From contig CM119371.1 in the NCBI GenBank assembly GCA_051294905.1, positions 9,240,001 through 9,304,000 of the forward strand: 64,000 nucleotides of DNA, written 5' to 3'. Both the position numbers and the translations under genes were made by a program. Positions 1 to 64,000 of the stretch are shown here, piece after piece. The notes beneath the pieces were generated by a model, which worked only from the letters and a program-made list of their open reading frames with translations, was not told where the DNA came from and made no database searches. How positions within the stretch are numbered: position 1 is the first letter of the stretch; each line of letters opens with the position of its first letter. The stretch comes from Botryllus schlosseri. Its lineage: Eukaryota.

Positions 1-127
1 TTTCGCGCGGCCAATTATCGAGAAGCGTGTCGCCAATTAGCTGAATACGTCAATGCACTGTGTAACGCGACGCAATCTCCCGCTGAAAAGTTCGGCAAAT
101 TAGGTCATTGATTGCCGTGAACTCGGC

Positions 128-345
128 TATCGTTGCTGGCCTGATTTTTCGAGTCTTCAACAAGCCAATAGTTCCGCTGGCAGAATCACATCTGCAATAG
201 GCTCTGTGGACATTATACCATCACTGGCCTACATAATCGCATCTGCATTGCCTTGGTGCTCACGATATTATCGCCGGCCTGCACAATCGCATCTGCAATA
301 GGCATGGTACGAACGATATCATCGCTGGCCTAACCATAGTCTCGG
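128..345. repeat. Degenerate ~51-bp minisatellite
   Basis: AATC(A/G)CATCTGCA at ~184, 235 and 286; the ATCGCTGGCCT motif recurs with a similar period. Confidence 0.65.
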
Positions 346-2355
346 GCCTGGCATGCGTAGGCTCCTATCTCTTGGTGGCTTGGAGACAATACGCCGCTGG
401 GATTATTATGATCAGCGATTGTGATTAATGAGTGACATTGCGAAACTGAATGACATCGAATGTTCGCATTCTGGAAACATGTTCGTGCGTGCAAGCGTAA
501 TTGATATCCGCTGATACTAAATTCGAAATAAAATCGAAACCACCTCGTTTTATTTAACCCCCCCCCTTATTTTTCGGCTTGCTACGGGCCTGATCATGTG
601 AATTTCTCATGGCGGAATTAGAGCGAGCTATCATGTCGGCCCCAATTCCGGTATCAGCCACTCGTCCTTCCATTACTGGACACCTAAACACAAGAATGGA
701 CAAATAGGAAGCGCTGCTTACTATATTCAGCCTTGCTTACTATAATTCAGCCCATTTTGTGGAAGCATAAAGAGCATTTAATACGTGTGGACTCTTTGTT
801 ACAAAACTCCGGTCCTGGCTACAGGATGCCACAATTGATGTGGTGTGCTCTATAAGTAGGGAGCTGCATTTACACTGTGTAATGATTTTGCGATAAATTT
901 TTCATGCAGACCTCGTGAAATCGATTATCTCACTTAGGATTCACTATCCGGTTAACCAGTTAGCTAAATTCCAAATATACCGATATATCCGTTATCCGGA
1001 TAGTGAAAATTATTGATATCCGAACTAACCCTAGTCACGTCGCGATGAATGACATTCTACGAATCGCAATGGACATATTTTTATTATTATGACTACTACT
1101 TCTCAATATCTTATCCGTACAAGACCGTGAACAGAAAGAAAAACAGCTTTCCAATGCAACTCCTCATCTAGATTTAGGATTAAATTACTGTGACACCATG
1201 GTATTCTCGAACGTCACCGACCTTGCGAGTTTAGCAAAGTGTCCGTCAAGATTGCATGCATTCATGGAGTATCTGAAATAAGACATAACATGATCTCACG
1301 GCTCCTATTTTTGAAATAGTGTGTTTACACTCATACAACGGTTAAATTACAATATCTTCTATAAATCGATTACACTTGACTGTTCTGTCAACTGTAATCA
1401 TCGATATTCATTTTCTCACAGCGATTGCTTCGCACTGCCGTCCGAGTATCTGACAGCTTTTCCCTCTATCATTGGCATACCGCGAACAGCGTTTGTTTGT
1501 TTGATATTCATGGTGTTTCGACTGCATTGGTAATTTCACACCAGGCCGATTGTCTTCTTATTTTCAATTCCATATTTAACGACTTGGAGCACGGCCCACT
1601 TCTATGCTTTTGAAAGACATCGCTTGCACAGATTACGTGCCCAGGCGAACGGTGTTATGTATCAGGTTACAATACTTTCACGCTACGGACCAAGTCGATT
1701 AACCTAATAGTAACATTTGGAAAATTTAGCAGTTGTAATTGCATAAAATATGGAATTTATTCATATAATGTATTCCACAACATTGCTGGTAATTATTGGA
1801 GACGGAATCGGCATTTCACAATCGGCAATTACGAGCCGCAACCTCCGCTAGCCACGCCATTGCACACGGCATACCTTGGCAGCAGTTACAGTAGTCCAAT
1901 TGCTTGCAACCAGCGGTGGCCAAGACAGGCGTGTAATCACATATCATATGTACAAATTGAGAGCGTGTCATGACCTCCATGGAACCCTGGTGAATCCCGT
2001 AAACACCGGTTTTAAGGATCACTGACGTAATGCAATGCAACCACCGTATCTGTGCAGGTATGGTATTGCGTCGGGTCAGCATGAATTTATGATGATGCAA
2101 TATAAACATTGGCGACAACAGTGCAAACATCGACCATTGTTGATCATTATGTGACTCGGCAGTACTCTAACTAAATCAAGCGAAGAGTTTACGTAACATC
2201 GGAATCAAGAACTTCTGTAGTACTGAGTTAGACTTTAAGAGAGGACAGGTTTGTTCTGTCACCGAGGGACTTTATTCACTGAACATTAGTTAATGTATAT
2301 GCGGAATGTTTAGACCGCTAGCTGTATCTATAGCAGAACTAGCGATGAATGGCAC

Positions 2356-2944
2356 TATAGAATGTTAACATGGAACGGCAACGACCGATTTTGCAGCTTC
2401 GTTCCACTTCGCTGAGGCTGGAGTGGAGGATTGTTTTGCGTAAGCGACTGTAGGATTTCTGGCAATCCAAAAGTTATATTCCAGAGCGCAGAAATTACTG
2501 AATCTGGTCTTGATCGAAAGCTATTGTCGCACTGATTCCAAAAATATGAAGAAAAATATAGTCACGCTCCAGTCTTCGACGAAAAATCACCCTCAACATC
2601 TGAAATGTGCATGGTTCAGAACAATCGGATGACTGCGACACAATGGGCACAACAATGACCCGTTGCGACTCTCCGATTATTCGAACAATGCCGATATTTC
2701 AGACTTGGAGGGCTGATTCTTGGCGGATCAGCGCCTGATCATATTTTAATTTATAATTTTCGGTTTCGGTGCGACAGTAGCTTTCGATCAAGACCAGATT
2801 CAGTAAATTCTGCGCTCAGGAAGATAATTTTTGGATTGCCAGATATCCTACAGTCGATAACGCAAAACAATCTCCACTCCAGCCTCAGCGAAGCGGAAGG
2901 AAGCTGCAAAATCGGTCGTTGCCATTCCATGTTAATATTCTATA
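2356..2944. mobile_element. MITE with ~200-bp imperfect terminal inverted repeats
   Basis: 2356-~2560 is the reverse complement of ~2742-2944 (TATAGAATGTTAACATGGAA / TTCCATGTTAATATTCTATA). The TSD is ambiguous. Confidence 0.85.
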
Positions 2945-3683
2945 ATGGCACGTTACTATCTTGCTAACTGTCGAGTGGGAATAAGACACATCGATTCCAT
3001 TCTAAATCATCAGTCCATAACCAATGAAAGTGATACATATAGGTGACATTAGAAATGTTTTAATGCACTCTGGAATATTTCATGAGCAGTAATGTGAAGG
3101 AGTAAATGGACTAATAATGACGCTCAGAGATGCTAGCTCCTTTTACAAGCGTTTAAACCCCCTTAATGTCGGGGATCTGGCACCCACCTTGTCGTCTCGT
3201 CTCTTGCTTACACGGATATGTTGAAAAGGTCAAGTCGGGCAATAATTATTTTGGTGTGATAACATTCCAGTGCAAAATTGATTCAAGTTTTTTAATCCAA
3301 AACAGAAATGATTATTAACAAATAATTAGATTTTCGAACTTAACGCCCCATAAAACCTAAAGTGGCATCAATGAAATGAGATAAACAAGATTGCTGTAAC
3401 GTGATGTAATTCTAGAATTATTTGATTCCTATCAGTGAGTTACTATGTTGACCGTTGCCATATTCTTGCCAATTAGTTCATTAAATCTAGCACACTTCGG
3501 ACTTGTGATATCGATTAGAAATTGCCAATCATTTTTGTTGGCATTTATGAATTACCACAGCCTGCCACTAATATTGACTGGAATAGTTTTATAGTTTGAC
3601 TACCATTTTATAGGTAACCGATTTCGAATGTAGTTAATGGACATCTATGATACAGAACATAGCAGCGTTGATAACTCGAGATC

Positions 3684-6600
3684 ATGACGGATACTCACTC
3701 TATACATGTGTTGCCGGACAGTACGTGGTCGTTGGTGATTTGCTGTGGCAACATATTGGCGTCGTTCAGTTCCTTAGGGATGTATCGCTGCCTCGGGGTG
3801 TTTTACCCGGCAGTGATGTCTGAATTTGATGTAAAATACGCAGAAGTGTCCCTGGTGACAGGATTATTCACGGGAACGATGTCATTCGGAGGTACGTAAA
3901 CATTTCGCTGGTATAACTGAATCGCGATAGATTTCAGTACCGCTTCAGTGTTCTGGGTATGGCTGTGTATAACATGAAACTAATGTTCAAAGCAATAAGG
4001 CAAATATTTTAGTTGTCGCCACCTTAAGCTAAATTAGAATCTGAATTGAGGACTGTACGACATAAAAGGCTTTAAAGGCACTAATACAATTAAATAAATA
4101 CTAGTGATTGTACTTACGTTGTGGCATTTTATTAACAAAAATTCCCCCAAAATATTAGAGATTGGCAAACGAATATTGCAACGTCACGACGAGAAATAAC
4201 TCCAACACCTCACAACGTGACAGTTTGAATACATTGCCATCTCAGTCCGCAATAGTCTGCTAAATGTTTCACTTCGGCAAGTCGTCCAAGATGTGTAACC
4301 GTCGTACAGAGCAGTCGAACACAAACCTAATTACGAAGCACAGCGCAACGTACACCATAGGTAACACACACTATATATCGGTAAGTAAATCAATGAAAAT
4401 ACAATCAACTGTAATCGCGCCGGTTTGAAGAGATTCAGCTGGTGTAGGGCGCGATCGCTCGGTGGTGGCGGGTGGCGATATAGCGACGTGGTACAATCCA
4501 CAGCTGCAGCAGAAATGGGCTTCGGGTTTGAGTCCGACATGGTTGACTCCAGAATCCCTACCTCATTCTCGTAGGTTCATCTAGGCTCCTCCTCGCCACC
4601 TCATCCATGTAAGCAGTGTCTTATGAAAGCCTAGAAGTAGGCCATGCAGTCGCCAGCTACGGAATGAAAATGAAGAGCGTTGACCTGGTGTAAATGACCA
4701 TAGTAGTCGAAAAACACCGCAAAAAACAACCGCTCGATGTTCGCTTTTCACAACATAAACAATAAAAATAACAATTACACGACAGGAAGAGCTGAGTAGC
4801 AAATGCTCGACGTTTACTGTCTTTAATCAATGATACATGGCAGTATATAGCCGATTCAGTCGCGAATTTCGTGTTTCAAATCACCATTGACTTGACCGGG
4901 GATGATTAAGGTATGAAATACATCATTCATATCAGGGGTCACCAAACCAACATGTGGTCACCGCATGCGGTCCGGGAGGTCATATTTTGCGGCACGCAAC
5001 GCGATTTCAGATTTCAGAAGAACGTTAAAGGGGCACTATGCGCTTTAAAAATTATGTGGTCTCAAATTGAAGCATGGATCGAAAACATTTTGGCGCCGCA
5101 ATTTGTTCAGAAAGCCGCGGTAATGGAACTGCAATTAAATAAAATTTGCATACGACCTTCCCGCTTCAGCTGTCGCGGCTGAGCGGCATTTCTTAACCAG
5201 TTGCGAAATGTATAGCGCGATTTCTTCACTGTCGCACTTGCTTGGCGCGACCTTTATACAGTAGCTCAATTTCTTTATGTAGTATGTGGAAAACATATGA
5301 TGCGTCACTCACTTTGCATCCACATGATAGTACAGCACGGACTCTCAATGCCACTTGCAACATATGCATAATCACCATGCTGTCGAGCTCTATCGGTTGT
5401 ACGCTACCGGAACCCTACTGTGCAAATGCCGTCTAATCGAATGAGGAATTGATGTAGATGTTGTTGCTGTTTGTAGTATTCATTGTGCTTTTCGACTACT
5501 ATGGTCATTTACTCCAGGTCAATTTGCATCATTTTCCTGTCGTATTTGCCGAATTGTAACCCGACCCACTTCTAGGCTTTGATAAGAAACCGCTTCCACG
5601 GATGAGATGGTGAGGATGATACCACGAATACCAGAAACAACAACAACAGACGAGGAACCGCGTAACCAATCAGTAATTCGTCTATTACGTCCAACACAAA
5701 GGGATTATGAGGAGTTTGCTGTGCGGCAATTGTTTTCAGATTATAACGCCAAATCGGGCTATTGCTACATTTCCCGATTAACGTTCGCAAACACTTTGAA
5801 GAAAAGAATGAATTTCAATCTCACGCATACACAATAACGCACTGTCGGATTTCACGCTCCCATCAATATGACTGTGATGAAAATCTGGCTCACGAATTAT
5901 TGTGAGAACGGCAACGTGGCTTGTGGCGCTTATGGGCGCGAAACAATTTGATTTGGAGGAGATTGCGCATTTACTCTACTAAGCTGGAGAATGTAAATTG
6001 TTCGGAATATTTGGAAAATTGAATACGAAAGTGTAACATTTAAAACAGTGGTTCTCAACCTTTTTGTCTTCGCGGACCCCTTTTGGACCGTCGTGGACCC
6101 CCGCGGACCCCCCGAAGTTTTAATTCAAATTTAGCTTAATTATCGTGCAATCGTCATCTGTCTTGTGCAAATAACAACTGTAGGATAAAAGTAAACAACA
6201 ACGAAGTGACCACTGACCATTCTTGAGAATAACATCATAGCTTATATTATTCATGTAGAAATTGGTAAGACTTTTCTTAATTCAAAGCGAATTCTGAAGC
6301 TGAATGTTTTGAAATACGTGGTCGTGTCTTGAAAATCTGCGCCTTCGATTTCATATAAACGAGTGTTGGAAATCCGTTTTCATAAAGAGAGGTGGTGGCG
6401 AATGTAATAATAACGCGTAACTCTTCCGACGACACATTTTAGTGTGATCGCAACTAATATGTCACTAAAATTGACAATCTAATTTCTTTTTTTAATATAT
6501 AACGTCAAGCCTTGTTATTCTCATCTAGCTGCTCATATTGGAGGTAACATGGAAAATGGTTAAGTATATCACAGCAGACATGGACTTTTGTAATCATTTT

Positions 6601-9600
6601 GACGTCACCGTGATTGACTACTGCAACTTTATATTTTTACATAATCCTCAACAAAACACTCCATACAGCCAAATATTTGTATCAGTAGGCTATTGGCAAT
6701 TTAGCAACTAAAATGAGTATGCATAGTAGGATATTTCATCTCAGACGGTCATTCTGTTTATGTGAGTTCTACTAGTGATGAAGCGAAATTGCCTTGTGAT
6801 TTTCCTACTTAAAAAAGAGGTCATGAACTATTTGGTAAATTTAGAGGCTTTGCGGACCCCCTAAAAATGCTTCGCGGACCCCCGGTTGAGAACCGCTGAT
6901 TTAAAACGTCTTCGCGGCCCACCTGAAATAGCTTCGCGACCCATCAGTGGGTCGAATGAGAGTCACTGAATTTGGGTATTTCGATTTCCCTTTTTGGGAA
7001 AGATTATCGCAGCTAAATAACAAATCGTTGCTGACCGCACTAGATATAAGCCCGCAATTGATGTCATCTTTAACTGAGATTGCCGACTTGGCGAAATCAC
7101 AAACTAGCGCGTTGGTTGCGAAACGTTGTGTTGCGTCTGGAGTTACGAGAGTTGACGTGAGTACAAAGCGCCTTTGCGTGAGCTGGCCGAAAATTTTTGA
7201 AAATACCAATTTTGACACTAAGCAGTAATCGCATTCCAAAGGTCTCGTTACTGGTCGCGGAAATTCAAATCTACTACATTGTTTTGTAATGCCGCCTCAG
7301 ATCTATATCATGCAGGCCTCTATTAACTGATATATAACTTGGATGATACAACTCGCGAAATAAAAGGAAGATGTCGAGTCAACCATTAAATATATGCCAG
7401 CTATTTCTAGTGTAACTCGACGTCACTCTGCGATTACATTGGTTTCTCGAAAATCTTTATATAATTTTTAGATGACAAACTCGATGAAAGTAAAACTATT
7501 TTCTTTCAAACACCCTACAAAATAGCCTATGTATAGATCTACAGATTTTAATACAACCCTAATTCTGAGTATCTTTGAACAGCATTGTTTCTTGTTCTCG
7601 TAAAATGGTTCGGCCTAAGAAAATTGGGAATGGTGTCCACTTTCCTCTTCAGTCTTTCGCTATTTGCTGCGTCGCTGAGCACCAGTATTACCATGTACGT
7701 AGTGTTCTGTGGAGCAGTATCCGGTAAGTGCAAAAATTCTGTATAGAGTCAGAGTTAACATTGGTTGTCCGATGAACGTCAAACAGTTTGGGTGGTCTAT
7801 CATTTCCACATGGCATGAGATGATTGTTCGGTTTTGTATTATTATCTGTTCGATTTAAGAGGCATATTTTCGCAAACATACATTCGAATGCAATGTTTCC
7901 GTCTAATTCGTCACGAGTTTGCGCACACTCACCAACTCACTGCGCGGTCCCTTGGACAACAGCGCGCAACGACTAAAAAATAAGGTGTGCAGCTTAGATT
8001 TTCTGTGCGCAGCGACCTGGTCAGCACTGCGCAATTGCGCATGCACGCAGCTTAGAGGGGGCATTGCTCGAATGGTATTATCGGTAATATTATTATTTTA
8101 ATTAGGGGCGGTGCTTATTGCCATTTAGTGTATTGTATACTGTACGTTCCTGGGTAATTCAAACCAATCACACTGGATTATATATGATAATAATAATGAT
8201 TCGACATGATCCAAAAAATCACGTTGTTGGGCACTGTGCATATTCTTCATAAGGCCTTGAATGTACCACTGGACTAAAATTACACTTGTGAATCACAGCA
8301 TAATTACTGTAATTTCGATTCTTCATTTTCAATAATCTCCCCCTCTGCTCGGTAATCCTTGCCAATTCTTCATCTACTGCAATTCTGTAATGTGACTTCT
8401 CCATGTATTGCATAGGAATACCAATTTGACTGTTTTACTGAAATTTTCAAAATTTACTCTAATTTCGCCATTTTCCTTTGGGGGCAGGTTGCTCCCCAGA
8501 TTATGTGTGTATTTACCAGTTTTACTGTGAATAAAGAATATGATAAAATATAATACAGTAAAGCAATGATATGTATATATTCGAGTGAGACTGATTTGAA
8601 TCAATCCATAGATCAATCCTCAATAACGGATGAACTTCTATAATTTCTCGCTTAAATCTACTAATTCAACTCAATTACTTGAGGATTTTACATTGTTAAG
8701 ATAGACTTTCCGTTCTTCACCTCTATACTTTACCTACTTATGTGAGGATGCGACACTTGACCATGTGGTTTAAAGTTTACGTTTGGATTCGGATTGGATA
8801 TGTGTTAGTTTCTGGGTTATAAAATCACAGTGTGGCATGTTCCCTATTCCATCCAACCGCAATCTATCCTTGACCGCTTATCATTTTGCCTAGGGTTGCA
8901 TTCAAAACGAAAATCAATTTGAAACAAACATGTTTAAAGCAAAGCCCTTGTTTAAACATGTATTTTTATTGTTTTGTTTTTGGGTCATGACGTCACGAAT
9001 ATTCAGTTGTGACGTTATAATGGATTGACATTGACAATTGAAGATATAGGGTAAATATAGCTCCTTTGACGAAATATCGGTACTTTTATTGCTGTTGAAT
9101 TGACTATTTCTAGGGTTCCAAGTATCCCATATCGATATACGTCGGCTATATTGGGTGGTAATTGTCCGTAGGCTCATACAACGTGTTTTTTTGAAAGTAT
9201 TTACACATTTATGACATAAATTTACAACTTAAAAAAACAATTTAGTTTTTTGAAAAAGGCCCTTGTTTAAAACACTGTTTGAAACATGTTTTAAACAAAG
9301 TGTTTTAAAACACCGTTTGTTTTAAATGCAACACTAATTGTGCCGCATGCTCAAATGCCAGGGATGCACATTCTATCAGTGTTGGGATCAAGTCACTACC
9401 TTCGAGTCACGAGTCATTTCGAGTCATTGCACATTTTGACTCGAGTCAAGTCAAGTCAATCGATTTTTGGAAGTGACTCGAGTCAAGTCGAGTCAAGTCA
9501 AGTCAAGTCACGAGTCAAGTCATAATTCAAGTCAAGTTGACTTTTCGACGTATGAGGTATTAGTGGTCAGTGATTCTGGACCAATGAACGAATATAGAGT

Positions 9601-12600
9601 TAAATATAAACGCAAGATGGCGCTTTATCGCTCACATATACGTAGAAATGCTAAAATATACGTACGTAATTGCATGTCATCGGATTATAGTTACCAGCCA
9701 AAATAGAGAATAAAGAAACGAATTGATAAGATGCAATACATTACCCATTTACAAATTGATATGATACAATTCCAGCCTGCGCCAATGGTATAGGACTGTA
9801 TAAACTATGTTGGAATTCCATTTCAATACAACAAGGTTTGGTTAAGTTAAGAACAGAGAACAGAAATAGGCCTTTGCTGTTAAATTACTTTACTGGGTAC
9901 TAGTTTACGACAGCGTTAGTTGTAAGCTTCGATCACTTCGTTTGCGATCAATATATTTGTGAGAGAACAATGGAGGCACAACAAAACGCTCGATCACGAT
10001 CATTGAATGATTGGTCACGGGTTAGACTAGCCACTAGCGTTTCGCGTACAATCTGAACATATACAAGATAAAGTGAATTTTATCGACATCGATTGCTTGA
10101 TGACTCGAAATTGACTCGTGAATTTTTCTCCGAGTCACGAGTCAATCCACATTTCTGATACGCCGAGTCAAGTCAAGTCAAGTCATTTCAGCAAAGTGAC
10201 TCGAGTCAAGTCAAGTCATACGAAAAAGGTGACTCGAGTCATCCAACACTGCATTCTATACGTGCCAATTAGTGTTGTATGGCCTTTCTTCTTCATACAT
10301 GTACTTAAGTACAATCAGTAACTACTTTATGTTGATATCCGTGAAGTGTTGTATACTATGCCATTGTAAAAGTGTAAACATATTTACGGCGAACGACCGA
10401 TACGAATATAGTTGTAAGTCAGCAACAGAATCTATAACACAAGAGAGTGCTATGTGATTACTGATTTATATAGAAGGGCCGTCCCGATCGCTTATCACTG
10501 AACACAGTATGTAAATATTAAAGAAGTCCACAAGAGGCAGCAATGATTGGTAGTAATTATTAAAGTCATATACGAACAGAGTCAAAGGATACCGACATAG
10601 CTGTAAAAACGAAACACTTACCCTACCTCAAATCAACATGCAACTTATCGCTCGGCAGGATTTTTCTCCGGGATATCAATCAATGTGATCTACCTCACCA
10701 TATCGGTTTATTACGTGAAACATCGCTCGAAAGCAGCTGGATTGATCACAGCCGGAGTTTCAATTGGAGTCCTCGTGGCCGCTCCTGCTCTGTCATCGCT
10801 CATTAGCGAATATGGATGGCGCGGTGCGATGCTCATTACCTCAGCTATGACGCTGAATGCTTGCGTGGGAGTGGCATTGTATCGGTGAAGGAAATACATA
10901 GGTTATACCTAGAGCGATTTTTTTTTTACATTTTAGACAAAGTCAAAATTAGGTCAAAATTGTTACGTTAGATCAGTAGTTCCCAACGTGGGCGATTTGG
11001 CGGTCTAGGGGGGCGAATATGACGAAGGGGGCGACAGGGAGCGAAAATGGACAAAGGGGGCGACGGGGGGCGAAAATAGCGAAGGGGGCGATAGGGGGGC
11101 GATGACGCGTCAAAACGGCTGACCTTTTTTTTTTAGTCAACCCACGGAAATTTAGTTACAAAAGTGTGTCATATTAGACATCGAGCCGAAAATTTGACCT
11201 TTTTTTTTTAGTCAACCCGCCTGTGATTACAGTTTGTATGCCCAATTTTCGGTACACAAAATTTGGGGGGCGATTATCGGTGTTGACCTTGAAAAGGAAG
11301 CGATGGGTAAAAAAAGGTTGGGAACCACTGCGTTAGATCAAATAATGTCAAAATTGTTTACAAAGGTTAAACATTTATGCAACCTGCATTTCGTTTGTAT
11401 CGTAGATTTTGCACTGTCGGTCAACTTATCATTTGACATTTCACATCTTGTAGCCTACTTTATAGGCCTAGCGTTGTCGACGGCTCATTGTCTGCTCATT
11501 GTGAACCATAAACAAAAAACTGAAACAAATAGCTTGACATGGTGTTATGCTCAACGTACTGTAATATCCCAACTGAAGCAAGACTGCGTGGGCATTGCAT
11601 GGTTCTTATATCCAGAAGCGCAGGATGAAAAATTGTGATGTATTGTTGACACCGTTGCCAGAATGAAGCAACACGGTTTGTCACGAGCAGATGTACGCAC
11701 AACTTCAATGTTGTCAGTCAGCCAACAACTGCTGATGTTGAACGTACTTTCTCCATTCTTGGCAAACTACTTAGTAAGAATAGTCACTTTCTACCCGAGA
11801 ATGTATAGAAAAGTATCTTTCGTTGAACTATTGATTTTAAATATTTCTACCATAATACATATTGTAGCTACTGGAATTCTTCACCGGGCCAGATTTTGTT
11901 AAAATACAGTTTTTTCATGTCAGTTTTTGGGGCAAAAAAGTTTTATTTTCAGGCCAAATTACTTTGTAAGGACCTTTAGTTCCAACCATAAATGAAGATA
12001 AGTAGTACAATTCTAACATTATGTGGGAAAACTCCTAATTTGCATACGTTAGGTCAAATTTGGTCAATATTAAGTTTATTTTAGGTCAAAAAATGTCAAA
12101 ATTTTGATTTTTTTATGTCAAAATCTTCCGTTTTTTAGGTAAAAAAAAATCGCCCCAGTTATAACAGAAGAGTCAGCTACATATAGCTTCCAAGTAAGGT
12201 ATCGACCAGGAACAGGCAATTCGATTCGATCCTGAGTCGAGTAATGTATCGAGTATCATTTATTATAGTACCGCACTTAATACTAGTTCGCTACCAAATC
12301 GAGAACCAGGATGATTCGATCCCTAGTAGAGATTAAACTTCGAGTCAAGTCAATTTCGTATATATGTGAATATTATATATAAATAGATAGTTAGCAATAC
12401 CTTAATATATTGACGACTTGGTCACAGAGAATCGTCAGATCCATGCCGCCGTGTAACATCTGACTGGTCGAAATACCCGTCACACAACCAAAGTAAATAT
12501 AACTTTCTCTTTTTCAGACCAGTAACTGTAACAGAAGCGGCAGAAAACAATGTGACTGATGCCATGATCGTGACAAAGTCACGTACTTCAGATAAGACAC

Positions 12601-15124
12601 CTTTATCAAACCGAATCAGAGCAGTATTCGACTACACATTATTTTCACAACCAATATACATTCTCGCGTACGTTTCCAGCATGACCTTTTGGGCAGCTAT
12701 GGTAAGGAAGCGGTTTAGGCAAAAGCTTATTTCGGAGATGAGTCTATTCGGATCCAAATAAACTAATTCTAACTTTGTTAGCAATAAACCTTTGGTAACA
12801 ATAAGCTACATTTTGCCTACTTATCAATTGCAATCAATAATCGAATCGCCTCAAACTCTTATAGTCCGAGTCCAAATACAGTTAGTCATAATACCATTTC
12901 CCGAGATTCTAGACCCGTGGTTCTCAACCTTTTTGAACTCGCGGACCGACAAAACTCCATAACAAATGTTGCGGACCGTTGAACCGCCAAAAACCAAAAT
13001 TCACCTAAATGCATGAAACTTTATTGTAATTCTTGAAATACTGGTAATGATGCATTGTGATACTAGATATTTACATGTGGTTCAGATGAAGTTCCTGCAT
13101 GCTCGGGAAGTCCTGTGAAAACGACCTCAATACTATGATTGAGATTGTTCGGTATCCTTTGAAAGAAATGTAAACGCTATTTGCTGCGGCCTGTATTATA
13201 GGCCTACTATCAATGTCGCTTAATAGCACTGTCCGAATATTACGAAGTTTGTTTAAAAGTCTCCGTAGCTGCCCCATATAACTTGTCCGAGACGAATCGT
13301 AGGTCAATTTCAAACAATTCCGTATAACGCTTACAACATTGTGATGTACGCTAAAACTAGAGCCTGAGCTCTGTATTGCGACACAATAAAAAAATTCGTT
13401 CCACACATCTAAGTATATTTAAAACTTGATGGTATGTTTCTCTTATTACTGTAATGGACACGCCTCCTACTTCTTGCATTTTTTAATTGAGCTTTAATAT
13501 TCATATGTATCACCAGCAAACTTGCTACGTACCGACGGCTGAGAAACACTGTTTTAGACAATATTGTAACAATGTGGGCGGAAAATAGGCGTAATGACTA
13601 GATGTCCACCGTATATCATGGCAAAGCTTTTAAACCATTCCAGCGCGTTAAATCTAGTAAAATACATCAATTTTACGTCGATAAATTCCTGGGCGTCATG
13701 CCTCCTCATCGCGTGTAGTTTTTTTTATTTTTGCTCCTTCTTGGGATGGTACGCGAAAACAGTTCCACATCTGGTGGTACGAATAAACTCTTTGGCCATC
13801 CGGTTCTATTACGCACGCCACTTGTTTCAAGCCTGTTCTGTTACGAAAGGTCATTGCCAGTAACCGGTAATGCCAATACACGATTTTCATTCAAGTATCA
13901 GATACTCCGATGAGATAAAAGCTGTGCTGTTTCTAAATTTGCAGCTTTGCAGAAACAATACTTTCTATTTGCAGGTGGGTTGTACCTTCCTAATCATTCC
14001 CCTAGGAATGGAATCATTGGGACTGGATCGCACGGCCTCGGCAATTTTACTCACTTTTCATGCATCTGGAGACCTAGTTGGAAGAATATTCGCTGGAGCG
14101 ACTGGTGATTGCAAGGGCGTGAACAGGTTGGTTAAACTATCAGACGCTTGGTGCGAACGTCGTGCCTCACGTCGTTCGCGTTCGATATGCGAACTTGTGT
14201 TCACAATCGAAACTTGGAATGTTTTACACTGCAAATTTTCTTTGTTGGAAAGCAGAATTTATACAGTTATCTTAACATATGATCGCATTCCCATGAGTTG
14301 CAACTTTCTGTAATCGGAACTCCCTGCGTCACGGTGACAGTAAGAAAGATGATTTATCTCGAAACAAAATAAACCTGGCATCGTCAAAAATGTTACTGAC
14401 TCTCCAGAATTTTACTTAAAATATCCTAATGCCGATTGCCCTCGTTATCAACCGCTATAAGTTTGAACTACAGCTAGCGCGAGATCAAAAGGTTATGTAC
14501 CCGCACATTGAAGTTAGTCACTCATGATTAAGCCACAAATTATATTTGGTTATCCATAGATTCCTGTTTTGGGTAGGAAACGCTTTGACCAATAGATGCA
14601 CATACTGTTATGCAGTATTTACATAATACATATAGCATTTACAATCTATTGGCCTACAACTTGGTAATCGCATTGCAGGGCTCTTCTTTTGGGCTGTACG
14701 ACCGCATTTGGCACGGTGGCAACTTATGCCATAACACTTTCTCGTGATTACGCGATACAATGCGCGGTGACCTTCATTTTGGGAATGACCTACGCGCCGT
14801 TTGGAAGCTTATACGTTGTGTTGTATACCGAAGTTTTCGGCGTTGATAAAATGACCCATGCGTTAAGCTACGAAGGATTTCTCAGCACGATACTCACACT
14901 GCCCGTTACTTATTTACTGGGTAAGTCGGGGCCGCGATGCCAATATTTTACAAAATTCTCTACCCCTGATGTTATGCGTGATTACAGGTATAATTATTGA
15001 TTTGACCGGGGAAGTTCGCATCGCGTATTATGTCTGTGGAGTATTTATGATGATTACGTCGGTATGCGTTTGTATCATCTACATTATACAAAGAAGAAAC
15101 GCCAACTCAAAGTCACCGGAATAG
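3684..15124 (+). CDS. SLC16 / monocarboxylate transporter (MFS) family gene, 7 coding exons, 429 aa
   Basis: Exons 3684-3891, 7583-7723, 10659-10884, 12518-12701, 13975-14126, 14679-14920 and 14988-15124. All introns are GT-AG with compatible phases (1,1,2,0,2,1). The total is 1290 nt ending in TAG. SLC16 motifs: PDSTWS (cf. PDGGWGW), YYVKHRSKAAG loop, EYGWRGAMLI, TM8 GDLVGRIFAG. Confidence 0.92.
6046..6898. mobile_element. hAT (Charlie-like) non-autonomous element
   Basis: TIRs CAGTGGTTCTCAACC / GGTTGAGAACCGCTG and 8-bp TSD ATTTAAAA. A minus-strand remnant FATTSLYENGFPTLVYMKSK at ~6340-6405 resembles the hAT dimerisation domain. Confidence 0.85.
7891..8066. mobile_element. Short MITE (family shared with 59273-59466)
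   Basis: CAATGTT...CATTG ends; flanks TTCGAATG / CTCGAATG (7/8 match). Confidence 0.7.
8891..9336. mobile_element. MITE, 8-bp TSD
   Basis: TAGGGTTGCATT / AATGCAACACTA ends; flanks ATTTTGCC / ATTGTGCC. A partial inverted copy lies at ~25200-25512. Confidence 0.75.
9377..10251. mobile_element. MITE rich in GACTCGAGTC/AGTCA subterminal repeats
   Basis: CAGTGTTGG / CCAACACTG ends; perfect TSD CATTCTAT. Confidence 0.85.
10910..12157. mobile_element. TIR element in intron 3 of the first SLC16 gene, containing a nested MITE
   Basis: TAGAGCGATTTTT / AAAAATCGCCCCA ends; flanks GTTATACC / GTTATAAC. Homologous to ~19861-20650 and, inverted, to ~43407-43840. Confidence 0.75.
10974..11330. mobile_element. 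Nested hAT-type MITE
   Basis: CAGTAGTTCCCAAC / GTTGGGAACCACTG ends; perfect TSD CGTTAGAT. Confidence 0.85.
12915..13551. mobile_element. hAT-type MITE
   Basis: CCGTGGTTCTCAACC / GGCTGAGAAACACTG ends; flanks TTCTAGAC / TTTTAGAC. Confidence 0.7.
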
Positions 15125-17304
15125 GAGCAATGTAAATCTCGCCTTCAACCAAATGTAGCATTGTACTCTTTTGACGAATACAGTGTCAATTCACTCCCGA
15201 AGGGCTGACATGAGTGGTACTCGAAAACAGAACTTAACTCAGAATGATATCGCGATCATAAATAAATTCTACGTGACACGTGCATACCTTACTACGTTCC
15301 TGCGTGCATGAATGATCTACATCAAAATGTAATACTCGATTTATGCCGCGGTATAAGTCTGAGATTCTGGTACTCGATTTACACCGCGGTATAAGTCTGA
15401 GGTTCTGGTTTCGAGTGTCATGAATGTATATTAACACTCGCATATCAAGGTTTGTAAACGGGCGGAAATATACACTGTCTTCGCTACGACTGTGCGCGTT
15501 TGAAGCGGGGAGCTCACTGCACGGATGGAAAGTGCCTAGGTGGAAACTAGAGATCTTGGACCGCATATGGCCCTATGTGATCAGCCTTATGAGGAGACGG
15601 CTTTGTGAATGTTTCTATGATATTCAAAGCGCGACAGAATTTAGTTGTGAATACATCAATTTGTTGTTACGAAATTTCAGAAGTTGTATATAACGAAGTC
15701 GGTTACTTTCAATTTTGTGTTGTCATCCAGTAGGTTTTGTGTGCTTGCACGATATCTACTTTTTGATACATTCGATTTTGTTAAATGGAATCTTGTTCGG
15801 GAGTATGTTTGCGCAGCTTGTCTTAATAAAATTGTTTTAACTGGACCTTTTTCGAAAATTACACCCAGCTGAGGTGTCACAAGTGATTTTCTGCAAGCCC
15901 GAAAATACCTATCTCCGATCAACTGCGAAAAATATGTAGTCACTTGGCTTAATCTACTTTTGAGTACTAGAGGCCTTCTTTTACTATTTTAACTTCAAGT
16001 AGGCTAGTTGTAGCAATTTCTAGGGTTACCATATTCGGTAATTGGGAAAGAAGAACACTCTGATCAAGTAATAAAAGTTTGTTCACGGAAACTAAAAACA
16101 GCTGAATTTGAAATACTTGCTGTCTTGAATAAAAAATGACATTCTCACTTCGACTTGACTCCTAAAGTCCTAATTACTCTGTTTTTTACGAAACTTCTCA
16201 GGTATTGACTGAAAAAGGTCCTATTTCCGATTTGACTTCCGAATCCGCTTTCATTTTATATTGCCAGTGTTGATTCAAAGGAAAAATGTCATTTTGCAGC
16301 TTCAACTCCCTCGTAACCAGTCGTCTATATCCTTTGGGCCTAACTTTAACGTCTTTCGTGGTGTTTTTGGGAATTCTAAGCTAAAAAGCGCGATAAATTG
16401 TCAAAAATCAGGACATTTGGGCGATGGGAGGACATTTCTTCAAAATGGAGAACGAATGCTCCTAAGGAAGGACGTATGGTAATCCTAAATTCTTTAGAAT
16501 CGCTACGTGCACTTGGAATTGAGTGATAAATTTATGGCGTTACTTGTATTTATACTCGAATACCAGCGCCGTTTACTTTGACCGCCTCTGCCAAATTCAG
16601 ATTTCATGTTTATTTTATGTTCTATTGGATCAAAATATATCTATTATGTGCTATCATTTTGTTAGGGAATTTTGTTGCTTAGTTTGCTGAGCTCCCACTT
16701 GGAACAACAGATAGCATGAACTGTTCTATATCCATGAGATTTTATTCAGAAAGGTTATCGAAAGATTGTTTCGTTTTGTATATATATAATATAGATATCA
16801 TCATCAGTCGATAGTGTGCAAAGGTAACGTTATCAACATGTACGCAGTCATTGTTAGGTGCTGCGTCATTGGCAAAGTGCAGCTCGGACAGCGAACTAGT
16901 TGGACTGGCATATAAGCACATTTCCCTGAGGATTACCATCAATCAAATCCTTCATCAGTTGTCATATTATAATCCATTACCAACGATTTGCAACTTATAG
17001 TTGATTTGGTAGAGGTTATGACAATGGGCCAGTAGTCCCGTATGTGGGGGAAATATGTAAAATTGGTCGCCACCATCCGTAGCCCAACTGCTATAAGGTT
17101 CTAGAATGCGATAATCTGGGTCAGTAATTCCCAACCGCGCTGGGCCGCATGCGGCCCCCAGAAAAATATTGAGAAATCGATTTATGAAAAAAAAATATAT
17201 TTAAAAAATACTCTTGCTTGGCTAAGATTACGTCACTGCTGTTTCAATGGAATGTGCCCTAACTTTCCAGTTGAACGGGCAGTACCTATAGATATAGATA
17301 TTGA

Positions 17305-18663
17305 CAGGACCGTAACTTCCGCACCCCAAGCCCCCCAATTGGGGGGAGCAAGCTCGAAGGGGGCTCAAAATTATTTAGTGAATTAGCATAAATTATAGAG
17401 TATTTTATGAAATGTTACGCAACTTTTTCAAATATTTTTGGCTTGCGCGCGATTTCAAGACTCCAAGTACCTTAATTATTGGATACTCTTCGACCAAGAT
17501 AAAATACGCAAGATTTATAGAAGTGGGCATATCGGCGTTGGCCATTACCGCGCCACGACGCACGAAGACAAGTAACGTTTTAGGCCATGTAACATATTAC
17601 TCCAAGTAGTGTGCCAGAACGATCGGCAGCGAGAAAACCTTGGCCGAAAAAGACTGCCATTACGCTGACCAAAGACTTCGTTATGTAGCCTATATAAAAA
17701 ATACACATAATTGACCATAGGCGCCTAAGTGACTGGCGCCGAATGCTCCTGTCTTGGCAATCTGAACGTCACGAGACAAATAGGCTACCATCCCGCAGGG
17801 AAGACTGATATGCCAGTGAAGAACTACCAATTTGAAATCGTGTGCATCTTTTAGTTTAGTATGTTTGGGCGATTCTATATTTCTTGATATAGCAGACTGA
17901 AGATCACGAAATAACAAATAACATCATGTAACGAAGTCGTACGACTCGTACCAACGGGTTCGCACGTCCGAATATGTTTAGTTATTATTTACGGGCCCTA
18001 CAGTTTCCAAGACACCTCACTCAGCTCTACCGGTAAATCTGATTACGTGAGCAGAGAGGACGAGTAATTGATAGCAATATATATGCAATTCCCGATCTTA
18101 TTGACCTATTTTATATTGAATTATCGAAAATTTTCGCGTTCCACGCTCCACGCTGACTCACTAAACGGGGATCCTGATTTCGTGGCAGAAGCGAACAACG
18201 GTATGGGGGGTCAGTTTATCACCCTGTGGGAGCTCAAGACCTAAGTGTTTGGGGGGCCTGACGAAGTGCTGTTTCGTTCCTGCCAGCGGGTATACGCCCG
18301 AAGATGTTTAATTATTATTGAGTGGTCCTACTTTTTCAAACACAACTCACTCGGCTCAACCGGTCAATCTGATTACGTGAGCAAAGAGAGGATAAAAATT
18401 GATATTAATATATATGCAATTCCCGATTATATTGACCGATTCAATCATGAATTATAGAAATTTTTCGCGCTTCGCGCGATTAGTAGAGAGAATAAGCTGC
18501 CTAAAACGGACACCCGATTTAGATGATAAATACCGGTAAACAGCCATCTAGCCTGAGGGGGTCTGGGGGCTTCGAAGTTCTGTTTATCACCCTATGGGGG
18601 GCCAGGGGGCCAAGAGAAACGTTTTTTTTTTGGGGGGGCTGGTGAAGTGCTGTTACGGCCCTG
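17305..18663. mobile_element. ~1.36-kb non-autonomous TIR element
   Basis: CAGGACCGTAAC / GTTACGGCCCTG ends; flanks GATATTGA / GGTATTGA. The 3' part is internally duplicated. Homologous to ~22660-23560 and ~35200-35520. Confidence 0.75.
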
Positions 18664-19636
18664 GGTATTGATAACTAATTTACGGATAGATGTGCAACAA
18701 GTGACTCATGATTGAATACGCCGAGATGCGTACTGCTTAGCTGGCAAAAAGCAGCATAATTGGTAGCCCTATAGCTTGCGACCCAAGCGTCCGAATAATT
18801 TGATATGTCGGTGTCTATCGAAAGCAAGTGTCGCACTGATTCCAAAAAGACGAATTGAAATCTCGCCAGGGCAATAAAACTACTCCGAAATAGCCAGCAA
18901 AAGTTGATTGTTCTGAACAACGGGAGCCCGGCAACACAATATCCAATGGCGTCTAGCGAATGATAAGAACAATGCCAATTTTTATATTTTGGTGACTATT
19001 TGCGGTTCCTTTCATTGTCTTGGTATTTGTGCGGACCCGGTCGTACTCTGAAATTCCAAATTTGGCCCAGCCACCGAAAAAGGTTGGGAACCACTGATTT
19101 TGGGTGTTTTCGTGTCCGCAACATACTATGACTATAATTAAGAAACACACCTCTGCCTCTTGCTGCTCTGGGCTATGAGGCACATGACGAACATCATTAG
19201 TAATTCAGCACATCAGTATCTTACATTGCCGTAGGTATCGTTCGAGTTGTAGACTTGGTAGTTTTACTTTTTCTCCCTCTCCAATATTAGAAGCTGTCAA
19301 ATAGGATTCTTACTATATTTCGTATTTAAGTCACCACAAGTGCGATGTTTCAAATGTAACCTATTCGGTCACGGAGTGAAACATTGAAGATGTATTCAAC
19401 GTTGCACTAAATATTGGTGACACTATGTAGGGAAATGCGTTAAGTCACTCCGTTGCGTAAACTGCTGTGAAGCGAGTTTAGTTGGATACACGGGATGCAG
19501 GCCGCACTGGTGTACCGCTTCTCAAGCGTAACACGACAAAAATGAATGATTGGAAAATATAGCAAGAATAGTGGCACGTCTTCTTTTGCTTTAACTGTTG
19601 ACACTTCCGGTACCACCAGCATTGGTCCGCGTAGAG

Positions 19637-20801
19637 CAGTGGTTCCCAACCTGTGGTACGCGTACCAATAGTGGTACGCGAAGGTCTTCCAGGTGGTACG
19701 CGAGTAGATTCTGTTAATTTTTTCGACCAAAGGAAGATATTAGTTCAGGTGGGTTTGATTTTGAATTTTTTGAATTTTTTTGACTAGTGGTGAAAAAACA
19801 ATTCCATGCATCTCATCAACCCGGGCTGATAATGCCTAGTTTAATAAAATTTGGTATTAGTAGGGCTATTTTTTTTACAAAATTGAGCGTTAAGTCAAAA
19901 AATTGTCAAAATTGTTTACAAAGTCAAAAGATTTTTGACCCCTCCATTTCGTTTGTATCGTAGATTTGATACTTTAAAGCTTTAAGCCTACTTTATAGGC
20001 CTACCGTTGTAGGCGGCCCATTGTCTGCTCATCGTGGATCATAAATTGTCAAACGAAACGAATAGGTTGTCAATTGACATGGTGTTATTCTCAACGTACC
20101 GTAATATCCTAACTGAAGCAAGACTGCTTGGGCATTGCATGGATATTTTATCAAGAAGCGCATGATGAATAGGCCTAATTGTGATGTATGACGTGTATGA
20201 CAACAATGTCAGAATGAAGCACCATGGTGGGTCACCAGCAGTGTACGCACAGTCTCAGTGTTGTCAACCAACAACTACTGCTGTTAAACGGTAGGCTATT
20301 TTTCCATTTTTGGCAAGCTACTTAGTAAGGACAGACAATTTTCACCCGAGAATGTAAGAAAGTATGTTTCGTCGTTGTACTACAACAAATTTTAATTAAC
20401 TCCTCCATAATACGTGGTGTAACTACTGGGTCAGATATCGTTAAAATAAAGTTTTTTCATGTCAAAATTTGTCAGTTTCTAAGTCAAAAAGGCTTTTTCA
20501 GGCCATACTACTTCGTAAGGACAGACAGTCCTTACCAAAATTGAATATAAGTAGTACAATTTTAACATTATGTGCGAAAACACCTAATTTGCGTACGTGA
20601 AGTCAAAATTCGGTCAAAATTCTCCAAATTTTTAGGTAAAAATCGCCCTACACCGCACATAGGCCAATTACGGGATTATGACGTCATAAATGGTGAAAAC
20701 ATTTTTACCGCGTACGTCGTGCGTAAATTATGTAGGTGGTACGCGAGCACTGCATAAAACCTCGAAGTGGTACGCGGAAGGAAAAAGGTTGGGAACCACT
20801 G
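19637..20801. mobile_element. hAT-type non-autonomous element
   Basis: CAGTGGTTCCCAACCT / AGGTTGGGAACCACTG ends; perfect TSD GCGTAGAG. An inverted end fragment lies at ~49944-49996. Confidence 0.85.
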
Positions 20802-22659
20802 GCGTAGAGAAAGAGAGGTATTGCGATATAAATAATATGTGACAGTGTTTGTGAATGTGTCTGTGTATGTATGTGAGACACAACAAATTTCCCAAGTGTA
20901 TGGATAATACAGTGAAATACAAATTGTTTGGCAGAGTAAATGCCATGTCCCAGCTCAGGGAAGGTTGACTGATTAGTCTGCCAGCACGGTCAGCATGTAA
21001 TAATAATAGAGCGGGGCATAGTCAGGAGCCGGAATTGATATCCGGCCAGATGTTTTTTCATTTTTGGCCGCAGTCGGATCGGGGTAGGATTTGATTTTTT
21101 TCTGGTGCGGAAAGGGATGGGAGTCGGATCTTACTTTTCGCTATGGTCAGAATCGCTATGGAGGCTATTGATAAGCGTGATTGTTGTAAGCAGGGATTTG
21201 GTGCTCCAGCTCCAGCTCCAGAGCTCTCTTCAATCATAAATTAGCTCCGGAACTCATTGATACCACTGTTCCGGCTCCGACTCCTGAAATTATATGGTTC
21301 GGTTGTAACCGCTGCAAAGACCATCATTTTGTTTTGGTATGCGAAGTCCTATGACTTGATAAATACTTCGTGTCGTATGTCGATGACGTCAAATCCGCAC
21401 GAGAGCGCACTATACTCCATTTCATTGCTGTGTACACATGGTACAGCATTAAAGCATTGACCGTACTGCGCTCGTAAATATCAAGCCACACAGTTTAATT
21501 CAATCTTGAATTGGTGCGATCTGCTCATGTGTGACTGCAGAAATGAGCGCATGGACCATAGACTGCAAGAAACAGGATCAGAGTTAGACCAGAGATCCGT
21601 CTAGCACTAATAGACGAGAATCGACATGTCCTCTCGTGGGCGATTGTTGCATTAAAATATATTTGATTTCATGTAGAGCCCCATTTAGTGGCCACGAAGA
21701 TAATTGAAGTTCTCTCAATAGGGGGTGGGGGAGTTTGGGTTCATTTAATGGCATGGCTTCGATGGATAAGATTATGCGAGAGTAGGGAAGTGAGTGGGGC
21801 ACACGACACCAATGCATGTGGGTTCGAATCCCGGTTTTGACCATATTCTGCGTGTCTGAGGTTTCTCTGGGCTCCTATCGCCGATCTCACTATACTACGG
21901 TGGTGCATTGACAAGCCCAGACAGAAAGTGAGTCGCGCGAGCTTCAGGTCGGCCGCAGAGACCACGATGACTGACGATTGAGTGAGAGAATAGAATGAAC
22001 GTCTCAATCAACGTCTCAAAGATTACGAAAATCAAAGATGAAATGGACATTACAAAAATTCGTGTCATGGTGTACTTTGCCTTAAAAAGGCGATAAGCGC
22101 CACTTTGTCGTGCAAATGAAGTTTTACTGTGAATAAAGAATATAATTATGGTCTTACGGCTCACGCTGAAGGTGGCAACAGAGAGTCAGAAACCGATGCA
22201 TCAGTGCGAGGTTGCAACTTGCTAGCTTCCAGCCATTCGCTGACCGCTGGGGCTCTCTCTTTTGTAGTACGTCTCATATCGATCAAATTCAGAATTTTCA
22301 TAGGGTTATCAGGTCGAATCAGGTCGTATCAGGTAGGGAAACTCCCCCGTGGGAATACCTCGCAGAACCTTCCATCCTTCCACAGGCAATATCATCACTA
22401 ACATTTTATACATACGATTCTTAGATGCACACACACATACTCTATGGAAGCGTCCAGTTGCCAACTAGCCGGTATTAGGAATTCGTCTCGCGGACAAGCC
22501 CAAATCGCTGACATTGATGAACAATCAGTGTGAATTTCGGGTCTAGCCGAGCGGAGCGTAAATGTTTTTTGAATAAATGGAATAATTTGATTAATAATGT
22601 TGGTGCGTGTGGATGAGCAAGCGGTGTCCATGTATTTCTTTGAAAATTTATATACCTTA

Positions 22660-23560
22660 TTCAAACAAAATTTCGCGCGATGCGCGAATTAATGCTGTCA
22701 AATATATTGATTATTGGGTACTCTCCCACCAAGATGAAATATGCATGATTTATAGAAATGGGCACTTCGGGGTCGGTCATTATACGGCACCACGACGCAC
22801 CAAGACATGTGAAGTTATAGGCCATGTAACATGCGATTCCGAAAAGTGTGCCAGAAAGATCAGCAGCGAGACGACTCGGGCCGAAAAAGATTGCCCTTGT
22901 GATGACCGAAAACTTCGATATCATGTTTAATAGGAAATTGTCCATAGGCGCCTAAATGACTGGCGCCGAATGTTCCTGTCCTGGCGATGTGAGCCCCACA
23001 AGACAACTTCCATCCCGCAGTGAACATTATTTGCCAGTAAAGAAATCGCAATTTGAAATCGTCTGCGTCTTTTAGTTTAGTAGGTTGGGGCCTTTTCAAT
23101 ATCTTTTTCGCGTTCTGGATAACCCTGTTTTTGACATAGCGCATAGGAGGTCACTAAATAGCATCATGTAACGAAGTCATTATACCAGTGGGTACGCCGG
23201 AAGATATTTAATTAATATTTAGGGGTCCTACCTTTTCCAACACGCCCTACTCATCTCTACCGATAAATCTGATTAAACGAGCACAGAGAGTATAAATTTG
23301 ATAGCAATATATATGCAATTCCCGATCATGTTGACCGAATAAATCATGAATTATATATTTTTTTCGCGCTTCGTGCGTTTATGCGACACAAGCTCAATCA
23401 CCAAACGGGCACCCAATGTAGATAAGTGGTGGTAAAAAGCGTATAGGCTGAAGGCGATCTGGGGGAGGGGGTGAAGCACCACAGAAGTTCTTTTTATCAC
23501 CCCATGGGGGCCAAAGACCAAGGTTTTGGGAGGGGCTGACGAAGTGCAGTTACGGTCCTC
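22660..23560. mobile_element. Partial second copy of the 17305-18663 element
   Basis: Shared blocks such as CCATAGGCGCCTAA.TGACTGGCGCCGAATG and TCATGTAACGAAGTC; ends GTTACGGTCCT. Confidence 0.7.
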
Positions 23561-26500
23561 CTCATACAAAAGAGCAACAGTTCGATTGTTTTAGCTACAT
23601 TTTACTTTACAGGATTTGATATATGTCATATTTGAATGATTCACACATATTAGGGTGTCAGAGAGTCCAAGCTGTCCACAATGAACCTAATTTGCATGCC
23701 ATCGTTCATCATATGTCTTCATATGTCTAATGGTTATAGAATAGTTATATGATTGTCTTTCATCTGTCCCTGTGGCATATAAGTCAGAAGTAAATTGACA
23801 ATACTGTTGGAGGCGAAGTCGCAGTTTTCTTAAGAAAATAGTACGTTCAAAGACTCGCTGGAGGTACGAAGTACCACATCAGGGATTACAAAATGTATTG
23901 TGCAATTAAACCTATATTCTATCTAGAGCTTGGAATTATTTTGCAAACCATCAAAAAAGGAATATTCCTGGGTTTATTTATTAAACTACAAAATATTCGG
24001 ATGCACGATTTTGTGTGAATGGGCCTTTTGCTGTTAATATCATCATGAACCATCTGAATTGTGTTGAAAATAGTCAGGGATACGAGAAATCTTATTGTAA
24101 TTGAATGGGGTACAGTCGCTAAAAAGATTAGAAAACAGTGCCTAATTACTTTGGCAAAATAATTATTAGATTTAAGTTGTTGTTGATCAGTTCCAATCGG
24201 AGGAAAATCGAGCGCTGATTCAAGTTGACTTTAGCAATCAAATGAACAATGGTCTACTCATCGGAACTATACCAGAAACCCGGATTAGGCTAGACTGCTC
24301 AAATGCTCTGATATCAGACCAATTTTGGTTAATTCTAAAATATTCTACCTATAATTGTGGAACGTCAAATGTCCACTACCAGTTATATCATAACGCGACA
24401 GCTTTTACGACGTAAGGATGCATTTGTCCTCTCGCAGTGTGTATATAACTCATTGTTTTGACAAATTATGCCCAACACAAAAATAATTTTTATTCAAATA
24501 TTTGAAAATAAGATTCTTTTACGAGCCAAGCATGAATAGTACAATAGTAAATTACATTTTCACGACGTTTGTGGATTGCCAGTCTGCAAGGTCCCGTCAA
24601 ATAAGGCCTACTTGTAAACTATACACTGGATATCCATATAATTGATACTGCGGCCCGCGGCGTCATCAAAAACTAGGAAATAGGCCTGCGAGCACATTTG
24701 CTACCGCTGATCTACTGCATATTATAGTGTATATATATCCTCGACGTCGATATGTATACTCTCTCTTGAACATACGATATTATCACAGCCATGTCCTGTC
24801 TACAGCCTCTGCTTTATTGAGCCAGCAGCTGTGACTACGGATTTCTTCTATGTATGGTCTTTCTTCCAACGAAACGAAGATTTGAAGAAGGAAATCCTGA
24901 ACAAAACCAAAAATTGTTATACAAAAAGAAGGTCAAGATACTCAACAATAATTTATTGAGATGTGCGACAAATTGGCTACTCTAGCTTAGGCTAGGGGTT
25001 CTCAACTTTTTTTGGGCCGTGACCCATTTCCTGGTTTGAAAATGCTCTGTGGCCCATCCTGGACTCTTGCGACCCGAAACGTCGTTTTGATCGGCCCGCG
25101 AAAGCCTCAAGAAACGTTGTAAGAATAATGATTGAATAATCGTATTAAAATTCAATTTACTGTTGGTGCTTGATTAATCTTTTTCTTAATATATTTCAAC
25201 ATGAGAATACCTTCCGAAAACATGTTGTATGAGCTTACGGACAATTACCACCCGATAAAGCCGAGGTACACGATATGGGATGGTTAGAACCCTCAAAATA
25301 GTCGGTTCAACTGCCATAGTACAGATATTTCGTCAAAGGAGCTATATTTACCCTATATTTTAAATTGTAAACGTCAATCCATTATGACGTCACAATTCAA
25401 TATTCGCGACGTAATGGCTTAAAAAACAACACTAATAAAAATATGTTTTAAACCAAGGCCTCGTTTCAAATATATTTGTTTTAAATTGATTTTTGTTTCA
25501 AATTCAACCCTAGTTATGATACTGTTAGCATTGTGTTTCCTGGAGTTACAGTAAAAGTAAAATCAGCAAATTAGATCACTGCTCACAGACTCAAATTTAT
25601 ATCCATACACAAATGCATGTATATTATTTTCATGTCGTCGGTCACGATATCTTCAAATGAAAATATTTTGACTTATCATCTCAATTTTAGATGTTGGAAT
25701 GCGCCCCGCGAGCTTAAGAGTTTGCCAAAGCCCCTGCTCCAGAGTCTTAGTCCTGCTCAATGCATGGTAGTCGTCGACGCCGATACAGTGTATTCGGCGC
25801 TTAAGCTCAATCTAACTTGAAAGTCGATAGCGGTTCAACAACCCTCAAAGCAGCTTTTTAGACTACTACTAAAATCTGACGACAAATATTCATGGTAAAC
25901 TGGCTAATGAGAACTTCGCACCGGAGAGAGCCCTTGTGAAGTTACTTTCAATCATTGATTGATTTCTTGAGATATACCTCGCGTGTAAATATTTTAATTG
26001 TAGAAGCAAAACACTTCCGCAGTCTTACTATATATGTGCCAAAATCGCGAGTATAAATGTTAGGAATTGTAATCGGGTCATCGCTGGCCAGTCGCGCGGG
26101 CGCGAAGGTGTTTTTAACCTCGTGAATGAATTTCGTCGATAATATTAGTAGTTTCACATATTACTGTCAAATATTTATCCATTTTCAGCCCACGCTATCA
26201 GATTAACCGATGTAGGTGATGGATGGAGTTTCTCTAGGAATTGTGGGCACAGAATTAGTGATGATGCACTCACGATTTTTATTACCCACTTTGTTGCATC
26301 ATGTTTTTTCTTGATTTACCATCAGGATTGTCGGTATAGTCAAAATTTATTGGAATCACCCAAACGTACCAGAAAACCTTCATTTGTGAAACGTACACGA
26401 TTTCAACTTGGTATTTCTGCTTGAGGTGCATTATATTCCTCTGCGGCTCGCATTTGTACGATCGGTTCAGATTTCAGGGGTTATTGTATAAAAAACGAAC

Positions 26501-28505
26501 AAATCTAAGTCATCCTGAATCGCAATAAGCAAACTTTCTCAAATATTTTGTAATCACTTGGTCAATTCAAAGTCCACATTGGCGGCCACTCCCAGTTGAT
26601 TATGTGTCGACGGTCGAATAGGAAATGGTAAATGCTCCCTGGCACCAATGCAATTCTGTACACTGCACTATTTATAGGCAACTATGCTCAACACATGTTA
26701 AATCCATCCTGTGCTACTGCAAAAGGAACCAATACGCTAAATCCGTCGTTCCTAACCTTTTTTGACTCATCGACCCCCCCCCCACCCCATTAAGCTCGGC
26801 ACAAATTTTCGCCCCACACATATACGGATCCAAAAAACGGGACATATCAACGGGGAATTTATTCACTAAACTTGGATCGCTGGTGGATTGACTAAAAACG
26901 AAAGCTCAGTTTTCCAAGTATAGGTGCTCGGAAAGCCGGTTTCCGCGTGTATAGAGTTGGCCCTTTTTCGGTCAACTTTTGCATCATATGCAGAATAAGC
27001 CGTCTTCACGCGCATTTTTGGCCGTGGTAATTAAATACATCTCACGGGACGCCCTAACATTGTCGCCCCCCAATCGCCCCCGTTGGTATTTTAGCCCCCT
27101 TCTTTCTCAAATCACCCACTGAGAGGGAGGCGATATTGCCCACGTTGTGAATCACTGCGTTTAATGATGAGAAGCATCTGCTTATGACATCACAAGGAGA
27201 ATGTAATTTACAAGTTCCGTACAGGTGATATGAACAACACGTTCTGAAGCTTTCTTCAACTTAACTATTTATTGTGATAGCTAGTCATCAGTCCATTTTA
27301 ATCCGGATCTGGTACACCCAAGTACACCCCATCGGAGTGGTACACCCTTTTAAACTCATGGTATAGGGGTGTACAGTACACCTGGTTAAAGAGCCTTGGT
27401 CTATATAGGCGATGGAAACAATTTTGATAAGAGTCATATAAGTCACTTGAATATAATGGGCGGTCACATATTTTTTATGTCATTTGTAACAGATAGCGTG
27501 ACAAAACTACGACAATTGCACCAAAGAAACATGCCCTCTTAAGACTTTAATTTTAATATCACTTGTGGAAAATCAGACACTGACATCGGACTGTGACAAG
27601 TACATCCATGCACTTGAATGATGCATGAAGCTATGACACACGCACTCACCGCTAGCTCTCACCTTTACATGAGTAGTTTGTGACAGCGACTTGACTGATT
27701 CCTGGTACTCTACAGGTAATTTGGTAATCGAAAACCGTTGTACGAAATCATGAGTTCCTAGTAACATTTCGAGCACGGTGCATCCCAGGCTCCTAGATAT
27801 AGAAGTCAATATCAGGTTAAACAGCATGTCATACGCTCGCTATCGATGTACAGTAGTTGCTGTTGTTATTTTCCGGTCATAGTGTCGGGCAGCTGTGATC
27901 TTAGGCCAATCTAGCGTTGATCTAGGATTCAAGGGAATAACATGAATTATATAGGGCGTATATATTTTCGGGCAGTGGAGAATGAATTAGATTGTTCTAG
28001 CATCTGCACTCACCAGACATCTGCCCGTCTACTTTTCGCATGTCCATTCCGTGCTTCGGGGCTCATCCACGCATTAGTGCCAGTGTAGTATAATTTTGTA
28101 TTGCTTGCATGCGAGCTATGAGAGACTGCATGGAATGAAAAAGAAAAGTGAAACTCGTGGGGCAGGGACAGTGGAATTGATTCGGCGAATTCCTTTAATT
28201 GCAATACCTTTTCAATTACTGATAGGTATCATTTTTCAGACCCCTATTCTGTCCATTGATGAAATAAAAAATCTTGTACACCCTACATATTCAAACTTGG
28301 ATGCGACCTGATTGAAATTTACCTCAAGTTCACCCCTCATCACACTTCAGTAGGCCTATACTTACTAGCTCCTATCAGTTATAGCAGAGGTGGGCAATTA
28401 TTTTCCCAGGTGGTCCAAAATAGAAACGAATAATACGTGGGCGGGCTGAGCCGAAACTTAAGCTGTTACCTGAAGTGTATTAATTTTATTCTTTCAAGTT
28501 GTACG

Positions 28506-29006
28506 TAGCGCTGGACAAAATCGAGTTCTTGAGTGATTCGATTCTGCTTCGAGTCGAGTCGAGTATACAAATATCACTGATTATGACGTCACCACGAAAT
28601 GTAATATGTCAAAGTTCAAATATGTACCCTTTGTGCCATCACAAAGAACATAATGCCTGGTATCTATCACATTAAATGTACCTTTGGCATCTCTTCGACC
28701 CTACCGATTTCATTGCACTTTGTTGCAATGTTGGGGAGGATCATAACTTCGGAATTGTTTTTCCAGTGACGGTCGTAGCTTTGTACTATGTTTCGTATGC
28801 TGCGATAAGCCCAATCGAGGTTTCAAGGCTATACCACAGTGGAAAATAGTATCGAGACCATAATTCTCGTTGAGAAAATAACTTTCAGTAGCGAGGTGCG
28901 TATAATTTCAGTACTCGAAAAATTCCTCTGTTGCTACTCGACTCAAATCATAAAAAATAATTAATCGATTCAGATTCGAGTACTCGAAGCATTGTGTCCA
29001 GCCCTA
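28506..29006. mobile_element. MITE, 8-bp TSD, in kinase intron
   Basis: TAGCGCTGGACA / TGTCCAGCCCTA ends; flanks GTTGTACG / GTTGTAAG. Confidence 0.7.
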
Positions 29007-30310
29007 GTTGTAAGTAGTAAATGACGGTCAAACCCGGCGACCAGCTCATCACATACTAAACATACGGGTTTGCCTCAAATTTGAGTGAACAAATATATAG
29101 TGGCCCATATCTTCTTGAAAGTACGGCCTTCATCGCGCACTTTTTTTGTCATGCTTATTCATTATTCATGACCTTATGGATGACAATGACGGCTGATAAC
29201 GTACAAGCGCACTGTGCATGTGCACTGACTTCCTCGTTGAAAGAATTGGAGATCTGAAAACCTGAGGCGTAAACGAATAAAAGCACAGAGCGTGTTACAA
29301 TAACAACACACATGGTTTTAACTACACTGACGGAAACAGTGAGTTGTGACTTTAATTGTTACGGCATACTTTACTATATTGGTTTTTATTTTGAATGTTC
29401 TTTAAATCCGAACTACCCATACATAGGTCACTTACACACGGTACATAAGTGAATACGCTTCATAGAAACATACTTTTTGAACAGTTTGTACAGCCTATGG
29501 TTTTTCACTTTTACTCATTCAAAAGTATGCCTCGTGTTCTGAATTCCAAACAACATGTCGCAGACCGCAGTTTGGCCAGATTTGAGTTATATGATAGTTA
29601 TGCACATGACTACGACAAGAAATATTTATCACAGCAATTCACCTGTTTTTTCCAAGTGCTCCTTCGCTATTCCCATATCAGCTGTAACGAAATAGCGAGA
29701 CACATGATAAGCGATTTGAGAATAAAGAGAAAAGTATTTACAATGACAATGCTTCATAAAATATCCCATATAATTATTTGACTACACTATACAGTTTGTA
29801 GTATTTCGGGAATCAAATTGTATCAAACATTTCAGATCGCCGCAAGGAAAACAAGCACAGCAACATATCAATATCCGTGTTTCTCTATCTAATTCGGATT
29901 GCACCGTCATATACTATATCTAAGACTTGATTGCTGTGACCAGAGGTGGTCCAAGTTATCACGAAAGCTACTGAACAAGAAGTAGAAGTGACGTGGAATT
30001 CTACTCAAGTACGAGTAGAAGTAGCGTTTTCCGAAGCAGCCAAAAATGACGTCAAGTAGAAGTTGAGCTGGCTGTTAATACTACTCAAGTCAGTAAGTAG
30101 TTTTCAAAAGAATCAGACATAAATACCCTATGGTGGATCGTCAAAGTTTGGTAACTAACATATCGTCGCAGTGGAATCAAAGTAGCTTATGCTCGTTTGT
30201 CAAATTGATAGAAAATCAAGTTCTTGTAAACTTCTCATCTTTGATCGGCCATATCTTGACCGTGTTGATGTTTGTCACGCTGTTTGAAAGTTATCACCAT
30301 GGGCAAAATA

Positions 30311-30867
30311 CAGGGTTGTAACCAAGTCACAAGGCTCCGAGTCACAAGTCAATCTCACTTTTATAGTTTTGACTCGAGCCAAGTCGAGTCATTTCAATTC
30401 ACCACCGAGTCAAGTTCGAGTCCAAGTCAGCGAGCAGAGGGTCGAGTCCGAGTCATGGAATTATGACTCGAGTCCGAGTCCAAGTCATTCTATAGACTGC
30501 TCAGTTTCCAGTTAAAGTATTGGTAAACCCACTTTTTATAACTCTGTTCGGTGATATCGAATGTTTCGCATTTAAAATAGACCAATTTTCCTCACTTTTA
30601 GCAGTTTCTGGTCGCATATTCAAGTACCAGTACCGACAGACGAAATCCCAATAGTGTGTTGGCTTCGGAATTACAATGAAATGTCGGTCTTGGCTTTCTG
30701 AGTCTCGAGTCAATGACTTGGTTCGAGTCATGTGCAATGACTCGAGTCCAAGTCGAGTCAATACACAGATTGACTCGAGTCGAGTCGAGTCATTTCCGTA
30801 TTTTGAAAAAATGACTCGAGTCAAGTCGAGTCATCAGAAAATCGTGACTCGAGTCATTACAACCCTG
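30311..30867. mobile_element. GACTCGAGTC-rich MITE family, copy 1
   Basis: CAGGGTTGTAA / TTACAACCCTG ends; perfect TSD GCAAAATA. Confidence 0.88.
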
Positions 30868-33800
30868 GCAAAATATGGTCGAACGAAAAGGAAAACTTTA
30901 CATAATAGTATTTTTCTCAAAATGTGTAAAACGGGCATAAGCTACTTTGTTGCTATTGTTTGTGGAATTCATGGTGTTTGTAGACTACTATGGTCATATA
31001 CACCAGACCAATATTTCTTATTTTTGCTTCCGTATCTGCCGGCTTGTAGCACGGCCCCATTTCTAGGCTTTTTGTAAGACACCGCTTACGCGGATGATAT
31101 GGCGAAGAGGAGCCTAGATAAGCCTCCAACACTTAGGTCGCAATTCTGAAGTCGACCTCGGAATCAAAAATAAGAAACACTCTCACTGGAGAAGGTTTGG
31201 CTCTTTCGTCGTTGTCCTTCCACGCTCATATTTGATAGAACGTGATTTCTGTGCCGTGACAAAGTTTCTGAATCACGACAGAAACCTACTTGCCAGTAGG
31301 CCTACATAAAGTGGACCCTGGATATTTAGACCGATATCGTTCCTATCAAAACTCAAACCCAATATGACGGGGATGGTGATAATAATACACCAGCTTCATC
31401 CGTCTCATTATCAGCCGTAATAAATGCAGAAAAACTTTCGTTTTATGATTAAGCGTGGTGAGGGGCTATCGTAAGCGATGAAACTTTATTCGTTGTCCAG
31501 GGGGCGGCAGCTCAAAAAAGTTTGAGAAACACTGTACTATATAATCATTTGTCCCTACAGCACCCTCTACTGCCACGCCATTTTTCCATGGCGCCCCCTC
31601 ACCACCCCTGATCTCAGCGCTCCCATATCGCCCCTCAGCGTTTTCGCCTCCTTCAAAATACAATTCACCACTTGGGGCCGATGGCGACCCGGTTAAGACC
31701 AGATCGTGGTACTAGTCGGCATCTACGGAATAAAAATGAAGGAAAATGACTTTGTGTAAATGACCATAGTAGCCGACAACACCATGAATGCCACAATAAC
31801 GGTGCATAGAACTGTATTCATGTTGCTTCATCCTAGAAGGAAACTATACTCAATGGCATAAGGATTCGACCACATTTTCTGATTAAAAATGATAGGTTTT
31901 CGCTATAGAACAGTGGTTGCGAATCTTTTATCTGCCGCACTGACTCCACTCAGAAAATAAATAGCCCCGTAGTACAATGTGCCACTACATTAGGTGATAC
32001 TGCGTTCCAAATATGATGTCGCCGCAGATTTAAAGGTAAAATTCGAGAAAAATTGTTGGCACCAGCCATTTCTTTCAGAAATCTTTCTCCTTATATCTGC
32101 AGCTAAAAGATAACACTATTTTACATAAAATTTGTCTATGAGTTAAAAATAGTATATCTGATATAGTGTTCCGTACATCAATGAACATGGGCCTTCATAA
32201 AGTTCAAACTTTGGTTTTGACTTTGTGAGAATAATTAGTAATATTAATGTAGTTAATTATGAAAATCATGTTATGGTGCTTATAACAACGAAGGTCTTTT
32301 GTTCGACAAGCCGATTATTTTCATCAACAACACAAGATAATTGATTAATAGCAAAGAAATATAAGATATTCACAATATTAAGCTAGTGGCGGGACAGCGC
32401 AGTGATGATGAAGTAAAAGTAGATCCAATGGAAAATTACATATACTTGGATAAGTAACCTACTGCAAGTAGAGAAAACTATATCCTCAGTTGCAGTACAA
32501 ACAATAAGGGGCTTTGACTTACCAAGTTTCGCATTTCCATCATTGTCCAGGAGAACGTTGGCGCATTTGATATCTCTGGAATTACGTTTTTTGAATGTAG
32601 GTAAGATATGCCTGCAACTATGCCCCTGGTATATCCTCGCGCTTTACGCCCAGTACACCTCTTCGTTAAGCGATTTTTCATCCAATCAGCAATAGATTCC
32701 TGTATAAGGAAAAATTCCCATATTATTGAAGATCAGGAGAATCGACGTAAGAGAGTATCACTCTTCGCGAATAGAGTTTATATTCTCGCCCAAAGAGCCG
32801 AAAAGGGTGGTACGCCAAAACTAAATATATTTCCGAATTATATCGCGGTCATAAATCCTATTCTTGCCTACGTACATACCTTCCTACGTTTCTACGTGCA
32901 GACATAATTTTGATCAAAATGTGGTACTCGTTTTATACTACGGTATGAGTCTGAGGTAGGTTTTGGTTTCATGTGCCATGCGTGTATACTGCATATTCAC
33001 ATCCTTATATCAGGGGTGGTATACGCACGGAAATACACACACTTTTCGCCTATAGAGTGTACAAATATTTCGACTGAATTCGGTTTCCATAATGAAAAAG
33101 TTGATTTCGTATGTCCATAGGTATTCTGTTATATGGCTTTGTGCAACAGTAAGCATATATACAACGAACTTTCAATACGACTGCTGTGTATTGTATTTGA
33201 ACTTGAACGACAGACTCACTATCACAGGATCACGCGATATGATAACTCATTCCATGACCAGATGCACATGAGTCTTGCTCATCACGGAACATGGTGGTAC
33301 ACAGGTAAACACAATGTCTGTTGACTTTGATCGAACAGTTGTTTGGTCAAGCTTTTGGTTCCTTAATCCAAAAATTACATCAGCTTTTCTAGGCCCCCAC
33401 CACTTTGTCTAACAACCTACAAAACGTACCAAATTTCAGATATCTGAGTTTATTGTATATAACGTTTTTAAAACTACAAGGAAACTCAATCCCATTGAAA
33501 TAAAACTTTGTACTGCTCTATTTTCCTAATAGACATAATTCCCAATCAATCCAATAATGTTGAATGTTAAACCCCGCATTTCTTCCAATTATGACATTGA
33601 CCCATTGAGAATTTACCATTTCCAGGTCGACACATATCATCCAATTCGGCATATGATATCGCAACACTTCAATGCCTCACTTAGTGCCCACATTCAACTA
33701 ACTGAGTGTGCAGTTGCATATTAACATTTTCCATACCGCTGAATTGTGGATCAGAGTTTCCAGCTCCTGCAGTAAGACCTATATGTCATGACAATTCACT

Positions 33801-34197
33801 ATACTACTGTCTTTTTGATAATACGGTAAAGACGTACCTTTATCACGATCGAGAGTGAGACACCATCAGTACTTTTTCTAGTAATTCTCTTTCATTCATA
33901 TTGTGGATGTGAAGAGACCCGAATATTTTTCAAGTCCTAAATCTAGTGAGATTTACGTGGGCTACGAAATCATGGTATATGAATAAACAGTCTTCAAAGT
34001 AAACGTATTTTCGGTTCAGTTTAGTCCACGCATTAATATTAAAGATAATATATTATGGTTGAAAATCTTGGTAGCTCTTCGCAAGCCGCCAGAATCGCGC
34101 CGCGTACCGCATTTTACCTGCGGGCCTTATAGTGTCCAGGTTAACTCGCATTCACGTAGTCAGACAGAGGTTGGTTCAGTTCCAAGTGGATGTCTAC

Positions 34198-34624
34198 CAG
34201 AGATGAGCGGATTTGAAATTTCTATGTCCTAATCCAATCCAAATCCGAACCTTCAAATCCAAATCCAAATCCTAATCCATAACTTTTTCATATTCAAGTC
34301 CATGTCCAATCCTAATCCGATTCCAACTGGAAATTCAGAAAAAATATTAATTTATGCAATGGAGGGATTCGAAAATTTTCTTTCACAACCAACGATTCAC
34401 TTGATTCAAGATAACTTAGTAACCATAAGTGCATTAATAGCTGATCTGAATAAAGTTTGTCGCCATTCGCCACACGACATTTCAATCTCCCAGAAAATAG
34501 TTCAATCCAATCCAAATCCTAATCCGTTCTGAAAAAAATGTCTAATCCAAATCCAATCCAAATCCGACAAAATTTCACAAATCCTGTTTTTTCAAAACCT
34601 AATCCTAATCCATGCTCATCTCTG
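34198..34624. mobile_element. MITE with AATCC subterminal repeats
   Basis: CAGAGATGAGC / GCTCATCTCTG ends; perfect TSD ATGTCTAC. Confidence 0.85.
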
Positions 34625-37600
34625 ATGTCTACTCGACGTACGAATGGGACTTATTGCCGCAATATTGTTATATCGCATACCAACGATTGCTCAGCATGTT
34701 TTGTTGAGATAAAGTCAGTTACTGAGTGGCTGTATCAGGTATCATGTTTTCGGTGACTCGACTCGACCGAATAACTTTTTTGTATTGACTCGACTACTAC
34801 CGTGAGGAATTGCTTAAGACTCGACGAAGTCATATGACTCGGTACATTCCATGTGAATTAATTCAAATTATATATTTTGAAACCTTTCTCGAGTGTGTCA
34901 TACTTTCTCACACCTATTCAGACATGCGATAATCAAGCCGTTTTTCAAGTTTTCGTGATGCATCCACTGCGGTACTGCGCTGAGAAACTCAAAGGAAATT
35001 CGCACACTCAGGGCCACTGTGCACTGTGCTGTTACGACGAAGCAGTGTTGTTCACAATGAATAACCTGTTTACCTTCAACGCCCTTCGTTAATGATCTTC
35101 ATGGTTTGGCGTCAGCAGATTGTAAAGCGTTGTGGGCCTATCTACTAATAATAAGAAGTAGAAATTCTACTCGGATCTCTAACCAGGCTGTCATTGCAAC
35201 CAGGGCCGCAACTATCGCACCACACCGTACCCTTGCCCTAAATAGGGGGAGAGCGAGCAGGAAGAGGCCCGAAATTATTTCGTAATTCCGCATAAATTAT
35301 GTTATTTGGTGAGAGATTTATTTAACTTGAACACTTTTTTCGCGTTTCCCCCAATTTAATACCGCTAGATGTATTGATTTTGATATAAGAGCCATATTTC
35401 CAGTAACAAAGATACGCATTATTCTTAGCAATGGGCATAACCACCCCACCACACACCAAGACCTATGAAGTTTCGGCCAACATGCGACTCCTCGAAGTGT
35501 GTTGCCAAACTTATCGGAAATGGCCGCCGCTGATGATATGACCCAGATCGGAAAGTAAGACAGTTTGAAACTTTCAACTATGTCTCGTAAGTCCTTGGCT
35601 CATGCGTCTTTGGGCCCATCAATGATTCACTTGAACAGCAAATTACAAACGTTCATAAACAGTTTTTGAGAAGGCATAGATTTCTTGTGGCTCAGAGAGA
35701 TTTTTTCATTTCGTTCCATTGTCATTCTTGTTGAAATTATAAATGATATCGAATCCCCAGCATGCGCCTGATCCTTCCTGGGATTAATAATACTGGTGAG
35801 AGTAACGGGTCTTTGTCGACTTAAAACTAACCCTGTATCTTACAAAATCCAACCTACATATTATAATGAAATAAAGACGGGCCATTTTTCTCCAGTAACA
35901 TGGCCATGAGTGACTTGTTAATGACTACTACTCCGACAATATCGTTTTTTCAGGAGCGCTTTCTATTCCAGGGTTTGGTTTCTATTCCAATTAGCATCTT
36001 GACCCCATATGTTCGTGTCCAAACGAGCTAAAAACCTTTGGTGTTCGCACCGTCCTTAGTATTCATCGGTGCAGGCGCTGATCTTTTTACAGAATAGAAG
36101 AGCACTAGAATGAATACGCAAGGTGTTCACATCATTTTTCTCTTGACAGTTTCTGGAAGTAGGCCTACGCAGCGCGTAGTTTTGGGCCTTGTGAAACGGC
36201 AAACGTAGAGAATTTGATTTCTACTAACTTTCATGAGCTCAAGATATATGAACATCCTTTGGGTTGTCAGAAAATATCCAAAGCACTTGACAATATGAGG
36301 ATGATCAAATCTCATTAAGGTTTCAACTTCACCTTTCAGGTTATTCTGTGAAATAACAGCAAATTCACTATACATGAATCAACTGGCATCAGAGCATATA
36401 TATTACCCCATCATTGACGATTTCTTTCAGAGCAAATTTAAAGCCGCTCCGGCCTTCGGCTTGAAATACTACACCGAATCCACGCTTTCCCAACTGTTCC
36501 TGCTTTTTCCATCCACCGACTGAAAGTAAAGAGAGCGATATTATTATGATTTAGGTATATTCTCGTTGAATTATTGGTGATAACCCGTATCCGGAAGAGC
36601 TCAAAATGCCGCGTTCAGTCGAAGTTACAATGACTAAGAAATCAGAGAGTCAATGACTTCGTAACGAGACATCGAAATCATCAATGAATCGACTGATGAT
36701 GAACCGTCTCTGCACGGACGGGAAAAACCATAAAGAATAAAGTCGCAACAATTCCCCGTAAGCAAGTCGCGTTTATTGCAATACGTTGGTGACGAGATAG
36801 CGTAGTGATATGATCCACATCTGCAACATCAATGGATTGTGCTACAAGTCCGCGGCTACGGAATCAAAGATAGGGAAAATCGGCCAATTGTAAATGATCA
36901 TTGTAGTCGACAAACACCATGAATACCACAAACAACTAAATCGCAATACGTATCGCGCGGTATCTCGCGGTTGAGATTGTATCCGTGTCCTGGTTGTCAA
37001 CTGAGTGCTCCCACAGATATAATGGAATTAAACCGTTACGATGATTCTAATTCTCGGATTCAACCAAAATGTGGTGTAACTGACACTAATCCGGAATGTA
37101 TCTCATTCGAAGGAGCATTGTCTAATTAAGGGATTTTAGACTTCATCAAAAACGTACGTCGAAATATTTTCTTTGGTGGCGTGAACCCCTATTGTGACTA
37201 GTCCAGGAATTCATCGGTGTATTTTATGAAACAAAAGTCATTACAGCGTCGGAATTTCCAGTACAATTGGATTGCGAGATTAGAAAAAAATTTATATCAC
37301 GGCCAACGTAGTTTTATAGTTGTAATGCCAACATTGCGACTTCACGAACTCCAGTTAAAAATAACCTGACAGATCGATTGACGTGGACTGACGTAATTCA
37401 TGTGACGTTGCTTCAGATTTGAACCACAGAAATTTGTAATGACCATCTTAGTTTGTCCAAATAAAGCATTCTGAACATTCAGTGAGTGTTTGGAACGGTC
37501 TAGAACAGAGGTTCCCAAACTTTTGCGCATTATCTTGGAGTGCAGATATAAATATGAAAATTAAATACCAATGACTAATAGAAGACTGCTAATTAACCGG

Positions 37601-37844
37601 ATGCTATCGGTGGCTGATTTCTGAAAACGTTACTTCATTTGTCGAAACAGAAAACGAAATTCGAGGAATTCGAACTCGACAGTCTGTCGAAGCGTCATTT
37701 AAAATGTTGGTGTCTGGCCATCACTATGAAAATTAGAGTGTCAGGTGTATGGACAATAGAAAAATATATTCATATTTATTCCTGAAGCTTTTCGATTTAC
37801 ACTCATCAGGGGATACCGTCAGCAATAATGCGAGCATTCAAATA

Positions 37845-38035
37845 ACTACAAAGCACAAAACCAGTCTGATACGAACGCTTGTTCACAGGGCTCTCATGAT
37901 TTGTAGTAAGTCGGAACTTGAATCTGAATTATATTTCATATGGAAAATTTTCCAGTCTAACAGATATCCAGATTACATTGTGAAGTCCACCATAGACAAA
38001 ACACTAAATGATTTCAGACCCAGCCGTTCATTCTA
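37845..38035 (+). mobile_element. Penelope-like element RT C-terminal fragment
   Basis: KHKTSLIRTLVHRALMICSKSELESEL..I..IFQSNRYP matches, from memory, the HRAxxICS...NGYP signature of PLE polyproteins. Confidence 0.75.
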
Positions 38036-38184
38036 CCAAATTAAAAGAGGAGTATAACGCTATCAAATGTGTTCTTTAAGAGCGTTACTAAAATACTCAT
38101 ATACGCCCATCTCTATTGAATTGTAAATGGAGAAATTCCCGCTGAGCCAACAAAGTGGGCATACCTAGTATCTCTATCAAACGT

Positions 38185-39065
38185 GAATCGTAAAGCTGGT
38201 ATCTTTGACGGACCTCAGATATTCGAATAAGAATGAAAGATTCGAATTTCATACTAAGAGCTCAGTGCGTGGAATTCCATCAAGGGTGTAGGAAAGCCAC
38301 GTTGTGAAAGATCACAGAGCACCCCACTACAAAACGTTGGTCAGAAAATTGGTATATGCATATGGAAAACTTGGAGCAAACATGAGCATTAAAGTTCTCG
38401 TCCTGTTTAGTCATCTTGATATCTTTCCTGGTCATCTTGACGATTAGATTGAAGAGCGATGGAAAAGGTTTTATTAAGACATCAAAACAGGAAAAGAAAA
38501 ATATCAGGGACGATGAGATGAACTTACGGCGGACTATTGCTGGAATCTTTCGAAAGACTACACTAAATTGATTACACGCGACAATCATACCATAAACAAT
38601 TTTATTTTTAGAATAATTAATAATATTATATTGCATTTTTTTTAAAATTTACACTATGTGACATAAAACTGATTGAATTATTGTAATTTTAATTGAATAT
38701 TTTGGTAAATACGTACATACATAATTGTAGTTTATTTATGTACATGATATCCGTGACAGTCTTCAACTCGAACAAATATAATACCCCTATAAATATAAGG
38801 ATGCTATTGTATTTTGTTGCAATGCAGTCGTCCGTGCATAAAAATAACAAATACATTGAATTTCTGAACTTTATTATACGACTAAGCTCTTTTTTCTTCA
38901 GCCCATATAGCGAAAATATAGGATTTTCGTAGAAAATATCCCATGGGTTATCTCCAAAACAGGATCCTATTTACAAAAAAACAAGGTCATATTCGGAATC
39001 AGTGCCCTTCAGAACCCCTAAAACCACTCTTACTTTGTTTGCATAAAAATATGAGTTGACCAGTG
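38185..39065 (+). mobile_element. Degenerate DNA transposase 3' end (Chapaev3-like) with putative right terminus
   Basis: The translation contains stops and a frameshift: KAGIFDGPQI...AWNSIK...HYKTLV...LGANMSIKV..LFSHLDIFP...RFY*DIK...YQGR...ADYCW. The region ends in TTGACCAGTG at 39065. The family assignment is from memory of the motif. Confidence 0.65.
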
Positions 39066-39347
39066 TTATATGATATCAACGAAATTGAAATAAAGAAGTC
39101 ATCGTTGTCTAATGCAAAAGCTCTATAGCAGATCGACGTGATCTATCTTGATTTGTAATGTTTATAGCATTATAAAAACAAATCCGGTCGAATTGAGTGT
39201 TGGCTACTGTACAACTTGTTTGATAGGTAATATCTGTAGCCGGTGTAGAATCCGTTTATATTTCCCAGCCCACTGACCAATATCAACAGCTTCTTTGAGG
39301 TACAGAACTTCAATATACAATTGAATAGTATATTCATATTAAAATGA

Positions 39348-39381
39348 ACCCGAATATTTTCGGCTGACACTCGTCAGGGGT
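39348..39381 (-). ncRNA. Putative minimal type-I hammerhead ribozyme, inverted copy
   Basis: Exact reverse complement of 39420-39453. Confidence 0.72.
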
Positions 39382-39419
39382 AATCGTCAGCAACTAGTCT
39401 CTACTAGTTGCTGACGATT

Positions 39420-39453
39420 ACCCCTGACGAGTGTCAGCCGAAAATATTCGGGT
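39420..39453 (+). ncRNA. Putative minimal type-I hammerhead ribozyme (Penelope-type)
   Basis: ACCC-CUGACGA-G-ugucagc-C-GAAA-AUAU-UC-GGGU: intact core, 4-bp stem I, 1-bp stem II, palindromic AAUAUU stem III. Confidence 0.72.
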
Positions 39454-39734
39454 TCATTTATGACCAATATCAATGTATCATTAATCTGACTTCTGGGGAA
39501 CACATTGTCGGGTCCAGCATCTACCGTTTAAGCGTACGCTTATCTTCCCTTGTTAGTCCTTGTCGTATTTGTTGATAATATGACGGAATATATCGATTTT
39601 ATGGAATTGTTATAGCATTTGATTGTTCCAGTTGATACATTTTGTAATGCTCAAGCCATCATTGCTGCAGCACTATGGCATAACGTGGGCCGAGCCGTCT
39701 TTGGGTATCTTGTACAATTTACATCGATATATTA

Positions 39735-40314
39735 CAGGGTTGTAACCAAGTCACATGGCTCCGAGTCACAAGTCAATCTCACTTTTATAGTTTTGACTCG
39801 AGTCAAGTCGAGTCATTTTCAATTCACCACCAAGTCAAGTCCGAGTCCAAGTTATCGAGCAGAGGGTCGAGTCCGAGTCATGGTATTGTGACTCGAGTCC
39901 GAGTCCGAGTCATTGTGTTGACTGCTCAGTTTCCAGTTAAAGTCTTGTTAAAGCCACTTTTTATAACTCTGTTTGGTGATATCGAATGGTTCGACTTTAA
40001 AATATGCTAATTTTCCTCACTTTTAACAGTTTCTGGTCGCATTTTTAAGTACCAGTACCAATAGACGAAATCCCGATAGCGTGATTACTTTACTATTCTT
40101 CGAAATTACAATGAAATGTTGGTCTTGGCTGTCTGAGTCTCGAGTCATAAGACTTGGTTCGAGTCATGCGCGATGACTCGAGTCCAAGTCAAGTCAATAC
40201 ACATTTTGACTCGAGTCGAGTCGAGTCATTTCCGTATTTTGAGAAAATGACTCGAGTCAAGTCGAGTCATCAGAAAATCGTGACTCGAGTTTGACTCGAG
40301 TCATTACAACCCTG
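39735..40314. mobile_element. GACTCGAGTC-rich MITE family, copy 2
   Basis: Same TIRs as 30311-30867; perfect TSD ATATATTA. Confidence 0.88.
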
Positions 40315-41207
40315 ATATATTACCTTATGGTGATGTAGGACTGGAATTAGCAGTATATCCTATCTCGTGATGACATAGGTTTACGTTCATGTTCGCCTTA
40401 ACATAGAACATTTAAAAAAGGTTATTTTTTTACGTCAACCAGAACCTTTCGGGGCTCGTACCATACAATGTTGGTGTTTGATCGATAAAGTTTTTGGAAT
40501 TGATTCAATTACTTCCTGTCTTTTAAAGGTTACAGTTATCGCCATCGCGAAGCAAGATGTTAGTTATTCCATTCGTTCGACATAGATGAACTGAACTACG
40601 GTGTCTGCGTTTTACGATTATTCCGTGTCTTACAGACTTCCTTGGCGCATTATACGTACTAACGTGAACGCGGTGTACGTAATTTAAAGGTAGAATAATG
40701 TTACTAAACAATAATAGGATAACAAGAAATTCGAAATCAAACAACCTTCATCGTGGAGTCGTTCTTCTTGGATTGCATTTTCATGCGGTCGCGGGTTCTC
40801 TTCGCATACGGAAGGAAAACTGAAACTCACACCTACAATTCATTGATTGAAAAAATATTTTAATTAAAAATTGGAAATTGCTAAATATTATGATTAAAAC
40901 GTGAATGGAGTGCCATCGTTACTTTCTTATCACACACATTCTCAAAATAGCATCTTTGAGAATCAGAAATGAGTCACTTGTATGTCGTCGGCAATACTGA
41001 CAGCGACTCGCATTGAAACTAGAAATTGAAATTAGGAATTCACGGTCTGTAAATCTAATCGTCAGTCGTAGCCGCTGCAGGGTAGAGGTGGCTGTGCGCT
41101 GGCCACACAAAAATGTGTAAAATGTAAATTCGATTAGTCGGTATATTGTCTGCTATTGTAATTTGAGGAGGATAGGCCCACCTTGTCGGTCAACAAAATG
41201 TATATAA

Positions 41208-41261
41208 AATGACGAATTAGAATGGTTATAACGCAATGACGAATTAGAATGGTTATAACGC
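41208..41261. repeat. Perfect 27-bp tandem duplication
   Basis: AATGACGAATTAGAATGGTTATAACGC x2. Confidence 0.9.
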
Positions 41262-44233
41262 GAGATCTGAAGGTCAGGAGATTGACTGCCGACAAAAAGT
41301 TTTCCCACATTTTTCATATCGTGATAGATATATAGGATTTGTGTCATAAAAGTGTATTTAGCGGAGATTGAATAAAGATAACGGCTAAAAGAAAGAATGT
41401 ATGATCACATTGCGACAATGACAGCGCAGAGCATCATCTGGTAATCAATGATGCATTGGTAATAATATATATCTATTAGTGAATCTACACCATATACTAA
41501 CCACTATAGAGCAGTATTTCTTATTTCAAATTTCTCGGAGGCGTAGTAGTAGAAATGCATCTCTATACTTACGCATTGAATGCGTACACCAAAGCAGTAT
41601 TGCAGGCTGAGCAACATTCACAGCACACGATAATCAGTCAATTTTACTAATCACTTGTTCTTGCTATTGTTCCTGAATGTGGATCATGTCGAAATGAGGT
41701 CTGCACCATGACATCATAATACTTAAACCAACCCGTTCTTGATTTCTGGTAAAAGGTTTAATCGAGTAGCCTCCCTGAGCAAGTCGAATATTCGATTATC
41801 AACCTTGCTATGACATGTCCAATCGAGACATGAAGACTTTAGGATTGAGAAAATGTATCGACGCAAGAATTCGTAACGATAAAATAACATCGTGGAAAGG
41901 TGGTATAATTTCAGTATTCGGAAAAACCAATCTCACTACTCCACTCGATATCATTGCAATTAACACTCAATTCGTATTCAAATACTCGAACCATCGTACG
42001 CATCCAAAAAACGTAAAAACGTTACTGGTTTCCTGGTTACACATTTTAAACAAATACCTCTGTACGTATTGCGGGAACCAACACTGCATGCATCTAGTAT
42101 CCTTTTCTTTGGTGCTTCGTACCTCCAAGTGTCCATGGACTTCTGGTTAAGAATTCCTGCTTTAATTCACAAATACAGCTCGGACAGTAGTAAAAATCAG
42201 TGACTCCGAAGTTCAGAATGATGTCGTTCACCAGGTTTCCTTTTCAAACGGAAACAACAAAACAGTAGAAACTGTGCAGCAACGTGAAACTAATGTAGTT
42301 TTTTGTCATACTAATACTATTTATTCAGCGTCTCGTTAGTGGAACGCCGAAGGACAATCCATAAAGCATTAAATTGTTCTAGTATGTATAATTGAACTAA
42401 TATTTTCCTACAATCGCCAAATATTACCAAAAACCTAATCGCACTGTATCATACCAATGTCGCACAAATGAATTGAGTGTAAAAACTATTGTATTTATGC
42501 AGCCCAAATACTTAATAAACAACGTAACATAGACAATTTTTATGGTTCCTGGCATTCTGATTCAATTTACTGTGAATGATATATGCCAATTTGGACATTT
42601 TGCCATCATGCCCCTTGGCGCACGCGACTTGTTTGTGCTTTATGTTGTCAAATAGACCAAATGACACTGACTGCGTTTTTGTCATGCACATTTGAGCACG
42701 TATCGTTTTCTATAAATTGTTTCGCCAATGATTGTATGCTTCGTTGATTACACCTGTTGCTTTACAACTCTGGACTTCAACCACTATAGGCTCCTTGTGC
42801 TGTGCAATGACGCTCATGAATGTCTGCGTTAACGGATCGCTTTGATCAGGGGCGAAACGCAGACATACTGCGCCTGTGGGGGTACCTTATTAAACTGAGG
42901 TAATAATTCCATGCCACCCACCTGAATGAATGGGGTGTGATTGGGTGCTCTAAATCATTCAATATATTCTCCAAGGTGGGATGATTGTAACAGAGTTGTA
43001 ACCAAGACATGTGCTTCCGAATCAGAAGTGATTACCTAACTCAAACTCAATTTAGATCGAGTGTATACTAACATATCATTGTGAATTCACAATCAGGTAA
43101 GTGTTTTCTCTTATGCCCGCATCTTAAGCAAGCCACCACCATGACAAATCTATATAGCTACATGATAGATCCATGGTTAACCTTGCAAGAATGTATCGAT
43201 ATGCTCTCATCCGTAACTGGATTTATTTTAAATCATATCACGTGGTAAGGCAGTGGTTTGTAACCAGTATGACCTCGTGACACCCTGCCGAGGGGAGTAA
43301 GAGTTCGCGGAACTCTAGCAAGTCGGTTGCCTGGAGTGGAAAGTAGCGTAGTGGCCCGTTGCTAGTGGGCCGTGCTATAAGTTGGAATTTCGGGATACAC
43401 ATTAAGTAGGGCGTTTTTTTTTTAAGTAAGGAATGAAATATTTTGCCCTAAAAATCAGAATTTAAACATTTTTTGACCGTAAAAACTAAATTGTAATAAG
43501 ATTCTGCACTCATGTATGTGGCATTTCCGCATATAATTTTAGAATTGTACTATTTTCTTCATTTCCGGTTGGAACTTTCCGTCCTTATAGAGTAGCCTGG
43601 CCTGAAAAAAACTTTTTGACTGGAAAAATAACAAATTTATACAGAAACGAGATTTCGACCTATGAAGAATTGCAGTAGTTACACTACGCATTCTGGTACA
43701 AACAATTAAAACTTGTTGTAGTACAACGAAAGATACTTTCCTATATTCTCAAGTATAGAAAGTGTCTGTCCTTACTTAGTAGCTTGTCAGGAATGGAGAA
43801 AGAACGATCAACAGCAGCAGTTGCTGGCTGGCCACACTAGGATTACCCTATTTTGGAATCGGGAAAGGAGGACCAAATCATAAAAGTTAGTTGATCATGA
43901 ATAAAACCATCGGATTTTGCTACTTTTGCTGGAAAATCTGTGGAGGTGACTGAAGAAAAAGGTCATCACTTTCGTTCGACTCCCGATTTACACACTTTTT
44001 ACCTAAATTTATTGGTGTTGCCTAAAAAAAGGTCGACACATTCGTTCGACTCCAGAATTACCCGTTTGAACGTCGGTATTTGCTATTTAGCGTCATTTAG
44101 GCCCATTTTCAGTCAAATGCGTCCATTATTCAAACTGTAACTACTGTAAAGCATGGGTGTCAAACATACGGCCCGCGGGCCGCATCCGGAATACCATATT
44201 AAGCCCACATAGATCCCGTAACTAAATGCACTC

Positions 44234-44530
<297 letters not shown>

Positions 44531-46007
44531 ATGGTTGTGCTCGACGCCGAAAATCGACGTATGGACGATATTCGTTCGATTTAAAGCACGCAAGAGGCAG
44601 TGGCGGCTCGTGACAATATCGGGTGGTGGGGCAAGGGCTGCGAGCGACTTTTATCAACATGACGTCACAATGGCGTTTTCCAACGTAAAAAAGTAGCTTT
44701 AATATGATGGTCACATGAATTTCCCGACAACAGTGATTTTAACGTAGGTGCCGCGAGCGGTTTGCCGGTGAGCCGTGACTTGAAGTGTGGTAACAAATGT
44801 TTTATTCCTTTTTTTTTAATCAAAGGATTATTTTACATAATGTACGTGATCTAAGAATCGTCCCTATGCCACGAATCAATTATCAGGTCATCCTTAGTAG
44901 CATGCGTTATGATTTCATGGTAGAGTTAGAGATTACGCAAATCGATAGGCCGTCCGAAAGTGTTTCGTACACGATCCTGGTGTGTTACGACCACTGAGCT
45001 GATGGTTACGAGTTACGACCAGGTGATAGGCAACCAAAGCGGAGGTAACCGGCGTACGATTGGATCAATGGACTGGACAATTTCTAGACCTTTAATTTTC
45101 GCTCTAAAGGCAACTGCGTAAACTAGCCTACGTACGGAGCAAAGATTCAATACGATTCATGTTCGCACTTGACTTGACCAGACTAATTCCAATGACTAAA
45201 ACTCGAGAGATTGCGTAAGCCTAACTGCAAAGGTCAACGACTTCGGACACATACGCAATTGTTATCTCATAGATTGGGCCTGTCATATTGAATCCAGAAC
45301 ATCAATTTGAATGGTCTTTGAAGAACTAAGGACGGCAGCCTCGGAACTTCGGTCTCGGAACAACATAGTACATTTTGGCCTTGAAACTGGAGATTGTGAC
45401 GCAGCACATACGGCTTACTGTCTATAAGTCTGCTGCGAAATCGCCGTTGGAAAATATATTAATCAATAAATACATGAATGAAAGCCGTAAACTTAGCATA
45501 CTGTTACATGAAATCATCGAGAAGTAGCATTCGCAATCTCATAACCCATTCCGGCATGGTACACTGTCAAAATCAATACAAACAGACGAACACCGAACTT
45601 TGAGTAAAATAGATCGAGGAATAGGCTGATCGAATGATCAGCTGTTAGCCGACATCGAAAATGAAATAGCTATCGCATTTGACAGGGGATTGTAAGCAAA
45701 TGGTTTGAAGGCCACAATTTCACAGTGAAATGCACATTGGCGAACATAAAATTATGTGAATATTTGAATGCAAACCGAGAATCTTAGTTAGCTGTTTCAT
45801 GCGATCATCGAGATATACCATTGGAAATATCATCACCGATCTCGCTATGGATCGCAGACTAGATTAGCACAGACAGACACCGGCTTTTGCGTGAGATCCA
45901 CAATGATGTAGGTAGGCTAAGTATCAGATCAGCGCGCATCTCTACCATACTCGACCTCGAAAACGAAATAACTGCCTCAATCATTGAGCGTCAACTTTAG
46001 GACTTGG

Positions 46008-46848
46008 TGTGGCAGCCGTGCTCTATACTGCCCCTTACGTCAGTTGTAGCATTATCGCATCGTGCTTTCACTTCCTCTTTTGCTTCTGGCCGCTTCGGCG
46101 GACAGACGTATAATAAACTCTCTGCAGCAGTTGTTGAATCGTGTGTGATGATCAACTACAGACGGAGGTCTGTTACAATGGCGAGCACGCTAAAAACGTT
46201 ACTTCATTAATTTGGCTGCAAGTCTGAAGATTCCTGGACAGTAACGGTATGCTGAAAGTTGGCGAAAATTCGAATACGGAATTGGCTATCTGAACCGATT
46301 AAAGAAGCAGTATTGCATCGATGTGAGAAGTTTGAAGACTTGACTGGTTGCTTCACTTCGTAATAACTGTTTCACTGGCGGAACTGATGTGAGCGCACGT
46401 GGAGGGATGGAGCTTGTGACTCTCCCGGTCCGATGTTATGAAGAGGGGATGGAGCATGTGACTCTCCCGGTGATGTGGCGCGGCGTTGTTAGGGTTTTAG
46501 TTTAGGGAATTGTTCATTAATGTTAGTTTAGGGTTAGTGTTCTGCTAATGTGATACGGTCGTGCGGGTGTTTGTGATTTTGTTGATGATTTTGGACTTGT
46601 CGGTTTTGATGTTGCTGTTTTTTATTGTATTTTGTGAGAGTGCTTTTATAGGCACTTCTCAAGTTTGGTGGGGAATAGTGTGGCAGCCGTGCTCTATACT
46701 GCCCCTTACGTCAGTTGTAGCATTATCGCATCGTGCTTTCACTTCCTCTTTTGCTTCTGGCCGCTTCGGCGGACAGACGTATAATAAAGTCTCTGCAGCA
46801 GTTGTTGAATCGTGTGTGATGATCAACTACAGACGGAGGTCTGTTACA
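46008..46848 (+). mobile_element. Small non-autonomous LTR retrotransposon (TRIM-like)
   Basis: Two 170-bp TG...CA direct repeats (46008-46177 and 46679-46848) with one visible mismatch, each containing AATAAA. PBS-like TGGCGAGC at 46179, purine-rich GGTGGGGAATAG just before the 3' LTR, and TSD TTGG (46004-46007, 46849-46852). Confidence 0.9.
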
Positions 46849-47103
46849 TTGGCACCGCGTTCGATACTGAAATCAACACATACCGTGCAAAAGCTCATGA
46901 CAGATCTAAGTATGGAACATCGTTAAAATCAATGGAGACCAATAACGGCTTTTGCGTAAATCTGTTTGCTGCTTGCGATAAATGAAGAGTCAGCTCTCAC
47001 TCGACTTTGGAAACGAAATTACCACCCACATAGTTCAGTGACAAACTTAAAACTTGTTACAGCGGTCGATACTAACATTAAGACTTACTGTGCCAAATGT
47101 CAT

Positions 47104-47913
47104 CAGGGTTGCCAGACATCTTCTGCGAAAAAGGGCCAAACAGCGCCGGAAAAGGGGCCAAATTGGCCAATAAAAGGGCCAAATTGTTCAATAACGTCAA
47201 TAACGCTGCAACATTACCCATAGACACCTGAAATTCCAGTTTTATATTGTTGATACTGTTGTAGGACACCAAATCCACTACCTGCAACTATACTGGATCC
47301 AACTACAATAACTTCTTCATTATTTCAGGCCTTTTCCGACTGAATATAAAATCGTAAAATAAAACTTTTTGTGCTATAATATGAGAGTGATTAAATTTTA
47401 TGAATTTTAGTTAAACATCGAGAGAATAGTTTCTTTACATTTGAAACTTATCCAACTTATCTACCGAATTTTTAGGTTTTACACCCAAAAACTCTACGGT
47501 TATGTTGATTTTTTTCTTTGAAATTTTTATCAATAATTAAGTACTATAAGGGTGCTCTTCTTCAGACTTTTTCTGCTACATAGCTTCCAGCCATGTTCGC
47601 TGCTTTTTCGTCCACCTGTTCACAAATCTGTATTTACAATTCCAACACAGTCTACATTCTACAAAAACAAATCCAAATCTTCTACAGTGTTTCCACTCGA
47701 ATCTTTGACATTGGCATAAACATTGTCAGCCCAATTTGCGAGTCAGATTTATTTTAATAGTTAGTTTGACGGTATGTCTCAACTGCTTCCAAAAAGGGCC
47801 AAAAATTGAAAATAAAGGGCCAAGGGGCCAAATTATTATTTTGGGGCCAACTGTCTCTAAAAAGGGCCAAATTTCACGAATTTGGCCCCGAAAGGGCCAA
47901 TCTGGCAACCCTG
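47104..47913. mobile_element. hAT-type MITE with GGGCCAA subterminal repeats
   Basis: CAGGGTTGCCAGA / TCTGGCAACCCTG ends; perfect TSD AATGTCAT. Confidence 0.87.
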
Positions 47914-50469
47914 AATGTCATGACCGATCTCGGTATGGAACATCGTCAAAATCAATGGAGATCAATACCGGCTTTTGAGTAAAATCTGTTTGCTGTACAA
48001 TGTACATGATAGATCAGCACACACTGAACTTCGGAAACGAAATTACTACCCTTATCTTTAAGTAGCAAGCCTGAAACTTGGAGCAGTGCTAAATACGACC
48101 TTCACGACATATCATACCAAGTTTCAAGAATTATCATGGTGCGAAACACCGTCAAAATCGACATATACCAGCAAAGGTCGACTCAACGCATATCACGGTA
48201 ACCGAGTTCAGATATAAATACGATTGTTACATCACACCTTAGGGGCGACAGGCATAGTTGCCCCACTTGCTCGGCCATTTTACGAATAGGAGAGAGTAAA
48301 TCACCGTTTCTTTATTGTGCGCGGCTTTGAGAGAATAGATAGTGAAAGCTTGTTATGAGCGCTACCGGGGCAAGCCCCGGCTAGGCATTCACAAAGCGAA
48401 AACACAGAAGAGAATTCGATTTTCGCAGACTTCGCTATGTATGGGCATTTGTTACCGAAAGCACAAGAATAATGCGGGTTTCGCTGTGATCTCGGTATAT
48501 TCTGATTGCTGTGCGTCTATAAATGGTTAAATTGTTATTGAACAGAATTTTAGGTGGGGCAATGCCCCAGTTGCCCTATAGGACGAGCCGCCACTGGCAA
48601 GAGGGCTGATTCAGGTGAGCAAGTTTACGGCAACGTAAGCTAACCTCAGATCACTGCGTTAACGATCAATTCATTATTGATGTAACAATGGAGGCTCGGT
48701 AAAACTCGCAACCATTGAATGATCGGTTAACAATCCGAACTTATAAAAGATATGGCGATTTAGTCGACATCGATTACTTGTCGACTTGAAATTGACTCGT
48801 AAATTTTGCTTCGAGTCACGAGCCAACCCGCATTTTTGAAGCGTCGAGTAAAGTCAAGTCAAGTCATTGTTACAAAGTGACTCGAGTCAAGTCGTAATGG
48901 ACGAGCTAGCTGGACGCCAAAAAGCCAGGTCAAAGTGTTATGGCCATTTCCGGTGAACTGCGGACTAATCTATTTAATGATATAGGCTTACTATACGCCC
49001 CGAAATTGCGAGTGGTCACTGGTAATGGCGAGGGACTGCTCAGAGCCGCGCCAAGCGCGAAATTTTTTCCAGATTCACGAATGAATTTCGTCATTGATAT
49101 TAGTAGTTTTACATATTACTATCAAACATTGATCCTTTCTCAGCCAACGTGATCAGATTCACCGGTATAAAGTTTTCGAAAATTCAGGGCCAGTTATAAA
49201 TTATGATGCATCTTCGGGCGAGGTCATTATTTTATTGCATGCTGTTATTTCTTGACCTCCCGTCAGGATTGTCGGTATAGTGAGGAGCGTTCACGGTTCC
49301 GAGTTGGTATTTCTATACGAGGCACATCATTTTCCTCTGCTGCTGTTTGTATCTGTTGTGGGGCTCTGATTGCAAAGGCGCTATACTGTATTGAAATCGA
49401 AAATTGAAGTCACATTACCAAGATTAATTAAAAGCTTTCAAGAAATCGGGAGTTAATTCGTTAATTCAAATTGCATTTCGGCGGCCGCACAAATTTCCCT
49501 CTACGGCCGCAGTTTGGCCACCCCTGCACTAGGCATTATCGGCCAGGGTTGATGGGATGCATGGAATTGTTTTTTCACCACCAGTCACAAGACGAACAAC
49601 ATAATGAAATAACAGCGAAAGTCAATTTATTTAATGCAATGGCTGCATTTGTTTATTTTCCACTAGCTGGTCGATGCGTGGCATACGTTTTCTCACAACG
49701 CATCGAACGTCATGCAGCTTGGGCGCAACAACTGGGTTTTGTTTCTTCGAATTGACAGTCATCGGGGATGAAAATCCTTGCTAGCACTCTGACGTAGAAT
49801 GGAAAATTAGGAGATGGGGAATAGCGCGAGAAGCTAGCGTCGAGTACGATGATGCCATGCTAAGCCAGAAGTTTATTGGAGAACAATCTTTTCAAAATCA
49901 ACCCCACCTAAAAATAACTACCTTCGGTCGAAAAAAATAGAATCTACTCACGTACCACCTGGAAGACCTTCGCGTACCACAGGTTGGGAACCACTGTTCT
50001 ATACCAATAAAATATTATCGCCCTCGGCAGAAGCAGACCGTACCCATATGATACCTCTTGCGGATAGGTGTTTCGATAGCATAATGCGCTAGAGGGCGAT
50101 CTCTTTGTTACCATGGGAACTGACACTAGCGCAACTAAAGCTGATATTTGCGCTGCGTTCCGTTTGACACCCGAAATGATGCGGAGCTGATATCTGCACA
50201 CGAAATAGCGCCAGACATGCCCCAGACCTGATACCTGCGAACCATTTTTATGCGGACATGCTCCGGACCTGATATCTGCGCGCTGAACGGGCATCCCTAA
50301 AAGACGGAGAAGCGGAGGCAGCGGAGACAGCGGAGGCAGCGGAGAACGGACCCTAAAACGCGGAAGCAACGGAGACGGCGGAGAGAGCCAAAAATGCCGA
50401 TTCCTAAAAGACGGAGACAGCGGACCTAGCGGAGAGCGGAGATTTCGGTCATTAACCTTTATAGACACG

Positions 50470-51935
50470 CGCGACATAGCAGACGGATACTGAAAGCGGA
50501 GTCCGGGACCCCGCGAAACGGACATAGCGGACGGTTATATAATATAGAAAGCGGAGATCAGGGCGTATCGGAAGATGTTTCGAAGCAGTGGAGAATAACG
50601 GAGAAGTCAGCCATCCAAGTTCAAGGCCAATTGGGCGACTGATTGCCCATCGATGAGATGACATAGCGGGCGGTTATATAATACAAGGAGAGCGGAGTTC
50701 GGGGCGTATCGGAAGATGTTTCGAAGCAGTGGAGAATAACGGAGAAGTCAGCCATGCGAGTTCAAGGCCAATTGGCGACTAATTGCCCGTCGATGAGATG
50801 ACACAGCGGGCGTTTATATAATACATAGAAAGCGGAGTTCGGGGCGTATCGGAAGATGTTTCGAAGCAGTGGAGAATAACGGAGAAGTCAGCCATATGCA
50901 AGTTCAAGGCCAATTGGGCGACTGATTGCCCATCGATGAGATGACATAGCGGGCGGTTATATAATACAAGGAAAGCGGAGTTCGGGGCGTATCGGAAGAT
51001 GTTTCGAAGCAGTGGAGAATAACGGAGAAGTCAGCCATGCTATTTCAAGGCCAATTTGGCGACTGATTGCCCGTCGATGAGATGACATAGCGGAGGGATA
51101 CTGAAAGCGGAGTTCGGGCCCCCGCGAAATAGACATAGCGGACGGTTATATAATATAGAGAGCGGAGATCAGGGCGTATCGGAAGATGTTTCGAAGCAGT
51201 GGAGAATAACGGAGAAGTCAGCCATGCGAGTTCAAGGCCAATTGGCGACTGATTGCCCGTCGATGAGATGACACAGCGGGCGGTTATATAATACAAAGAA
51301 AGCGGAGTTCGGGGCGTATCGGAAGATGTTTCGAAGCAGTGGAGAATAACGGAGAAGTCAGCCATATGCAAGTTCAAGGCCAATTGGGCGACTGCTGATT
51401 GCCCGTCGATGAGATGACATAGCGGGCGGGTATATAGTACAAAAAAAGCGGAGTTCGGGGCGTATCGGAAGATGTTTCGAAGCAGTGGAGAATAACGGAG
51501 AAGTCAGCCATGCTATTTCAAGGCCAATTGGCGACTGATTGCCCGTCGATGAGATGACACAGCGGGCGTTTATATAATACATAGAAAGCGGAGTTCGGGG
51601 CGTATCGGAAGATGTTTCGAAGCAGTGGAGAATAACGGAGAAGTCAGCCATATGCAAGTTCAAGGCCAATTGGGCGACTGCTGATTGCCCGTCGATGAGA
51701 TGACATAGCGGGCGGGTATATAGTACAAAGAAAGCGGAGTTCGGGGCGTATCGGAAGATGTTTCGAAGCAGTGGAGAATAACGGAGAAGTCAGCCATGCT
51801 ATTTCAAGGCCAATTTGGCGACTGATTGTCCGTCGATGAGATGACATAGCGGACGGATACTGAAAGTAGAGTTCGGGACGTAGCGGAAGATGTTAAGAAA
51901 CAGCGGTGAAAAACGGAAAAGGCAACCATGCAATT
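50470..51935. repeat. Tandem array, left arm of foldback element (~140-146-bp unit, one 187-bp variant; 9 units plus 1 degenerate)
   Basis: GAAGATGTTTCGAAGCAGTGG recurs at about 50571, 50712, 50852, 50995, 51182, 51322, 51468, 51608 and 51754. Confidence 0.93.
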
Positions 51936-52313
51936 TGGTGTATTTCAAAGTATTCGATAATATATAACCGGCACATATTTTTTTCGATCTGAGAACTAAT
52001 AATTCACTCCAAAATTTTCTAAAAACCCGAAACTGTTCATCTACCGTTACTGTCACACAGGGTTGTAACCAAGTCACAAGGCTCCGAGTCACCAGTCAAT
52101 CTCAGTTTTGACTCGAGGTCTGATACGATCTGAGGTTGGATCGATCTCAAAGTGCGGCGTTGGAGCATTGAGCAAGCGCTTTCCGAGACAAGCCCTTTGA
52201 CTCGAGGCCTTACTCATTCACTTTTTTCGGTTTGGCCAATAATATTGAGTGCATGGAAATTGTGCTGTGAGCATGTTTGGTGCCTGAATTCACAATTTCA
52301 ATTGTAATATATA

Positions 52314-53155
52314 CAGAGGTGGTCAGTAACGAAGTAGCCTACTTCTACTTTTTCGAAGTGCTCAAGTAGTTTTCCTCTACTTCTAGTACTTACTCAAGGA
52401 GATCTGATTTTCACTACTTCTACGTAATATTTTGTGATCTACTTACTTTTCGCTATTTTCAGTTTGTCAAGTAGAAGTAGCCTAATCCTCCAATCAGGAA
52501 GATAGCCTGAGGAATTTCGGGGCTGTTTTCACGGAGTATCCACATCTAATTTTCATAAAAGTTGAGTAAAGCCCAGAATTTTCATCGCGTTTCGCGCGCA
52601 GTGGATGCGGCATAAATAAAGCTACACTCTATGGCATTTTTACGACGCACCATATTTTTATTAGCGTTTACTAATCGCGCAAGGTGTTTATACACCGTAT
52701 CCTATACAACTTCTCCGTATTGCGCTTTGACTAAACTGCGGGCCTTATAATATGAAGGAGGGTGCGATACCATGATCTTTTCTAAAACGTGCTGTTTCAG
52801 TATACAGAGGATTAGTATCGCATTTCCATATCAATACTAGCATTTTTATCCATTGATGCGGAAGAATGCTTATGCTGTCGAAAATTGGATAGTTCCTGGT
52901 ATGCATCAATATGAATCAAGCTCGACACCTTTCGCGTAGCTCAATTTCCACGTTTTGACAATCCATGCGAACGAATTACGATCGTTCTCACAACTACTTA
53001 CTTACTTGAGTAGATTTAAAGTCAGTCAATTCTACTGCTGCTTCAAGTAGTTTTAGGTTTCTTATGGAAAACGTACTTCTACTCGTACTTGAGTAAATTT
53101 TTTCGTCGCTACTTCTACACTTGAGTAGCTTTCTTGACTACTTTGATCACCTCGG
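52314..53155. mobile_element. MITE nested in the foldback spacer
   Basis: CAGAGGTGGTCA / TGATCACCTCGG ends; TSD AATATATA; CTACTT subterminal repeats. Related ends occur at ~29941 and ~60695. Confidence 0.8.
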
Positions 53156-54171
53156 AATATATAGCAATGTTACATAAGAAGTAAATCATGCTCTATCGCC
53201 GTATGGCTTCATCGTTGGCTGTGCAGGCTATTCCCAAATAGGTGGACATTTTTGACCATAAGAAAGTCTTCCAAAAGCGGTTAATTGCTCAACTCACTGT
53301 TTTATCATTTAGGTATAAAACGTAGCATCAGGATAGGTAGAAACGACTGTATGATGTATGTTACTGAAAAAACACACACAAATTGTTGTGTACAATATAT
53401 AGCGATCTTCAAATCCTAACAAGAACCGGATCCGCGGCGATGCGGGTAGACGATACGGCGCCTCAGCAGACAAATGCAATACACCATGCGGTGGATGACC
53501 TGGCGCTTTATGAATGTACGCAATGTTAGATCATCGCAATACCCCTGATTAAACCGTCCGGCCCCGCGTATATGGCTGGAATATCAGCAACGCGGTGCGG
53601 GTACCACTATACCCATTATCAGTAACCCATACCTATACCCATTAACATGTGCTTATGCCTGAAAACTTCAGGATTAAGTATGATGTTTCATTATTTGGAA
53701 ATATTTGCTCTGGCTATTACAGTATATGTCAAATAGTCCTTAAATTGTTATTGAGCTTGGGAGATAATATATATCTTTAGTCTTTACCGATTTGAAATGA
53801 ATTGTATAAGCGGCAAGCTATAGTTGAATAGTTTGAGCTAGGTTGATATTTCGTGTGTGTAGCGATTACAGATAGCAGTAATTGAAGGAAATACTGGGCA
53901 ACAAACATCACATCTAAACCCGCGGATCGCCAGATCACGAGTAATTAATAAAACCTCAGAGGTCTGCGAGCAGTCATCAGCTGTCAAATCTATTGAGTAA
54001 AGACTCGAAACTGCAGAATGATCTTCTAGCCAGTGCCGGTCCCAAGCTCGCGAAATTAGGCAGGGTGAAACTTGAAACGCCACGAGTTGAGCTATCGTCC
54101 GCAATCACAGCTAATCGTCGAATATGACAGCCCTTTCATATACTCGAGAGGACAAGCACAACTATCAACAA

Positions 54172-56315
54172 CGTCTGCTATGTCATCTCATCGATGGGCA
54201 ATCAGTCACCTTGAACTCGCATGGCTGACTTCTCCGCTATTCTCCACTGCTTCGAAACATCTTCCGATACGCCCTGATCTCCGCTTTCTATATTATATAA
54301 CCGTCCGCTATGTCTCTTTCGCGGGGCCCCGAACTCCGCTTTCAGTATCCGTCCGCTATGTCATCTCATCGAAGGGCAATCAGTCGCCTTGAACTCGCAT
54401 GGCTGACTTCTCCGCTATTCTCCACTGCTTCGAAACATCTTCCGATACGCCCTGATCTCCGCTTTCTATATTATATAACCGTCCGCTATGTCTATTTCGC
54501 GGGGCCCCGAACTCCGCTTTCAGTATCCGTCCGCTATGTCATCTCATCGAAGGGCAATCAGTCGCCTTGAACTCGCATGGCTGACTTCTCCGCTATTCTC
54601 CACTGCTTCGAAACATCTTCCGATACGCCCTGATCTCCGCTTTCTATATTATATAACCGTCCGCTATGTCTATTTCGCGGGGCCCCGAACTCCGCTTTCA
54701 GTATCCGTCCGCTATGTCATCTCATCGACGGGCAATCAGTCGCCAAATTGGCCTTGAACTCGCATGGCTGACTTCTCCGTTATTTTCCACTGCTTCAAAA
54801 CATCTTCCGATACGCCCCGATCTCCGCTTTCCTTGTATTATATAACCGCACGCTATGTCATCTCATCGATGGGCAATCAGTCGCCAAATTGGCCTGAAAC
54901 TCGCATGGCTGAATTCTCCGTTATTCTCTGCTGTTTCGAAATATATTTCGCTACGCCCCGAACTCCGCTTTCAGTATATTATAACGATATAACCGTCCGC
55001 TATGTCATCTCATCGATGGGCAATCAGTCACCAAATTGGCCCGAAACTCGCATGGCTGACTTCTCCGTTATTCTCTGCTGTTTCGAAATATATTTCGCTA
55101 CGCCCCAAACTCCGCTTTCAGTATATTATAACGATATAGCCGTCCGCTGTGTCATCTCATCGATGGGCAATCAGTCGCCCAATTGGCCTTAAACTTGCAT
55201 GGCTGACTTCCCCGTTATTCTCCACTGCTTCGAAACATCTTCCGATACGCCCTGATCTCCGCTTTCTGTATTATATAACCGTCCGCTATATCTATTTCGC
55301 GGCGCCCCGAACTCCGCTTTCAGTATCTGTCCGCTATGTCATCTCATCGAAGGGCAATCAGTCGCCAATTGGCCTTGAACTCGCATGGCTGACTTCTCCG
55401 TTATTCTCCACTGCTTCGAAACATCTTCCGATACGCCCCGAACTCCGCTTTCCTTGTATAACCGCCCGCTATGTCATCTCATCGATGGGCAATCAGTCGC
55501 CCAATTGGCCTTGAACTTGCATGGCTGACTTCTCCGTTATTCTCCACTGCTTCGAAACATCTTCCGATACGCCCCGAACTCCGCTTTCCTTGTATTATAT
55601 AACCGCCCGCTATGTCATCTCATCGATGGGCAATCATGCAGTCGCCCAATTGGCCTTGAACTTGCATGGCTGACTTCTCCGTTATTCTCCACTGCTTCGA
55701 AACATCTTCCGATACGCCCTGATCTCCGCTTTCTATATTATATAACCTTCCGCTATGTCTATTTCGCGGGGCCCCGAACTCCGCTGTCAGTATCCGTCCG
55801 CTATGTCATCTCATCGAAGGGCAATCAGTCGCCTTGAACTCGCATGGCTGACTTCTCTGCTATTCTCCACTGCTTCGAAACATCTTCCGATACGCCCTGA
55901 TCTCCGCTTTCTATATTATATAACCGTCCGCTATGTCTATTTCGCGGGGCCCCGAACTCCGCTTTCAGTATCCGTCCGCTATGTCATCTCATCGACGGGC
56001 AATCAGTCGCCAAATTGGCCTTGGAATAGCATGGCTGACTTCTCCGTTATTCTCCACTGCTTCGAAACATCTTCCGTTACGCCCCGAACTCCGCTTTCTT
56101 TGTACTATATAACCGCCCGCTATGTCATCTCATCGACGGGCAATCAGTCGCCCAATTGGCCTTGAACTTGCATGGCTGACTTCTCCGTTATTCTCCACTG
56201 CTTCGAAACATCTTCCGATACGACCCGATCTCCGCTTTCTATATTATATAACCGTCCGCTATGTCCATTTCGCGGGGTCCCGGACTCCGCTTTCAGTATC
56301 CGTCCGCTATGTCGC
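54172..56315. repeat. Tandem array, right arm of foldback element (~13 units of ~136-188 bp, inverted relative to left arm)
   Basis: CCACTGCTTCGAAACATCTTC (reverse complement of the left-arm motif) recurs. The first three units have a 178-bp period, and two variant units lie at ~54900-55150. Confidence 0.93.
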
Positions 56316-57580
56316 GCGTGTCTATAAAGGTTAATGACCGAAAGCTCCGCTGTCTCCGTCTTTTAGGAATCGGCATTTTTGGCTCTCTCCGCCGTCTCCG
56401 TTGCTTCCGCGTTTTAGGGTCCGTTCTCCGCTGCCTCCGCTGTCTCCGCTGCCTCCGCTTCTCCGTCTTTTAGGGATGCCCGCGCTGAACGGACCCAGAT
56501 TTAACGAAATATATTGGTATAACGCCATTTTAATAATATTCACTAAGGAGTTGGTAAACCTTACTTAATTCCCTGAAGTGAAAACCCGATAAGACCTTTG
56601 TGAGTCGTATATTTTGTCGTGTGAACGTAGATAATAAAACATGAAATCATACGATGTTTTGGATATATACTCTCTCGTGGCTATGAGAGATATGCGGATG
56701 TAATACCACGTAGAGATATTCATTCGTTCATTATTCGCTGACTCGGAAGTCCATTGCATTGCCGTACGTGAGTCAATAAAGTTACAAGTCGTGGAGACAG
56801 AAACAAAATATTTGCGTCAGTGTGATCCATCGAATACGTGTGCAATAGACTGGTCGTGGTACGTCAGCCCACAAGGCCGTACGGCACGGTTTCGCCGGTC
56901 CGTCAAGAGAAGAAACACGCAGCGAATTGTAAACGCAACCTTCTGGAGTCAGATAAAACACAACTATAACATCTACAAACATTCGCTCTGCGTTATACCA
57001 GACATGCTTTAGACGTGATATCTACGCCCTAGACACACTGAAAACAACGTGTGACTTTTAGATGACCTCTATGTCTCCTGTTTTTGTGATATCTGCGATA
57101 TCTCAGTATCTTCACAGTGATATCTGCGATATCTCAATATATCCACAGTAGTGATATGTGTGATGTCTGCGATATATGGGAATATTCGTGGGGCCCTATC
57201 GAATATAAACATTTGTTTACATTCGATATTACCACGATACGATACGATACACGCTGTGTGTGATGGAGCGTATTTCAATTTTAGTGAACCGAGTCGAATT
57301 AGAGGGAAAGGTGTAGCTGTAGATATTTAAATGGGTAGCTGTGTAAATATTATTTGGAATATCAACCAACAGTCTTCCTAGATTTTGTTCGTTGCTGATT
57401 TTTGGTCATATAGCCAACCGGATCTCGCCTCCTTTTACCTTTTAGCCTTCTAGCAACTGTACGTACTACGCAGTAAAGTGGTGTACACATTGTAACTGTA
57501 ATGACTCCTATTCGATCCAGGAAGACACAATTGATGCAGACATTCCTATTGAATAATACATTCATTCACAGATCAAGATC

Positions 57581-60500
57581 ATGAAGACATCTCAGTCTTT
57601 ACATGTATTGCCTGACAGTGCTTGGTCTTGGGTGATTTGCTTCGGCAATGTACTGGCCTCGTTCAGTTCCTTGGGAATATATCGCTGCCTTGGAGTATTT
57701 TACCCTGCAGTCATGTCTGAATTCAATGTGAACTACGCGGAAGTGTCTCTGGTGTCAGGATTGTTCACAGGGAGCATGTCTTTCGGCTGTAAGCATCCTT
57801 TTTATTCGATTCTAGTAGCTGTCAGGAATGTTTTAGCGTTCAAAATTTTATTTCGAACAGCCTTGTTTCTTGTTCTTGTGAAATGGGTGGGCCTCAGAAA
57901 AATTGGAATGGGGACCAATTTGCTTTTGAGTATTTCCGTATTCGTTGCGTCGCAAAGCACCAGCATTACAATGTTTGTGGTGACTTGTGGAGCATTGTGT
58001 GGTAAGTGACTTACCGTAAGTCGGCTATGCATGGGTGAAATTATGAAAATGCAAATTTAAGTCATATTCAAATAACATTACCGACCCGCATTGTCCCATC
58101 GCAATTATTTAATAACGGAAATTCAGTGTATCACAGCGATTCAATAAAACTAACTTGAGTATGGAGCTCTTGCAATCACCCCAACCCTAAAATCAAATCG
58201 CAGATCTGCGTGACTTCCTACCCATGTGTTGAAGGGTTTCCTGGCTACCCATCAACGTACAATCCGTCCTAGTAGCCTAGTAGCTTGCTACCGTAACAGT
58301 CTTGGGCAAGTTTATTACATGATTGTGATCATCCTTGACATGTCCCATTTCATTATTCATATTAGCGAAGAGAAATTGTTCTCAACCCTAAACCAAGTCA
58401 GTAACCCCGTACAGATTCATGAATATGACCCCAACCAATAATTTAAGGATATCACACACAAAACAACGTGTGCATCGAGCATCAGACGCTTGCTAAAATT
58501 TAAATTCATATTTCCTATGTGTATGTCTTTGCGACGCCATGTCAACAAATGTTGTTTATGTGTGATGCCATTGTTAGACAATACTGTTACTTTGTTATAC
58601 TTCAACTTTGTGATACGATTGGTGATATAGGCTTACAATGTTCTTTCCAATTCTCTAGCTTACTAGCTTCTGACGATTACCGCTGACGAGTGTCAGCCAA
58701 AATTATTACAGTTCATTTCAATATTCAATTGTATATTGAAGTTCTGTACCTCCAAGAACCACTTCAGCTGTAGAAAAATAGGAAGAAGTTGGTGATTACT
58801 GATTAGGTTGCATCAGTTTTATTGGGGAAAGTGTCATAAGAAGCTCGTCAAATAGCTCGTTAATCACGGTATGTTCTTGTACATTGTACCTATTTGTAGT
58901 GTCATTAGTCACTTTGCGTTGGCCGCTGAGATACATCTCGCAATTTCGAAAGTGTTCACTTCAGATTAACAGCTAAAACTATGCGGTCGTTCGACCAAAT
59001 CAACTTTTGAAGCTAATAGTTACTTCAGAAATTTTAACACACTTCCACTTGTGTAGTGTCTTGGAAATTCTCACTTTTGCACAACTTGACTGGAACTTGA
59101 ACTTGAACGTCTTAGCTTTACTGTTTCCTCTACTCTTGAGTAGGCTAGCAGCCCTGACCATATAGCCCATCTGATCCACCACTGGTCTGTGCCAAGCGCA
59201 CTCATTGTAAGCTCATAGGACTTGTTAAATAGGGCTGTTCAAAAGTAACTTTTCTCGACTGTTACTGGCTACCAATGTTACCTATAATTTTTCACGAGTC
59301 TGAGCGCTCTCACCATGTCACTGCGCATTCCCTTGGACAACAGTGCGTGACGACTAAAAAAATAGTTATCACTTCGGCTTTTTTTTGTGCGCAGCATATT
59401 TTCTGTCCGTGGAGGCCGTGTCAGAACTGCGCAATTGCGCACACGCGCAGCTTATAGGGAACATTGCTGGCTACCACATGAAATTGTTAGGTTGTCTGAA
59501 AAAAATGATGCACAGCAAATTCGGCTGAATTCCATCCAGTAGAAGAGAAGTTATTAGGGATGAAAATTTCGGATTTGGAAAATATAGCAGCCTATTTACG
59601 GTTGCAAATTCTTTCATTATTTATTACAGATCTAACCACCATAAATGCTATGATTTGAAATCCTAAATTTGAACAGCAGTAACTTCGCTTGTGGGTTGGA
59701 ATCTATTGTGGATCGTTTTTGAAACAATTTAACAATTTCATGGTGGAGCCAGTAAAATTTGATTTGATTTTTTTTAATGAATAGCTTGAGTCCAAAATTT
59801 TCCACTGTGATAACTTCACTTCCACTGGTTGGAATTGAGCCTAAATTAGTTTTCAGCAGGGTTGTAATAACTCGAGTCGCGATTATTTGGTGACTCATCT
59901 TGACTCGAGTCATTTTTTTATGCGTAAGTGACTCGACTCGAGTCTATTTGTGTATTGATTCGTCTTGTACTCGAGTCATCGCGCATGACTCGAACCAAGT
60001 CACACGACTTGAGACTAGGACGACCAAGACAGACATTTCCTAGTAACTTCGAAGAATAGTAATGTTATCACATATGATTGGTATTTCGTCTATTGGTACT
60101 TGTACTTGGAAAACAGGTCCAGAAACTGTTGGGATTCAGGAAAATTACGATATTCTGAATGCAAGCCATTCTATAGGCTATCACTCGAGCAGAGTTAAAA
60201 ATTAGTCGACTTGTCTCGAGTCAAAATTATAAAAATGAGATTGACTTGTGAGTCGGAACCTTGAGACTAGGTTACAACCCTGATGTGCAGGGTTTTTATA
60301 GGTAACGTAACAATGTTATCAAGTTGCAAGTAAAATTTGAAAAAAAGAATCCGGCTAGTCTTTACATCTTACGGTGATGAAAAGCTCAGATACTTCCATC
60401 TTGCAGGATTTTGCGGCGGATTATCAGTCAGCTTGATCTTCCTGAGCATATCGATTTACTACAACAAACATCGCTCGAAAGCGGCTGGATTGACGACTGC

Positions 60501-60632
60501 CGGACTGTCCGTTGGCGGTCTCGTAGCGGCGCCTACTTTATCTGCGCTCGTTGGAGAATATGGATGGCGCGGCGCGATGCTCATTACGTCAGCGGTGACG
60601 CTTCACGCTTGCGTGGGAGCCGCACTGTACAG
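57581..60632 (+). CDS. Second SLC16/MCT-like paralogue, exons 1-3 (3' part not found in window)
   Basis: Exons 57581-57788, 57861-58001 and 60407-60632 have the same lengths (208/141/226 nt) and phases as exons 1-3 of the first gene. Motifs PDSAWSW, YYNKHRSKAAG, EYGWRGAMLI. An acceptor-like ttcacAG just before the ATG suggests an upstream 5'UTR exon. Confidence 0.9.
59273..59466. mobile_element. Short MITE
   Basis: CAATGTT / AACATTG ends; perfect TSD CTGGCTAC. Confidence 0.8.
59857..60282. mobile_element. GACTCGAGTC-rich MITE family, older inverted copy
   Basis: CAGGGTTGTAA / TTACAACCCTG ends; the TSD is degraded. Confidence 0.78.
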
Positions 60633-60870
60633 GTGAATGGAACCAAATTGATTGTAAAATAGGATAGGGTTCGACATGGCTTTCGAGTGATACACAGAGG
60701 TGATCAAAGCATTCAGCGTAGTTAATAAAGTGGAAGTAGAAGTAAAGCAGTATAGTCGCACTCCATCACAAGCAGGATTGTAACGTAACCAAGTCACAAG
60801 GTTCCGAGTCACAAGCCAATCTCACTTTTGTAGTTTTGACTCGAGTCAAGTTCAAGTCGGCGCTCAGCGG

Positions 60871-61444
60871 CAGGGTTGTAACCAAGTCACAAAGCTGCAA
60901 GTCACATGGCATTCTCACATTTTTGGTTTTGACTCGAGTCAAGTCGAGTCATCATAATTCACCACCGAGTCCAAGTCATCGAGCAGAGGGTCGAGTCCGG
61001 GTCACGGTATTATGACTCAAGTCCGAGTCCAAGTCATTGTGTTGACTGCTTAGTTTCCAGGTACAGTCTTGTTAAACCCACTCTTACAACTCTGGTGATA
61101 TCGAATGATTCGCATTTATGAATATACCGATTTTCCTCACTTTTAACAGTTTCTGGTCGCATTTTCAAGTACCAGTACCAATAGACGTAATCCCAATAGG
61201 GTGGTTACTTATATAACTGTTCTTCGAAATTACCATGAAATGTCGGTCTTGGCCGTCTGAATCTCGATTCATATGACTTGGTTCGAGTCATGCGCAACGA
61301 CTCGAGTCCAAGTCGCGTCAAGACACAGATTGACTCGAGTCGCGTCATTTCCGTACCGCTATTTTGAGAAAATGACTCGAGTGAAGTCGAGTCATAAAAA
61401 AATTGTGACTCGAGTCTGACTTGAGTCAAGTCATTACAACCCTG
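60871..61444. mobile_element. GACTCGAGTC-rich MITE inserted into an older copy of its own family (~60773-61640)
   Basis: Perfect TSD CTCAGCGG. The flanks on both sides continue a homologous, more diverged copy. Confidence 0.85.
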
Positions 61445-63942
61445 CTCAGCGGGTCGACACTCTGACTCGAGTCCAAGTCATTGTGTTTGACTGTTCAGTT
61501 TGGAGTTGAGGTTTTGTAAAAGCAACCTTTTACGACTCCGCTTGCTGATATCGAATGCTACGCATTCATAATATACTAATTTTCCTCTCTTTTAGCTGTT
61601 CATGCTTGTATTTTTAAGTATCAGTATCAGTACTTATTGACCAGAGGTGGCCAACCTTTTCCGCCAAAGGGCCACATTCGATTGACGAACTATTGCGCGG
61701 GCCACTAGCCGCGCCAAGCGCGAAAATGTTTTGAAGTTCATAGGTCAATAATATTGTCACTTGACTATATTGCGGGCCTGCTGTATATCGCTGGGCTCAG
61801 TTTGCAAGGACTGGACTATTCGGCGCCTGGACATATCGATATCAAAAGCTTCGACCAACATGCGTCAATCATTTTGTGCCTAGGTTTCACAGTCGACGAT
61901 CTTTCTGCGAGCGCAAACGCAAGGTCGCATATATGTTGAACGACACTTTGTCTCGTAATCGTGGTTATAGTTAGACTTAATCTGACACATTAGACCAGAG
62001 GTCTCAAACTCAAATGTGTTCCCTGGCCAGTTTTCCAGTTTTGACGACGCCGCGGGCCGCAGCATTTATAGGGGTATCCTATGTCTTTCCAAGTAGGCCT
62101 TATTTGGCCGGAATGAATTGTCCTATTGAAAGTGAGCCGATCCAGCAGATTAACAGTAAACACACATCGTCAAAATTTGATTTACTCTTGTATCAATTTG
62201 GGCCTGGCACGAAAAGAATCATCACATTTATAACTATTTGAGAAGAATTGTTGTTGTACTTGATATATATTAATTATAAGATATAGAGACCATATGGGCG
62301 GTCAAATGTATGATGCCATCATAAAAGCTATCGGGTTATAATTTTGCGGCTACTATGTATATTTTAAATTTGACAGATTGATAATAGAGACTGATCTGAG
62401 ATCAAAACGTTTTTAGGTTGGGCATTGTAATTCCAATCCAGGATTCGTGTATACTTCTGATAAGTAGGCTGGGTAATTTCCTGCCAAATCAACAAGGGGG
62501 TTGCACCAAGGTTGGAGAATTTATATGAGATTTGGCACACTGGCTGATGTAGCTTTAGACAGGCCAAATCCAAATTTTTTTTGAAAAATTCTGAAAAAGT
62601 ACCAAGTTATGAGGCTTCAAAGTTTGCACATTTTCCTTGTCACACTTCATTGAACACTGTCAATAATTTTTTCAATGTCATAATTTTAAAGGTAAAAAGC
62701 CGTCAGCGTGGCTGAAATTTGGGGACATGATGCTACTGCTATCCAAGAATTCTTAAATTGATGGCCCAAACATTTCAGAGTATGTTATCATAGAAAATAA
62801 TGTCACCAAAGACTCCTACTGCATGTTTTGGTACCGAAAGTTTACACTCCCATAAATAAAAAGGGGAAAAATTTTAGAAGCCTAAATTCTGGAAAAATAA
62901 TCTTGAATATATTGTCTTTCATTTAATATTGATTCAATTCATTAATTTCCAACTACACCAGTAAAAAACTTCAAATTAATAATTGGATTAGATAAACAAT
63001 GAACTAAAACTTTCAAGGCATTGTTCACTGTGATGTCACAATGCATGGACTGTTAAAGGTGGCTGAATGGAGTAAACTGGCCATGGGAATTAAAGTACAG
63101 TTGTGGCTGAGTAACTAGTCCAATTTTAGTGAGTGAGTGACTTTATTGTCTTAATTTCAACAGGTAAATAACTCATTTGAATGCATAGTTAGAAAGGTGA
63201 TGTCTCAGCTTGAAAATTGCAGTATTGGAAGAAACTTGGAAGAAATTTGCCACAAATTACATTTTACTGCAAAAACCGGGTTGATAACTGTGCCAAGCTT
63301 ATTTCATTGGCCAGCAAGAGAAGATATCTGCTATGTCCCATTTTCTCATATACTTCTTTGCATTGACATGCCTTCAACTTTAGTGGCAGGCAGTACAAAG
63401 TACATGAAGACAATATCCAAAAAATACAGAACATTTTCCATGGATTGGGCAATTGAGATGCTTTTGTACAAGTATGCTACGAGATCAATTTCATTTTCTT
63501 TTAGTTATGTGGTATATGATTAGAGAAACTGTTAATTCCAGACCAATTAGCATGGGAAATTTGGATTGAATTACATGTATTCATTTACAGTAGGCCTATA
63601 CAACCATTTTATGTGAATTTCGTTTGTTAAGCTTGTTTGGTTTGTGACGTCATAATTGGAAATGCTAAAAATTCACAGTAATCAGAAATTGTCCAATTTC
63701 CACCTGATAACGTGGAAATTAATTGTTCATTTTTTGTAGCAAGGTAGAATGCTCATTGAAAAGTCGACTTTTATCAAAATACACCAGCCAAGGCTGTGTC
63801 AACAAAAAGAGTTCGTGTATCATCTAAAAATAGTACATTGAACGCTCTCGTATTCGACATTTCGTGCTGGTGACGTCATATTTTGTGCTACGATTGTTGA
63901 TATACGCTGTTCTTTCGAATTCTCTACTAGTTGCTGACGATT

Positions 63943-63976
63943 ACCCCTGACGAGTGTCAGCCGAAAATATTCGGGT
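63943..63976 (+). ncRNA. Putative minimal type-I hammerhead ribozyme, third copy
   Basis: Identical to 39420-39453, and lies in the same repeat (63921-64000, cut by the window edge). Confidence 0.72.
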
Positions 63977-64000
63977 TCATTTTAATATGAATATGCTATT

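Follow-up and report, generated by a model that had tools for sequence, protein, structure and literature searches.

A probable foldback DNA transposon with satellite-like modular arms upstream of a transporter-like gene in Botryllus schlosseri

Introduction

The FB foldback elements of Drosophila, reportedly described by Potter in 1982, have short sub-repeats, tens of bp, in contrast to the ~141-bp units of the element considered here. The TU elements of sea urchins, said to have been described by Liebermann et al. in 1983, reportedly carry modular terminal inverted repeats (TIRs) in which short tandem repeats make up an outer domain that adjoins an inner one, as is also the case at the present locus. 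In foldback-like elements of the P superfamily, target site duplications (TSDs) are 7-8 bp long, and that of its member Galileo is 7 bp; the 9-bp TSD found here lies outside this range. Galileo of Drosophila is described as having long, foldback-like TIRs that contain tandem repeats internally (PMC3573991, PMC4168063), a feature shared with the present element, and belongs to a different superfamily.

A foldback architecture like that of the present element, together with TSDs of 8-10 bp, is described for Tetris (PMC4079207), Tm1 (PMC3169594) and FB4 (PMC8277862). Compared by its description, Tetris of Drosophila virilis (Dias et al. 2014, PMC4079207) has a non-coding middle and an 8-10-bp TSD, as here, and is reported to have yielded no autonomous copy. 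The tandem repeat of Tetris is described as sharing a short stretch with its flanking domain, just as the motif AGCGGAG is common to the units and the terminal domain of the present element. The two differ in the repeat itself, which here is a ~141-bp unit accompanied optionally by a module of 48 bp, and in the size of the terminal domain (168-184 bp here vs up to 866 bp as given for Tetris). Independent satellite arrays are reported as demonstrated for the TIR-220 of Tetris, whereas the depth ratio given below carries no such sign. FB/FB4 elements, according to the account in PMC8277862, have long, internally repetitive TIRs that differ in length between the arms, as here, and also between copies, and their arms are prone to tandem duplication. 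The same account gives them a 9-10-bp TSD and describes them as non-autonomous with an unknown transposase; the present element has a 9-bp TSD and is non-coding. The Tm1 Mutator/Foldback family of root-knot nematodes (PMC3169594) is likewise described as having composite, multi-domain TIRs in which the count of tandem repeats varies, unequal arms within one element, mostly 9-bp TSDs and many non-coding members. Its repeats are ~14 bp long and its 7-bp end motifs asymmetric, in contrast to the ~141-bp units here, and one Tm1 member is reported to encode a Phantom-type MULE transposase, which gives that family a tested superfamily link, whereas the present element is non-coding.

Results and discussion

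Extent, ends and target site of the element

Two satellite-like blocks in the window, the whole 64-kb stretch of DNA analyzed here, belong to one foldback-type insertion, as the earlier note had proposed: the structure has inverted tips, modular TIRs built of tandem repeats, and a TSD of 9 bp. The element occupies positions 50289-56481 (6193 bp) and is very probably a single insertion of a non-autonomous foldback DNA transposon. Its tips (GGGCATCCC, beginning GGG) are identical as reverse complements over 134 nt at both ends, in agreement with the exact reverse complementarity already noticed, and beyond them lie a 16-nt indel and then 96.8% identity across the first ~520 nt. With 1642 nt in the left arm and 2298 nt in the right, these very long TIRs make up most of the element. 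The arms are alignable over 1590 columns at 94% and could pair over ~1.6 kb, which bears out the suggested potential for a kilobase hairpin.

The 9-mer GCGCTGAAC is found at 50280-50288 and again at 56482-56490, and these two element flanks are its only occurrences on both strands of the 64 kb. A 9/9 match of the flanks by chance, given composition, has a probability of P = 5e-6. The perfect 9-bp repeat and its left position therefore stand as first reported, and the right copy had been placed one base off. The direct repeat at the flanks in fact measures 12 nt (CGCGCTGAACGG) rather than 9, because the element's own GGG...CCC tips overlap it. Two symmetric parses result, a 9-bp TSD with a GGG tip or an 11-bp TSD with a GG tip, and the former is favored by contigs of other copies, which match through 56481/56482.

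The possibility that two ~141-bp satellite blocks were inverted by a local rearrangement, the flanking 9-mer being a coincidence or a product of microhomology, draws on the great abundance of the units in the genome and on arm organizations that differ as those of independent blocks might. However, both blocks end in the same non-unit terminal domain, which is identical over its 134-nt tip and adjoins the 9-bp repeat; this domain is itself multi-copy, with homology to other copies ending at the tip; and a chance flank match has the low probability given above. We regard such a rearrangement as very unlikely and retain the single transposon insertion. The description of this insertion as recent finds support only in the intact TSD and the identical tips, and arm identity in a foldback element gives no date; dating by arm divergence was likewise rejected because foldback arms need not be identical at insertion.

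Modular organization of the arms

The outer domains measure 184 bp on the left (50289-50472, plus orientation) and 168 bp on the right (56314-56481, minus orientation), close to the ~170 bp of GCGGAG-based 9-mers anticipated from the sequence. Over its first 134 nt the left domain is exactly reverse-complementary to the right tip, and the right domain carries the 16-nt deletion relative to the left. Both are rich in GCGGAG 9-mers (TRF period 9) and consist of three sub-repeats of ~52-56 bp, each of which begins CCTAAAA in the left arm; the left domain contains 10 CGGAG motifs, all pointing inward.

The inner arrays are built from units of typically ~141 bp (full range 130-147 bp) and from a module that measures 48 bp, not the ~46 bp first given. 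The left array (50473-51936, plus) consists of a module with four units, a module with five units, and then a partial module with a degenerate unit, which makes 9 full units (138-146 bp) and 2 full modules in all. The right array (54172-56313, minus) holds 7 modules along with 13 units of 130-147 bp, and at its inner end a 178-bp repeat of a module and a 130-bp unit occurs in three successive copies. The earlier note had given ~10 vs ~13 units for the two arms. Unit subtypes a and b are common to both arms, whereas subtype c is confined to the left arm and subtype d and the 130-bp variant to the right. Local near-identical duplicates are present in each arm, with 98.6% identity between the sixth and eighth left units (L6/L8) and 100% between the eleventh and twelfth right units (R11/R12). 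The arms are in register over the outer ~500 bp, and further inside they differ in the number of units, in their subtypes and in higher-order repeats of local extent. A 152-aa ORF runs through the left array, and among 40 candidates from a protein search with it, none reached E <= 0.001; ORFs within the arms are regarded as a by-product of the periodicity, a unit of 141 bp being 3 x 47 bp.

The arms contain 71 copies of the pentamer CGGAG, 31 on the left and 40 on the right, and 71/71 point inward from the tip with 0 reversed; the spacer has 3 copies and the remaining 57.8 kb has 34. The window total of 108, vs 59.6 +/- 7.1 in shuffles, is inflated by tandem copies. Internal repeats of Galileo are reported to carry extra transposase-binding sites (Marzo 2013 as cited in PMC4079207), and on this model the oriented AGCGGAG motifs are likely candidates for transposase-binding sites.

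The spacer and its nested elements

Between the arms lies a non-coding middle domain of ~2.2 kb (51937-54171) with no transposase remnant. As had been noticed, it lacks a long ORF: none exceeds 107 aa, the longest that is wholly internal has 88 aa, and those of 98 and 107 aa overlap the arms. Pfam gives no credible match for any of the 15 ORFs in the spacer. The spacer had been described as carrying nested MITEs, and one complete TIR element of 842 bp (52314-53155, ends CAGAGGTGGTC / CCGAGGTGATC) is indeed present with its own 8-bp TSD, AATATATA, at 52306-52313 and 53156-53163; its right end shows 76% similarity to 29943-30102. The other repeat is a ~60-bp end fragment (CAGGGTTGTAACC..., 52054-52117, plus strand) of a second family, longer copies of which are found at 30310, 39734, 60231-60287 (minus strand), 60785 and 60871.

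This interior bears on whether the structure is an assembly artefact arising from a chimeric or foldback read, or from a mis-join of two satellite arrays. Mis-assembly is common in inverted repeats and satellites, and none of the listed contigs spans the right junction. Artefactual palindromes, however, are near-perfect and have no spacer, whereas these arms differ (by the 16-nt indel, by 9 vs 13 units and by subtypes), enclose 2.2 kb of unique DNA with a nested element and its TSD, and lie with that DNA inside a TSD that flanks the whole; an artefact is accordingly judged extremely improbable.

Helitrons and Helentrons have asymmetric ends and neither TIRs nor TSDs, and the symmetric inverted tips and 9-bp TSD of the present element do not fit that description. 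Two opposite insertions of a one-ended, satellite-carrying element of this kind, with the spacer as host DNA, would find a parallel in the non-autonomous types described as carrying dispersed satellite-like arrays in some invertebrate genomes (PMC7492417). The outer ends here, however, are inverted repeats of each other, the 9-bp direct repeat flanks the composite, and the terminal domain is absent at the inner ends of the arms; this is the least credible explanation of the locus, and a single foldback element is preferred.

Other copies in the genome

Contigs of four public runs from four studies of the same organism were aligned to positions 56126-57000, which include the right-tip junction, and yielded 286 to 6055 aligned contigs per run. 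Units and outer domain alike are highly repeated in 4/4 runs. In run X6, the only one with differing-flank contigs among those listed, at least four contigs match the outer domain to 56481/56482 and then continue into differing flanks (loose-end agreement 0.54). These contigs probably represent other copies in other flanks. As had been expected, the element is a member of a multi-copy family, and homology among its copies ends exactly at the tip. No second complete copy and no autonomous copy came to light in these contigs or in the window. Among the contigs listed for the four runs, none bridges the 56481/56482 junction of the present insertion, and no joint or loose end can be read as an empty site; in these runs the right flank, too, is repetitive, and this breaks the contigs. 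The ratio of contig depth between unit and terminus is 7-28, vs 11 in the present copy, and although depth is not copy number, this gives no sign of a large independent satellite; the idea that the element seeds satellite DNA is not borne out by it. Exact strings of the tip and unit core gave 0 matches in literature, metagenome and prokaryote contigs, collections unlikely to hold an animal repeat.

Mobilization and superfamily

Because the element is non-coding, it must be moved in trans, in keeping with the earlier note. Membership in the Mutator/MULE group, also put forward there, is not established by the ORFs, as none of the 15 in the spacer and none of the 71 others in the 64-kb window matches a transposase, and Merlin fits the TSD too. 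The TSD of 9 bp (11 bp in the other parse) falls within the MULE range of 8-11 bp given in PMC6446971, a range that is not exclusive to MULEs. From TSD length alone, the mobilizing transposase is most likely of MULE/Mutator type and possibly of Merlin type.

Merlin elements are described as having TIRs of 24-462 bp, a conserved terminal 5'-GG and a TSD of 8 or 9 bp (PMC8101967), so the GGG start and 9-bp TSD would suit the same foldback transposon mobilized by a Merlin-type (IS1016/IS1595-like) transposase instead of a MULE. Weighing against this source, which we consider rather unlikely, the present arms far exceed the reported Merlin TIR range, and Merlin would be excluded if the 11-bp parse were correct. 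In addition, the published foldback families with 8-10-bp TSDs are so far linked, or argued to be linked, to MULE/Phantom transposases (PMC3169594, PMC4079207, PMC8277862).

With a MULE-type enzyme as the leading candidate, a transposase supplied from elsewhere in the genome would move the element by binding the oriented A-G-CGGAG motifs, present through all three arm tiers, and by cutting at the GGG tips, with integration through a 9-bp staggered cut. The arrays may expand and contract through unequal exchange or replication slippage, which would explain why the outer ~500 bp are in register and the inner arrays divergent. A ~1.6-kb hairpin might form from the arms in single-stranded DNA or in read-through RNA.

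Significance and the neighboring gene

The element is a real and neat instance of an already known kind, and knowledge of the class is unchanged by it. Good assemblies of foldback elements are rare, the arms being tandem repeats, which makes an intact copy with a clean TSD, unit subtypes resolved in both arms and a nested insertion useful as a reference, one that could help to define the family, to find its transposase and to show how transposon arms become satellite-like arrays. For genome annotation, two apparent satellite blocks become one mobile element.

A further reading is offered tentatively, and we hold it to be doubtful as a whole: the element may represent an undescribed invertebrate foldback family in which all arm tiers (~54-bp terminal sub-repeats, 48-bp module and 141-bp unit) are built on the oriented heptamer A-G-CGGAG. 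Its arms would be putative binding-site arrays enlarged through successive duplications, the ~141-bp dispersed "satellite" of the genome would have this family as its main carrier, and this copy would put a CpG-rich block of ~1.6 kb, able to form a hairpin, at 1.1 kb upstream of a transporter gene. If this is true, such a block could feed small-RNA silencing or cause rearrangements, and a hairpin-forming element near a gene is in any case a candidate hotspot for both.

The arm block is CpG-rich, with a CpG o/e of 1.41 against 1.06. The right tip lies 1100 bp from the ATG at 57581 of an MCT/SLC16-like gene, which matches the ~1.1 kb previously estimated. The first coding exon of this downstream gene (57581-57790, plus strand) aligns to MCT2 residues 7-69 (E 1e-4), and a later exon at 60334-60633 matches MFS_1 and MCT1. 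At E <= 1e-5, a 74-aa transporter exon finds just two proteins in the database, which come from a gastropod and show 43-45% identity.

Boundaries and architecture of the element

We analyzed the region 50289-56481 and its surroundings by direct reading, an inverted-repeat finder, Tandem Repeats Finder and our own scripts. An earlier note, made from the sequence alone, had read two apparent satellite blocks here as one element with exact reverse-complement ends and a perfect 9-bp TSD. The 6193-bp region is indeed a single element: read inward, the tips of its two arms are identical over 134 nt, and directly outside them stand two copies of GCGCTGAAC (50280-50288 and 56482-56490, the right-hand copy lying one base from where it had been placed). 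These flanking copies are the only occurrences on either strand of the window, and a 9-of-9 match has a chance probability of 5e-6 given the base composition. After the 134 nt the left arm carries 16 additional nt relative to the right, and identity across the outermost ~520 nt of the arms is 96.8% (487 matches, 16 mismatches). The direct repeat at the TSD offset extends to 12 nt (CGCGCTGAACGG) because the element's terminal bases, GGG...CCC, happen to lengthen the 9-mer. Only two parses are tip-symmetric, a 9-bp duplication with tips GGGCATCCC and an 11-bp duplication with tips GGCATCC; the former is favored because the matches of contigs from other copies of the family run as far as 56481 or 56482. 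Neither immediate flank recurs in the window, and no further copies of the tip, module or unit were found there outside the element.

At the tip of each arm lies an outer domain, put at ~170 bp of GCGGAG-based 9-mers in the earlier note and measured here at 184 bp (left) and 168 bp (right). This domain comprises three sub-repeats of ~52-56 bp, in each of which a CCTAAAA start precedes runs of (N)GCGGAG 9-mers; a 31-bp unique linker comes next. The inner arrays are built of units that range from 130 to 147 bp with a mode of ~141 bp, close to the ~140 bp first estimated, and of an optional module of 48 bp rather than ~46 bp, which is a truncated variant of the unit start. On the right, 13 units accompany 7 modules, the unit count matching the earlier estimate; the left array, thought to hold ~10, reads as module, four units, module, five units, and a partial module with a degenerate unit. 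Type a units, always after a module, and type b units occur in both arms, type c in the left arm only, and in the right arm only type d (R8 and R9, ~80% identical to other units) and a variant shortened by a 9-bp deletion (R3, R11-R13). Recent local amplification is shown by near-identical neighboring units (L6/L8, 98.6%; R11/R12, 100%) and by periods of 286 bp (left) and 178 bp (right). The arms align overall at 94% identity across 1590 columns; from unit order and subtypes they are in register over the outer domain, module and two units, and have diverged deeper in through unit-scale gains and losses. CpG observed/expected is 1.41 in the arms versus 1.06 in the rest of the window.

The motif CGGAG is common to all three arm tiers, namely terminal sub-repeats, module and unit. 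The window contains 108 copies, compared with 59.6 +/- 7.1 after shuffling; 71 of them are in the arms (31 left, 40 right) and 3 within the spacer, which leaves 34 for the rest of the window (57.8 kb). All 71 arm copies point inward from the tip and none opposite. Among 30 distinct contexts, A precedes at -2 in 27 and G at -1 in 24.

Spacer and nested repeats

The spacer (~51937-54171) contains no ORF longer than 107 aa, in line with the lack of a long ORF noted earlier, and its longest ORFs overlap the arms. Pfam gave no credible match at E <= 1 for the 15 spacer ORFs with 45 or more aa; three sub-threshold matches are at chance level. Open reading frames of 124-152 aa extend across the arrays (51045-51789, minus strand; 54758-56165, plus strand) as an effect of the 141-bp unit length (3 x 47 bp), and since a protein search with one array ORF gave no match, these are treated as non-coding. 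Beyond the spacer, a scan of 65 window ORFs with 85 or more aa, five other ORFs and exon P0001 found no transposase-like domain.

Nested MITEs had been reported in the spacer, and one complete 842-bp TIR element is present (52314-53155; 52306-53163 with its duplication). It has short TIRs CAGAGGTGGTC and CCGAGGTGATC, ends as CAGAGGTGGTC...GATCACCTCGG, and is flanked by a perfect 8-bp duplication, AATATATA, which suggests a hAT-like MITE. Its right end is 76% like 29943-30102, with a further related end near 60695. A second repeat family is represented in the spacer by a ~60-bp end fragment (52054-52117), with longer copies elsewhere in the window. This family starts CAGGGTTGTAACCAAGTCAC, is rich in GACTCGAGTC motifs, and occurs at least six times (30310-30800, 39734-40090, 60231-60287 on the minus strand, 60785-60830, 60871-61050 and the fragment).

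Family members in sequencing runs

Matching sequence was found in 20 public runs from 9 studies of a single organism. For four runs, each from a different study, contigs with at least 85% likeness were aligned across the right junction (56126-57000), 286 to 6055 of them per run. Summed depth over unit and outer domain is very high in all four, the majority letter differs from the window copy at many positions, and contig joints reproduce the module-unit tandem order. In one run (X6), the alignment of at least four contigs to the outer domain ends at 56481/56482, beyond which they continue into mutually disagreeing loose ends (agreement 0.54); they are probably other copies in other flanks, with family homology ending at the predicted tip. 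Among the contigs listed for the four runs, none bridges the 56481/56482 junction and none represents an empty site. The unit-to-outer-domain depth ratio, which is not a copy number, is 7-28 in the runs versus 11 in the window copy and does not point to a large independent satellite. The element is TIR-bounded, TSD-flanked, non-coding and multi-copy, and its designation as a foldback transposon is supported; the earlier proposals that its insertion is recent, that it can seed satellite DNA and that it is possibly a new family are unproven.

Related elements and proposed mobilization

The architecture is of the same kind as that of Tetris, FB/FB4, Tm1, Galileo and TU; the element differs from described foldbacks in unit size, in its three-tier build around one motif, and in host. 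Sea-urchin TU elements and Galileo, of the P superfamily, are among the closest described elements. So are Drosophila FB/FB4 (PMC8277862), Tm1 and Tetris. In the root-knot nematode family Tm1 the repeats measure ~14 bp, the TSD is 9 bp, and a Phantom MULE transposase is encoded by one member (PMC3169594). D. virilis Tetris combines a flanking domain and tandem repeats of ~220 bp with a non-coding central part and a TSD of 8-10 bp, and no transposase is known for it (PMC4079207). The exact tip and unit strings had no match in the literature searched.

The element would be excised and pasted by a transposase encoded elsewhere, which we infer to recognize oriented AGCGGAG motifs; their repeated occurrence in the arms resembles the secondary binding sites reported for the tandem repeats of Galileo (as cited in PMC4079207). 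With MULE TSDs spanning 8-11 bp (PMC6446971), the staggered cut of 9 bp suggests a MULE-type enzyme, and a Merlin transposase is a possible alternative, Merlin elements having 8-9-bp duplications and a GG start (PMC8101967). The MULE-type enzyme is the more probable, with membership of the element itself in the MULE group unproven. Unequal exchange or replication slippage inside the arrays, processes described for FB4 (PMC8277862) and for Tetris (PMC4079207), may account for the differences between arms.

Genomic surroundings

Two MFS/MCT-like genes lie on the plus strand (10607-10885 and 57581-60633). The exon that opens at ATG 57581 can be aligned with residues 7-69 of MCT2, and exon 60334-60633 with residues 114-196 of human-type MCT1. 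This makes the downstream gene SLC16-like, with its ATG 1100 bp from the right tip, in agreement with the ~1.1 kb first estimated. Exons 10607-10885 and 60334-60633 both match MFS_1 (positions ~95-170), which suggests a tandem duplicate pair. The best database relatives of the transporter exon are gastropod proteins (43-45% identity). One exon of the second transporter gene lies between two copies of the second repeat family. In a locally GC-rich segment (44306-44696), ORFs of 114 aa overlap one another on the two strands, and Pfam gave no match.

The right flank (56486-57000) is unique in the window, yet repetitive in the runs: its summed depth is high, the contigs covering it are ~10% diverged, and boundaries of repeats fall near 56773, 56812 and 56850. 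The foldback thus probably landed within older repeats. About 290 bp left of the insertion site, a dispersed repeat (49528-50001) matches 19632-19840 in inverted orientation at 87-97% identity.

Follow-up and report, generated by a model that had tools for sequence, protein, structure and literature searches.

In the analyzed stretch of Botryllus schlosseri DNA (64,000 nucleotides of contig CM119371.1, referred to below as the window), two blocks of satellite-like tandem repeats lie in inverted orientation to each other in front of a transporter gene, which raises the question whether they are separate satellite arrays or parts of one mobile element.

Boundaries and arms of the element

Exactly two copies of the terminal 21-mer GGGCATCCCTAAAAGACGGAG are present in the window, one at 50289 on the plus strand and one at 56461-56481 on the minus strand; 100 shuffled sequences contained none. 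The outermost 21 nt of both ends are exact reverse complements, both ends are flanked by the same 9-mer GCGCTGAAC, and the sequences outside the two GCGCTGAAC copies are unrelated to each other. The presence of exactly two inverted terminal 21-mers with flanking 9-mers sets the limits of the element at 50289-56481 (6193 bp), and the two inverted "satellite" blocks are its arms (Table 1). The terminal 21-mer and GCGCTGAAC agree with the initial annotation, which had postulated a single element with exact reverse-complement ends and a perfect 9-bp target-site duplication.

Table 1. Features of the element and its neighborhood in the window, and intact transposase genes of the family elsewhere in the genome
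Feature	Position	Strand	Basis or remarks
Left target-site duplication GCGCTGAAC	50280..50288	.	Identical 9-mer at 56482-56490
Left outer terminal domain, 184 bp, begins GGGCATCCCTAAAAGACGGAG	50289..50472	+	Rich in (A/G)CGGAG 9-mers
Left inner array	50473..51931	+	9 full units of 138-146 bp and a degenerate unit end (segmentation)
Central spacer, 2252 bp, non-coding	51932..54183	.	Outside unit and terminal BLAST coverage
MITE fragment of a high-copy family, end CAGGGTTGTAACCAAGTCACAAGG...	52058..52313	+	35-mer: 6332 genome matches, control 0
Nested 842-bp MITE, ends CAGAGGTGGTCA... / ...GATCACCTCGG	52314..53155	+	24-mer end: 5394 genome matches, control 0
Right inner array	54185..56313	-	13 full units of 130-147 bp and 7 modules of 48 bp (segmentation)
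Right outer terminal domain, 168 bp	56314..56481	-	Inverted-repeat alignment and segmentation
Right target-site duplication GCGCTGAAC	56482..56490	.	Perfect 9-bp match to the left one
Downstream transporter gene, first coding exon	57581..57790	+	ORF list; outside the element
Intact transposase gene	C2:23708375-23711416
Intact transposase gene	C13 near 4960136
Intact transposase gene	C14:4485648-4488689

Each arm consists of an outer terminal domain and an inner array. The outer domains of the two arms differ by a 16-bp indel (184 vs 168 bp), and the left one matched 40 scored places of the genome with 95-100% identity. It contains the motif CGGAG 10 times in a single orientation, compared to a density of 0.3 per kb at positions 1-50000 of the window. 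Per kb, this motif is found 54 times in the outer domains, 15 times in the arrays and 0.3 times elsewhere, and its orientation is strict, the right inner array containing 31 copies of CTCCG and none of CGGAG. Tandem Repeats Finder reported outer-domain periods of 9 and 18 and array periods of 141-147 and 178 (141/146 in the left one, 141-147 and 178 in the right one), with higher-order periods of 283-286 and 467-470 (283/286/470 on the left, 467 on the right). The 48-bp modules of the left array are located at 50473 and 51084, with a partial third one at 51843. An earlier estimate of ~10 versus ~13 units with a ~46-bp module came close, but the segmentation gave 9 versus 13 units and 48 bp. 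ORF-like frames of up to 196 aa in the arrays were rejected as genes, since they are stop-free repeats.

Complementarity of the arms is 98% across 145 nt and then 96% across 342 nt, and past ~485 bp the order of the units diverges between them. The "kilobase hairpin" proposed initially has to be reduced to this length, as the arms are collinear over only ~485 bp. In single-stranded DNA, such a ~485-bp stem was computed to be very stable, and the arms may form a hairpin in vivo.

Copies of the family and their transposase gene

A search of the 495-Mb genome with the terminal 21-mer, allowing at most one mismatch, revealed 170 places (93 forward and 77 reverse; control 0), corresponding to a family of about 85 copies. 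Among the first 100 exact termini listed, 76 formed 38 plus/minus pairs with lengths of 1035-15117 bp (median 4722 bp); 24 were without a partner within this set, some of the partners carrying a mismatch and coming later. Different 9-bp duplications at the flanks of other copies, which the initial annotation had proposed to look for, were indeed found: in 16 paired copies including that of the window, 13 duplications were perfect over 9 bp and all different, two (C16, C2) were off by one base, and only the C11 pair of 13.2 kb had no matching 9-bp duplication. The terminal 182 bp of the window copy showed 100% identity to two loci and 95-99% to 37 more; together with the perfect duplication, this supports the earlier description of the element as recent.

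The number of units per arm ranged from 1 to 37 in 13 copies, and the central domains across the family from none to ~8 kb. In non-autonomous copies the spacers measured 7 bp to 3 kb, with 7-26 bp in copies of 1.0, 1.4 and 4.1 kb. The spacer of the window copy (2136 bp aligned) is 97.8% identical to that of the copy at C1:7302679-7310796, and, counted in the same arm, these sister copies differ in unit number (9 versus 21). A unit 41-mer gave 659 genome matches. Among the matches listed (100 of 659), all lie inside elements bounded by family termini and none in a free-standing unit array, and the longest array seen, with 37 units, is inside one element. The earlier proposal that the element can seed satellite DNA is thus not supported by these 100 matches.

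An intact single-exon ORF, encoding 1013 aa from its ATG, is present in three copies of 11-15 kb. A tblastn search with this ORF located it at three places (99% identity, open frame of 1018 aa), each between family termini; copies with a MULE-like transposase ORF, as the initial annotation had hoped to see, exist in three intact versions. In the Pfam search, Peptidase_C48 (PF02902) was recognized with an E-value of 5.7e-16 (59.4 bits versus a cut-off of 20.7), while MULE (E 5.3e-5) with 24.0 bits was under its gathering cut-off of 27.6 bits and PHD (E 6e-4) and SWIM (E 0.017) were likewise sub-threshold. The residues D264, D329 and E444 (DDE) were invariant in 30 sequences, as were C586, C594 and H596 of a CxC...CxH finger (SWIM-like, CxCxnCxH) located after the catalytic domain, in which C588 was nearly invariant. 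The motifs YDTTF, TDRE and SESxN and the C48 triad were conserved in the aligned relatives, the H, D, Q and C residues of the Ulp1/C48 motifs HW, DS and Q..DCG being kept in 11 of 16. PF10551 was present in 17 of the 25 profile-search matches, and in an Atlas search with residues 1-700 all ten best named clusters were MULE/SWIM. For the FLYWCH finger, the mark of Phantom, the 1013-aa protein gave no Pfam match at E up to 0.1, and a FLYWCH-bearing Atlas cluster ranked only 25th with residues 1-700 (score 0.85).

A single-sequence word search led to two matches, from Ciona intestinalis and Mytilus coruscus. None of the 25 profile-search matches had an informative name, and the names of 20 relatives were "uncharacterized" or blank, apart from a relative labelled by JGI as "Ulp1 protease family... 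/MULE transposase domain". A metagenome scan for relatives yielded one 1.2-kb contig, too short to display arms. The copies with the intact 1013-aa ORF are likely the family's source of transposase.

Origin of the window copy and alternative explanations

No stop-to-stop ORF of at least 90 aa lies wholly within the spacer, and two high-copy MITEs were found in it, as expected from the initial annotation, which had described ~2.2 kb without a long ORF and with nested MITEs. The 842-bp MITE is flanked on both sides by the 8-bp duplication AATATATA (52306-52313 and 53156-53163), and the family of the MITE fragment is represented by four further copies in the window. Loose contig ends were located at 52058 in four runs, and in all four the word depth of 51969-53173 exceeded that of the bins in 53174-54137 by a factor of ~50 to several hundred. 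Immediately beyond its left arm, the interior of the autonomous C14 copy matches positions 52386-54163 of the window with 93.5% identity, and the alignment ends 2.8 kb short of the ORF. Judged from this alignment, the spacer is a remnant of the family interior with nested MITEs, from which the transposase gene was deleted. The window copy retains the arms and ~1.8 kb of the interior and lacks ~6.5 kb including the transposase gene; it must therefore be moved in trans, as had been assumed before.

We conclude with high confidence that the element at window positions 50289-56481 belongs to a Foldback-type family within the Mutator (MULE) superfamily and is non-autonomous, having undergone an internal deletion. 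The 9-bp duplications and the copies with the MULE-like ORF bear out the same classification in the initial annotation.

Long-read assemblies are known to fail at inverted satellite-like arrays, and a chimeric long read folded back on itself or the collapse of a satellite could in principle have simulated an inverted duplication here. The contigs over 49800-57000, from four runs on three samples, were short and repeat-dominated; no contig was found to span the element and none of the joints listed bridges it, and they are uninformative on its polymorphism or absence. Such an artefact is nevertheless hardly conceivable in view of the identical termini at 170 places genome-wide, the 13 of 16 pairs with perfect locus-specific 9-bp duplications (chance ~4e-6 each) and the 97.8%-identical spacers of sister copies elsewhere. 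A similarly negligible probability applies to the view that an inverted segmental duplication of a satellite, old and immobile, is flanked by the 9-mer merely by coincidence, for which nothing but the satellite-like look of the arrays speaks and against which stand the family-wide termini, the locus-specific duplications and the sequence identity of the terminal 182 bp to other loci.

A somewhat more serious alternative is that the arms belong to another superfamily, as those of Galileo belong to P, and that the MULE-Ulp1 gene is an independent passenger in few copies and not the mobilizing enzyme. According to the available parts of PMC3169594 and PMC4079207, foldback architecture arose in different superfamilies. 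The Atlas cluster most similar to the protein is auto-named after the NOF protein. NOF in Drosophila FB-NOF has reportedly been argued to be an independent passenger. By its title, Badal et al. 2013 is said to term FB-NOF non-autonomous. In the C14 copy, however, neither inner terminal repeats nor a duplication enclose the ORF region; its 8.2-kb interior contains only one 24-nt palindrome, no inner inverted repeat around the ORF and no second long ORF. The MULE gene was therefore rejected as a nested independent element. Furthermore, 12 of 14 distinct loci with ORF fragments of at least 85% identity lie within or near family termini (no terminus matched at C3:8916461 and C16:19505388), and the three intact copies are 99% identical, as the arms are. 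The 9-bp duplication suits a MULE and not P, since the duplication of the P superfamily is 7 bp. We therefore regard a passenger gene as improbable.

In the proposed mechanism, transposase from the intact copies would bind the one-orientation CGGAG motifs of the outer domains, which recur in every unit; on the basis of its density, CGGAG is a candidate transposase-binding motif. The enzyme would then pair both ends, cut at the GGGCATCCC termini and insert the element with a 9-bp stagger. Unequal exchange or slippage could make the arrays grow or shrink and thereby lead to unequal arms, deleted copies might arise from interrupted gap repair or recombination between the arms, and the Ulp1 domain might, as a speculation, act on SUMO-dependent silencing or repair.

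A more far-reaching interpretation, which we consider possible but rather doubtful, is that this is an undescribed, still active Foldback family whose whole autonomous element is intact in three copies and consists of modular arms and one NOF-like MULE-SWIM-Ulp1-PHD gene without terminal repeats of its own. If this were true, NOF-type proteins would be true Foldback transposases, and the family would provide a tractable system to study the handling of kilobase repetitive ends by a transposase and the role of a SUMO-protease domain. The terminal 14-mer had no match in the literature searched, and a literature search for foldback transposable elements in Ciona found nothing relevant. To our knowledge, most described Foldback families have no clear autonomous partner. 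The copies (~85) are young and the three intact transposase genes nearly identical, so that the family is a promising candidate for an active element.

The downstream transporter gene, a putative SLC16 member in the initial annotation, has its ATG 1.1 kb from the element, in accordance with the ~1.1 kb given in the initial annotation. No relative and no Pfam match was found for the first exon of this gene, and its second exon (60334-60636) matched MFS_1 with an E-value of 1.9e-8. A paralogue of the first exon is present at 3676-3905. In Drosophila, Foldback elements are a cause of inversions, deletions and unstable alleles. With two apparent satellite blocks now annotated as one mobile element and the likely source of its transposase identified, the family offers a natural data set for array expansion, the contribution of Ulp1 and possible effects on neighboring genes and genome stability.

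Comparison with known Foldback and Mutator elements

MULE target-site duplications are given as ~9 bp (8-11 bp) in the available parts of PMC3169594 and PMC6446971, a size with which the 9 bp of the family agree. The family also has the characteristics of Foldback elements, namely arms of subrepeats that vary between copies and arms, a variable or absent center and dispersed copies with duplications. It resembles Drosophila FB/FB-NOF in its long modular arms of tandem sub-repeats with a copy number that is variable and unequal between the arms, in the variable or absent center, in the 9-bp duplication and in the presence of a large ORF in a minority of copies. In the Atlas search, the transposase scored best against a cluster with the automatic name "120.7 kDa protein in NOF-FB transposable element" (0.95, 213 of 256 features, no alignment); this cluster was not among the rows shown for residues 1-700 alone, and the NOF 120.7-kDa protein was neither among the 20 matches with names looked up nor among the 25 profile matches. 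The sub-repeats of Drosophila FB form a 10/20/31-bp series, whereas those described here comprise 130-147 bp and a 48-bp module. The NOF coding module bears its own inverted repeats inside the FB arms, in contrast to the coding region of the C14 copy, which has none.

Foldback-type Mutator elements, Ulp1-bearing animal Mutator transposases and satellite-seeding Foldback arrays have already been described. Tm1 of root-knot nematodes is a Mutator/Foldback element, which the available part of PMC3169594 describes as decaying and as encoding a Phantom-like transposase with a FLYWCH finger and without Ulp1, the Phantom subclass being defined there by an N-terminal FLYWCH finger and a MULE domain. 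Compared to Tm1 as portrayed in that source, the 1013-aa protein has Ulp1 and PHD domains and no FLYWCH match at E up to 0.1, and the family has three intact genes with 99% identity. Tetris of Drosophila virilis is a Foldback-type Mutator element with arms of ~220-bp tandem repeats and 8-10-bp duplications, which in the available part of PMC4079207 has no known autonomous copy and whose repeat has spread beyond the element as satellite arrays of kilobase size; here, by contrast, autonomous copies are present and free arrays were absent among the matches listed (100 of 659). Galileo of Drosophila shares the long, internally repetitive inverted arms that vary widely between copies, as far as PMC3573991 and PMC3688188 were available, but has a P-type THAP transposase, whereas the family has a 9-bp duplication and a MULE-type transposase. 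Ulp1-bearing Mutator elements include KAONASHI and related plant MULEs as well as MuDR-type elements of hydra and lancelet (Repbase Reports, cited in PMC2836005), and the legend of Figure 1e in PMC2836005 mentions an alignment of Ulp1 and PHD in Mutator transposases. The family shares with these elements, as presented there, a MULE-type transposase with an Ulp1/C48 protease domain, and it combines this enzyme with foldback arms, which are not described in the available part of PMC2836005.

Structure of the window element and its surroundings

The window element is real: it belongs, as a copy that is not autonomous itself, to a young MULE family of Foldback type, for which three candidate autonomous sources are present in the genome. 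By sequence reading, the 9-bp sequence GCGCTGAAC is present on both sides of the element and encloses its 6193 bp. The outermost 21 nt at either end are exact reverse complements, and this 21-mer occurs in the window only at the two element ends (0 sites in 100 shuffles). Complementarity of the arms amounts to 98% for the first 145 nt and 96% for the following 342 nt. The outer domains differ in length (184 bp left, 168 bp right) because of a 16-bp indel between the arms. The initial annotation had expected a kilobase hairpin, which proved too long: past about 485 bp the order of the unit variants is unlike between the arms, and pairing there is possible only out of register. For the first 485 and 470 nt, a single-stranded DNA co-fold gave -618.8 kcal/mol, compared to a mean of -125.5 for 10 shuffles.

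For unit counts, the arms were split at the unit start GACATAGCGG. The 48-bp module has a unit-like start and is a short variant of the first part of the unit. With Tandem Repeats Finder, the outer domain showed periods of 9 and 18 and the arrays periods of 141-147 and 178, with higher-order periods of 283-286 and 467-470, which point to unequal exchange in blocks. The motif CGGAG occurs 54 times per kb in the outer domains, 15 in the arrays, 0.4 in the spacer and 0.3 in window positions 1-50000, with constant orientation within each arm. Stop-free frames of 92-196 aa on one strand of the arrays (49944-50534, 51045-51789, 54069-56165) are without start context and recur with the units; they are most likely a repeat effect and not genes.

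The spacer contains no stop-to-stop frame of at least 90 aa lying entirely within it, and two short families of very high abundance are represented in it. In all four sequencing runs, word depth at 51969-53173 exceeded that of the bins at 53174-54137 by a factor of about 50 to several hundred, and loose contig ends accumulated at 52058 and 53153. With the sister copy (C1:7302679-7310796, at another locus of the genome) the window element has 2136 bp of spacer in common at 97.8% identity, and the first ~775 bp are common to several further copies. Window positions 52386-54163 match the autonomous copy on contig C14 with 93.5% identity, the match beginning within the 842-bp MITE. The spacer MITEs were therefore acquired by an ancestral copy, not at the window locus, and were carried along with the family thereafter. 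More copies of the high-copy MITE family with a fragment at 52058 are found in the window at 30298-30857, 39722-40293 and 60765-61418.

The element sits between two paralogous transporter genes, as deduced from exon-sized direct repeats with 78-79% identity (3676-3905, 7574-7730 and 10655-10894 versus 57573-57802, 57852-58008 and 60403-60642) that point to tandem paralogs; one transporter exon has an MFS_1 match in Pfam. The insertion site lies within a short degenerate repeat with TGATATCTGC-like motifs (50100-50288), and a 31-bp tandem repeat with a motif resembling TGATATCTGC was reported at 57086-57149 by Tandem Repeats Finder. Contigs of other individuals omit 52 bases at 50205-50258, which suggests a length polymorphism next to the element.

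Coordinates of the element, its autonomous relatives and the domains of the transposase (bare coordinates, window; C, contig)
Feature	Location	Size	Remarks
Flanking duplication	50280-50288 and 56482-56490	9 bp	GCGCTGAAC
Window element	50289-56481	6193 bp
Left arm array		9 full units, 138-146 bp	two 48-bp modules and a partial third; degenerate end
Right arm array		13 full units, 130-147 bp	7 modules of 48 bp
Spacer	51932-54183	2252 bp
High-copy MITE fragment	end at 52058		35-mer: 6332 genome matches
842-bp MITE	52314-53155	842 bp	24-mer end: 5394 genome matches; AATATATA flanking either side
Autonomous copy	C2:23703840-23718956	15.1 kb	duplication shifted by 1 bp
Autonomous copy	C13:4956198-4970241	14.0 kb	duplication TACACTAAC
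Autonomous copy	C14:4479336-4490598	11.3 kb	duplication ATAGCAGGA
MULE	residues 260-356		Pfam E 5.3e-5; 24.0 bits, below 27.6-bit cut-off
SWIM	residues 583-604		Pfam E 0.017; below cut-off
Peptidase_C48 (Ulp1)	residues 754-878		Pfam E 5.7e-16; above cut-off
PHD	residues 963-1001		Pfam E 6e-4; below cut-off

Family copies, target-site duplications and array turnover

The terminal 182 bp were found at 40 scored places with 95-100% identity in the 495.5-Mb genome, two other places showing 100%. With at most one mismatch, the terminal 21-mer gave 93 forward and 77 reverse matches (control 0), and these 170 termini imply about 85 elements. When the first 100 exact termini were paired, 76 of them combined into 38 plus/minus pairs with lengths of 1035-15117 bp (median 4722); for the other 24 a partner was absent among those listed.

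Target-site duplications were counted in 16 terminus pairs including the window element. Perfect 9-bp duplications, each of distinct sequence, are present in 13 pairs. Two further pairs, on C16 and C2, show a matching duplication after a one-base shift, which fits either an uncertainty of one base at the G-rich end or a duplication of 8 bp. In the remaining pair (C11:21968919-21982076, 13.2 kb) the flanks are unrelated; it contains three separate non-array stretches, one with a broken transposase gene, and is probably composed of two elements or the product of a rearrangement within one or between copies. The paired copies C10:26344300-26347382 and C10:26578641-26581723 have the identical length of 3083 bp; they lie 234 kb apart and may represent one copy inside a segmental duplication, not two insertions.

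In the 13 copies analysed, unit number per arm ranges from 1 to 37 and rarely agrees between the two arms of a copy; in three of the copies (1.0, 1.4 and 4.1 kb) a spacer is nearly absent. The sister copy has 21 and 12 units per arm versus 9 and 13 in the window element despite the 97.8% identical spacer, showing that array length changes faster than spacer sequence. The proposal that the element seeds satellite DNA was not borne out: a unit 41-mer has 659 genome matches, and all 100 of those listed lie within elements bounded by family termini. The longest array seen (37 units, 5.8 kb) is likewise an arm of an element.

Candidate autonomous copies and their transposase

One 10.8-kb copy contains a 762-aa ORF. 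A genome search with this query gave three places at 99% identity with a 1018-aa open frame, i.e., a transposase gene of 1013 aa counted from the first ATG. All three intact genes are enclosed by family termini. Among 14 distinct loci with ORF fragments of at least 85% identity, 12 are found within family termini or close to them, and no terminus was matched at C3:8916461 and C16:19505388. The 8.2-kb interior of the C14 copy has this one long ORF; no second frame above 137 aa and no inverted repeat surrounding the gene were found in it. The window spacer aligns with this interior for 1.74 kb from the arm boundary and then the alignment ends, the window element being without the next ~6.5 kb including the ORF. 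More distant gene matches show 43-81% identity, e.g., C1:7136034-7138475 with a 1069-aa frame, which indicates several related families in the genome. Together with this C1 gene, the MULE-Ulp1 genes at C4:16797003-16798844 (632-aa frame) and C8:4687166-4691982 have 43-78% identity to the transposase of the window family.

FLYWCH had no Pfam match in the transposase at E up to 0.1. When all 1.84 billion representatives were scanned, 2287 relatives were retrieved at E ≤ 1e-3 and 178 at E ≤ 1e-30. The best was a Ciona intestinalis protein with 44% identity; further named relatives are proteins of Ptychodera flava, Ascaphus truei, Leptotrombidium deliense, Tetranychus urticae and Paramormyrops kingsleyae, all annotated as uncharacterized. 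In a 30-sequence alignment the catalytic DDE residues D264, D329 and E444 and the finger residues C586, C594 and H596 do not vary, and C588 is almost invariant. The YDTTF, TDRE and SESxN motifs and the His, Asp, Gln and Cys residues of C48 are conserved among the aligned relatives. As the protease part is conserved and present in 11 of 16 relatives aligned, the MULE-Ulp1 fusion is old and widespread in animals. In the ESM Atlas, the whole protein adjoins a cluster with the automatic name "120.7 kDa protein in NOF-FB transposable element" (score 0.95; 213 of 256 features). For residues 1-700 the best ten named clusters were all MULE/SWIM and the NOF-named cluster was absent among the rows listed. 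The feature match of the whole protein is a lead to possible kinship with NOF, the protein of the Drosophila Foldback element FB-NOF.

Putative mechanism and comparison with known systems

By analogy with MULEs, the transposase would bind repeated sub-terminal sites, for which the oriented CGGAG 9-mers are the most likely candidate, cut at the termini and integrate with a 9-bp stagger. Gene-less copies would be moved in trans, array length would change through unequal exchange or slippage, and short copies would be produced by deletion. For such Ulp1 domains, a passage in PMC2836005 proposes a role in transposition or repair.

The same paper cites Mutator transposases with Ulp1 domains from hydra, lancelet and plants, and one of its figure legends describes an alignment of Ulp1 and PHD from Mutator transposases (PMC2836005). 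A MULE survey turned up little from chordates apart from a single Ciona savignyi sequence (PMC6446971). The terminal motif of our family did not occur in the literature searched. Tm1 of Meloidogyne is described as a Foldback-type element with a MULE transposase and 9-bp duplications (PMC3169594), and for Tetris the seeding of satellites by Foldback arm repeats is described (PMC4079207). Since Tm1, Tetris and Ulp1-bearing Mutator transposases have already been described, this kind of element is known; judged against the literature, what may be new is the family itself and the intact union of a MULE gene of Ulp1-PHD type and Foldback arms in one element.
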